A stretch of 64,000 bases of DNA. Source: Squalus acanthias. Taxonomy: Eukaryota. Made by a program: the position numbers and the translations under genes. The notes below the pieces were generated by a model that had not been told where the DNA came from, did not search any database, and was given only the letters and a program-made list of their open reading frames with translations. This document shows, one piece after another, positions 1-64,000 of the stretch. The stretch is taken from contig CM059432.1 in the NCBI GenBank assembly GCA_030390025.1, positions 78,556,001 to 78,620,000 of the forward strand. Direction: 5' to 3'. How positions within the stretch are numbered: position 1 is the stretch's first letter; the number at the start of each line of letters is the position of its first letter.

Positions 1-571
1 GTCTTTGATAATACTAATGGATCTCCCTTGATGTTGCTCACAGTAAGTCGGATGATATATTGTTTTATAAGGACAGGAGTGTTATATCATTTAATGCACA
101 ATGTATTATCCTGAAGCTAAGATGTTGCTTTAAGGCTACAATGTCTAATTATTGTTAAGTAAACACTGCTTTAGGTTAATCAGAGCTTAATTGCATTTTG
201 TAATGGGACCATGGAGATTGGAAAATGCTCATCAGTTTCAGATTCCAGGTCAGAAGCACCCAGCTTCAAATGACTGCCTTTCTTTCTTTTTAAAAGATTG
301 TTTTGCATTTGTAAGAAAGTGTGACAGAGAAAATGTGTGCGCATACAATGTAACTAATGAATCCTGCACAGGACAATTAAGAGGTTGCAAACGTCCTGAC
401 AGTGATAGTTTATGTTCTTCGAGAGTTTGTTTCTTTGTACTTTACTTTTTGGTGTGATACAGTGTTAGTGTGACACTGAAGCCTAACAGAGGAATGTGAA
501 GGATAAAAGATGCTTGCTAGCTATAGCTTTTTTATAATATTGCTAGCTAATTTCCCATGTTGCTACTCACT

Positions 572-916
572 GGGCTGGATTTTCATTGACCCGTGGAGGC
601 GGGTTTGGAGGCGTGTGGGGGGTTAAAGTTGTGAAAACTGGCGGGCGGGCACAAGCCCGCCTCCATCCCGCCTCCACGCAATTTTCATGAAATCGTGTCT
701 GCTTGTCCCACCTCCGTCCCGCCTCTAAGAGACGGGATAGGCTGTTAAGGCCCTTAACAAGCACTAAATTGGATCTATAATGCCATTTTGAAAGGCCTTT
801 GTGATTTTAACCCTTGTTCTACGTGAAGCACGCCTGTTCTGAACCATGATTACGAAACCTGGCGGGAGCACATTTGGCTGGCTGGGAGACATATCTGGAT
901 GGATGGATGAGGAGGA

Positions 917-947
<31 letters not shown>

Positions 948-1260
948 CTCTCTCTCTCTCTCTCTCAAAAAATATCTGGGAGCAGACTTAGGACTGCTGC
1001 TGCTCATTTTGCATCCAGGTCCTCTCACAGCAAAGGCCAGGCAGTCTCTGAAGACCTTCAATGCAGCAGCAATGATGACATCATCAGAGGCGACTTTCAG
1101 ACTGAAAACACTAATTGGTTCATGGGTTCCCACATACTGGAACTCAATTGCCCAATTAGGTGAAAATTGCATCAATCTCCCACATCCATTTGCAGTCGGG
1201 TGGATAACACGAAAAGTGGATAACACGACCCCAACCCGCCCCAGTATCAAAATCCAGCCC
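572..1260. mobile_element. Non-autonomous Harbinger-type MITE (family B)
   Basis: TIRs GGGCTGGATTTT / AAAATCCAGCCC; 3-bp TSD ACT (569-571, 1261-1263); both ends resemble the ends of 31696-34965; internal (CT)n tract ~916-966. Confidence 0.85.
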
Positions 1261-1337
1261 ACTGTGTCCGTTGTGTTTAAGCATGGAAACATGAAGCACA
1301 ATAGTCTTCTTCTACTAAAGTGCAGGTTTGGGGCTCG

Positions 1338-1378
1338 GGGCGCTAACGGGAAGCGCAAAGCAACCAAATTTTTTCCCC
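1338..1378. mobile_element. Isolated Harbinger family A terminus
   Basis: GGGCGCTAACGGGAAGCGCAAAGCAACCAAATTTTTTCCCC matches the ends at 48357-48396 and 53966-54005; followed by ATA. Confidence 0.75.
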
Positions 1379-1556
1379 ATAGTGTCTCTGTCCTTCATTT
1401 GTTATACCTACATATATTACATTTTTGGCGACGAAAATGGGATCCCAAAGCCATTTTTAAGGGTCATGGAAGGACACATTGTTCAACCTTCCAGTGGAAA
1501 AGTTTAAGGTACACAGGTAGCGTGCTGAGTCACTGTTTGACAGGATTGGGACAATC

Positions 1557-2420
1557 ATGGCTGCGCCTACGGGATTCATCAGAAGCCTCGGCATGTATGA
1601 CTGCGCTCACGAACCATTCAGTTCTTACATTGCGCGGATGGAGATGTTTTTTAAGGCCAGTAACATTATTGAGACTGAAGGAGCAGATGAGAATGTTCAA
1701 GCTCAAAATAAAGTAATTCATGAACGGAAAAAAGCAATTTTTCTAACTGAGATCGGGCCAGATGTCTACGGAACATTGACAAACCTACTCGCACCAGGGA
1801 AAGCGAAGGATGTGTCGTTTGAAGATATTGTCAAGAAACTCGAGGTTCATTTCGATCCAAAGCCGTTAGAAATAGCAGAGAGCTATAAGTTTGGTACCAG
1901 AAACCAAAAATGAAGTGAAATCATGTGTGAGTACGTTGTAGCTCTTAAGAACCTGTCTTTGCATTGTAACTGCGGCACATTTTTCGATTGTGCGTTGCGA
2001 GATAAGTTTGTGTGTGGACTGATGGATGAGCGCACACAGTCCAAGTTATTGAACACACCGAACCTAACGTTTGACATAGCATGCAAAATTGCCCTATCTA
2101 TGGAGATGGCGTCTAAGAACACTAGGGAGCCCCATCCAACTCAAGTGACTAGTGCAGCTGAGGTTTACAGTCACAAAGCCACCGCCTAACCTAAAGCTGT
2201 GAGACTGGGTCAAAAGAATGTCGGTGAGAGTAGTTCAATTGTTATCGCTGCAATGGAAATCACTCACCACAGTCCTGCCAATATAGAAATGGAAAGTGTT
2301 TTACTGCCAGAAGCAAGGCCATATTTCAACAGCTTTCAGAGCTAGATCTAAAGCAGGAAGTAAGAACCATTCTAGTGGCAAAGCAAAGCAGCCAAAACAA
2401 AAGGGAGGCATTCACAATAT
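1557..2420 (+). pseudogene. gag: Gypsy gag (stops/frameshifts)
   Basis: ORF pieces 1557-1913 and 1923-2189 (LRDKFVCGL); zinc knuckles CYRCNGNH..C and CFYCQKQGH near 2240-2325. Confidence 0.85.
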
Positions 2421-5400
2421 TGAAGTGAACACACCTGATGTTGAAGAACTAGGCATCTACAGTATCTATGCCACTAGCGGCAACACTAGCAGTAGTGAGA
2501 AAGGCATCCATACAAAACTTTTGATCAACGAGCAATATATTGATATGTGTATCGACATGGCGGCGGACTGCTCTATCATGAGTAAGGACACATATGAGAG
2601 TAAGTTTAATCAAATACCACTTACAAAGAGTACCGTAGAGTTAAAAACCTACTCCGGAGAAATCCTAGAGACATGTGGACAAATGGAATGTACAGTTCAA
2701 CATAATGGCCAGTTAGTAAAGCTGCCTATTATTGTAGTGAGCTACAATAACAGGCCAACCCTCATGGATAAAGACTGGTTGAGAAAGTTAAAACTAGACT
2801 GGAAAATATCTTCACTGTAGATGCTTCAAAGAAGCAACTTGACACAATGCTGAACAAGCAGAAAGCATGTTCACAGACAGTTATGAGGGCATCACTGGGT
2901 AAGATGCGCATATCCGCATCAAGTCCAACCTGACTATTGTAAGGCAAGGCCGGTCCCCCTATGCGTTGAAAAGTCAGGTGGAGGAAGAGCTAGCAAAGCT
3001 GAGAGATAATGGAGTGCTATTAAAAACTGACAAAAGTGAATGGGCTACCCCGATCGTGGAAGTGCCCAAAGCAGACAAAACTGTACGCTTGTGCGGTGAC
3101 TACAAAGTAACTATCAACCAAGCAGTTGACAATGAGCAGTACCCATTACCTACATCGCAAGATTTGTATGCTGCACTCTCTGGGTCAAAGGTTTTCTCCA
3201 AGCTTGACCTGTCGCACGCTTACGCTCAGCTGAATGTTGACAAAGAGAGTCAACAGTATCTCACCATCAACACAGACAAGGGACTGTACTCATACACCAA
3301 GCTGCCGTATGGTGTAAAGTCCTCTCCCAAAATCTTCCAGGCTACGATGGATGAGATTTTGCAAGGAGTTCCAAATTGCTTATGCAATCAAGACGATGTG
3401 CTGATCGCAACAAGCAGCGAGGAAGAAAATCTAGAAGTGTTAGATATAGTGCTTCAAAGGTTGAATGCCCACAATGTCAAATTGAAAAGGAGCAAATGTG
3501 CTTTTGTGCAGCCCAAGGTTGTGTACCTTGGTCTGAAAGTTGATGCAAATGGCTTGCAACCAGTGAAGGAAAAGGTTGATGCTGTCAACAATGCTCCAAA
3601 GCCACAGAACATATCTGAGTTAATGCTTTCCTTGGAATGGTCCAGTACTACCCACATTTCTTACCTGAGTTAGCGACCATGTTAGCTCCATTGCACGAGC
3701 TCCTCAAGAAGGATGTCCAGTGGAAGTGGACGAAAGAGCAACAGGAAGCTTACGACGCTTGTAAGAGAAGTCTCTCTAACGATGCTCTACTTGTGCACTA
3801 CGACACAGAGCATGAGCTTAAGTTAATGTGTGATGCTTCTAGCTATGGTGTGGGTGTGGTCATAAGTCACATAATGGGTGATGGCCAAGAGAAACCAATC
3901 GTGTTTGCATCACGAACCCTCACGAAGAGTGAAAGAAAGTACGTGCAAATTGAAAAGGAAGCACTCTCTATAGTGTTTGGAATCAAGAAATTCCAACAGT
4001 TCCTGATCGGCAGAAAGTTTACCCTGATAACTGATCACAAACCGCTCCTCGCAATATTGGGGCCCAAATCTGCCATCCCTGCAGTGGCCGCATCAAGAAT
4101 GCAACATTGGGCAGTGTTGTTGTTACAATATGACTACACGATTGAATATCGGACTTCAAAGCAAAACGCAATCGCAGATGCCTTGTCCAAGTTGCCACAT
4201 GAGGACTCATTGTAAAGGAATGAGCCATATTTCAGAAAAATACACCATCCTACGAACAGAATTCAGACTTTATTAAAATATGACAAACTGGGTTTAAAAA
4301 TCTAAAAGCCTCAACGACACAAAGCTGTAAATACAGGCTTCTGAGATAAGATGAGTCACAAAACTGTAAACACCATACAAGCTTTTGAAATGGGAATTGG
4401 TTATTGACACTGAGACAATGGCCTCATTGAAACAGAGGGTTGGAGGTTCCAAGAAGTCTGCAGTTTGGAACCAACACAATAGCTATACCCAGTTTAAAGT
4501 GTTAAAAACTAACACTTCGAACAGAAACACAGAACATTAACAAACCATGTGTCTTTATAATACAACTAAGATGGCTGGGGAAACAATCAAGTACTCGGCT
4601 GAAGTGTTTTTGATTTACATACAGTAAAAGGTACAAACAGAAGACTTTGTAAATATTACATCAATAAATGCACCAAGCAATCACATTGTTTATGTGTTGA
4701 ACTTGGAACACAAGGAGACGCGAAGTCTGGCTTACAAGCAGTTAAAGTAATTTAAGAATTCAATAGGAGACCTTCGTAAGAATCGCATCAAATAGATAAA
4801 TCTGTTATAACCATTTTTTATGATAACTTTCGAACACCTAAAGGTAGAGACAGAATTCTGCAAGTTAGCAGCTGAACTAACAGTAAGAATAGAAAGAAGT
4901 CAACAGAAAGATGACATGAGATAATTAGCTTACATCAACAGAAAACTTCAAAGAATATGCCACTGCAAAAAGAGTATAAAATATGGAGCTTTCAGATTGG
5001 AAGTCAGAAGTCGCTGGAAGGGGCAAAGCGATTCTCAACTTCAGAGGCAGGCGCTCTGTAAGTTTTTAACTCTGAGTCTCGGGGATCAAAAGGTACTTTT
5101 ATTTGATTTTGGTGGATATTCTGGATTAAGAATAAGTAGAAGAGTGGAAATGTAATGAAGTTAAGATTTGAGAATAAGGATCTCTGATAAGAAATGTAAA
5201 CTATTTGTATTTTGAACTGTTAAAGTTGCGATTGACTCACCAACTGTTAACTACATGTCGGTTCTTTAATAAATCTATATATTTTTAGAATCGTCTCACA
5301 GAATACTTCTGTATCAAACTCGCGAACTCAATTTCTGTACACTCTTCTGTGAGGAGTTGCAGAATTCTGGGGGGTTTTCTGGACCCTCATAATATCCGGA

Positions 5401-6675
5401 AGGTTACAGTCTAGTTAAACTTATTAAAAGTGCTATCTGGAGGACGGTAACATCTTCAAGTCGTTCCTTTCCTTTAGGGAGAGATAGCCTGGACCTTTAG
5501 ACCTAATTAAGCATCTCTAGGATTTGGCTATCTCTAACTTTAGTTGAAGGTGAACGTCTGGGGAATATGCCTGATCTGGGGTAGCCCGAAAAGGGCTAGG
5601 ACTAGTAATTATCCCTTCATCATGTGTTGGGAGTGAAGGTGCTATTTTCACGCTCGGTTCAGTTGACAATGATCTTGAATCACTTTTCAGCAAATGCAGC
5701 GTTTGCCAAAATTGCAGAAACAAACCACCCATTACTCCATTACAACCCTAGTCATGGCCAAGTAAACCTTTTCAGAGAGTACATGTAGACTTTTGTGAGA
5801 AAGCAAATGACTATTTCCTGGTACTTGTAGATAGTCACTCAAAGTGGATTGAAATGAAACACATGGGTTCAAATACTACAACTGAATGTACCATAGATGA
5901 GTTGAGGTCTATCTTCGCATGTCAAGGCTTACCTGAAGAGCTTGTTTCTGACAATGGCCCTCAGTTCCGTTCTGCTCTATTCCAAGAGTTCATGAAATGG
6001 AACGGGATCAAACACACTCTCGTTCCACCATATCATCCAGCTTCAAACGGAGCAGCTGAAAGGTCAGTCGGAATAGTGAAAGAAGCTCTCAAAAAGCAAG
6101 TGTTGGAGGGTTGTTCGGGACTCCGCATGAAGCAACGTTTGGCAAATTTCTTGCTGAAATACAGAACTACTCCGCACACTACAACTGGATATACCCCAGC
6201 AGAACTCTTGATGAAGAGGAGATTGAGAACATGATTGGGTCTTGTTCAACCAAATTTGGCCTCAAGAGTTGAACAGAAACAGTTGAGTCAGAAACAGTAT
6301 TATGATAGTAATCAGAAAGAACGCAGTTTCAAACAAAATGAGTGTGTTTGTGTTCTCAGTCCCCCTGGCAAGTTGAGTTCACACAAGTGGGATATAGAAA
6401 CCATAGCAGAGGTTGGTGGAACCAAAATATATTTGGTTGAAATTGGTGATAACATCCGAAATGTTCATGTAGATCAAATGATCTCTGCTCGAGATAAACC
6501 AAGATGTGATCCTGAATCACTTGATCATGAACACATACATGAGTTTGACTCTGTTCAGACTTCAGAAACTGAAGTACCAGGTTCAAACAAATCTGAGATA
6601 GAAACAGGATCATCTTTGAGTTCGGAACCAAAACAAAACAGCCCGAAAACTGGTTCAACACCAAAACCTCTGTAA
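2421..6675 (+). pseudogene. pol: Gypsy pol (protease, RT, RNase H, integrase), interrupted
   Basis: Degenerate protease IDMAADCS; RT VRLCGDYK, KLDLSHAY, LPYG, NQDD; RNase H CDASSYG, EKEALS, TDHKPL, ADALS; integrase HVDF, SDNGPQF, HPASNGAAER. Confidence 0.92.
4211..5619 (+). mobile_element. 1409-bp solo LTR inserted in Gypsy pol
   Basis: Starts TGTAAAGG, ends CCCTTCA; 4-bp TSD TCAT (4207-4210, 5620-5623); removal restores frame HEDS-C-VGSEGAIF; TATAAAA 4975, AATAAA 5268. Confidence 0.85.
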
Positions 6676-6964
6676 GGAGATCAGGAAGGCTCCGCAAACC
6701 TGCTGGATTTGTAGTTCATTTGTAGCATTTGTAGTTGAGTTAAAAGAAAAAAAGAAAAAAAGCCAGGAGTTTTTGTTATGTGGTACATGTAATGCTGGGA
6801 AAGGTGGGAACATAGTTTTGTTGAATTTGAGAGGGGAATATGCACATTTTTTTTAAGGGAAAAGCAGTGTAATGTATTATCAGATGGTTTGTCACATGGT
6901 TTAGTATGAGCATGCTCAGTTCACTCTGGCCTAGTAAAGCAAGCACATGGACTAGCAACTCATA

Positions 6965-7710
6965 GGGTTAGAAATTCGGCTCCTTTGCGCCTGCCGTTAG
7001 CGCCTCCGGGGGGCGCTAATGGGGTGCAAAAGGCTTATCAACCGGGGGGGGCAGGAGTGAAAAAGGTGCCTCCCAAGAAATCCGGCGGGGCGTTGCTAAG
7101 GCGCTACCCGATAACGCCGTGCCCCCGTCAGTAGCATCCCGGGCTGGTGCGCCACCGGTGATGATGTCATCACCATGCGCCACGACCCCTTAGTGCCCCA
7201 CCGCGGCCCCTTACCGCCCACAGCAGAAATTCGGCTGCACCCCGCGAGGCTTCTGTGGGCAGTGTCAGCGCCAGGCTCGCGGGTCACGAACCGGGCCGAT
7301 CTACGCTAAGCGGGGCGGTATTTAAAGGGGCGGTGCGGCCGCGACAGGTGCGGCTGCGACCCATGCCGCCATTTTCTTTTTTTGTACGACCTCCAGGTCG
7401 GCCCTCCGTGGTGTGCTGTGGCGTGGTCCTGGCCGCCATCACGCAGCCCGGCACCGCGACTCGGCGCCGGGCTGCAGCCACGGCACCACGCCGCTCTTGT
7501 GGACTAGTATGGGCCATCGGAGGCCCTGCAGAGTACACAGCGACCCTCCCCTTTAACTGAAGGGGAGGGGCGTTGAATTGCGGCAACACCAGGAAGTGGA
7601 GCGCCCGAGATGGCGCTCCGCTTCCTGTGCAGGGCAGTAAGCCAAATTTAGCAGCCAGGGTGATACTTCCGCGCCGGGCGCTAAACGGGGAGTAACCGAA
7701 TTTCGCGCCC
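6965..7710. mobile_element. Harbinger family A-related MITE in Gypsy 3' LTR
   Basis: Ends GGGTTAGAAATTCGG / CCGAATTTCGCGCCC, flanked by ATA on both sides; GC-rich with TAGCGCC motifs. Confidence 0.8.
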
Positions 7711-7718
7711 ATATTACA

Positions 7719-8365
7719 CCCATGGTGCAGGTTATGGAACATCTCACCATTGAGATGCGGCACCTGCAAAGCCACCTATGTGCCATCAGCTGCCATCGTG
7801 TATTTGCGGGCACCACATCTCAATGGTGAGATATTCTGTAACCGCAAAGGATACCACTCATTTAATGTGCAGTTTATTTGCAACCATGCCCAGCACATAA
7901 TGATGGTGAATGCCAGTCCGATGTGCCAGCAATCTTCCAGCCACCACGTCGAACCCGAGTGGTTGCTCTGTGACAAGGGCTACCAGCTCTACACCTGGCT
8001 GATGACTCCCCTCCGTAGTCCACCACTCGTGGCCAACACTCATATAATGACAGCCATGCTGCCATGCGGAACATCATCGAGCCGACCATCGGGGTGCTCA
8101 AGCAACGGTTGCGCTGCCTTGACCGCTCGTGAGGAGCCCTCCAGTACTCATTGGAGTGGGTGTCCCAATTCGTGGTGGTCTGCTGCATGCTCCACAACTT
8201 GGCCATCATGAGGCCGCAGCCCTTGCCACTATGGATTCGCACGACCACCTCAGGAGGAGGAGGAGGAGGTGGAAGATGAGGAAGGGAGGAGGCAGCCTGC
8301 AAATCCATGTTCTGGAGGGGCTGTCCGTGAGCGCATCATCAGACTCCGCTTCCCCTCAGTGAAAA
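7719..8365 (+). pseudogene. Harbinger DDE transposase 3' part (degraded)
   Basis: PMVQ, CNRKGYHSFNVQ, WLLCDKGY, RNIIEPTIGVLKQRLRCLD, VVCCMLHN across frames. Confidence 0.85.
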
Positions 8366-8564
8366 CCCAGATCCCCATTGCTCAACACTTCCCCACCTTA
8401 CCATTCCTCTCTCACGGAACATCACAGCATCCTCTTGGGCATAAAGCTGAAATGAAAGCCACCACAAAACATACATTGCAAACATAATTTATAAATGATT
8501 CACTCCAGTACTACATAACAAAGTCAACTAATCACCCTTGTGCATTCCCTTCGTATCTGTCTTT

Positions 8565-10198
8565 CGTGTGCCTTTGCCTGTCCTAGTGCTCCTATGAAGA
8601 GCTGCCCCAATTTCTGCAGCATGGCTGGTAGAAGGCTGCTGACTTTCAGTTTTGAGACTGCAGATGGCCTTGCAGAATGACCTCAAGCCGCTCTGGGCCA
8701 AGAAGGCCCAACTGTAGACTGCATCACCCCAGCATGGATGGCAGCAGTCTAGGTTGGCTGGCTGACACGCAACAGGAAGGGCACAGGCGGAGTGGCAGTG
8801 GTGATGGTACGAATGCTGTCATCCTAAGAGGGAACAGCAGGCTCGTGCTCCATGGAGCCGCTGGCACTCCCCCTGGGGTGGCGCCTCAGCAATCCTAGTA
8901 ATCTGTTGGAGGACAGATTGCTGGACTGCTGTGACACCCTGCAAGCCCCTTTCCATACTGGTAAATGCAGCCACACTGGCAGCAGTCTGAGCTTGCACGA
9001 CAGAAGGCTGAGCTTCCACTGCAGCACTCCAACATTGGGTTGCTTCCACTTGTGCTGCAATGGAAGCTGAGACATCGCCCATCACACCCAGCATCATGGT
9101 TGGGTCCACAAGTGCTCTACTGGAGTTGCGCATCACTTCCATCCTGGAAATCATGGGCTCCAAGCTCTGTGCAAGGTTGGAGCCGACGTCCTCCATGCTC
9201 CTTGACAGTGACAACAGGCTCTCTGGCAGGCCTGCCAATGCACCAAGCATTTCAATGTGCATGCTCATCACCCTTCTTCTGAAGGCCGCCCCATCGAAGT
9301 CCTCATCTGAGTCCTCTGCAGCAGAACTCGTGCAACCTCGCCCTCCGGGGAGCTGGCACCTGCGCTACCCTTTCCCCCTGCCCTGGCTGCAGGCCACTCG
9401 TGCCCGGTAACTCACCACGTGCAGATCCCGCCTCTATACTACCCTCTAAAGTATGCATAGTGCCAGTTTCTGAGCTGGTGCCTGCGAGTGTCAGATCGAG
9501 TGACTGTGTCTTTTCTTCTCCATCACTCTCCTCTTGTTCTTCCTGCACAGGCTGGGCTGGTGGCAGTTCTTCGGTATCTGAAAGGAGAAAGGCACAAGGG
9601 TCGGGTTGTGGTGAAGTGAGGGGAAAAAGCAAGAGGTGCATGCTTACACCATCAGCAGCTTGTAAGTGAGAAGAGATTGTAGGGTGAGTAGCATGTGGGA
9701 AGAAGGATTAGGTATGGGTATACCGTCATCAACAATGCTTTCATCCTCGCCGATCACCACGGCCTCAGTGACGGTCTCTCCAATGATGTCTCACACTGTC
9801 TCCTCCAGCTGGGTCAGGATATGCGGCCGTGCCTGTCCCCCGCCTGTTAGCTCCTGTTAGCACCGGTTGTGCACCACCTTGGCCTGCAAGAGAAAGAGAA
9901 GTGTGTGAGTAAGTGTGGTGCAATGTGTTTGAGTGATGTGCCTGTCATGGTTGAATAGCTGGCAGTGTGTGCATGGTTTGAGTGATGTGCCTGTGAGGCT
10001 TGCAACAGTGGTAAGTGTGTGAGGGTGAGTTGAAGCTGTGATTGTGAGGTTTGAGTTGTGATTGATAGAAATTGTTGGTAGGTGAGTGATGGGGGTGTGA
10101 TGCATTGAGCAGCGTGTGAGGCTAGTGGTGCAGTTGGTGGGATATGTCATTTGAAGATGCATTCAATGACTTTGACCACTCGTGTGAGGTCAAACTTC
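8565..10198 (-). pseudogene. Harbinger Myb/SANT-like partner gene, degraded, spliced
   Basis: Exon remnants KKF-DLTRVVK (~10170-10198), AKVVHNR (~9720-9885), last exon MMSMHIEMLGAL homologous to 45363-46429; convergent with transposase. Confidence 0.75.
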
Positions 10199-10574
10199 TT
10201 TTTTTATTCGTTCAAGGGATGTGGGCATCGCTGGCAAGGCAAACCCCGCACTAGTTTTCAGGCCTTATCGATTTTTTTTTAGCTAGTCCCTAGCATCTTA
10301 TTTCTGGTATCATCTTAGTGAATCTCTTCAGCACCCTCTCCATAGCTTTGGAATTCTTCCTAATCTAAGACTCTCTAAACTGGACACAATAGCATTGATT
10401 TTAACTGAGGGTGAAAGGCAAGCGTGAGGCTGGCTAGGATGAGCATCAGGCTCTCCCCAGCTTGCTGATCTGAGGGCCATTTTAACTCTGGGCCTCATTT
10501 ACATATAGCAGGCCCAACTCCCACCCAAACCCAGAGCAAATGATATCAGGCTGGCGGACGGGAGTTGGGCATGT

Positions 10575-12226
10575 CTTCTTCTTAGGCAGTCCCTCGGAAC
10601 TGAGGATGACTTGCTTCCACACTAAAAATGAGTTCTCTGGTGACTGATGAGTCCAATGCGGGACCTACAGTCTCTGCCACAGATGGGGCAGACAGTGGTT
10701 GAAGGGGCGGGTGGGTGGGGTGCTGGGGTTGACGTGCAGTCCTTCCGCTGTTTGCGCTTGGCTTCCGCTTGCTCCCGGCGAAGAGACTTGAGGCGTTCGG
10801 CGCCTTCCCGGATGCTTCTCCTCCACTTTGTGCGGTCTTGGGCCAGGGATTCCCAGGTGTCGGTGGGGATGTTGCACTTTTTCAACGAGGCTTTGAGGGT
10901 GTCCTTGAAGCGTTTCCTCTGCCCACCTGGGGCTCTCTTGCCGTGTTGGAGCTCCGAGTAGAGCACTTGTTTTGAGAGTCTCGTATCGGGCATGCGGACG
11001 AAGTGACCCGTCCATCGGAGCTGATCGAGCGCGGTCAAAGCTTCGATGCTGGGGATGTTGGCCTGAGCGAGAACACTGACGTTGGTGCGCCTATCCTGCC
11101 AATGGATTTGCAGGATCTTGCAGAGGCAGCATTGGTGGTACCTCTCCAGTGCTTTGAGGTGCCTGCTGTACATGGTCCATGTCTCTGAAGCATACAGGAG
11201 GGTGGGTATCACTACTGCTCTGTAGACCATGAGCTTGGTGCTGGGTTTGAGGTCCTGGTCTTCAAACACTCTCTTCCTGAGGTGACTGAAGTCTGCACTG
11301 GCACACTGAAAGCAGTGTTGGACTTCGTCATCGACGTCTGCCCTTGTTGACAGTAGGCTCCCGAGGTATGGAAAGTGGTTCACGTTGTCCAAGGCCTCAT
11401 CATGGATTTTGATAATCGTGGAGCAGTACTATGTGGCGGGGGCAGGTTGGTAGAGGACCTTTGTCTTACGGATGTTTAGTGTAAGGCCAATGCTCTCGTA
11501 TGCTTCGGTGAAGGTGTTGACGATGGTTTGGAGTTCGGCCTCAGAGTGTGCGCAGACGCAAGCGTCGTCTGCATACTGTAATTCGATGACAGAGGATGAG
11601 ATGACCTTGGATCTGGACTGGAGGCGATGGAGGTTGAACAGTTTCCCATTTGTTCTGTAGATTAGCTCCACTCCAGCGGGGAGCTTACTGAGAGTGAGAT
11701 GGAGCATTGCAGCCAGGAAGATCGAGAAGAGCGTTGGCGCGATGACACAGCCTTGCTTGACCCCGGTCTGTACGTGAATTGGGTCTGTGGTGGATCCGTT
11801 GGTCAGGATCACGGCTTGCATGTCGTCGTGAAGCAGGTGGAGGATGGTGACAAACTTTTGAGGGCAGCCGAATTTGAGGAGGACACTCTCAATCTCTCAC
11901 GGTTGACGGTGTCGAAGGTCTTTGTGAGGTCAAAGAAGGTCATGTACAGCGGTTGGTGCTGTTCCCTGCATTTCTCTTGCAGTTGATGCGCGGTGAAGAT
12001 CATGTCCATTGTGCCCCTTAGTGGGCGGAATCCGCATTGCGACTCTGGGAGGAGCTCTTCAGCCACTGGGAGAAGGCGATTGAGGAGGATTCTTGCGATG
12101 ACTTTCCCTGTGGCAGACAGCAGGGAGATTCCTCTGTAATTACCGCAATCGGACTTGTCACCTTTCTTGAAGATGGTCACGATTTCGGTGTCTCTGAGAT
12201 CCCCTGGCATGCTCTCCTCCTTCCAA
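10575..12226 (-). mobile_element. 5'-truncated RTE-clade LINE
   Basis: RT motifs NYRGISLL, GVKQGCVIAP, LQYADD; C-terminal GGQRKRFKD and CPICGRDCRSRIGLISHQRTH; (GAA)n tail; 12-bp TSD AGTTGGGCATGT (10563-10574, 12227-12238). Confidence 0.93.
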
Positions 12227-12749
12227 AGTTGGGCATGTGCAGCAGGTGGCACAGCCAGGGACCAATGGGAACAGTTCCCAGCAGTCAGCTAAGTAGTGCT
12301 GGGTGGGGCAGGTGGTCGGGGTGGTACGCCCGGGGTCCTAAGTTTTCTTGCAAATTAACATGATAGGAGCGCACAGCCTAGCGAGGAACGTGCTGCTCAC
12401 AGGCTGTGCGCTCATCAGTGGGCCAAAGTTCGCACACTGGACTGCCCTCTGCACATAAAAAATTAAAAGTCCTTCAGAACTAGGCAGTCTGTAGCTCTTA
12501 AAGCTGAACTGCCTTCTGCACATAAAAAAAATCTAAAAGTGCTTCAGCACTAACACAAATGGCTCAACAGGCCAGGGAAAGGGCATCCAGGGTCTCAGAC
12601 ACAGCACTCCAGTTTTGTGCAAGGGGTCAACAATGCAAGAGGGGTCCTCTACCCACAGGGGGCCAGGAGCCCTCCAGAACAAAAGATGTGGGATCAGATC
12701 TCTTAGGCCGTTACTGACAGCAGTGTTGCACCCAGGACCTGGCTCCAGT

Positions 12750-13900
12750 GCCCAAAGAAGTTTCATGACCTCAGACCAGTGGTCAAGGTCAGTGAATGCA
12801 TCTTCAAAAGCTGTCTCCTACCAACTGCAACACTAGCCTCACACACTGCTTAATGCATGACCTCCCCCCGCCCCCCCCCCCACCCCCGGCCCCCATCACT
12901 CACCTATCAACAATCTCTACCAAACATGAGGCACACCTCACATTCCTAGCTTCACCTCACCCCCTTGTAGGAGACGGTGCTGGCCATTCTTGGCAGGTGC
13001 ATGGCTGAGCTCTTGGCCAGCGGTGGGACTGAAAGAATACAAGATGCTGGTATCCTCATATGTTATCCTCTTTCTCACATCCCACAATCTCTTCTGATTA
13101 ACAAGCTGCACATGGTGTAAACATGCACCTCTTGCTTTCCCGCCCTCCCCTCAACACAACCCTACGCTTGTGCCTTCCTCATTTCAGACACCCAAGAAAT
13201 CCAACCTGCCCAGCCAGTGGGTCAATAAGAAGAGGGAGAGGAGAGTGAAGAAGAAGAAGAAACACCATCACTCGGTTTCACAGTCCCAGCCACGAGCTTC
13301 TTGAGGTGGTCTGCAAGGCCATCTGCAGTGTCCCCCACTGAAAGTCAGCAGCCTTCCACCAGCCTGCTGCAGCCACTGAGGTAGCACTGCATGACATCAC
13401 TAGGATAGGCAAAGGCACAGGCAAGAAAGTCATTAAGGGAATGCACAAGGGTGATTAGTTGATTTTTTGATGTAATATTGGATGCATATATGGATAAAGT
13501 TTGATTGGAAGGTTTGCTTTGTGGTGGCTTTTATTTCAGCTTTGTGGCCAAGAGGATGCTGTGATGGTCAGTAATAGAGAGAAGGTAAGGTGTGGGACAA
13601 ATGTTGAAAGGGGAATTGGGGTTGCGTTCAGTGGTACTGCAGGTGGATGATTCGATCCCGGATATCCCGGCCAGAAAGGGGCTGTGTGGGTTGCCTCCTT
13701 TCTTCTGCTTTTTCCTCTTCTGCTTCCTGCTCTTCTGTTTCCCCCTCTTTCTGCAAACAGCTTGTCCCCTTTGCTGCCTCTGCTCCATCTCCATGTGATG
13801 CTGTAAGGGGGACTGCAACTAGAGCCTACAGGACTGGGAGCAAGTGGTCTTCTCAGAGACCTTCCTTTAACCACCAAAGCCTTGCAAACGTCCAGCAGCA
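12750..13900. mobile_element. Old Harbinger relic (Myb-like gene on +, transposase end on -)
   Basis: AAGAAGTTTCATGACCTC exon end at ~12756; 13300-13630 is an inverted homolog of 8370-8690. Confidence 0.6.
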
Positions 13901-13969
13901 CTCCTGCACTCCTTAACAACTTTTTTAATGTATTGCACCAAGCCACTACTTCAATAAAATGTAAAAAAA

Positions 13970-14650
13970 ATCAGTCTGCCATGTGGAACCTTATCAAAAG
14001 CCTTGCTAAAGTCCATATACACTACATCAAACACACTACCCTCATCTACCCTCCTTGTTACCTCCTCAAAACATTCAATCAAGTTTGTCAGACATGACCT
14101 TCCCTTAACAAATCCGTGCTGACTATCCTTGATTAATCCATGTCTTTCTAAATGAAGATTTATCCTGTCCTTCAGAATTCTTTCCGATAATTTTCCCACC
14201 ACCTAGGTTAGGCTGACTGGCCTGTAATTACTCGGTCTATCCTTTTCTCCCTTTTTAAACAAGGGTACCATGTTAGCAGTCCTCCAGTCCTCAGGCACCA
14301 CACCTGAAGCCAGAGAGGATTGGAAAATGATGGTCACGGCCTCTGCTATTTCCTCTATTGCTTCGCTTAACAGCCTGGGATACATTTCATCCGGGCCTGG
14401 GGATTTATCCACTTTTAAAGCTGCTAAACCCCCTTAATACTTCCTCTCTCACTATGTTTACTTCATCTAATATTTCACACTCCTCCCCGGTAGCAATGTC
14501 TGCTTCGCCACCTCCTTTGTGAAAACAGGCGCAAAGTATTCATTAAGAACTCTACCGACGTCTCCTGCCTCCACACACAGATTACCCTCATGATCTCTAA
14601 TAGGCCCTACCCTTTCTTTAGTTATCCTCTTACTCTTAATATATTTATAA
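13970..14650 (-). mobile_element. CR1 LINE fragment
   Basis: KSPGPDEMYPR, NYRPVSLT, QHGFVKGRSCLTNL, DFSKAFDKVPH. Confidence 0.9.
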
Positions 14651-14865
14651 ATGTAAAGTCTTACAAAAGTCCAGACCGCCCACCTTGAAGGAAGCAAAGA
14701 AAATATCGAGCGCCTTTCAGGACGTCCCAAAGTGCTTTACAACCAATGAAGTCTTTTTTTTGAATTGTAGTCATAGAATCATAGAATACTCCAGCACAAA
14801 AGGCGGCCATTTGGCCCATTTAGTCTGCACAGGCTCGTTTGAAGAGCAATCCAGTTAGAGTCATA

Positions 14866-15602
14866 GGGGTAAAAATTGAGTCGCGCCCCATTTGGGGCGC
14901 TAACCTCGCTACTTTTAGCGCCCCGAAAAAATTAGCGGCCCCGCGCCGGAACTTCAGTGGTTGCGCCCCAAGAGGGAAGTGGGGCGCCACTGGAAGCACC
15001 CCGCATCCCTCTTGGGGCGCTGCGAGGGAAGGCGCTGCGGCACATCGCACCGCGGTATTGCAGGCCTTCCTCCCCTTCTTAAAGGGGAGGGACCCTGCGC
15101 AGCGCGAACCGGGGCCCAGCTGGGCCCCCAGGGATCGGGAGTGCCGGCAAAAGAGCCCGGCACTCAAGAGAAGTGCCGGGCTCTTGGAGCGCAGCCGGCA
15201 CTTCACGGTGCGGGGGCTTCACGGGGGCCGGGGACAGCAACGGGGGCAGGTGCTGGCAGGCGGCCAGCAACAAAAATGGCCGCCTGCCACCTCCCCTTTA
15301 AATATCGCCGCCCCGGCCGCACGTACGCCTCCCTGAACCCGTCGGACATAGCGTCTGGCGGTAAATCAGGGGGCGCGACTGAAGATCGCGGCTGGAGCGC
15401 GAGCGGGGTGCTGCGCACGGCGATGACGTCATCGCCGGCGGCGCAGCGCCACAGGGCGCTACCGGCTGGCGCCGCCGCTAACCTCCCGCTGAATTTTTCG
15501 GGAGGCGTGGGCGGCGCTGCGCCCGGGCGTTAGCTGCTTTACGCCCCATTAGCACCCTCTTAAGGCGCTAACGGGAGGCGCAAGCAGCTGAATTTTTCCC
15601 CC
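14866..15602. mobile_element. Harbinger family A MITE
   Basis: TIRs GGGGTAAAAATT / AATTTTTCCCCC; TSD ATA; subterminal regions resemble 43947-48396. Confidence 0.88.
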
Positions 15603-17066
15603 ATAGAGTCATAGATTTATACAGCACAGAAAGAGGCCCTTCAGCCCATCGTGTCTGCGCCGGCCATCAAGCCCTGTCTATTCTAATCCCATTTTCCAGC
15701 ACTTGGTCCGTAGCCTTGTATGCTATGGCGTTTCAAGTGCTCATCTAAATGCTTCTTGAATGTTGTGAGGGTTCCTGCCTCTATCACCCTTTCAGGCAGT
15801 GAGTTCCAGATTCCAACCACCCTCTGGGTGAAAAAGTTTTTCCTCAAATCCCCTCTAAACCTCCTGCCCCTTACCTTGAAACTATGCCCCCTGGTTATTG
15901 ACCCCTCTACTAAGGGGAAAAGTTCCTTTCTATCTATCCTATCTAGGCCCCTCATAATTTTGTACACCTCAATCAGGTCCCCCCTCAGCCTTCTCTGCTC
16001 TAAGAAAACAACCCCAGCCTGTCCAGTCTCTCTTCATAGCTGAAGCGCTCCAGCCCAGGTAACATCCTGGTGAATCTCCTCTGCACCCTCTCCAATGCAA
16101 TCACATCCTTCCTATAGTGTCGCGACTAGAACTGCACACAATATTCCAGCTGTGGCCTAACTAGCGTTTTGTACAGCTCCATCATAACCTCCCTGCTCTT
16201 ATATTCTATGCCTCGGCTAATGAAGGCAAGTATCCCATATGCCTTTTTAACCACCTTATCTACCTGTCCTGCTGCCTTCAGGGGTCTATGTACATGCACA
16301 CCAAGGTCCCTCTGATCCTCTGTCCTTCCTAGGATCCTACCATTCATTGTGTATTCCCTTGCCTTGTTAGTCCTCCCAAAATGCATCATCTCACACTTTT
16401 CAAGATTAATTTCCATTTGCCACTGTTCTGCCCATCTGACCAACCCGTCTATATCGTCCTGTAGCCTGAGGCTTCCCTCCTCGCTATTTACCACCCCACC
16501 AATTTTCGTGTCATCTGCGGACTTACTGATCATACCTCCTACATTCATATCTCAATCATTAATGTACACTACAAACAGCAAAGGACCCAGCACCGATCCC
16601 TGCGGTACAACACTGGACACAGGCTTCCAGTCACAAAAACAACCTTCGACCATCACCCTCTGCCTCCTGCCACTAAGCCAATTTTGGATCCAATGTGCCA
16701 AATTGCCCTGGATACCATGGGCTCTTACCTTCTTGACCAGTCTCCCATGCGGGATTTTGTCAAAAGCCTTACTGACATCCATGTAGACTACATCAACTGC
16801 ACTACCCTCATCCACACATAGTCACCCCCTCGAAAAATTCAATCAAATTGGTTAGACATGATCTCCCCCTGACAAAGCCATGCTGACTATCCTTGATTAA
16901 TCCTTGCCTCTCCAAGTGGAGACTAATTCTGTCCCTCAGAATTTTTTCCAATAATTTCCCTACCACTGATGTTAGGCTCACTGGCCTGTAATTTCCTGGT
17001 TTATCCCTACTACCCTTCTTGAATAATGGTGCTATGTTAGCTGTCCTCCAGTCCTCTGGCACTACT

Positions 17067-17108
17067 TCACCTGAGGAAGGGGCGATCGATAGCTCCGAAA
17101 GCTTGTGA
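17067..17108 (+). ncRNA. Minimal type I hammerhead ribozyme motif
   Basis: TCAC-CTGAGGA-A-GGGGC..GCTCC-GAAA-GCTT-GTGA: stem I TCAC/GTGA, conserved core, palindromic AAGCTT; inside a ~136-bp insert (17063-17198) in CR1. Confidence 0.75.
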
Positions 17109-18419
17109 TTTAAAATAAAACTGTTGGACTATAACCTGGTGTTGTGCGACCTCTCAATTTTGTCCACCCCAGTCCAACACCGGCATCTCCGCATCATGAC
17201 CTCCCCTGTGGCCAGAGAGGTTCTGAAAATTTGTGTCAGAGCCCCTGCAATCTCCTCCCTTGCCTCACACAGCAGCCTGGGATACGTCTCGTCTGGGCCT
17301 GGGGATTTATACACTTTTAAGCCCGCTAAAACCGCTAGTACCTCCTCCCTCTCAATACTAATTTGTTCAAGTATATCACAATCCCCCTGCCTGATTTCTA
17401 TGCCTACATCGTCCTTCTCCATAGTGAACACAGATGCAAAATATTCATTTAAAACCTCACCCACATCTTCCGGCTCTACACACAGATTGCCACTTTGGTC
17501 CCTACTCTTTCCCTGGTTATCCTCTTGCCCTTAATATACTTATAAAACACTTTGGGATTTTCCTTTATTTTGCCCGCCAGTGTTTTTTCATGCCCCCTCT
17601 TTGCTCTCCTAATTTATTTTTTAAGTACCCCCCTGCATTTTCTATACTCCTCTAGGGCTTCCACTGTTTTTAGTCCTTTGTATCTGCCAAAAGCCTCCCT
17701 TTTTTTCCAAATCCATTCTTGTATATCCCTTGACATCCAGGGATCCCTGGGCTTGTTGGTCCCACCCTTGATCTTTATGGGAACATGTTGGTGTTGTACT
17801 CTCTCTATTTCCTTTCTGAATAACTCCCACTGCTCTGATGTGAATTTTCCTACGAGTAGCTTATCCCAATCCACTTTGGCCACATCCTGCCTTATCATAT
17901 TAAAATCGGCCTTCCCCCAATTTAGAACCTTTATTTCCAGTCCATCTTTGTCCTTTTCCATGACTACCTTAAATCTCATCGAATTATGGTCACTGTCACC
18001 AAAATGCTCTCCTACTGACACTTCTACCACTAGTTCTACTCCCCCACTGTTGTAATGTAGGAAACACGGCAGCAAATCTTACGCAAAGCAAACTCCCACA
18101 AACAGCAATGTGATAATGACCAGATAATCTGTTTTTGTTATGCTGATTGAGAGATAAATATTGGCCAGGACACCAAGGATAACTCTGCTGCTCTTCTTCG
18201 AAATAGTGCCATTGGATCTTTTACGTCCACCTGAGAGTGCCTCAGTTTAATGTCTCATCTGAAAGATAGCACCTCTGACAGTGCAGCACTCCTTCAGTAC
18301 TCCACTGGAGTGTCAGACTAGATTTTTGTGCTCTAGTCTCTGGAGTGGGACTTGAACCCACAACCTTCTGACTCTGAGGCAAGAATGCTACCCACTGAGC
18401 TATGGCTGACAAAAATCCC

Positions 18420-19300
18420 AGTCTTGTCATCACCCTCTCCATTCTGCCAGCTCCAGTAGCTGTCTTCTATTCAGATCATCTCATACACAAGCTGGGTTAT
18501 TTTGATCAATGTTACTCCATTTAAAATTAATGGGCTAATATTGGCATTAAACTAATGTGAAAATCTTGGCTAGAGAGTCACCATCTCAGCTTTGTCTTCC
18601 ACATACTCTTTCCCAGCTAAGGTTTCATCATCTTCTGAGGATACTAATCTTCAGCAATATAGAACACATGCCCCACCTATCACAATCTTTTCACTGTAAC
18701 ATCCTTTCAAATTCAAGTAAAATCCATCAAGCAGCCTTCCAGCCAGATCTTCTCCTAGTATGGTCATAATATTGGTCTTTGGTTTTAGTCTTGGACTTTT
18801 CTACTGCATCGAATTCTTTATTCATCACCATGGCATCAACTAAGGATCCAGTGAGAATGATAACTTCATCTGTGTATTTTAGGTTCTTTTCTAGGTCCTG
18901 TTATTTACATGTACAGGCTCATCACTTTCCCATTGTCTTATTCTTGATATGGTCCACTACATTATTGAAGAATGACACAATGTCGTCCTGATGGACTCCT
19001 GTCTTCATTTGCACACTAATTACAGAATGTCTGAAGCAGTACCTTTTCACAATTATGCTTTACAGAAGTGTTAGTCTCTGCCTCGCTCTTACGGGACATG
19101 GGAGAAAATTAAATATTTGGGTATTAAATTTGATTTGGACTAGGACAAAATGGTGAATCTGATGTTACTCATGCTGTGGTAGCAAATTCCATATGAAGAG
19201 TATGACCAAAAATACACTCTGGAGCTCAGTAACCATCATTCCTTTTTAACACAACAGCAGCATCTGTTTCTTTTATCCTGTGTTCACAAGATTTTTGCAA
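18420..19300 (-). mobile_element. Ancient RTE-like LINE relic
   Basis: Minus strand reads KTGVHQDDIVS..FNNVVD (~18940-19007) and YTDEVII (~18855-18876), degenerate TGVRQG and YADD motifs. Confidence 0.45.
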
Positions 19301-19719
19301 ATTATAAAATACATTTTAACAATTACCTAAAAAGACAGCATGTAAAACAATTAGACAACAGGATTGCTCACCATACTGAGAGTTTCTTCAGAACCATACC
19401 TGATCAGACAGGAGGTCTAGGCTGTAATCCCCTGCAGCAATTAAAATGTAACAATGCTAAAATGGGTTCGGTGAAATAACTCCTCAGGTGCTGGCAATGT
19501 ACCAAATTCCTTTGTATAGCTTCTTCTTTTACTCACAATTTTGAATGAATTTTCCAACCATTAGCAATACATTGGTCTGGTGGATCCTAGAAATTCCTCC
19601 CCTTTCTGCTCTGCTCACATGTCCCATCATGTCCTCCCTTGCTCCCTCACTCCCTCCCTCCCTCCCTCACTCACTCAATCCCTGTTAGTGAATGCTCTAA
19701 ATGTAGTCCTTGATGAAGG

Positions 19720-22315
19720 CAAATTATTGACCTGGTTAGGAAATTGACTGAGCGGCAGGAGACAGAGAGTAGGGATAATGGGATGTGGCTAGTGGTGTCC
19801 AGCAGGGATCTGTGTTGGGGCCTCAACTATTCACCATATTTATTAATGACTTAGATGATGGGATAGAAAGCCACATATTCAAATTTGCCGATGACACAAA
19901 GATAGGCAGCATTACGGGCAGTGTAGATGAAAGCATAAAATTACAAAGGGATATTGATAGATTAAGTGAATGGACAAAACTGTGGCAAATGGACTTTAAT
20001 GTAGGCAAATGTGAGGTCATCCACTTTGGACCTAAAAAGGATAGAACAGGGTACTTTCTAAATGGTGAAAAGCTAAAAACAGTGGAGGGCCAAAGAGACT
20101 TGGGGGGTCCAGGTACATAGATCATTAAAATGTCATGAACAGGTACAGAAAATAATGAAAAAGGCTAATGGAATGCTGGCCTTTATATCTAGAGGACTCG
20201 AATTCAAGGGGGTAGAAGTAATGCTACAGCTATACAAAACCCTGGTTAGACCACACCTGGAGTACTGTGAGCAGTTCTGGGCACCACACCTTAGGAAGGA
20301 TATATTGGCCTTGGAGGGAGTGCAGCATAGGTTCACCAGAACGATACCCGGACTCCAAGGGTTAAGTTATGAGGAGAGATTACTCAAATTAGAGTTGTAT
20401 TCCCTCAAATTTAGAATGTTAAGGGGTGATTTGATCGAGATTTTCAAGATAATCTTCCAAAATTCCCTAGATTCTGGAATGGTCCCAGTGGATTGGAAGG
20501 TCGCAAATGTAACACTGCTATTCAAGAAAGGAGGGAGAGAAAAAACAAGGAACTACAGGCCAGTTAGCCTGACATCAATCGTCGGGAAAATGCTGGAATC
20601 CATTGTTAAGGAAGTGGTATCAAGTCACTTAGAAAATCATAACATGATTAGACAGAGTCAACATGGTTTTATGAAAGGGAAATCGTGTTTGACAAATTTA
20701 TTAGAGTTTTTTGAGGATGTAACTAGCAGGGTAGAGAAAGGGGAACAAGTGGATGTAGTATATTTGGATTTCCAAAAGGCATTCGATAAGGTGCCACATA
20801 AAAGGTTATTACACAAGATTAGGGCTCATGGGGTTGGGGGTAATATAGTAGCATGGATAGAGGATTGGTTAAAGGACAGAAAACAGAGAGTAGGGATAAA
20901 CGGATCTTTTTCAGGTTGGCAGACTGTAACTACTGGGGTGCCGCAAGGATCAGTGTTGGGGCCTCAGCTATTTACAATCTATATTAATGACCTAGATGAA
21001 GGGACCGAGTGTAATGTATCCAAGTTTGCTGATGATACAAAACTAGGTGGGACAGTAAGCTATGAGGAGAACATAGTCTGCAAAGGGATATAGATAGACT
21101 AAGTGAGTGGGCATTAAGGTGGCAGATGGAGTATAATGTAGGTAAATGTGAGGTTATTCACTTTGGTAGGAAGAATAGAAAAACAGAATATTTTTTAAAT
21201 GGTGAGAAACTTTCAAATATTGGTGTTCAGAGAGATTTGGATGTCCTCGTGCAAGAAACACAGAAAGCTAGCGTGCAGGTACAACAAGCAATAAGGAAGG
21301 CAAATGGCATGTTGGCCTCTATTGCAAGGGGGTTGGAGTATAAGAGTAAGGAAGTCTTGCTACAATTGTACAAGGCCTTGGTGAGACCACACCTGGAGTA
21401 CTGTGCACAGTTTTGGCCTCCTTATCTAAGGAAGGATATACTTGCCTTGGAGACGGTGCAACAAAGGTTCACTAGATTGATTCCTGGGATGAGAGGGCTG
21501 TCCTATGATGAGAGATTGTGTAGAATGGGCCTATACTCGCTGGAGTTTAGAAGAATGAGAGGTGATCTCATTGAAACATACAAGATTCTGAAGGGGATTG
21601 ACAGGGTAGATGCTGTGAGGTTGTTTCCCCTGGCTGGAGTGTCTAGAACTAGGGGGCATAGTCTCAGAATAAGGGGTAGGCCATTTAAGACTGAGATGAG
21701 GAGGAATTTCTTCACTCAGAGGGTTGTGAATCTTTGGAATTCTCTGCCCCAGAGGGCTGCGAATGCTGAGTCTTTGAGTATATTCAAGACTGAGATAGAT
21801 AGATTTTTGGACTCTAGAGGAATCAAGGGATATGGAGATCGGGCGGGAAAGTGGAGTTGATGTCGATGATCAGCCATGATCTTATTGAATGGTGGAGCAG
21901 GCTCGAGGGGCCTTATGGGTTACTCCTGCTCTTATTTCTTATGTTATGATGTTCTTATAATAAGGGGAACAGATAGGGTAGATAAAGAGAATCTATTTCC
22001 GCTGGTTTGGGATTCTAGGACTAGAGGGCATAGTCTAAAAATTAGAGCCAGACCTTCCAGGAGTGAAATTAGGAAACACTTCTACACACAAAGGGTGGTA
22101 GAAATTTGGAACTCTCTTCCGCAAACAGCAATTGATAATAGATCAATTGTTAATTTTAAATCTGAGAGTGATAGATTTTTGTTAAATAAGGGTATTAAGG
22201 GATATGGGGCAAAGGCGAGTATATGGAGTTAGGTTGCAGATCAGCCACAATCTCATTGAATGGCGGAGCAGGTTCGAGGGGCTAAATGCCTACTCCTGTT
22301 TCTATGTTCATATGT
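19720..22315 (+). mobile_element. CR1 LINE with a second CR1 nested at ~20448-21955
   Basis: RT motifs occur twice; outer copy breaks at GDLIEIFK and resumes IRGTDRVDKE; two CR1 3' UTRs. Confidence 0.9.
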
Positions 22316-22359
22316 TTTTCACTTTGCGGTTTAGCTGGTGATTGAGAATGATTATCAAA

Positions 22360-22610
22360 GATGACACACCATCACTTCCAAATTCCCCTCCAAGCAACAC
22401 ACCATTCTGACTTGGACAAAAATCACCATACCTTCATCATCGCTGGGTTAATATCCTGGAATTCCCTACTTAATAGCATAGTGGAAGCACCATCAGCACA
22501 AGAACTGCAGCGGTTCAAGGAGAAGGCCCACTACCACTTTCTCAGGGCTACTAGGGATAGGCAGCAAATGCTGCCTTGCCAGCATCACCTCAATCCTGAG
22601 AAGTAATTTT
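22360..22610 (+). mobile_element. Diverged 3' end of the CR1/L2-group LINE seen at 30300-31173
   Basis: Similar 3' sequence (CAGCGGTTCAAGGAGAAGGCCCACTACCAC). Confidence 0.7.
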
Positions 22611-23449
22611 TTTTAAACTTTGTTTGCAAGACCATCTGACACAGATTTACCACAAATTCTGTCATGTTATTGCTGGAAATAAAGTGTTGTTGACAATTGT
22701 TATTCCACATTATAAAAATTATATTGTGCACTACAAATGCTTAGGCACATTTAACACATACATCTTGGGGGTCCCTGTACATGAAAGGGACATCTCTTTA
22801 AAAAACGTTCACTGGTTCATTGCAGATGGATGACTACCTGTGCAGATCTTAATGGACCAAGTGTCACACCTTAGTCACAACTTCCATGGTAACCCTAAAG
22901 CATCCTGACGTACTGCTGCTTTGCATGCACAGGTAACTTGCAGTCTACCTATGCTTGGGTACTGCCGCTATGAATAATGCCCTCTGTTTCGCTGTGCTGC
23001 CCTCTCCTCCTCTTGCTCCACTATGATATACCACTACACCCTTGCCTTCTTGGAGAACACTCCTCTCCAGTATTCACCAATTTAAGTGCTGTAATACCAC
23101 AAAAAAATTCTCTTCATTAAACTCATTAAGGCTAGTCTTGACCTGGAGTAAAATACTCACTTTTCAATTTGACTGTTTACTAATAATGACCTTAACACAG
23201 TCTTAAAAAGACAAAATTAAAAAGCAAGTAATTTTTTTAAAGGTTTCCTTATGGGCCAGGAGCAGCAGGTGTGCTCCACCAGGCCCCAAAATGAAACCTA
23301 GGGCCACGGGCTTCCCTCCTTCGACCATGATCGCCTACCTACCCCTCCCCCACCAGTTACCTGACTGTCTGGGACTGTTCTCACAGGTCCAGTTAGAATC
23401 AGGGTTTTTAAGTCACTTTTCACTGATGTTTGATGATCCATTTTTGGAG

Positions 23450-23960
23450 GTATAGGAGCAGGAATAGGCCATTCAGCCCCTCGAGCCTGTTCCACCATTC
23501 AATTAGATCATGGTTGATCTGTATCTTAACCCCATTTATCTGCCTTTGCTCCATAGCCCTTGATTCCCTTACAACAACAGCAACAACTTGTATTTATATA
23601 GTACCTTTAACGTAGTAAAACATCCCAAGGCACTTCACTACTTAACAAAAATCTATCAATCTCAGTCTTGAAAGCTTCAATTGACTCAGCAACCACTGCC
23701 TTTTGGGGGAATGAGTTCCAGATTTCCAGTACCCTTTTTGTGAAGAAGTGTTTCCTGGTTTCACTCCTGAATGGCCTGGCTCTAATTTTAACATTATGCC
23801 CTCTTGTTGTGGATTCTCTCACCAGAGGAAAGAGATTTTCTTTATCTACCCTATCGAATCTTTTTATTGTTTTAAACACCTTGATTAGATCACTCCTCAA
23901 CCTTCTAAACTCAAAGGAATACTTCAAGTTTATGCAACCTTATCTCATAATTTAACCCTT
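23450..23960 (-). mobile_element. CR1 3' fragment with a short SINE/L2-tail insert (~23571-23638)
   Basis: EFRRLRSDLIKVFK, RGHNVKI; CR1 3' UTR. Confidence 0.8.
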
Positions 23961-25309
23961 TAAGTCCCAGTTATATTCTGCAATCATCCAAATCTTCAGA
24001 TCAGTGCTAAACATGAACAAATAGCATTGGTACTTTCCACCAACATTACACCACTTTTTACATGTCTTTTTTTCACCTAAATTAATGAAGAGAAGAAAAT
24101 ATGGCCCATAGTGATTTGGCTTTAGGTTACATTTCATACTGGTAGAGAGTCAGTTGTGTTAATGAGGATTTTATTCAGTGCTCTGCTCAGATTACATGCT
24201 GATTTTCTAAATTAATGTCTGGAGTGATGTTCCCAAAATACCTGGTAATACACTCAGAGGAATAGGTGTTCCATCATAACAGATCAGTACTTTAATTTTT
24301 AAATAATTCACATTCATGTATTATCTAAATATCACAAACTAACGCATTATCTTCCAGTTAAAGGGAACTATTCAGCAGATTACATTGTGCATTTGTTTCC
24401 ATGAAAATAAAAGGGATAAAATGTTTAGCTATGTACTGTACTTAGTTGGGTGCTCTCAAAACTCTGCTTTTAATTCCCTTATTTAAAATACTAAACAGTT
24501 ATTGCAAAAATGTGTGTTTGGAGATATTGCACACGTATATATCTGTAGTAGCAATTAGTTATATTGATTATTGTAATCATTGAACACTTTTGAGCCAAAT
24601 ATGTGACTAGTTATAATGCAGAAATTATTCAGAAAGGTTTGAAGGATTTCAGTAGCATACTTCTGTTATTCGCTAGTCATCACTACACCAATCATTTTAA
24701 AATTGGTTTACTGCCCCTGCATCTTTTCCGCTTGTTGAGTGAACATAATTAAAGAAAATGCAGAGTCCTGATCTGTTATATAGTCGAGAGCCTATAACCT
24801 ACCCCAAGGTAATAAGTGGTCTGTGCACTTGAATAATGAAATGAATTGCTAATTTACTCAACTTTCTGTCCAAACAAAGGATTCTTTCCAGTAACCAAAA
24901 ATAACAGGATTAATCTTAATTTCCCAAGACACTTGAGTAGTAATGGTACTTTATTTCAGAATAATATATATATGACATATACATTCATGCTTCAATTTTT
25001 TTTCATTACATGCTATTGAAGTACAAGTGATAGAGTGCTTGCAGTCTCTTAGTGCAGCGATACCCTCTAGCATGTATTCAATAGCAACCAAAGTCTGGTA
25101 ATCAACAGAGTCAAAGGACATGTGAGATAACCCACATCAAATTGTTTTGTCTAATGTGGTGAAAATCCATTTAGCCTTTTGGGGTAGTTTCAATTTAGTT
25201 GTTTGAGAGGAAAATATAAATTCTTTCAAAACTTGAAAACATTTCAACATATACTTCAGAGTATTTTAATTAAAAAAATGAATGGAGGCCATTATTTTGA
25301 TGTTTAATT

Positions 25310-27595
25310 CTGGGGTAGAGAATTCCAAAGATTCACAACCTTCTGTGTGAATAAATTTCTCCTAATCTCAGTCCTAAATGGCCGACCCCTTATCCTGAGA
25401 CTATGACCCCTAGCTCTAGACTCACCAGCAAGGGGAAACAGCATCTACCCTGTCAAGCCCTCTAAGAATTTTATATGTTTCAACGAGATCACCTCTCATT
25501 CTTCTAAGCTCCAGAGAATGTAGGCCCATTCTACTTAATCTCTCCTCATCAGACAGCCCTCTCATCCCAGGAGTCAATCTAGTGAACCTTTGTTGCACCC
25601 CCTCTAAGGCAAGTGTATCCTTCCTTAGGTAAGGAGATCAAAACTATACACAGTACTCCAGTTGTGGTCTCACCAAAGTCCTATATATTTGCAGCAAGAC
25701 TTCCTTACTCTTGTACTCCAACCCCTTTGCAATAAAGGCTAACATGCCATTTGCCTTCTTAATTGCTTGCTGTACTGCATGGTAACTTGCTGTGATTAGT
25801 GTACAAGGACCCCCGAATACCTCTGAATATCAACATTTACTAATCTCTCACCTTTTAAAAAATATTCTGCTTTTCCATTCTTCCTACCAAAGTGGATAAT
25901 TTCCCATTTTCCCACATGATCTGCCACCTTCTTGCCCAATCACTTAACAGGTCTATAGCCCTTTGCAACCTCTTTACGTCCTCCTCACAGCTTACTTTCC
26001 CACCTAGCTATGTATCATCAGCAAACTTGGATATATTACACCTAGAAATTCCAGTATGCCAGAAAACTGCCGGTAACAGCGCCAGCCACGGCTAACAGCC
26101 GTCCACCAAGAAAGCACAGGCAGCACTGGTATTTTGCTGCTGCCTGCTAATTAACATCAGCGGAGCGGAGAATTTGTGTTGTAACGCGCTCTTTCTGGCG
26201 CTAAGCTCAGCAGGAGGCCAAAGGTCGCGCCGGTGTCCCGCTTGCAGTGAAGGAGAACGGGGAAAACGAGCGAACCTGTGGGCCATGTACGGAACAGTTG
26301 CCGTATTTGTGACAACAATATTACCTGCCATCTGCTTAGCAATCAATGTTACAGGCAAATTGTTTATTTGTTTGTAGGGAGTCTGTCGACTGCACCGGGA
26401 AGTCTGTGCTTTGATCAGACTTCGGGTTTTATGGGATCGGAGGAGAAGGGAGAAGAGTGTGGGTGTACAACAGCGCAAATTAATTATTGGAAGTCTGTAC
26501 CTCTCATAGCGCTAAAGAAGGTATGCAGCATTGAGTGTTGTTGAAAGGGACCACAGGCCATTTTTTTTTATATTGAGCCAAGATGGCCCATTTAATGCTT
26601 TCAAGGACTCTCCCCTATCACTTTACCCACACATCTCATTCTAAAGGAATAGAGACTAAGCCAAGCTCTTTATTTTAAATGTTTGTTTAAATTTTCATGA
26701 AGCAGGAAGAAAAAGATATAGGACAGGAACGATCATATCCAGCGCTTTGTAGTTTTTGAAACCGTTATACTGTAGTCATAATTTCATTGATATGCTGAGG
26801 TCACTTTAGTCACTGGCTTAGGAGGGTCTGACAACTGAGGGCTTTTTACTATTCTATGGTGAGGACAGAGTACTCGTATCTGATAACTTAAAGACTTTGA
26901 ATTCACACTTCAGATTTCAGAGATTGAAACACTGAACATCCACAGGCGATTCCTAATCCAAACCTCAAGCTTACTCTTCTAGTCACTCAAAAGTAATCAC
27001 TTGTAATATTCTGCATCTTCCCATTTGCTACACATTCAGTATTGCAATCTCAGGCAGGACAGTTTCAAATAAGCAAACCATCGAAAAAAAATTAAACTGT
27101 ACCTACAATTCTCAAGGGTTACGTCCCAAGACCTAGGCTTGCGATCAATATAAACACTGCTACGTAGAGAGTTCTGGCTGTCTTAGATTTGTCATTTGAA
27201 GCATCCTCATGGCTGTTAACGCTGCTGAAGTGCTTTTAGCAACTGCACGCACGGCGTGCTTTGGAGAGGGCAGCAAGAGGAGTGGCAATATCCAAAATGG
27301 ATGAGTGGGCATCAACTCGGCGTTGTACACTGATTGACGCCAAACTACCACCAATTACAATACTTTTGGCGAGCGCAGGCAACAACAGCATTACCGACCT
27401 GCCAAAATTGACAGCCGCCGTGGGCCTTAACAGTCAGCGGTAAGACCTCAAATTTTTAGCCCTCGGTCCCCACATCTGAGTCACTGATATAGATTGTAAA
27501 TAGCTGAGGCCCAAGCACTGACCCTTGCGGCACTCCACTAGTTACACCCTGCCATCCTGAAAATGACCCGTTTATTCCTACTCTCTGTTTTCTGT
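25310..27595 (-). mobile_element. CR1 fragment split by DNA transposon
   Basis: CR1 RT sequence stops at GATATATTACAC (26041) and resumes TCGGTCCC (27463). Confidence 0.85.
26042..27462. mobile_element. Non-autonomous Harbinger-like element
   Basis: Ends CTAGAAATT (terminal GG missing) / AATTTTTAGCCC; interrupts CR1; left ~210 bp recurs inverted at ~31268-31481. Confidence 0.7.
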
Positions 27596-30299
27596 ACATT
27601 TTCAAATAACTTCAGCAATGCATTCTTTATAGCATTCTTTTTTCTTGTCTATTTCTTATCTAACAGTAGCTGAGCTTAATTAAGCTGCTTGACAGGGTAA
27701 GGTATTTTTATGGATAACCATCACTGATAGGCATTCACTCACATTTCCTCCATTGTTTAAAATTAAATTAATTTAGAGAATAACTGTAGTCACTGCAGAG
27801 AACCACATATAACACACAAAGAAGATATTTCATATAATCCAACCATCGACAGCACTTCAAACCAAGTGTCAGCTTGTCAGTGTTTCACACAAACAAAGCT
27901 TACTATCACTATCAACCAGTTAGACCATTTGGAAGGTGGAACTGGAGGCTATCAGAACTAGTCAAGCTGTTTGGAGAGCAGGTCTGAAAGCTGTTAGAAC
28001 TAGTGTAAAGAGAGCAGCTCCATTTATTAAGGATGTAGATTTAGGCCAGCTTCATGCAATGCTCTGAAGTGAATGATGCAAAGTAATTAACACTAGTCAG
28101 ATTTGTATTTTCTTATTTCAGCTGAGCAAGGTTCATCACATCAACTACAGATATCACCTTCTCTAATATACTTCAGCCCATTGACTTAAACAGGCAGATG
28201 GAACCTTAGTTTAAGATCAGTCCAAAAGATAACACTTCCAACAATGCAGCACTCCCTCAGTACCGCACTCAAGTGTCAGCCTAGATTACACCCACTATCT
28301 CTAACATTTTGATTTAATTATAAAAATTACACCAAGATTTATATTCAGAATTGTGGCCAGAAAATGTGTCAAAACATTTTCAAAATTCAAAAATCAAAAT
28401 TATCTCAGGGGGCTGGGCATAACCCCAACCTTTGCTCTCAGCCCAAACTTAATCCTCAGCACAACTCTAACCCTTAGCCCAACCTAATCTTCAGTACCTC
28501 CTTAACCTGGGAAAATCTTATTCTGGAGGGAGCGACCACAAAGCTGGCGGGAGCAACAACAAAGGCAGCAGGGTGCTGCTCTGAGATCTGCTGCCTCCGT
28601 GGAACGGACAGCTCTGTTAAGATACAACCGGCACATGCAAATGCTCCCGTTATTTAAATGATCCTGCCTCCGGAATTTGGGACGGGACTGGCTGCAGGTC
28701 AGAGCAGCGGTAGGAAGTTCCTTACTCCAATGTAATGGTGCTGTGGAATTGTGACCCACAATCTTCTGTAACAGCACTGTCTACACATGAGTTCTGCAGA
28801 CACCACTTGCAGAACTTTAAACTTCCCTTCCTGCAAAATAGCATACCAACATTCAGGGCTAGATTTTCTACCCGCCACCTGATGATTTTTGGTAGATCTC
28901 GATAGAAAATCTTCCATGCACGCTCCCCCCCCGCCCCACCACCACCACATTCCCAGTAGCTAGACCCGGTTATTTAAAATGTGCCTTCCCATATGAGGGT
29001 GAGGCATTCAAATTAAATTAAAACTAGGAAATATCAGCTTCCAGTGTTCGCCCCCTCCCCCCACCATTGAACGATGGATGTTAGGACCATCACTTGGGCC
29101 CTGGCATCCAGCGTTCAAAAGTCTGTGGCGTGGGCCTAGGAGAAGTAATGGTCAAGGGGCCTGTACTACTGCTCTCAGAGCACAGCCCTACACAGTGTTC
29201 AGTTCCATTCACAATTCCTCAGATATTGGTCCATGCCCGCATGCAGTAAGACATGGATGGCATCCAGGCTTGGGATGATTAGTAGCAAGTAACATTCGCA
29301 TCACACAAGTGCCAGGCAATGACCATTTCCAACAAGAGAGTGCTGAATTTTAGCACACAAGCAGGTGGGTTGGGTTTGGGTCAGATGTTAAAATTTTAAA
29401 AATCTGAACCCTGACCCCAACCCACCCACTTCCGGGTTCAATGGAGGCTGGACAAGGTGCGGGCAGCCAACCCACTCCCAGCAGGCTGGTTGGAAATTTA
29501 AATATTTTAAAGAGGCTGGCAGCCTCTGATTTAACCTGTTCCACCTGTGGCAGATTTTAATTTTACAGTGGGTGGCCAGGTTTCCCAGGCCTCAGGAAAC
29601 CCGGCAGCTGATGTGAGGTGAGGACAGCTTGAGGGAAAAGGTAAGTGTCTTCACAGCACTGCTTGTGGGTCAGAAAAAGCAGGAGTGCTTCCTCCTGGCC
29701 CACGAAGCTCCCCCCCTCCCTCCATCAGAACCATCGCATACAAAGGCCCCTGGGGCCAGGGATCAGACCCTCCCTCAGGGTTGGGGAACAGACTACCCCC
29801 TGGGATCGGACCACCCTGGGGTCAGGGAGCGGATTCACTGCCGTGATTGGAAACCCTCTAGGGTCAGGGATCAGACCCCCACCGGGAACTCCTTACCTAA
29901 CAGCACTGTGGGACCACCTTCACCACAGGGACTGCAATGGTTCAAGAAGATGGCTCACCACCACCTTCTCAAGGGCAATTAGGGATGGGCAATAAATGCT
30001 GGACTTGGCAGCAACACCCACATTCCATGAAATGAATAAATTTAAAAAAAAGGCCCCAGCAGCAATACTAAAAGTTTTCAACAAAAACCAATGGCTCAGA
30101 ATTTCCTCGGAGCTGTGCCTCTCTTCAGGTCTAACCTCGCCAGAAGTGTAGCAGAAATCCAGTTTATTTGCGTATTTCCGCCACTCTTCTGGTGAGCTTA
30201 CGGCAGCAGAGCAAGAGCAGCTTGGAGAAAATACCGTGCCAATATCTTTTTATGAGGCAGCACGTTGGCAGCCTTCTTCCTCCGGCTGCAGCAGGACCC

Positions 30300-31173
30300 C
30301 AAGGCATACCACAGATAATGAAGCAATCCATGCCCGCATGCAACAAGACCTGGATGACGTTCAGGCTTGGGCTGATATGTGGCAGGTAACATTCGCGCCA
30401 CAGAAGTGCCAGGCAATGACTATCTCTAACAAGCGAGAGTCTAACCACCTCCCCTTGACATTCAATGGCATTACCATCGCCGAATCCCCCACTATCAACA
30501 TCCTGGGGGTCACCATTAACCAGAAACTTAACTGGACCAGCCACATAAATACTGTGGCAACAAGAGCAGGTCAGAGGCTAGGTATTCTGTGGCGAGTGTC
30601 TCACCTCCTGACTCCCCAAAGCCTTTCCACCATCTACAAGGCACAAGTAAGGAGTGTGATGGAATACTCTCCACTTGCCTGGATGAGTGCAGCTCCAACA
30701 ACAGTCAAGAAGCTCGACACCATCCAGGACAAAGCAGCCCGCTTGATTGGCACCCCATCCCCACCTTAAACATTCACTCCCTCCACCACCGGCGTACCGT
30801 GGCTGCAGTGTCTACCATCTACAAGATGCACTGCAGCAACTCACCAAGGCTTCTTCGGCAGCACCTCCCAAACCCTCGACCTCTTCCACCTAGAAGGACA
30901 AGGGCAGCAGGCGCATGGGAACACCATCACCTCCAAGTTCCCCTCCAAGTCACACACCATCCTGACTTAGAAGTATATCGCCGATCCTTCATCGTCGCTG
31001 GGTCAAAATCCTGGAACTCCCTCCCTAACAGCACTGTGGGAGTACCTTCACCACACGGACTGCAGCGGTTCAAGAAGGCGGCTCACCACCACCTTCTCAA
31101 GGGCAACTAGGGATGGGCAATAAATGCTGGCCTTGCCAGCAATGCCCAGATTCCATAAACGAATAAAAAAAAA
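30300..31173 (+). mobile_element. CR1/L2-group LINE 3' part (distinct from the main CR1 families)
   Basis: QQDLDDVQAWADMWQVTF, ILGVTINQKLNW, YKAQVRSVMEY; 3' UTR ending GAATAAAAAAAA. Confidence 0.85.
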
Positions 31174-31245
31174 GTATCCACCCCAGTTTGGCGCAACTTC
31201 CTGATAGAATCTGGGAGCCCAACTCTTGCATTCAAAGTACCCCAG

Positions 31246-31481
31246 GGCCAGAAATTGGGAGCAAATCTCCTTCACTGCAAGCGGGACACAGGCGCGACCT
31301 TCGGCCTCCTGCTGAGCTTAGCGCCAGAAAGAGCGCGTTACAACACAAATTCTCCGCTCCGCTGATGTTAATTAGCAGGCAGCAGCAAAATACCGGTACT
31401 GCCTGTGTTCTCTTGGTGGACGGCTGTTAGCCGTGGCTGGCGCTGTTACCGGCAGTTTTCCGGAATACTGGAATTTCTAGC
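31246..31481. mobile_element. Short MITE related to 26042-27462
   Basis: Starts GGGCCAGAAATT, ends AATTTCTAGC; near-identical to reverse complement of 26042-26250. Confidence 0.65.
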
Positions 31482-31695
31482 TGGAAGTTCTTCCCCACAG
31501 AGATACAAGAGTTTGGGGCTTCGAGAGAGGGAAGTGACGTGGAAAACAATAAAATGTATGAAAGTAGCTAAAAATAAAAGGAACTCATTACCGTCATCTC
31601 GCAAACAGACCGAAACGTGTTTCACAGTAAATTTTAAAATGTATATCTGCAAGACTGCACCTTTATACTGGCTTGAAAAGCGGATTAGATACAAA

Positions 31696-34600
31696 GGGCT
31701 CGATTTTGCCAGGCCCGAGGAGGCAGGATTGGAGGCGTGTCAGGTGGTAAAATTGCAAAAAATGGCGGGCGGGCCCGATCCTGCCTCCAGCCCGCCTCCG
31801 AGCAATTTTCCCAAATGCGTGTTTTCTGACCCCGTTTCCATCCCACCTCTAAGAGGCGGGATAGGCCCTTAAGGCCCTTAACAACCAGTTAACTGCCTCT
31901 ATAATCCCATTTTGAGAGGCCTTTCTGATTTTACCACTTTTCCCACGTCCTGCACGTCTCCTCTGGAACACGCCAGTGAATCCTGGCAGCCTCACAAGTG
32001 GACTGCTTACTAACAGCTGCAGCTCCACCATTAAAAAGGAGTTTTCAGCAATCATCATTTGCAGGTGGCAGAACTTTGTTATCTCAGTTCTGGGGGAACT
32101 TTTAGCAGGCATACCCATTGTTGTGGAAGTTTGGAGCCTGACACCCATCTCCAGTGTGACCTCCTGGGAAACCCCTCTCGCCACCCTGACTGAGTGCTTC
32201 CTCAACTGAGGTATATACCAGAAGCATGGGAACCATTTATTTCCTTTCCTCCTGGACATCAGATTCGGACGAAGACCAGCCATGGCAGCAGCAGAACCAT
32301 GAACAACAGCACCACCAACAGCAGCAGCAACAACAGGAGCGTCAAGCTACTGCTCACCCACCTGAAGCTGCACAGGCCAGAAGGCGCCAGCGCGCGACCA
32401 CATTGCTGCCCGGGATGCAAGGGACGCACTCATCTTGGCCAGATTTGCTTAGCCTGCACAATCAAACACTTTTGCCTCGCACCTTCTTATCAGACCATCG
32501 ACAATGGCCAAGAACCTGCGGATTCCTATCACTCTGACCACCATACTGACAATTGCAAGTCGCCCTAAGCCCTCAATGTGGAAGTCCCATTAGCGAAATG
32601 ACACACGCCACAACTGCAACAGTTTGCCATCAGAATTTTTTATGACAATAAGTCACTGATGGCTTTTCAAAATTAAATACAACATTACACCCAAGTGACT
32701 ACCATTGTGACTACTTGTGCATTATCTTCCTCTCACGCGTGCTCCTACGTGGTGCTTCCCCTATGGCTTCTGCAGATGTGGAGGCCCCTTGCTCACTTTC
32801 TTGCTGCTCCTGTCTCAACACCTTTGGCGGGCGTCCTCTGGGGTTGCGAACCTGTGAGGGCTCGGCAACAGTCTGCTGCTCCTGCGGCTGTGCAGGGGTT
32901 GAGATGCCGATCTCAGTTGGGTGGGGTCTCTGGTGGGGCTCTGACCGAGGGCTTTGCAGTGGCATGGTCATGTGAGCGCTTGGAGAGGAGCCCCCACTTC
33001 CTTGTTGTCTGACACCAACATCCCTCTCATGGGTCAGCCCCACTTCAGAGCTAGCAAGTGGCTGGACAGCACCTTGCTGCACTGCAGGGGGGCCATGAGG
33101 ACCCGTTTCTGCACTGGAAGTCCTACTCCAGAGGACTTGCATGAAGGTCTGGTTTGTTTGCTCAATAGCTGACCATCGCTCCCCAAGAAATGTCAGTCTA
33201 TTCTGAACAATTACCATGTTTTCCATACCCTGGCGACTAAGCTCCTCCATGGACGTAGCCATCCTCTCCTCTACCGTAGCCATCCTCTCCTCTACGGTAG
33301 CCAGCCTTACCATGGAGGTAGCCATCCTTTCCAAGGAGGTTGCCATCTTTCCGTGGTGATGCGTTCATGCGCCAATGCCTCCACAAAGGCTCTACTCATG
33401 TTAGCGAAGGACTCCTCCATTTGCTCCACACTCGCAGCGACCCTGGAGACAAAACCTGCCAGAGACTCCCGCACCTGTTCCTGGAGTTCCAGCACCGCTC
33501 TCCTTCTGGATGGACCCGGAGGCACAGGGTCGACATGCAGCGGAGCCGAGCTGGGAGCGTCCTCTCCACTGCGACGAGGGCTCTCCACTGTTGTCCCTGT
33601 CTCCACCATCTGCTGATGCTCACTTGTGAGCTGTGATACACCAGGTGACAACTCTACACTATGTCCCGAGGGTCCCACCAAGGTGTGAGTGTCTGCGCTG
33701 GTGCAGGGTGCGCTTAATTCTGCTGACGGAGCGCCCTCAGAGGTTGCAGCTTCCTCTGAGGAGTCTGGAAGCTCAGGCTCTTCCTCCTGGACAGTGGGGA
33801 CGGGGGCTCTCGATGGTCCTGTGGGGGAGTAAAGGAAAGAGTTAGAGATGCGAGGTAAAGGTTGCATGCACATTGAATTGTGCAGATGATCATAAGTCAA
33901 TCTGTTAGAGCATCAGAATCATTATCAGTCACTCATGCAATGTCAATGAGAGAGATGCCAAGCTATTCTGTCACCAGCTTGCTGTGATGCGCCCGCCTGT
34001 CCGTCCCCCACTTGGGAATCCTCCTCGATCCTGGCAATTTCCAGGGCCGCCTCCCTCCGAGGTGGTGAGCTGGGCTACTGAGGGTGGCCATCCTCCTGTC
34101 CTCGCTCTTTCCCTCTTATTGTGGGCTCTCTTTTCCTGCATTGAGGGACACAAGTGGAGTTTGAGTGATAATGAAGGAGTGAGTGTAGAGAATCCATAGC
34201 ATAGATGCTTAGAAGGAGACAGAGGACCCTCCCTGTGTGTTGTAAGTTTTTGTCATTGCGTCACAGTGATAGGGAGTGTGAGGGCTGCATGGTCGAATAG
34301 TTAAGTGAATGGGACCATAGAGAGAGAGGGAACGGGTAAGGGTGCAGGGATGTCAGTGTCAAGTGGGATGTGGAGGAAGAGGTTGGCAAAGCAGAGTGCT
34401 GGTGAGGAGAGGCGATGGGGATGAGATTGAGGGTGATGAGAAAGTCATACTCACTTTTCCTGTGCGGAGAAGGTCATGAAACCTCTTCCTGCACTGCAGC
34501 CAGGTTCTGCAGCACATAGAGATGGCATTGACCTCTTGGACCACTTGCAGCCACACAGCTTTAGTCTGTTGTGGTGGCTTTTTTCTCCCTGAGGAAGGGA

Positions 34601-34965
34601 AGAGCACCTCCTTATTAGATCTTGCTACCCGCACCAGAGCTTGGAGGGAGGGCTCATCAAAGCGAGGTGCACACTTTTGCTTGCCGGTGGACATGGTCGG
34701 TAAATGAAGTCTTATACAATGTCCAAAGCATTTCCAGTCTCCAGAAGAAGGCTTGCAGGCCTTAAATCCAGCAGCACTGATGACGTCATCAGAGGCAACT
34801 TTCAGGATGGAAAGATTAATTGGGCCAGGGGTTCCCACGCGCTGGAACTCAAGTGCCCAATTAGGGGAAAATCGCACTTTTTTCCCACTTCACATCGGAG
34901 TCGGGTTCCTGACACGAAAACCACCTGACACGCCCCTAGCCCGCCCCAATGGCAAAATCCAGCCC
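31696..34965. mobile_element. Harbinger family B element with transposase almost fully deleted
   Basis: 16-bp TIRs GGGCT(C/G)GATTTTGCCA; transposase N-terminus (32226) joined to C-terminal ARFA* (~32455); Myb-like gene on -; flanks AAA/TTA are not a clean TSD. Confidence 0.85.
32711..34694 (-). pseudogene. Harbinger Myb/SANT-like gene, 3 exons, frameshifted
   Basis: Exon 1 34694-34455 (PRFDEPSLQALV..WLQCRKRFHDL), exon 2 34135-33975 (EKRAHNKRERARTGG), exon 3 33818-32711; GT-AG junctions. Confidence 0.82.
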
Positions 34966-35599
34966 TTAGTGTAATCAGCTTTCTTATGAACCTATGTGTT
35001 AATGATGAGCCATAAATCAGATCAGGTTCATACTGAAACAATTTACTGACAAGTTAGTCCAGAATTATAGGTTGTGTAGTTCCACTCCTTGTTAGATGCT
35101 CTCTTGACTTATTTATGTTGCCCTACTATTCTGTAGAATATACTGGGGTGTATTGTAGATTTGTTATGTCTTTACGTCAAAGCCTGGAAGTCACTGTCAG
35201 TATTAAGTATTATTCTGGCTGCAATTTAGAAATAAGTGACTGAAATGTTCGGATTGTAGAGGAACACTCACATACCTCACAATTTTGATGCAAACTTCAC
35301 TGCTGAAGGTTGAAAAATAACTCTGAGTACTAATGTGCTCAAATTGTGTGATCAATGAGTCTGCTCAGGCATTTAAAGGAGTCTTACCCCATGTTGCAGT
35401 AGGAATGCATTACTAGCACAATTTTGGTGTGATGTGTTCATCTCCCACAGATGGAACATGAGTGAAGGAAGGGGATGTAGGAAGAAAACTGAAGCCTTAG
35501 TTTAAATGCAAGTAGATTGGTTTCCCCCCCCACTTTTTAGGTTTCTGGCCACTACAGACATTGCATTCAGTGCTCCAGTAGCAGTAGATTTGGCAGAAG

Positions 35600-36500
35600 A
35601 AGACAGCATGAGCAGGAAAGGGATGCCTATGATATCAAAATGCCACAAGTAGCATACCATTAGGTCCTGAAGTTGATCTCCTACAGCAACAGCTACCTGG
35701 TAATGACAATGAAATGTGCCTAAAAAGGCTGACGTTTAGCGGGGAGTAACTAGCAAAGCTCCTTCACAAATATCTGTACAGCACTGCAGTGGCTGTCAAA
35801 GTCAACGTGGTGTTCAATATTTATGAATCGGGCTCCCTCAAGGATAGTACTGGGGACATCTGCAGTGCCAGCCAGTTTGCTGTCTACAGGTGTATCAGAG
35901 GTATAACAGAGGCATTACTCAACAGGACAATAACTACATTCCTTTCACCACTGACCAACAACAACATAATTATACAGAACTGTTGGCTTTTCCAGAGTCC
36001 AGAAGTTTAGCTGCATCCATGTTGTCATTTGGTTCCTGGGAACATTGTAATCGAAAAGAGAACCTTTTATCTCTATGTTCACATTGAATGAGACCATTGC
36101 CACAAGGTTATTAAGGTTAACACTTGCTTCTCTGGACGTTCTCACAATACCTTAATTTTAGGCAATCATCTGTGCATCCCATATTTGAAGGGGAAGGAAA
36201 AGTGGAAGGATGGCACCAGGGAGACCAAATGAACCCAAAGCAGCCATGGCTCATGACAGCTACGTGTCAATCATGGACAGAAGCAGACTGCAGGTACAAC
36301 AAAGCTCATAACTAGAATGATCAAACATACCATTGGTAGGTTGACACAACAATTCACAAGTCTGGAGCAACCAGTAGCAACCCTACAGTACAACGTCCCA
36401 AAAGAAATGTCTTCTGCTAAATGCTCCATAACTTCTTCCTGAAAAGAGGCTTCATCATGTAGAATGGCAAAGCCATAGCAGAAGTCAAGGGTGAAAATGG
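35600..36500 (+). pseudogene. Ancient Harbinger transposase relic
   Basis: AVKVNVVFNIYESGS..GDICSASQFAVYRCIRGITEAL; RQSSVHPIF..GWHQGDQ..PWLMT. Confidence 0.7.
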
Positions 36501-36734
36501 CAATGAGGAATTAGGAATGGTACCAGAAATGCAACAAGAAGACTGGTGCATCAGGCACCAATTCCAGATGGCTTCCAAGGAGTGTCACAGCTACACCATA
36601 GATTAAGAGGAGCAAACCATATCAGCTAGGTTACTGTGGCCAGACTAACTTGTCCTACACTTTAATAATTAGTTCTTCAAATATCATCTATGACCATCTT
36701 ATTCTAGGCTCTTTCTATACTTTAATCAATGACA

Positions 36735-37146
36735 CCACCTTAAACATTCACTCCCTCCACCACCGGCGTACCGTGGCTGCAGTGTGTACCATCTACAAGA
36801 TGCACTGCAGCAACTCGCCAAGACTTCTTCGGCAGCACCTCCCAAACCCGCGACCTCTTCCACCTAGAAGGACAAGGGCAGCAGGCGCATGGGAACACCA
36901 CCACCTCCAAGTTCCCCTCCAAGTTACACACCATCCTGACTTAGAAGTATATCGCCGATCCTTCATCATCGCTGGGTCAAAATCCTGGAACTCCCTACCT
37001 AACAGCACTGTGGGAGTACCTTCACCACACGGACTGCAGCGGTTCAAGACGGCAGCTCACCACCACCTTCTCAAGGGCAACTAGGGATGGGTAATAAATG
37101 CTGGCACTGCCAGCGACGCCCTGATCCCATAAACAAATAAAAAAAA
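36735..37146 (+). mobile_element. CR1/L2-group LINE 3' end
   Basis: Near-identical to 30765-31173; A-tail. Confidence 0.85.
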
Positions 37147-37424
37147 CTCAGCAAGTGCTCAAGTCAACTGTAGGGCATTCATTTCTTCTTTTGTGTTAGG
37201 TGTAAATGTTGGCAACTTGAGTTGGCATGGTGATGTCCCTTGGTGCTTGTACTTTGTGCAAGTTATGTGGCACCTAACTTCTAAATAATTCCCTTATGGA
37301 AATATTAAGTTGTCCTGTTGCAGAGTTGCACTGAGGGTCTGCTGGGATTCTGGTGATCCTTGACCTTCATTGTTTATGTATTGCAAGGGCCCAGCATGTG
37401 AACAGCCACATCCAAGACTGTTTT

Positions 37425-38198
37425 CTTTTATATTAGTTCACGGGATGTGGCCGTCGCTGGCAAGGCCAGCATTTATTGCCCATCCCTAATTACCCTTGAG
37501 AAGGTGGTGGTGAGCCGCCTTCTTGAACCACTACAGTCCGTGTGGTGAAGATACTCCCACAGTGCTGTTAGGGAGGGAGTTCCAGGATTTTGACCCAGTG
37601 ACGATGAAGGAACGGCGATATATTTCCAAGTCAGGATGGTGTGTGACTTGGAGGGGAACTTGGAGGTGATGGTGTTCCTATGCGCCTGCTGCCCTTGTCC
37701 TTCTAGGTGGAAGAGTTCGTGGGTTTGGGAGGTGCTGTCAAAGAAGCCTTGGCGAGTTGCTGCAGTGCATCTTGTAGATGGTACACACTGCAGCCATGGT
37801 ACGCCGCTGGTGGAGGGAGTGAATGTTTAAGGTGGTCGATGGTTGTCAATCAAGCGGCCTGCTTTGTCCTGAATGGTGTCGAGCTTCTTGAGTGTTGTTG
37901 GAGCTGCACTCATCCAGGCAAGTGGAGAGTATTCCTTCACATTCCTGACTTGTGTCTTGTAGATGGTGGAAAGGATTTGGAGAGTCAGGAGGTGAGACAC
38001 TTGCCGCAGAACACCCAGACTCTGACCTGCTCTTGTAGCCACAGTATTTATGTGGCTAGACCAGTTAAGTTTCTGGTCAATGACCCCCAGGATGTTGATG
38101 GTGGGGGATTCAGCGATGGTAATGCCGTTGAATGTCAAGGGGTGGTGAGACTCTCTCTTGTTGGAGATAGTCATTGCCTGGCACTTGTGTGGCATGAA
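37425..38198 (-). mobile_element. CR1/L2-group LINE 3' part
   Basis: Same family as 30300-31173 in opposite orientation. Confidence 0.85.
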
Positions 38199-39371
38199 TA
38201 AGTGTGGAAACCCTTGCAGTTGACAAACACTCCTGGGTGATGATGGGGTGCCCTGATGGCCACATGTGTGCAGTCGAAGACGCCCTGTACCTGTGGGAAG
38301 CCAGCCAGAGTGGCAAAGCCGAACGCCCGCTCAGTAACACTGGCTTCATCAGTGGCAAAGTTTATATAAATGGCTGAATTGTCAAAGAGGGCATCGGTTT
38401 TCTGTGTAATGCATTTGTGGGCAGCCGACTGCGAGATGTCGCAAATGTCTGCTGCAGATTCCCTGGAAGGAGCCTGAGGCGAAGAAGTTGAGATCACTGG
38501 TGACTTTGACAGCCACTGGTAAGGCGTGTCCACCCATTCCTCTGGGCTGCATGTCTTTCTCCAGCAATGTGAAAATGTCTGCGACAACCTGGCGTGATAG
38601 CCTGAGCCTCCTTTGGCACTGCTGCTCAGTCATGTTGAGGAAGCTCATCCTCTGCCTGTATGCCCTGTGTTGGGGTACCGCCTCCAGCGCGGTGCAGCCT
38701 TGCACTGATGCCCTCTGTCCTGTGCAGCATCAGGTGGTTGAGGAGAAGGTTTGTGGTGTTGTTGTTGGGGCTCATTGTGGTCTGATTCTATGGACCAAGG
38801 TGAGACAGTATAAACAGCACCCGTGCTGATGGAATAGATGGCAGGTCAAGTAGAGATGAGAGAAACATTCTGTCACTGGTGAGAGAGTTCTTCCAATGAG
38901 GTGAGATTGGATGGCAACTTTGCTACAAACACTTGCAGCCTGTAGAAAGCTAAATCTGTGCTAGAAATGCAGTCAGCAACAGCTTCTGCCTGAGGAAAGT
39001 GATCAGCTGTGAGGTGGGAGGTTTTATAGTACATTTCATGCTGTCAACTAATCAGCTGGATCAATGGCCACTCAACTCCTGCCTTAGGTTAACAGACATG
39101 GTTGCCGAGCTGCGTGAATCCCGTGGTCATTCATGGAATTTGAAAGGTAGGCTAAAAAAGGGGCTTAAGGGTTTGACAACAAGCTGATAATGATTTGAAT
39201 TAGGTCGCCTGCCTCTGCCGTTCGAGTCGCTGCTGCATCGGCAAACGCACCTGAGGGAAAGGCACGTGGGGGTGGGATGACGACAGGTTCCCGACCCGAT
39301 CCAACTTATTTCAAATTTCCCACCCGACCCACCTCTGATCGCGCCCCCATTGACCCCAGAAAATTCCGGCC
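38199..39371 (-). mobile_element. Harbinger fragment: transposase 5' half and one TIR
   Basis: [45 protein letters not shown]; terminus AAAATTCCGGCC. Confidence 0.82.
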
Positions 39372-39501
39372 AAGGTCACCATACCTGACGCTAGTTTTTT
39401 ATTCCAGATTTATTTAATTAACTGAATTTAAATTCCCCAGCTGCTGTGGTGGGATTTCAGCTCACATCTCCGGATCATTAGTCCAGGCCTCTGGATTACT
39501 C

Positions 39502-41197
39502 CAACACAATAGCAAAATACTGCGGATGCTGGAAATTTGAAACAACAGAAAATGCTGGAAATACTCAGCAGGTCAGGCAGCATCGTGGAGAGAGAAACAG
39601 AGTTAACGTTTCAGGTCGATGACCCTTCGTCAGAACTGGAAAAAGTTGGAGATGTAACAGATTTTTAAGCAGGTGCAGAGGCAGGGGCAGGGAGGAGGGG
39701 AGGAAAGAACAAAGGGGAAGGTCTGTGATAGGGTGGAAGGCAGGAGAGATTAAGAGACAAAAGGGATGATGGTGCAAGGCAAAAGGAGATGGTAATGGAA
39801 TAAGTAAAGAAACAAAAGATGAGTCTAGATGAGGTGTAAATGACAACGGCAGAATCATCAACAGCTGCCATGTGAGAGAAAAAAGAAAAAATAGGGGCCA
39901 AGGTTATAATCTGAAATTGCTGAACTCGATGTTGAGTCCAGATGGCTGTAAAGTGCCTAATTGAAAGATGAGGTGCTGTTCCTCGAGCTTACGTTGAGCT
40001 TCATTGGAACAGTGTAAGAGGCCGAGGATGGAGAGGTCAGAGTGGGAGTGGAGCGGAGAATTAAAGTGACAGGCGACCAGAAGCTCGGGGTCACGCTTAC
40101 AGACTGAATGGAGGTGTTCCGCAAAGCGGTCACCCAATCTGTGTTTGGTCCCCTCAATGTAGAGGAGACCGCATCGTGAGCAGCGAATACAGTATACTAA
40201 ATTGCAAGAAGTACAAGTAAATTGCTGTTTCACCTGGAAGGAGTGTTTGGGGCCCTGGATTGTGGGAAGGGAGGAGGTAAAAGGGCAGGTGTTGAATCTC
40301 CTGCGCTTGCATGGGAAGGTGTCGTGGGAAGGGGAAGGGGTGTTGGGGTGATAGAGGAGTGGACCAGGTGTGCCGCGGAGGGAACGGTCTCTTCGGAATG
40401 CTGAAAGGGGAGTGGGGGGAGAGAAGATGTGTTTGGTGGTGGGATCACGCTGGAGGTGGCGGAAATGGCGGAGGATGATCCGTTGAATGTGAAGGCTGGT
40501 GGGGTGAAAGGTAAGGACAAGGGGTACTCTATCGTGGTTCTGGGAGGGAGGGGAAGGGGTGAGAGCAGAAGTGCGGGAAATGGAACGGACACGGTCGAGG
40601 GCCATGTCAACCACGGTAGAGGGGTATCCTCGGTTGAGGAAAAAGGAAGACACATCGGAAGCACTAGTATGGAAGGTGGCATCATCAGAACAGATACGGC
40701 AGAGACAGAGAAACTAGGAGAATGGAATAGAGTCCTTACAGGAAGCAGGGTGGGAGGAAGTGTAGTCCAGGTAGCTGTGGGAGTCAGCTGGCTTTTACTG
40801 GATGTCTGTCGATCGCCTATGCCCAGAAATGGAGACAGAGAAGTCGCGGAAGGAAAGGGAAGAGTCGTAAATGGACCTTGTGAGGGAAGGGTGGAAATTG
40901 GAAGCAAAGTGAATGACATTTTCTAGTTCAGGGTGAGAGCAGGAAAAGGCACCAATACAGTCATCAATGTACCAGAAAAAGAGGTGAGGGAGCGGACCTG
41001 AGTAGGACTGGAACAAAGTTTGTGGATCTTGGGAAGGAGGTAGATGCGGGCTGTGCGGGGTTGGGGGACTATGAGGTTGACAGCCATGGAGGGAAGATCT
41101 CCAGAGGAGATGACGTCAGTGACAGTCTTGGAAACAATGGCTTGATGTTTGGTAGTGGGGTCATGGTCCAGGGGAGGTAGGAGGAGGTGTCAGAGAG
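39502..41197 (-). mobile_element. Penelope-like element (RT end, GIY-YIG endonuclease, pLTR)
   Basis: YIDDCIG; LVYCIRCSRCGLLYIEGT..RFAEH..GLN; 11-bp TSD CTGGATTACTC (39491-39501, 41198-41208) inside a SINE-like host. Confidence 0.9.
39601..39637 (-). ncRNA. Minimal hammerhead ribozyme motif in Penelope pLTR
   Basis: Minus strand AGTT-CTGACGA-AGGGTC-ATC-GACCT-GAAA-CGTT-AACT. Confidence 0.8.
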
Positions 41198-41646
41198 CTG
41201 GATTACTCGTCCAGTAACATACCCCTGATGTTACCTACATTAAGGTCTCTTCATGCCTACCCTAAGCTACTGCTTTTCCTGCTTCCCACACTAGATGTGT
41301 CGAGAATGGGGATTCGGGGTTGGGCATCAGTCCATTGGGTGCCTTCCCTCCCCCAGTCCAGGCAGAAAAGCTTGCCGCTGTTAACCTGTCAAACTAGCTT
41401 TGCTCAGCCAGTAATGCAGAAAGCTACAGTGATTTGGTATGTAATCAATAGTGTTGTCTTTCCAATGTGGTTTCAAGTGCTTAACAGGCTCCTAATTATA
41501 ATTCACAGCTGATGTAGAGGATTGGTGCTGGTCACTTTTCATTGGCTAGCACACTGTGTGGGAGAGAATGCCTACAGTTTTGCCCACAGACTGAATCCGC
41601 CAATGTTGTGTGTAAAGCAGTAGGGCTCAATTCTCTCAGAGATTTA

Positions 41647-42536
41647 GGGGGGAAATTTTGATTGCTTTGCGCCTCCCGTTAGCATCCTAAGAGGGCGCTA
41701 ATGGGGCGCAAAGCAACTAGTGCCCGGGCGCGGTGATGTTTGTGCTGCTCGCGAAATTGACCAGACATTTTGCGGAGGCGTTAAACACTACCGCCACGAT
41801 CTCCTGCGCCCGCAGATCGTGATGTCAGTCGAGCGTGCAACGCCCTGGTAGCACCCCGGACCAGATATTGAGTGGCGCCCCCTGCCTTTCCACCTGCCGC
41901 TAGCAATGACAGGTTGAGGGGAGTGTTTTGCAGTCGGGAAGGGACTGGGGGAGCGCTATTTAAAGGCGGCTGCTAGCAGCTTTTTTTGTCATCAACAGTT
42001 TTGCACCATGCATTCTGAGAGAGAGAGAGACTTCTGGAGAGATTCAACGCTGTGTGATGGAGTTTTGGGCTACTGAGCAGCACTTTGCAGGTTCATTTTG
42101 ATTTGACCTTCCTTGCATCGATTTAGAAGCGACTATGGGGGCTGCACTCTGAGCTCTTTCCCTGGGCTTCTCCATTGTTCTTTCCAGCAGATTTGATGTA
42201 CAGGTCTCTCCAGGCCGAGATTCAAGGCTGCAATGAGCAGGGTGTGGATGGGGAGCAAGATCGACCCTCCCCTTTAAGAACTGGCTGGCGCTAGTGTGTC
42301 TGTGTTCCATTGCTGACTGACATCACATGAGCTTCGCCAGCGCTCTGAGGTAGCGCCTCGCTCCTCGGCGTTAGCGCCTTAAGAGAGGTGTGTAGCGCCT
42401 GATTTAGCGCTCCAATCACCTCCAGGGGCAATAGAAGCCAAGTTTGCAGTCGGAGGCGATAATTAGCGCCAGGCGCTAAACTTTGCGCCCGGCCGCTAAT
42501 TGCGCCCCAAACGGGACGATACCGAATTTCTCCCCC
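41647..42536. mobile_element. Harbinger family A MITE (deletion derivative)
   Basis: Inverted homolog of 53113-54005 with the same internal junction; flanks TTA/GTA. Confidence 0.88.
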
Positions 42537-42561
42537 GTATAGTTTACTCATGAATAGTACA

Positions 42562-42776
42562 TGTCATAAATCGCAAGTAACAACTCAGGAAGTACTACTG
42601 GGCGGCCAGCTGGGGCGCCGTCCAGGGAGTATAAATACTCAGGCATGGGCCCACCTTGGGCAGAGACAATCTGGAAACAGGAAGCTAGTGACTGCTAACT
42701 AGACCTCCATGTTTTGTTACAAGTTGATTAAAGCCTTGCTTTATGTTCAAGTGTGTAGTGAGTCTTTATTACGTCA
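42562..42776 (+). mobile_element. 215-bp solo LTR
   Basis: TGTCATAA..TTACGTCA; 5-bp TSD GTACA (42557-42561, 42777-42781); TATAAATA ~42630 and ATTAAA ~42728. Confidence 0.82.
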
Positions 42777-44303
42777 GTACACCAATAGCAAAATTCTATG
42801 CTCAAAAAAGGAAAGCCTAAGAATACAATTTACAGTTGTACAAGCCTATCAGCTGTTACATTTGCATTCCTCTACATTTATGGGAATGTAATTTTAAAGA
42901 TGCTTTCCCCTTGATGGCTTTACTTTTAATTGGTGTGAAAAATACTGAAACGAATTGATGACGGATTTTCTGGATTTGTTAAAGGTTACTCTGGTCATGG
43001 ATTAGTCGAAAAAGATAGCTTTATGTCGAGTCCTCTGAGCATCTGATGACTAATCCACATCGATCCCAACACTACAAAGAAGAAGTAATTTTAGATATAC
43101 TTTTTAGCTGTTGGAATAGTTTAAACTGATGTTGCATGTTCAGAATATAAGTGGCAAAGATAATACATAGCTGTTAACAATGTAGTTACCAACATATTGT
43201 ACAATGGGAGAGTTTCAAGAATACCTTTCATTTAATGTGCCTTCTTAAGGAAAATTTAGTCCAACCAAAGGCATCTGTTTATGCAAATTTTTACTGAGGT
43301 TCAATAACAAAAGCAAAAATGAATTAGCTATATATCAAAACCTTGTGCATCTGGGTGTCGAGGATGATAGATGTCTTTGTTTGATGTTGCTTTATAATGT
43401 TATTCGCTCAGTAGGTGAATGCACCATTTGCTGTGTTACCGTCATAGAAACTAGGAAGGCCCCACATTTAATCCCTGGTCTGAGCCGAATTAAATGATTT
43501 AAGCCAGAGTGCCAGTAGGGACACTAAACTTGGTTTTAGCATTCTTGGGTTAGGGAGTAGGAGGGAAAGATCATAAGAAATAAGAAATAGGAGCAGAAGC
43601 AGGCCATTCGGCCCCTCGAGCCTGCTCCGCCACTTAATGAGATCATGGATGATCCGATTTTAGCCTCAACTCCACTTTCCTGCCCGCTCCCCATAACCCT
43701 TGATTCCCCTGTTGCTCAAAAATCTGTCTATCTCAGCTTTGAATATATTCAATGACTCAGCCTCCACAGCTCTCTGGGGTAAAGAATTCCAAAGATTCAC
43801 GACCCTCTGAGAGAAGAAATTGCTCCTGATCTCCATCTTAAATGGGCGACTCCTTATTCTGAAACTATGCCCCCTAGTTCTAGATTCCCTGACGAGGAGA
43901 AACATCCTCTCAGCATCTACCCTGTCCAACCCCCTCAGAATCTTATGGGGTAGAAATTAGGTCGCGCCCCATTTGGGGCGCAAATATCGTCCGCGCGCAA
44001 ATATTAGCGCCTGGCGCTAATTATCGGCACTGACAGGAAACTTCACTTTTACCGCCCCGGGAGGTGAGTGGAGCGCTAAATTAGGCGCTGCACACCTCTC
44101 TTAAGGCGCAAAGGCCTAGGAGTGAGGCGCTAACTCAGCGCACGAGCGCAGCGCAGCTGCTGCCAGTTAGCGCGGGAACACAGACACACTGGCGCCGGAC
44201 ACTTCTTAAAGCGGGGGGGGCCACTTGCTCCCCAGCCACACCCTGCTCATTGCAGCCTTGAATCTCAGCCTGGAGAGACCTGTAATCCATTTTGCTGCCA
44301 AGC

Positions 44304-46429
44304 ATGGAGAGGGTGAGAGAACGCGCTCATCGCTTCACCGAGCGGGCCTTGGATGCTCTGGTTGACGCAGTGGAGCGCAGACGATGCATGCTGTTCCCAG
44401 AGAGTGGCAGGAGGCCTTTGCCACGCGAGTTCAGAAGAGTGTGGAGGGAGGTGGCTCAGAGCGTCTCCTCCAGGAGCATGGTGCCCAGGACCCATGTCCA
44501 GTGCCGCAAAAAGTTCAACGACCTCACTCGGGTCGTCAGGGTGAGTGGCTTTTTCTCAATACCTCTCCATCCCTCCATCTCAACCTCACTCTATGGCCAG
44601 AGGGTCTTAAAACCCCAATGCACAACACTCATCCAACACCTATGGCCCTTTCATCAAACACACACACACATTCCACACTTTGCATACAGTAAGGGCTATT
44701 CACCTATGGGAGGCACATCAGGCAAGACCATGGCTGCATACAGTAAGGGCTATTCACCTATGGGAGGCACATCAGGCAAGACCATGGCTGCATACAGTAA
44801 GGGCTATTCACCTATGGGAGGCACATCAGGCAAGACCATGGCTGCATATTGTAAGGGCTATTCACCTATGGGAGGCACATCAGGCAAGACCATGGCTGCA
44901 TATTGTAAGGGCTATTCACCTATGGGAGGCACATCAGGCAAGACCATGGCTGCATATTGTAAGGGCTATTCACCTATGGGAGGCACATCAGGCAAGACCA
45001 TGGCTGTATATTGACTCAGATGCTGTCCTTTTTCTTGCAGGCTAAGCTGGCTCATAATCGGAGACAGCAGCAACGGACGGGTGGAGGGCGGCTTCAGCTG
45101 CAACCCCTCAGCGATCTGGAGGAGCGCGTCCACAGGATTGTGGCAAGCCAGGTGATCGGTCCCGTCGCCACTGGGGACACCGACCCCGTTGTGGACAGCA
45201 ATGGTAAGGTCATCACCTTTTTGTCCTCTGTCCTTCCACTTGTCCCTCACAATACCAGCCTTTGACACTTTCAATCCAACTTGCTAACTCGCTGCACTTA
45301 TTCCTCCCTTACTGCCACCCTGTCCTCACGCTAAAGCCACTCTTGTACCTCCCTGCTTTCAGATGGTGATTCACCAGCTGAGGAGATGGTCCCTGAAGCT
45401 GCCACTGGGAGTGATGCTGCAGCTGAGGAGGAAGAGGAAGCCGGAGCATCAGTGCCACCCTCTCCCGAGGAAGCCCATGGCCACACTGGGAACACGCCTT
45501 CCCCGGAGGGGAGCAGGGGGGAAGGGGCTGATGATGGTGAAGTTGCAGGACCCAGCGGGCTGCAGCAACGCCATGGGGGGGGGAGGGAAGAACGGGGGAG
45601 CAGGGGGGAAGGGGCTGATGATGGTGAAGTTCCAGGACCCAGCGGGCTGCAGCAACGCCATGGGGGGGGGAGGGAAGAACGGGAGCCTTCTCCCCAGAGG
45701 GAGAGTATGCCAGACACTCCTACTGCAATGGACGCAGAGGAGGAGCGGCTGATTGCAGAAATGAACAGCCAGGCGGTGGTCATGCACACTGAGCTCATGG
45801 GTGCAGTGGGAAGGGTGCCCGAATGCATTGAGGCACTGGCAAGGAGTGTGGAGCACTTCGCTGTAGCACAGGCGGATGCCACACTAAAGCTTACTGCTGC
45901 AATTCAGTCACTGGCTGCCAGGAACCCATCTGAGCCTGCTCTCATGCAGACTCAGATTGAGGCCACGCGAGCACTGACTGCTGCCATCCTCGATGGTTCG
46001 TGCACATGTCCCCGGGGCTGTCACCGCGCCGCAGCAGGCCAGCAATCTGTTCTCCGGCAAATTGCTCCGGATGCTGAAGTGCTGCCCCGTGGGAGTGCCA
46101 GTGTGTCGGGCGAGCAGGGAGTTGCTGTCCTCTCTCACGATGACAGCATTCCTGCTGCCAACACTGTCACTTCTCCACTGCACTTGCCACCGCCTGTAGG
46201 ACAGACTGCTGCCGCCCATGCAGAGTTGGTGCAGTCTGCAGCCGGGCCCTCCAGGCCCAGAAGTGGTCGAGGCCGTCCTTCAGGGGCATCTGCAGTGTCA
46301 GGGTGTGACAAGCAGCAGCCTTCCACCAGCCTTGCTGCAGCCACTGAGGTCCCATTACGGAGGAGCAGTAGGGTTAGAAGGGGGGAAGTGCGCAAGGGAA
46401 GGAGATCACCCTCGAAGGGCAAAAAGTAG
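44304..46429 (+). CDS. Myb/SANT-like DNA-binding partner protein, spliced, 488 aa
   Basis: Exons 44304-44540, 45041-45203, 45363-46429 (1467 nt) join in frame through GT-AG introns; RFTERALDALV..WREVAQSV..RTHVQCRKKFNDL..RTGGG. Confidence 0.85.
44681..45013 (+). repeat. 54-bp minisatellite, 6 copies, in Myb intron 1
   Basis: Unit TGCATA(CA/TT)GTAAGGGCTATTCACCTATGGGAGGCACATCAGGCAAGACCATGGC. Confidence 0.95.
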
Positions 46430-46723
46430 GAGGTGTGCCAAAATGCTGGTCATTTTTTTATTAAAGGCCGAGGTTCATGGCCCAACTTTTGTTTAGTGTT
46501 TTGGACATTATCTCCAGGTTGTGAGAACCAGTTATGTTATTGACTGTTTTTTTGTGTTTATTTCTGTGAGTTTGTCATGAGGAATTGACACACACAGAGT
46601 TTGTACAATAAATAAGTTTCTGTATTCAAAATATACATGGCTGGTGGTTGGAATTATTGGTGCCTTGGCCGGCTTAGGGGTTGCGTGCTGGGTTGATTCG
46701 TGTTTGTAGCACTGGCAGGGGCC

Positions 46724-47884
46724 CTAGAAGCGGCTTGCTATTAGTCGTTGACGGACGGCCCTTGCAGTTTGACCATTGTGGGCCGCCCTCCTGCCTTGGT
46801 GCTGCTGCTGATCATCGTCCTCGGCCTGTTCCTCCTCTTCCTCCTCCTCCTCTTGTGGTGCTGCAAGGCCTGGTGGCATTGGCTGCGTCCTGAGGATTGC
46901 CATGTTGTGCAACATGCAGCACACCACTACGAATTTGGAAACTTGCTCAGGCGAGTACTGCAGGGCTCCTCCGGAATGGTCCAGAAAGCGGAATCGTTGT
47001 TTGAGCACGCCGATTGTGCGCTCAATAATGTTCCTGGTTGCTTGTTGGCTTTCCTGGTACCGCAGCTCAGCAGGGGTGTTTGGCGCACGGAGCGGTGTCA
47101 TCAGCCAGGTGCTCAATGCGTACCCCTTGTCCCCCAGAAGCCAACCAACTGGCTGATGCGGTGCCTCGAAAATTTCTGCCACAGTACTCTGGCGCAGGAT
47201 GAAAGCATCGTGGCAGCTGCCCGGATAGTGGGCATTGACAGCGAGAATCACCTGTCTGTGGTCACAGACCAACTGCACATTCAAGGAATGGAACCCCTTT
47301 CTGTTCCAGAACTCCTCTGCATTCTCTCGCGGAGCACGCAAAGCCACATGCGTGCAGTCAATGGCGCCCTGCACCATGGGGAAGCCCGCTACCCTCGCAA
47401 AGCCCATAGCACGGTCATGCTGCTTGTCTGGGGTCATAGGGAAGGAGATGAAGTCTCGTCTCCTTGTGAAGAGGGCATTGGTGACCTGCCGAATGCAGCG
47501 ATGCACCGCAAACTGGGAGATATTGGCGAGGTCCCCAACAGCAGCTTGGAATGAGCCAGTGGCGTAGAAGTTCAAGGCCACTGTGACCTTCACTGCCACC
47601 GACAGAGACGTCCTGGACCTCAGCTGAGGCTGCAGATCTGGCTGCAGCAGGTGGCAGAGCTCAGTGACCACCTCCTTGCTGAATCGCAGCCTTCGCAAAC
47701 ACAGCTCCTCGGACATGTGGATGTAGGAGAGCTGTTCACGATATACCCTGGGAGGGTAAGCTCTCCTGTACATGCGCCTGATGGGCCTCCTCCGTCTGGC
47801 CATCATTGCCACTCTCTGTCTGCGTCTCACTCTGCTCCGATTGAGCTGGAGCAGGACGACGCCCCCAATCATTGCAGCCCCCAT
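46724..47884 (-). CDS. Harbinger DDE transposase (HARBI1-like), 386 aa
   Basis: Uninterrupted [50 protein letters not shown]. Confidence 0.95.
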   Translation of the reverse strand: MGAAMIGGVVLLQLNRSRVRRRQRVAMMARRRRPIRRMYRRAYPPRVYREQLSYIHMSEELCLRRLRFSKEVVTELCHLLQPDLQPQLRSRTSLSVAVKVTVALNFYATGSFQAAVGDLANISQFAVHRCIRQVTNALFTRRRDFISFPMTPDKQHDRAMGFARVAGFPMVQGAIDCTHVALRAPRENAEEFWNRKGFHSLNVQLVCDHRQVILAVNAHYPGSCHDAFILRQSTVAEIFEAPHQPVGWLLGDKGYALSTWLMTPLRAPNTPAELRYQESQQATRNIIERTIGVLKQRFRFLDHSGGALQYSPEQVSKFVVVCCMLHNMAILRTQPMPPGLAAPQEEEEEEEEQAEDDDQQQHQGRRAAHNGQTARAVRQRLIASRF

Positions 47885-48789
47885 CTTCTCTTTGCCAGAA
47901 AAGTAATGAGGTACAGCAACGAAAGTAGCAGCAAAGTTAGGATGAACTAGGCAAAACTACCTCACAAAGCGTTGAGTCAATGTAGAAGTCTCTCTCTCTC
48001 TCTCTCCGAATCTCTCTCTCTCTCTCAGAACGAGTGGTGCATAAATGTCGACCACAGAAAAAGACAGGAAGAGGCCCCCTTTAAATAGCGCCCCCCCCAG
48101 CCCCACACCGATTGATAACGTTCCAGTCTTCCGGTCGTTGGAAGCGCCAGGCGGTAAGGCAGGGGGCGCCACTCAATTTCCGCTCCGGGGCGCCCCAAGG
48201 GCGTTGCACCACGGACTGATGTCACAATCTGCGCGCGCAGGTGGTCGCAGCGGTAAGTTTTAGCGCCGCCGCACAATCTCAAGTTAAGTTCTCGAGCGGC
48301 GCAAACAGCGCTGCGCCCGGGCGTTAGCGCCTTAACGCCCCATTAGCGCCCATTTAAGGCGCTAACGGGAGGCGCAACCAACTGAATTTTTACCCCTATA
48401 TGTTTCAATAAGATCACCTCTCATTCTTCTAAACTCCAATGAGTATAGGATCAACCTGCTCAACCTTTCCTCATAAGACAACCCTTCCATCCCAGGAATC
48501 AACCTAGTGAACATTCTCTGAACTGCCTCCAATGCAAGTATATCCCTCCTTAAATAAGGGAACCAAAACTGTACGCAGTACTCTAGGTGTGGTCTCACCA
48601 GCGCCCTGTACAGTTGTAGCAAGACTTCCCTACTTTTATACTCTATCCCCCTTGAAATAAAGGCCAACATTCCATTTGTCTTCCTAATTACTCGCTGCAC
48701 CTGCATTTTAACTTTTTGTGTTTCATGTACGAGGACACCCAAATCCCTCTGTACCATTGCATTCTGTAGTCTTTCTCCATTTAAATAAT

Positions 48790-49548
48790 GGCCCGTATTT
48801 TCCGATCCCCACGGATGTGTACGAGCTGTGTACACACCCGTAGGGGCCGCACAAGTGCCGGTTTCAGGCATGCGAAGCGCATGCGCTGAAAACCGGCACT
48901 TCCAATCTGTCAAGAATCCTCTTGACAGATCCTCACCTGCCCTGGAGAAGGGCCTCTGCGGGCAGGGAGTTGCGCTTTCGGCAGAACCTCCGCTCGCTGA
49001 AAATCTTTAAAAATCTTACACCTGGTAAAAGCAGGCATAAGGCATAAGGCTTGCTTTTACCAGCATAAGAGTTTAAAAAGGTAAAAAAAAAAAATTCCCA
49101 CTCATTTATAATTTAAAAATACTTTCAAAAAAAGGTAAGTTTATTTTTAGCTCTGTAAAAAACTTTAATTATTTTTTTCAAAATTTTTGTTTAAAATATT
49201 TAATTTAATGTAATTTTAATTAATTTTAAATACGTGATTTAAAAAAATATATATTTAATGTTTTAGTGTGTTTTTTGAGTGATCCCCATTCATACTTTTG
49301 ACAGTTCTATGCTGAGAGACCTGTCAAAAGTGTGAAGGGGGATTCCCTTCTTTGATTGGTTCTCCATGGCCCACGTGATCCCAGGGACACTTGCGAACTT
49401 CCTGCGCCCCTGGGATACCTGGGCCTCTGTGCGCACGCACCAGGAGACGCCCAGGAGCAGAAGTGTTGGGACCTACAGAGCCAGCAGGTAACTTCGTAGA
49501 TTTTTTCCAGATCGGAGGCAGGAATCCTCCGATCGGAAAATCCGGGCC
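48790..49548. mobile_element. Harbinger-type MITE, third family
   Basis: TIRs GGCCCGTATTTTCCGATC / GATCGGAAAATCCGGGCC; TSD AAT; AT-rich core ~49070-49270. Confidence 0.85.
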
Positions 49549-49557
49549 AATATTTTT

Positions 49558-50293
49558 CATAGAAACATAGAACATAGAAACATAGAAAAATAGTAGCAGG
49601 AGTAGGCCATTCAGCCCATCGAGCCTGCTCCGCCATTCAATATGATCATGGCTGATCCTCTATCTCAATACCATATTCCCCTTCCCTCCCCATACCCTTT
49701 GATGCCTTTTGTGTCTAGAAATCTATCTATCTCCTTCTTAAATATATTCAGTGACTTGGCCTCCACAGCCTTCTGTGGTAATGAATTCCACAGGTTCACC
49801 ACCCTCTGAGTGAAGAAATTTCTCCTCATCTGAATCCTAAATGTCCTACCCTGTATCCTGAGACTGTGACCCCTCGTTCTCAACCCCCCGGGGGAAACAT
49901 CCTCCCTGCATCCAGTCTGTCTAGCCCTGTCAGAATTTTATACGTTTCAATGAGATCCCTTCTCATTCTTCTAAACTCTAGTGAATACAGTCCTAGTCGA
50001 CCCAATCTCTCCTCATACGACAGTCCTGCCATCCCAGGAATCAGTCTGGTGAACCTTCGCTGCACTCCCTCTATGGCAAGTATATCCTTTCTTAGGTAAG
50101 GAGACCAAAACTGCACACAGTACTCCAGGTGTGGTCTCACCAAGTCCCTGTATAACTGTAGTAAGACATCCTTGCTCCTGTACTCAAATCCTCTTGCAAT
50201 GAAGGCCAACATACCATTTGCCTTCTTAACTGCTTGCTGCACCTGCATGTTTGCTTTTAGTGACTGGTGTACAAGGACTCCCAGGTCCCTTTG
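49558..50293 (-). mobile_element. CR1 3' fragment nested in CR1
   Basis: Own ATAGAAAC-type tail; DLQRDLGVLVH to KGIKGYG. Confidence 0.85.
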
Positions 50294-53112
50294 TAAATCT
50301 TTTCTATTCTTCCTACCAAAGTGGATAACTTCACATTTTCCCACATTATACTCCATCTGCCAAATTCTTGCCCACTCACTTAACCTACATATATCCCTTT
50401 GCAGACTCTTTATGTCATCCTCACAACTTGCTTTCCCACCTATCTTTGTATCGTCTGCAAATTTGGCTACAATACACTCGCTTCCTTCATCCAAATCATT
50501 AACATAGATTGAAAATAGTTGAGACCCCAGCACTGATCCCTGTGGCACCCGACTAGTTACAGATTGCCATCCTAAAAATGACCCATTTATCACGACTCTG
50601 CTTTCTGTTAGTTAGCCAATCCTCTATCCAATCTAATATATTACCCCCAACACCATGAGCTCTTATCTTATGCAGTGACCTTTTATGTGGCACCTTGTCG
50701 AATGCCTTTTGGAAATCCAAATACACTACATCTACTGGTTCCCCTTTATCCACCCTGCTCGTTACCTCCTCAAAGAACCCTAATAGATTTGTCAAACACG
50801 ATTTCCCTTTCATAAGACCATGTTGACTCTGTTTGATTTTATTATGATTTTCTAAATGCCCTGCTACTACTTCCTTAGTAATGGATTCGAGCATGTTGCC
50901 AATGACAGATGTTAGGCTAACTGGCCTATAGTTTCCTGCTTTCTGTCTCCCTCCTTTTTTGAATAAGGTTTTCCAATCCGCAGGGACTTTCGAGAGTCAA
51001 GGGAATTTTGGAAGATTACAACCAATGCATCCACTATCTCTATAGTCACTTCTTTTAAGACCCTAGGATGCAGGCCATCAGGTCAAGGGGACTTGTCAGC
51101 CTTTAGACCCATAAGTTTGCCTCGCACTTTTTCTCTAGTGATAGTGATTGTTTTAAGTTCCTCCCTCCCTTTTGCCCCTTGATTTTCTACTATTAGTGGG
51201 GTGTTTTTAGTGTCCTCTACTGTGAAGACAGATACAAAATATTTGTTCAATGCCACTTCCATTTCCTTGTTTCCCATTATTATTTCCCCAGTCTCGTCCT
51301 CTGAGGGACCAACATTTATTTTAGCTACTCTCTTCCTTTTTATATGGTTATATGGTTCTCACTCCTTGATCTAACGACTGCTATTGAAAAGTGTGTTTTG
51401 TGGATGTGACACAACAACAGAACTGGGCTCAGCTGTGGTGCTCCCCATGATTGAATAGACTGGCAAAGGTCATTATCTAGGCCCACACATGAAAAATTAC
51501 CACTTGAGCAAGGCAGTGAAAGGCTGACAGCACCTGTGGTATTGTACCCAACATGAATTTCCGCCATCAGGAGAGTAGGAGATAGAAATGGAAACATTGG
51601 AGAGATTAGCATATTAAATGAAGGACAAGGTTGGACTAATGTTACAAAGGATGAGGGCAGTTACAAGGATATTTGATTACTTAGGAGTACAGATTAATAC
51701 TGAATTATAACTGGATGCTATTAATTTGTGTGAAGGCAGAACACCGGGAAAGCATATGGAAAGGCAAGGTTTAAGTCATCTTTAGAAAAAACAAACTGCC
51801 ACTATTAGTTTGAATATTTAAAGAGATCAGAAAAAGATCAGTGTGTATATTAAACTATGGTGAAGGAAAAGCAGCACGGTGGATTAACAAACCAAAAAAA
51901 TGAGAAATATGGCAGAGAACCAAATAGAATTACCTTAAAATAACAAAGTGTAACAGTTGTGCAACAGAAGTACTGTAAAACCAATGTGTTGAGTTCACAA
52001 GCATAGAAGTCTCACCTGTGAATTTTATGCTAGACGCTGGCTGGGAAAGCATTGGTCACAACATAAATCCCCAGGCTGCATCAAGGAATGACTAGTTCAC
52101 AGACTTTATGGTATTTATACAGCCATCGCTCAATATGTCTTTTAGGTGCCTATAGTCAAGCCTCTGCCTTTAAAATAACTAATTGTATAATGAAACAGGA
52201 AAAGGAATTATTCTACTCAAAATCCAACTGAAGTTTAACTACATTTTTTTTCAAATCCCAAGAGATTATTTTCCAGGTTAGAGGTGGAAGGACACATTTG
52301 GCAGATTTTTCACAGATTTCAAGAACAAAACTGTGGCTGGAATTCTCTGCTGAATCATCCATCAGAAAGATAGCAGTGCAGGGAATCCTCGTCATAGGTG
52401 TGGAATGCAATATGTGGTGCATCATAGTGTATCCAAAGGCAGCACGTTTGCACTAAGGGGATGAACTTCCTCGAAGTGAGTTACCCCACTGTTGCACCTT
52501 TAAGAGCTACACGTGGGTTTCCCGGGTCTGCTTATTTTCATACTGTAAAATCCATGTAAAATGTGTGTAAGCAGCTGAACTGCTTGGAAACTCCTGAGCA
52601 CCCTTTAACAGCACTGTACAGACTGAGCTCTTTAGCAGCAGACTGGGGGACAGTCAACTAAGAGAGGAATAGTGCTTGGTTCTTTCACTTCACTTTCAAA
52701 TAACTTCACTGCATGTCTTAGCAATATCTTTATTATACTTATATCGAATAATGAACATTCAAAGATCATCTGGACCCAGAGGGACAACAGGGCATGGCCC
52801 CATCTAGAAGAACACATAAATTTACAGATTGAGACCTCCAAGCCTTCCACGAGGAGTTTTGAACATACAAACATATGAAAAATAGATGGCCAGAAAAAGA
52901 TCAGCTAATATAGAGTCTGGCCCATTCAATATAGCTAATACAGAGTCTGTCCCAATGCTTCACATCCAGCAGCATCAATGCAATCTCCTGGGAGATTTTT
53001 AAAAAACTGATTAAAAAAGCCTAGGTAGGTCAAGTCAGGGAAAAAAAAGAAATCTGGGAAATTCTTCTCCGCCCTAACAGCGCCATTTGCAAATTTGTAT
53101 ATACAACTCTAT

Positions 53113-54005
53113 GGGGGAAAAATTCAGTCGCGCCCCGTTTGGGGCGCAAATATCGTCCGGGCGCAAAAATTAGCGCCTGGCGCTAATTATCGCCACTGAC
53201 TGGAAACTTCACTTTTAACGCCCCTGGAGGTGATTGGAGCGCTAAATCAGGCGCTGCACACCTGTCTTAAGGCACAAAGGGCGAGGAGTGAGGCGCTAAC
53301 TCAGAGCGCTGGCGAAGCTCATGTAATGTCAGTCAGCAATGGAACACACACACAATGGCACGGGCCAGTTCTTAAAGGGGATGGTTAATCTTGCTTTCCA
53401 TCCACATCCTACTCATTGCAGCCTTGAATCTCGGCCTGGAGAGACTTGCACATCAAATGTGCTGGAAAGAACAATGGAGAGTACCAGGCAAAGAGCTCAG
53501 AGTGCAGCCCCCACAGTCTCTGCTGAATCAATACAAGGAATGGAAAATCAAAATGAACCTGCAAAGTGCTGCTCAGTACCCAAAACTCCTTCACACAACG
53601 TTGAATCTCTCCAGAAGTCTCTCCCTCTCTCTCTCAGAATGCGTAGTTCAAAAATGGCACCAACAATAAAAGACAGGAAGCGGTCACCTTTAAATAGCGC
53701 TCCCCCTTTCCCTTCATGACTGCAGAACGCTCCCCTCAACCTGTCGTTGCTAGCGTCAGGCGGTAAGGCAGGGGGCGCCACTCAATATCCGCTCCGGGGC
53801 GATACCGGGGCGTTGCACACTCGAGTGACGTCATGATCTGCCGGCGCAGGAGATCGTGGCGGTAGTGTTTAGCGCCGCCGCAAAATGTCTAGTTAATTTC
53901 TCGAGTGGCGCAAACTTCACCGCGCCCGGGCGCTAGCTGCTTTGCGCCCCATTAGCGCCCTCTTAAGGCGCTAACGGGAGGCGCAACCAACTGAATTTTT
54001 CCCCC
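53113..54005. mobile_element. Harbinger family A MITE (deletion derivative)
   Basis: Perfect 16-bp TIR GGGGGAAAAATTCAGT; TSD TAT; arms match both ends of 43947-48396. Confidence 0.92.
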
Positions 54006-54640
54006 TATATTCCTTCAACCAAGTCATTGATGTATATGGTGAAAAGTTGAGACCCCAGTACAGATCTCTGGGGAACACCACTTCTTGCATCCCGCGAATC
54101 AGAGAAAGTTCCCTTTATCCTTATTCTCTGTCTTCTAACTCCAAACCAATTACCGACACATGTCGCAAGATTACATACAATTCTTTATGCTCCCATTTCT
54201 TCTAATAATTTCTTGTGCACACCTTATCAAATGCCTTCTGGTAGTCCATATAAACAACATCCATAGACAGTCCCCTATCCACTATGCTAGTAACCTCCTC
54301 AAAAATCTAACTAGATTTGTCAGACGTGACCTACTCTTCACGCATCCATGCTGACTCTGATCATCTCATACGTGTCCAAGTGTTCAGTCACTCTGCCGCT
54401 GATGATAGATTTTAGTAACTTCCCCAAAACTGATGTTAAACTGACGGGTCTGTAGTTAACTGATTTCTCCCTCCGTCTTTAAATAATGGAGTGACATTTA
54501 CATTTTTCAAATCCAAAGACACACTTCCCGAATCTAGAGAGCTTTAGAAAATTATAACTTACACGTATGCAATTTCCTCACATATTTCTTTTAAAATTCT
54601 GGGATGGAAACCATCACATCTTGAACATTTGTCTATCTTA
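54006..54640 (-). mobile_element. Older CR1 fragment
   Basis: Degenerate PQGSVLG, AFDKV and DGFHPRILKE motifs. Confidence 0.75.
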
Positions 54641-54649
54641 TACTCAAGT

Positions 54650-55045
54650 GTCAGCCTTGGTTCAGTTGTAGCACTCTTGCCTCTGAGGCAAAAAGTCAGA
54701 CAAACCCCACTCCAGAAACTTGAGCACAAAATTCTAGGCTGACACTTCAGTAGAGTATTGAGGGAGTATGGCACAGTTAGAAGTGCCACATTTCAGAAGA
54801 GACATTAAACCAAGGCCCCATCTGCCCTCTCATGGCACTATTCAAAGAAGAGCAGGAGAGTTCTGGTCACAAGATCATTAAAAAAACAGATTTAATTTCT
54901 GCTGTGGGACCTTGCTACGTGCCAATTGGCTGCCATGTTTCCTTCATTACAACAGCGATGATGCTTCAATAGTACTTAATTTGCTGTGGAGCTGTGATGT
55001 CCTGAGAATATGAAAGGCACTAAATAAATGCAAGTTTATTCTTTC
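54650..55045 (+). mobile_element. Deu-domain SINE (SacSINE1-like)
   Basis: GTCAGCC..GG(T)TCAGT head, Deu core, tail GAAAGGCACTAAATAAATGCAAG; homologous to 18047-18410. Confidence 0.75.
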
Positions 55046-56155
55046 TCAATGCCAGAACTTAGTGTAGCTAGGAGGATTATGAGAAAGGACAAAGTAGAAT
55101 GAAGACTGCAAATGTCAATTATATAATTTATCTCATTCACGCACCTCTTGATAGTTAATTGAACCTTTCATATTAGCAGTTTTTTGACACAAAAATGACA
55201 GTGAGGTATCAATATTATTGAAAAGAATTATTCCAGAAAGTTTCCTGCGTACATAATGAATTTCTAAGAGTTCCGATATGACACCAGCATTCCTAATGGT
55301 ATGATGAAGCTCAAAGCGAATTATCTTACTATCTTTACACAAAGTAATTAGTATGAACTTTGTTTTTCTTTACTGAGCTAATATTGTTCCATATAACGCC
55401 TTCATAATAGAACCAGTTCAACTTCCAACCAAACAGGTTAAAATAATTTAAGCTGTCAGAACTTACTTGCTTTCCTCTACATCCTGTCCAACCAAAAGGG
55501 ACCTTCACTTCATGCAACATTGTACAGTTTAGTAATAACAGTAAAAACTATTAAATGTAAATTAATGGCAGAGGTCTGAAACCAACCCAAAGAGAAAGCA
55601 AGCAGGATTTAATTGCTTTCCTTAATATGCTGTTTTAACAAACTGTGTGCATGCAAGGTCTCAATAGCTTATAACAGGGTATCTGACATTAAAAAAAAAT
55701 CAATTATTAAAAGTTGTCATTATTTATCTCTCAGTTCCATTCAGGCTACCATCACTGAACTAATCAATCAGATTGATTCAGCCAACATCAATCATCTGTG
55801 AGCCCCTAACTTGTCAAGATTCACACAAAGTTTTTCAGTGGAAACAGTTTTTTAAAAAGAAAATCAAGACATAAACAATTTAAAACTTCCAGACCAGTCC
55901 ATTTATTTTTTCCTTCCACTCTTAGGGTTCTTCTCATGCGTTGCTTGATACCGCATCTGAGAGATTAAGGAGTTAACTGGCTCCTAGGCCTCACCCAAAT
56001 GCTGTGTTGGAATCAATAAATGGTATGCAAAAGCCACCAGCCCAAATTGACATGCCTTCCAATTCTGTGGAACTAAAGAAAGAATTTACATTTATATAGC
56101 ACCTTACACAATCTCAGGATGTCTCAAAGCCCTTCACAGCCACCTAATTACTTCT

Positions 56156-56648
56156 AAGAACATAAGAACATAAGAAATAGGAGCAGGAGTAGGCCATTTG
56201 GCCCTTCAAGCCTGCTCCACCATTCAATAAGATCATGGCTGATCTTCTTCCTCATCTCCACTTTCCTGCACTATCCCCATATCCCTTGATTCCCTTAATA
56301 TTCAAAAATCTATCGATCTCTGTCTTGAATAAACTCAACGACTGAGCCTTCACAGCCCTCTGGGGTAGAGAATTCCAAAGATTCACCACCCTCTGAGTGA
56401 AGAAATTTCTCCTCATCTCAGTCCTAAATGGCTGATCCCTTATTCTGAGACTGTGACCCCTGGTTCTGGACTCCCCAGCCAGGGGAAACATCCTCCCTGC
56501 ATCTACCCTGTCAAGCTCTGTAAGAATTTTGTATGTTTCAATGAGATCACCTCTCATTCTTCTAAACTCTAGAGAATATAGGCCTAGCCTACTCAATCTC
56601 TCCTCATAAGACAATCCCTCCATCCCAGGAACCAGTCTGGTGAATCTT
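56156..56648 (-). mobile_element. CR1 3' fragment inside a SINE tail (~56080-56790)
   Basis: RFTRLVPGMEGLSYEERL..GKWR; ATAAGAAC tail. Confidence 0.85.
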
Positions 56649-56790
56649 TTGTAATGTAGAGTAGTCACTGCTATAATGTAAGGAAACACAGCCACCAATT
56701 TGTACACAACGAGGTCCCACAAACAACAATGAGATAAATGACAAGATAATCCTATATTTTTAAGTAAAGTTGGTTAAGAATAAATATTGT

Positions 56791-58610
56791 CATAAGAACA
56801 TAAGAAATAGGAGCAGGAGTAGGCCATTTGGCCCCTCGAGCCTGCTCCGCCATTCAATAAGATCATGGTTGATCTAATCTTGGCCTCAACACCACTTTCC
56901 CGCCCGCTCCCCATAACCCTTGACTCCCCTGTAGCTCAAATATCTGTCTATCTCAGCCTTGAATATATTCAATGACTCCACCTCCACAGCTCTCTGCGGT
57001 AGAGAATTCCAAAGATTCACGACCCTCAGAAGAAATTCCTCCTCAGCTCCGTTTTAAATAGGCGACCCCTTATTCTGAAACTATGCCCCCTAGTTCTAGA
57101 TTCTCCCACGAGGGGAAACATCCTCCCTGCATCTACCCAATCAAGCCCCCTCGGAATCTTATATGTTTCAATAAGATCACCTCTTATTCTTCTAAACTCC
57201 AATGAGTATAGGCCCAACCTGCTCAACCTTTCTTCATAAGACAACCCCTTCATCTCAGGAATCAACCTAGTGAACCTTCTCTGAACTGCCTCCAAGGCAA
57301 GTATATCCCTCCTTAAATAAGGAGACCAAAACTGTACTCCAGATATGGTCTCACCAATACCCTGTACAGTTGTAGCAAGACTTCCCTACTTTTATACTCC
57401 ATCCCCCTTGCAATAAGGGCCAACATTCCATTTGCCTTCCTAATTACTTGCTGTAACTGCATGCTAACTTTTTGCGTTTCATGTATGAGGACCCCCAGAT
57501 CCCTCTGTACCGCAGCATTTTGTAGTCTCTCTCTATTTAAATAAAAATGTGCTTTTTTATTCTTCCTACCAAAGTGGATAACCTCACATTTTCCCACATT
57601 ATACTCCATCTGCCAAATGTTTGCCCACTCACTTAACCTATCTATATCCCTTTGCCGACTCTGTGTGTCCTCCTCACAACTTGCTTTCCCACCTATCTTT
57701 GTATCAGCAAATTTGGCTACAATACACTCGGTCCCTTCATCCAAGTCATTAATATAGATTGTAAATAGTTGAGGCCCCAGCACTGATCCCTGTGGCACCC
57801 CACTAGTTACAGTTTGCCATCCTGAAAATGACCCATTTATCCCAACTCTCTGTTTTCTGTTAGTTAGCCAATCCATGCTAATATATTACTCTCAACTCCA
57901 TGAGCTCTTATCTTGTGCAGTAATCTTTTATGTGGCACCTTATTAAATGCCTTCTGGAAATCCAAATACACTACATCTACTGGTTCCCCTTTATCCACCC
58001 TGCTCGTTACATCCTCAAAGAACTCTAGTAAATTTGTCAAACACAATTTCCCTTTCATAAAACCATGTTGACTCTGCTTGATTGTATTGTGATTTTCTAA
58101 ATGTCCTTAATAATGGATTCCAGCATTTTCCCAATGACAGATGTAAGGCTAACTGGCCTATAGTTTCCTGCTTTCTGTCTCCCTCCTGTCTTGAATAGGG
58201 GCATTACATTTGCAGTTTTCCAATCCGCTGGGAACTCTCCAGAATCCAGGGAATTTTGGAAGATTACAACCAATGCATCCACTATCTCTGCAGCCACTTC
58301 TTTTAAGACCCTAGGATGCAGGCCATCAGATCCAGGGGACTTGTCAGCCTTTAGTTCCATTAGTTTGCCTAGTGCCTTTTCTCTAGTGATAGTGATTGTT
58401 TTAAGTTCCTCCCTCCCTATAGCCCATTGATTATCAATTATTATTGGGATGCTTTTAGTGTCTTCTACCGTGAAGACTGACACAAAATATTTGTTCATAG
58501 TCTCTGCCATTTTGTTGTTTCCCATTATTAACTCCCCAGTCTCATCCTCTACGGGACCAATGTTTACTTTGGCTACTCTCTTCCTTTTTATATACCTGTA
58601 GAATCTCTTA
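56791..58610 (-). mobile_element. CR1 LINE, truncated at a Harbinger
   Basis: RT motif series [29 protein letters not shown]. Confidence 0.9.
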
Positions 58611-61162
58611 GGCCGCGATTTTCCCAGCGGAGTCAGGTTGGAGTCGGGTTGGCTGGTCAGCGGGTTCCGGTCCCGCTGCCGGTTTCAGCCGCTCCGAAAT
58701 AACAATTTTCATTTAACTGGGTGTGTGCCCAATCATTGGGTTCAGGTGTGCTGCTTGCCTCTGCTGACATCTTCGATTCAGGTGCATTTAAGGGGCCCAT
58801 GTAGCCTTTGGATTTCATTTCCTTTCTGATGCTCCTGATAACTGGTCTTTGGAAGATGACTGCTGCAAGAGCAAAGCTGCTCCTCGATTTGATGATGACT
58901 CCCTCCATACTCTTGTGGAGGGAGTAAGAAGGCGCCAGGAGGTTCTGTTCCCTCCCAATGGCCGGAGAAAGCCTCCTCAGCACACAAAGGCAGCTCGGCT
59001 GCAAATTGCCGAGGCGGTAAGCGCTAGGTCGTTGTGTTGACGCACCTGGGTGCAGTGCCGAAAAAGGTTCAATGATCTGCTATGCACAGCAAAAGTGAGT
59101 ATAACATCACACTTACGTTCAATCTGCTTCCCATCTGTTCTCATCACCAGCACTCTGCATTGTCAGCCTACTCCTCCACATCCCAACTTACCCTTACTTC
59201 CCTTGCACCCTTACCTACCCCTCTCTCTCTATGTACAGAATCACTTCACCATCCTACTATGCACCCCTCACACTCGCTCTCACTGTTATGCGATGACAAT
59301 AACTAACAATGCACAGGGAGGCACCTTGGTATTGGCACCTCACTCCATCTTTGTCTCCCTCTAAGCTTCTATGTTATGGAGTCTTTACACTCACTCCATC
59401 AATCTCGTTGAAACTCCACTTGTGTCCCTCATTGCAGGAAAAGAGAGCCCACAATAAGAGGGAGAGGGAGGACAGGAGGAGGCCCACCTTCGATGGCGCA
59501 TTTAACAAATGCTGAGGAGGCTGCTCTCGACATCGTTGCAGGTGCAGAGGAGCTGGAAGTGGGGGATGGAGAGACAGGCGCAGTAGAGCAAGCTGGTGAC
59601 ACAATAGATTTGCAACCCTCTCATTTAGATTTCATGAGTGACTGAGATGGCATATGATGTTCATAGAGATTGACTTCTGATCATCTGCACAATAGGATGT
59701 GTTGGCTACCTAAATATCACATGTCTAACTCATGCCTTTACTCCCCCACAGGACCATTGAGAGCCCCCCTCCCCACTGTCCAGGAGGAAGAGCCGTAAGA
59801 CTCCTCAGAGGAACCTGCAGCCTCTGAGGGAGCAACATCACCAGAAATCAGCGCAGCCAGCACCAGCACAGATACGCACACCTCAGTGGGTCATTCGCGA
59901 CATAGAGTAGTGTTGTCACCTGGTGTATCACAGCTCACAAGTCAGCATCAGCAGATGGTGGAGACAGGGACAGCAGTGGAGAGTCCTCATTGGAGGTTGC
60001 AGAACGCTCCCAGCTCTGCTCAGCTGTATGTAGACACTGTGCCTCTGGGGCCATCCAGAAGGAGAGCGGTGCTGGAACTTCAGGAACAAGTGCAGGAGTC
60101 TCTGACAGGGTTTGCATCCACGGTAACTGCGAGTGTGCAAAGAATGGAGGAGTCCATGTCAAACATGAGCAATGCGGTGGTGCACGCAATGGCGAATGTA
60201 GGTGCTGCCATGGAAAGGATGGCAACCTCCATGGAGGACATAAATCACCAGACTCAAATGAACATGGCGACTCTTCTAAATAGATGGTCAGATATGGAGG
60301 ATAGATGGACATCTATTGAGGAGAGACACCAGAGGTACATGGACATCCCCGTTATGAGGACTGTCAGTACAGAGACGGGTCCTCATGGCCCCACTGATGT
60401 GCAGCAAGGTGCTCTCCAGCCACTTGCTAGCAGTGAAATGCGGGTGACCCATGAGAGAGATGTTGGTGGTCGACAACAAGGAAGTGTGGGCTCCTCTCCA
60501 AGCACTCACACTCCCATGCCACTGCGGAGCCTTCGGTCAGAGCCCCAGATTTCTCACCTAACTGAGATGGCCATCTCAGCCCCTGCACAGTCGCAGGAGG
60601 AGCAGACTGTTGCGGAGCCCTCCCAGGCTCCCAAACCCAGAGGACGTCTGCCAAAGGCGTCTAAGCAGGCACAGCATAGAAGTGAGCAAGGTGCCTCTAC
60701 ATCTGCTGAGCCACGGGGGAAGCACCACATAGAAGCACGTGTGAGAGAAATTTAACACACAAATAGTCACAAGGATAGTCACTTGGGTGTTTTGATCTCA
60801 TACAAAGTAATGTTTGTCATCGTGATTTTAAATGTATTAAAGAAATGCAATGGCAAAGTTTCAAAGAGTTGGCCTATGTGTGCTCAGAAATGGAAGTGTC
60901 ACAGTGAGGGGTCAGGGTGCCTTTCATCTGTAATGATAGTGCTGAGAGTGATAGGAAACCACAGTTTATTGTACAGATGCTGTGTGGTGTGTTAAGAAGG
61001 TCTGCTAGACATTCATTTACATATGCCAGCCACATGTGGTTGATGCGTAAAGTTACGCGAATCTGGCATGGATTAGTGTATCCCTTGCCTCACGGCCAGC
61101 AGGTGGTCGCACGCTGATGGAATTGGCACATCCGCCTCCGCAAAGTGTTCCTCATCTGCTGC

Positions 61163-61193
<31 letters not shown>

Positions 61194-61753
61194 GAGGAGG
61201 CTGTGCGTTGAGCCACTTGTTCCTCAGGGAGCGCTAAGCCACGCTGCTGTGTGATGTTGTGCAGGGCACAGCAGACCACGATGATTCTGGAGGCCTTGGC
61301 TGGTGCATACTGTACGGCTCCACCAGATCTGTCGAGGCATCTGAATTGCATTTTGAGCAAGGCAATGGTTTGCTCTATGATGCTTCTGGTGGAAATGTGG
61401 CGCACACTGTAGCACTCCTCAGCTTCGTTTGATGGCCTCCTCATCAGTGTCATTAGCCACTATTTCAGGGGAGAGTCCTTCTCCAAATAGCCATCCGGAA
61501 AGTTGGGTTGGCGGATTGAAGAGCGGAGGCACAGTAGACTGCTGCAGGATGAACATGTCATGGCAACTGCCAGGGAACTTGGCGCAAACATGCATAATGT
61601 TCTCCCTGTGGTTACACACCAGCTGGACGTTAAGGGAATGGAAGCCCTTGCGCTGATAACAAATACAGCTGGGTTGTGATGGGGTGCCCTAATGGCCACA
61701 TGTGTGCAGTCTACGACACCCTGCACCCTTGGGAAGCCTGCCATATTTGCAAA
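58611..61753. mobile_element. Degraded Harbinger (one TIR, Myb-like gene on +, transposase 3' part on -)
   Basis: TTA|GGCCGCGATTTTCC terminus; Myb exons ~58856-59094, 59438-59596, 59752-60755 with stops; transposase 61073-61753 (VVDCTHV, PGSCHD, RSIIEQTI). Confidence 0.85.
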
Positions 61754-62500
61754 GCGGTCACCCAATCTGCGTTTGGTCTCCCCAATGTAGAGGAGACCAC
61801 ATTGTGAGCAGCAAATACAGTATACTAAATTGCAAGAAGTACAAGTAAATCGCTGTTTCACCTGGAAGGGGTGTTTGGGACCCTGGAAGTGGGAAGTGGG
61901 GAGGGATAAGGGTATGTGTTGCATCTCCTGCGCTTGCACAGGAAGGTGCCGGGCGAAGGGGAAGGGGTGTTGGGGGTGATAGAGGAGTGGACCAGGGTGT
62001 CGCGGAGGGAGCGGTCCCTTCGGAATGCTGAAAGGGGAGGTGAGGGAAAGATGTGTTTGGTGGTGGGATCACGCTGGAGGTGGCGGAAATGGCAGAGGAT
62101 GATCCGTTGAATGTGGAGGCTGGTGGGGTGAAAGATGAGGACAAGGGGAACTCTATCGTGGTTCCAGGAGGGAGGGACAGGGGTGAGGGCAGAAGTGCAG
62201 GAGATAGAATGGACACGGTCAAGAGCCGTGTCAACCACAGTAGAGGGGAATCTTCGGTTGAGGAAAAAGGAAGACATGTCAGAAGCACTGTTCTTTCATC
62301 CCCTCCCCCCTTTCCCAGCCCCTACACTTGTTTAAAAATCTGTTCCATTTCCTGCTTTTTTTCAGTTCTGATGAAAGGTCATCGACCTGAAACGTAACTC
62401 TGTTTCTCTCTTCACAGATGCTGCCTGACCTGCTGAGTATCTCCAGCATTTTCTGTTTTTATTTCAGATTTCCAGCATCTGCAGTATTTTCTTTTTGTAT
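61749..62500 (-). mobile_element. Penelope-like fragment with inverted pLTR
   Basis: 61749-62285 homologous to 40120-40660; 62290-62500 is the pLTR in opposite orientation. Confidence 0.85.
62364..62399 (+). ncRNA. Hammerhead motif (one base missing at cleavage site)
   Basis: AGTT-CTGATGA-AAGGTC-ATC-GACCT-GAAA-CGT-AACT. Confidence 0.65.
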
Positions 62501-63769
62501 TTCAGCATGTTGGCTAAAGTGGAATCTTCAATTACTTGTGAATCCAGTGACACAGGGCAAACTAACTGGCTGCATTGAGCACAAATCAACACTTAAACCC
62601 ACGATGAGGTTAGGGAGCATAGAAAATGAATGTGGTCTTTGCTTTCAGAAGGTTTTGCAGAGATGAAGGATGTCATTTAGTATGATCTTGACCTAACCAA
62701 TAGCAGCATGCAAAACAATATGCAATGTGTGTGATATAACAGATAGGATGTCGGCTCTCAGGCCAGTGACCTGTCGTAGAGCCCATACCACACGCACGCC
62801 CAGAAGACGTTGTCTACTGCAATGGTTCAAGCTATTCTGTCAATAATGCTCGATCATCCTCACACAACAAATTGTGTATTTCTGATGGAACAAAGTTCTT
62901 TCTACTATGGGGAATCACGAGCATCACAGACAAAAACATGTGTACTAGATGAAAAGAAGCAGAAGCGTCACATGTTAAAACTACCTAAAAGATCCTGCAT
63001 ACATTGCAATACTGGATCACAAGTTATAAGTCACTTACAGTATATCCTTGTGTATATTGACTAGTTGGTGTTAACGTAACAACAAATATGCCATCATACA
63101 GGTAATGGGCAGAGATGGGAAGATTATTACCCACAATATATATGTATGGACAGATAATGGTAATTGGCAATTTTGTGCAATTGAAGAGATGTCTTATGCA
63201 AATTTACCAAAGACAGACAATGTGATTTGTGGCAGTCACATCAACACAAGTGATACCTTCAACCAAAATGCTGTTCAGTGAGGCTGACTTTAAACTCTTG
63301 TATCAGCGTAGATATATCCCCCACTACCCTAGTGCATTTCACTTCTCTCATTATCAACTGCACTTGGACATATAAATCAACCAACCTACCTTGCTTAAGC
63401 AACAGTGGAGGTCCAATTTCTGGTGAATCTTCTGACTTGCTGGCAGAGCACTGACCTCCCTCCTTAGCTTTTTAAGTGCACTGAGCTAGCTTAGCACATT
63501 AGCACGTTGTGACTTAAAATTGCAAGCACTTATACTGAGTTGACTGGCTCAGCCTTTGTTCATGGTCCGTGCTCCAGTTTGTTTTTTAAATCTAAGAATT
63601 TTTTTGTTCCCCATTCAGAAAGAGGAATCCAATCATTTATACTATCTCGTACTTAAATTCTGTTGTAGGTGCGTTGGAGGTAGATTTGGAAAATGGACTT
63701 CTGCACCTGTGGACCTACTGAAGAGCATAGACTAGTCTAAACAGGGCATAGCAATGTACACTAATACAA

Positions 63770-64000
63770 AATCAAAATACTGCGGATGCTGGAAATCTGA
63801 AATAAAAACAGAAAATGTTGGAAATACTCAGCAGATCAGGCAGCATCTGTGGAGAGAGAAACAGAGTTAATGTTTCAGGTTGATGACCTTTCATCAGAAC
63901 TGGAAAAAGTTAGAGATGTAACAGATTTTAAGCAAGTGCAGGGGCAGGGGTGGAAAGAACAAAAGGGAAGGTCTGTGATAGGGTGGAAGGCAGGAGTGAT
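63770..64000 (-). mobile_element. Penelope pLTR with mutated hammerhead motif (63865-63901), cut by window edge
   Basis: Homologous to 39513-39750; minus strand AGTT-CTGATGA..GAAA-CATT-AACT. Confidence 0.8.

Follow-up and report, generated by a model that had tools for sequence, protein, structure and literature searches.

Analysis of a 64,000-nucleotide stretch of Squalus acanthias DNA (the window) revealed, at positions 43947-48396, what is probably one copy of a young, high-copy, autonomous Harbinger transposon, frame-intact and probably weakened. The boundaries of the element, which was 4,450 bp long, were upheld, and the following features were found on and around it:

43570-48780, minus strand: host CR1-type LINE fragment (43570-43946 and 48400-48780), interrupted by the element
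43944-43946: left target duplication, TAT
43947-43962, plus strand: left TIR, 16 bp, 13 of 16 bases complementary to the right TIR
43947-44303: left subterminal region, CpG observed/expected 0.83, five TAGCGC (GGCGCTAA-type) motifs
44304-44540, plus strand: Myb-like exon 1, encoding 79 aa with a Myb/SANT trihelix domain (PF13873, 38.3 bits)
44681-45013: minisatellite in intron 1, 54-bp unit, 6.2 copies, 98% matches
45041-45203, plus strand: Myb-like exon 2, length 163 bp, with R116Q and A126T as private changes plus a silent one
45363-46429, plus strand: Myb-like exon 3, acidic linker, helical region and basic tail
46430-46723: spacer separating the two convergent genes, with AATAAA on the plus strand at 46607 and on the minus strand at 46457 (motif matches only)
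46724-47884, minus strand: DDE transposase, 386 aa, open frame, catalytic D176, D252 and E288, conserved D226, private C300F
48051-48396: right subterminal region, CpG observed/expected 1.09, five TAGCGC motifs, TTTAAA at 48080
48381-48396, minus strand: right TIR
48397-48399: right target duplication, TAT

The interrupted LINE, assigned to CR1 by the protein of its family, was 76-89% identical to its own longer paralogues within the window. A paralogous copy lacking the element had a single TAT at the insertion spot, and two other copies had TGT there. The TAT on both sides of the element, set against this single TAT, confirmed the 3-bp duplication claimed in an earlier note on this DNA. The CpG-rich ends described there were also found, with ratios well above the 0.43 of the whole window, whereas the TIRs, which had been called precise, paired at only the 13 positions given above. 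TAGCGC was confined to the two ends and did not occur in the 3,747-bp interior. From their sequences, the left subterminal region is a candidate for both the Myb-binding sites and the Myb promoter, and the right one, with its TTTAAA, for the transposase promoter.

Three relatives of the element were flanked by ATA, ATA and TAT, and C preceded the duplication in three of the four ATA/TAT elements, the site of the present element being T/TAT/A. Across eight elements, the flanking consensus A-N-N-Y/[3 bp]/R-N-N-T was matched at 26 of 32 positions, where 12.3 were expected. The DDE spacing, the Myb/SANT second gene, the short TIRs and the 3-bp duplication agreed with PHIS in the wide sense. The GGG-starting TIR of 12-61 bp, the DDE and Myb/SANT genes and the length near 4.5 kb agreed with NuwaI, but the CWG duplication of NuwaI did not. 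Strict PIF/Harbinger elements duplicate TWA (Han et al. 2015), unlike the TAT/ATA found here, and Pangu elements differ both in their ANT duplication and in a second gene without known motif where a Myb domain is present here. NuwaII (turtle, amphibian, fish and amphioxus; PMC4482050) was alike in its GG-starting TIRs, two genes and similar length and often has C before the duplication, as did three of our four elements, but its C/TNA/G target is not fitted by TAT/ATA or by the T/TAT/A site. TAT/ATA fell outside all six PHIS target classes described in print, although Repbase or Dfam may catalogue the family or the duplication. The departure from the usual TAA/TTA was correctly noticed, and the proper comparison is with CWG (Harbinger3_DR) as well as with TWA. 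By its described features, the element is probably a Nuwa-like transposon of the PIF/Harbinger type.

The transposase was open with all DDE motifs, as had been claimed. Its conserved residues D176, K196, D226, D252, P264, R284 and E288 were separated by gaps of 19, 29, 25, 11, 19 and 3, within the PHIS spacing D(19-29)K(29)D(18-40)D(11-19)P(18-28)R(3)E (PMC4122938), and PF13359 scored 127.6 bits. The structure model reached a pLDDT of 88.9, and its top structural matches were DDE transposases; a piggyBac match gave Z 9.9 and an rmsd of 5.1 over 225 aligned residues. A sequence search of solved structures found no relative of the Harbinger transposase, and Foldseek returned no match at an E threshold of 0.001. 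Residue 300, Phe in this copy, was Cys in 99 of 113 relatives and in 36 of the 38 with a complete catalytic set (D176, D226, D252 and E288 jointly kept in 38 of the 120 relatives listed); the C300F protein still folded well in the model. Two further substitutions, Q277 where 104 of 115 relatives had Asn and Q280 where 96 of 117 had His, seem from the sequences to be carried by the whole family. In the spacer downstream, another minus-strand AATAAA-type hexamer matched at 46557.

The nearest proteins were elasmobranch models named "putative nuclease HARBI1" (sawshark, rays and others; 45-65% identical), and sharks and rays accounted for all of the top 64 matches listed. These are automatic names on transposon copies. 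The name, together with two open frames, would suit a domesticated host gene pair (HARBI1/NAIF1-like), which we regard as hardly credible: the closest named relative was only 65% identical, dozens of paralogues occurred within single genomes, and the TIRs, the target duplication, the LINE insertion and the very high copy number amount to a multi-copy, duplication-flanked state that refutes it.

The second gene encoded a Myb/SANT domain for which both PF13873 (cut-off 21.7 bits) and PF13837 exceeded their cut-offs. As the earlier note had proposed, its three exons, with GT..AG borders, joined into a single frame of 488 aa with one stop. The first joint was spanned by the alignment in 58 of 72 relatives, against 4 of 73 for the read-through version, and the 242-aa read-through frame of exon 1 was therefore rejected. 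One relative could be aligned to the spliced protein over aa 5-485 at 36% identity; GT was present at the same donor place in three relics, and the same acceptor in one. Relatives of exon 1 numbered 1 by word search and 74 by HMMER, and exon 3 alone, which contained an in-frame 87-bp duplication at 45508-45683, had no relative by word search. No splice joint was found among the 15 listed of 129 joints in contigs of the sequencing runs, two of which were guessed to be RNA, and contigs of X17, a run guessed to be RNA, were unspliced across the intron-1 donor and the whole of intron 2. The three-exon model is supported by these sequence comparisons, and RNA does not confirm it.

Folding of the Myb-like protein with the transposase gave a score of 0.65, compared with 0.00 for the best control; the score mark was attained by 51 of 78 solved pairs and by 2 of 108 mismatched ones (for eukaryotic pairs, 39 of 65 and 2 of 126). 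The runs shared at least 88% of contacts, with a partner pLDDT of at least 64. The predicted contact lay at aa 362-374 of the Myb-like protein, within exon 3, where the residues were partly conserved and sat at the cut end of the modelled fragment. On the transposase, the modelled docking surface was the catalytic domain, whereas the Myb-like protein is reported to bind the N-terminal end of the Harbinger transposase (PMC9392472). The model supports binding of the two proteins. As the solved structures yielded no relative of the Harbinger transposase, this contact offers a lead that can be put to the test.

The element belonged to a young and very abundant family. The summed depth in the deep run X1 was 1.1e5-9.8e5 within the element and 15.6 on the single-copy flank. 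A small run of a differently labelled organism (X6; 184 contigs, 0.14 Mb in total) covered 3,556 bp of the element with 15 differences, an assembly of 3.56 kb at 99.6% identity, and four further organisms (C-F) shared 0.49-0.56 of its words. The earlier reading of a complete two-gene Harbinger, here a member of a young and abundant family, was supported. X6 served as the family comparison in place of X1, whose other-letter shares were not used as a consensus, the contigs of that deep run being probably variant-biased and the analysis covering about 55% of the run. Of the 11 X6 differences listed, 7 were positions where all four runs had the other letter, giving seven private changes in this copy, two of them CpG decays. 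As one of them affects the conserved cysteine, the copy, though frame-intact, is probably weakened, and with C300F and the three Myb substitutions, "apparently intact" is not supported in the sense of pristine.

A divergence of 0.2-0.4% and the mutation rate of a shark of another species (7e-10 per generation) together suggest an age of millions of generations and leave present mobility unproven, as an estimate from one copy with a borrowed rate, in data where younger copies are invisible. Alternatively, the family may be mobile now, with expressed, spliced germ-line sources and segregating insertions, and the present copy a slightly damaged member; we consider this possible, though rather doubtful. 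It would agree with the very high abundance and homogeneity, with a transposase frame free of indels in the X6 contigs, with five of nine common transposase subfamily variants being silent (P about 0.05), with an X1 joint of right end to left end with one base between (depth 45) and, post hoc and weakly, with an X19 contig that stopped exactly at 45362, the point where spliced and unspliced forms merge. However, an ancestral burst would be expected to leave what is seen, 99.6% identity in an organism with another label and half of the words in four more, and no spliced contig occurred among the joints listed. Joints of 43943 to 48397, skipping 4,453 bp (4,450 + 3) in agreement with the boundaries, were found in contigs of three of the four runs compared, out of 24. 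At 90% likeness, these joints were indistinguishable from mapped CR1 paralogues, and they were rejected as evidence of insertion polymorphism.

Two MITEs flanked the element:

41647-42536, minus strand: MITE, 890 bp, same sister family as the next, 87% identical to it, flanks TTA/GTA
53113-54005, plus strand: MITE, 893 bp, of a sister family, with a TAT duplication and nine TAGCGC motifs

Compared with the element, the MITE at 53113-54005 had an identity of 91% in its first 190 bp, 75% in the following 160 and 81% in the 340 at the right, and that at 41647-42536 one of 84%, 84% and 76% in the corresponding segments. Both contained the beginning of a Myb gene other than that of the element. They had been considered cognate; the relatedness of their ends (75-91%) was confirmed, but not their derivation from this element, and by sequence they are assigned to a sister family, related without being direct derivatives. 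Such sister families, whose ends are related and which have transposases of their own, were abundant both in the window and in the X6 run. A sister Harbinger recognising the same GGCGCTAA-rich ends might have amplified the family in trans, the family's own transposase never or no longer working and its frames persisting by slow shark mutation. This would fit the low shark mutation rate and the apparently family-wide Q277, a position where 36 of the 38 catalytically complete relatives had Asn. We consider it improbable, as all catalytic positions were kept, only 6 of 386 residues departed from the 70% consensus, the subfamily variants leaned towards silent changes, and the copies amplified were the full-length 4.4-kb ones.

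In the preferred reading of an autonomous family, the trihelix domain of the Myb-like protein would bind the repeated motifs near both ends, and its C-terminal half, by analogy and from the model, would bind the transposase and bring it into the nucleus. The transposase would then excise the element and insert it at A-N-N-Y/[3 bp]/R-N-N-T, a site taken from the sequences, with duplication of TAT or ATA. Amplification would have taken place while the family was coding-competent, and most likely dates back millions of generations, to the time when the organisms sharing it split or earlier. This copy would have been fixed since, acquiring its approximately seven private changes, one at the conserved cysteine, and, should a functional copy survive, may still be mobilised in trans.

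Harbinger3_DR of zebrafish, which is NuwaI-2_DRer (PMC4482050, Han et al. 2015), is similar to the shark element in its two genes (DDE_Tnp_4 and Myb_DNA-bind_5), length (about 4.2-4.5 kb), short TIR and 3-bp duplication, which lies within a palindromic site where A stands at -4, Y at -1, R at +1 and T at +4. They differ in the central triplet (TAT/ATA in the shark, CWG in zebrafish), in the Myb-like protein (488 and 221 aa) and in the frames, natively open in the shark and rebuilt from a consensus in zebrafish. The Myb-like protein of Harbinger3_DR binds the transposase and carries it to the nucleus (PMC2836001, PMC3016246 and PMC9392472, citing Sinzelle et al. 2008). Harbinger-Snek of sea kraits, with 269 intact copies in Laticauda colubrina, non-autonomous derivatives and inferred activity (PMC8437027), is by its description likewise a recent, high-copy vertebrate family with intact two-gene copies. 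It differs in having RNA reads over both genes and an argued horizontal transfer, neither of which is shown for the shark element. These 269 copies, together with 33 Nuwa families from across the eukaryotes described as "potentially active", contradict the supposed rarity of intact natural vertebrate Harbingers. Coelacanth Harbingers, young-looking in a slowly evolving fish and claimed to be still accumulating (PMC5381603; PMC9179366, citing Smith et al. 2012), resemble the shark element by description.

Harbinger-type elements have been listed as absent from sharks (PMC4482050), and further testing of cartilaginous fish has been called for (PMC9179366). The word "Harbinger" was absent from the text of PMC4255032 and of a Greenland-shark preprint, and a 2025 shark genome paper gave Harbingers solely as the commonest DNA transposon type. 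An annotated, young and abundant shark family is now set against the surveys listing sharks as lacking them. In the literature consulted, the vertebrate Harbinger mobilised in cells was a reconstruction. A 2024 survey reportedly covered 130 DNA transposons in human cells and may include native Harbingers.

The shark element is a modest variant of known two-gene Harbingers, and should its family no longer be alive, it simply adds to the young transposons already known. It is unlikely, in our judgement, that the family, with near-identical full-length copies in the hundreds to thousands, is still mobile, with native majority-allele proteins that transpose unreconstructed in vertebrate cells, a new TAT/ATA target class and docking of a short Myb motif (aa 362-374) on the edge of the catalytic domain. 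If true, this would provide a natural, two-component, sequence-selective vertebrate transposon and a handle on the choice of the central triplet by Harbinger transposases. With a near-native pair that shares the flanking preference but has a different central triplet, the determinants of target choice could be tested directly, and a site-selective two-component tool might result.

The element (4,450 bp, window 43947-48396) interrupted a CR1-type LINE fragment as its insertion target, and TAT directly adjoined it on the left and right. Alignment with three CR1 paralogues from the window showed that the CR1 flanks overlapped by exactly the 3 duplicated bases, where one paralogue had TAT and two had TGT. 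The target duplication claimed in an earlier note was borne out by the CR1 paralogue, whereas the terminal repeats (TIRs) had three mismatches in 16 bp, for which "precise" was too strong a word. The CpG-rich ends were preserved as described there, with observed/expected ratios of 0.83 and 1.09 versus 0.43 window-wide. TAGCGC motifs occurred five times in each element end and 0 times in the 3,747-bp interior. In the sequencing run X1, a joint from the right end (48396) to the left end (43947), with one base between, had a depth of 45 (about 3x the single-copy flank) and possibly represented head-to-tail tandem copies or an excised circle, perhaps from a sister MITE.

One gene of the element encoded the transposase:

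47884-46724, minus strand, transposase gene, open frame of 386 aa

The protein matched DDE_Tnp_4 with 127.6 bits and carried D176-K196-D226-D252-P264-R284-E288 at the spacing published in PMC4122938, consistent with the claim of an open transposase with all DDE motifs. Its predicted structure had a pLDDT of 88.9, and the closest structural matches were DDE transposases (piggyBac, Z 9.9, rmsd 5.1, 225 aligned residues). Shortly before the catalytic glutamate, aa 277-280 (window 47045-47056) read Y-Q-E-S-Q versus Y-N-x-x-H in the relatives; position 277 was N in 104 of 115 relatives and position 280 was H in 96 of 117. Q277 and Q280 were absent from the differences listed for run X6, from a differently labelled organism, and were probably family traits rather than copy-specific.

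The Myb-like gene consisted of three exons with GT..AG borders and a predicted product of 488 aa, in agreement with the earlier splicing model. Among 75 relatives (74 from HMMER and one gene model), 72 matched the spliced product and 58 of these 72 aligned across the exon 1/2 joint, versus 4 of 73 for the read-through frame; because these relatives were predicted proteins, the support is one of homology and not of transcripts. The second joint region was spanned by 41 relatives, and one relative aligned to aa 5-485 with 36% identity. A GT donor at the matching codon boundary was shared by three decayed Myb-like relics of the window, one of which had the same acceptor. No splice joint was found among the 15 joints shown of 129 from runs X17 and X19, which were only guessed to be RNA. 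At the first donor and throughout intron 2, X17 contigs were unspliced; a single X19 contig stopped exactly at 45362, a weak, post hoc hint of splicing. Intron 1 contained a 54-bp minisatellite (44681-45013), which was probably family-wide since X6 contigs broke on both sides of it.

Transposition of the zebrafish Harbinger3_DR requires both proteins, and its Myb-like protein binds the ends and the transposase and carries the latter into the nucleus (as cited in PMC2836001 and PMC9392472). The GGCGCTAA repeats near the element ends would be the candidate binding sites of the Myb-like protein here. When the transposase was modelled in complex with residues 120-240 of exon 3, the score was 0.65, versus 0.00 for the best control; the runs shared at least 88% of contacts, with a partner pLDDT of at least 64. 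For comparison, 51 of 78 solved pairs attained the score mark, against 2 of 108 mismatched ones (eukaryotes, 39/65 and 2/126). No relatives were found among solved structures, so memory of a like complex was unlikely. The predicted contact (aa 362-374 of the full-length Myb-like protein) lay where the fragment had been truncated, was only partly conserved, and involved the catalytic domain, whereas PMC9392472 places the binding of the Myb-like protein at the N-terminal end of the transposase. The modelled contact is a lead.

The nearest proteins were predicted in sharks and rays under the name "putative nuclease HARBI1", with a best identity of 65%, which suggested an elasmobranch host. The element was present in 20 of 24 listed runs (10 studies, six organism labels), four of which (X1, X6, X17 and X19) were aligned to the window. 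X1 had a depth of 15.6 on the single-copy left flank, and its 19 interior bins summed to 1.1e5-9.8e5; this sum is no copy number, but after division by 31 for contig overlap the minimum was still about 235 and the median 950, counting relatives of 90% or more. The X6 assembly comprised only 184 contigs (0.14 Mb), six of which together spanned 3,556 bp of the element. From the window's copy they were separated by 15 differences (0.42%), and no transposase indel was listed; assembly in so small a run would require abundant, uniform sequence. At 7 of the 11 listed differences all four runs carried the other letter, so these changes were private to the window's copy; three others were X6-only, one was ambiguous, and four further differences were not listed. 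In the transposase the private changes caused a single substitution, C300F, and in the Myb-like protein three, R116Q, A126T and S448C; two more were silent and the last lay in the spacer. Residue 300 belongs to a conserved motif that follows E288, RFRCL, and was C in 99 of 113 relatives (36 of 38 with the complete catalytic set). Three private changes fell within a 30-bp stretch of exon 2 (45150-45179), a cluster that possibly arose through conversion of a short tract by another copy.

In the epaulette shark the mutation rate is 7e-10 per site and generation (95% range 1.4-14.1e-10), and nucleotide diversity is 0.002 (PMC10587355). At this rate, from a species other than the host, 0.2-0.4% divergence corresponded to roughly 3-6 million generations, with the caveat that two private changes were CpG decays. 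High identity between copies does not necessarily imply a recent origin in a shark, and presence under several organism labels was consistent with an ancestral burst.

The two MITEs (53113-54005, plus strand; 41647-42536, minus strand) were 87% identical to each other and 75-91% identical to the element ends. The earlier note had called them cognate; they were related, but both contained the beginning of a Myb gene other than the element's and derived from a sister family, likewise assembled in X6, rather than directly from the element. Each MITE retained nine TAGCGC motifs, and cross-mobilisation by the element's proteins is thus plausible from the sequence. The region was dense in the Harbinger superfamily, with older decayed relics at 7696-9900, 12611-12790, 31800-34900, 35700-38670 and 58885-61753; two retained the convergent Myb/transposase layout, with intron positions in common. 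Broken frames at 2287-6234 had protease, reverse transcriptase, RNase H and integrase motifs, presumably of a Gypsy-type LTR retrotransposon.

ATA or TAT duplications were found at four related window elements (6965, 14866, 43947 and 53113), a fifth had TTA/GTA flanks, and CAA preceded one X6 element end. PMC4482050 gives TWA, AT, none, ANT, CWG and C|TNA|G as duplications or targets, and TAT or ATA was not found as a target class in its text and supplement 1. The flank motif (-4 A, -1 Y, +1 R, +4 T) was tested in 8 elements, of whose 32 positions 26 agreed with it (expectation 12.3; 26 reached in 0 of 200,000 draws). This preference was already known, since the Harbinger3_DR target AAACACCWGGTCTTT (PMC3016246) has the same four bases; the central triplet alone differs, as seen at a handful of sites. 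Other GG-ended window elements with 3-bp duplications lay at 572-1260 (ACT), 6965-7710 (ATA), 14866-15602 (ATA), 48790-49548 (AAT) and 35791-38514 (AGT/ACT); three of the five fit the ANT class, and all shared much of the flank motif.

Intact vertebrate Harbingers are already in print: a sea krait, Laticauda colubrina, has 269 intact copies, with reads over both genes in a congener (PMC8437027). Harbinger expression in teleost gonads (PMC9179366), ongoing accumulation in the coelacanth (as cited in PMC5381603), a naturally active nematode Harbinger (PMC13668399), native Spy tools (PMC11304231) and, among eukaryotes, potentially active families of NuwaI (11) and NuwaII (22) (PMC4482050) have been reported. 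For sharks, the elements were stated to be absent in PMC4482050, and Harbinger was named a common type in a shark genome in PMC12498223; no description of a shark Harbinger family was found in the literature, Repbase and Dfam lying outside the search. The observation of an intact two-gene system was confirmed with the two corrections to its TIRs and MITEs, and its interpretation as a potentially active family was partly supported. The element belongs to the Harbinger superfamily; its anatomy is NuwaI-like and its duplication is not among the listed ones, and we consider it rather unlikely that its family is mobile today.
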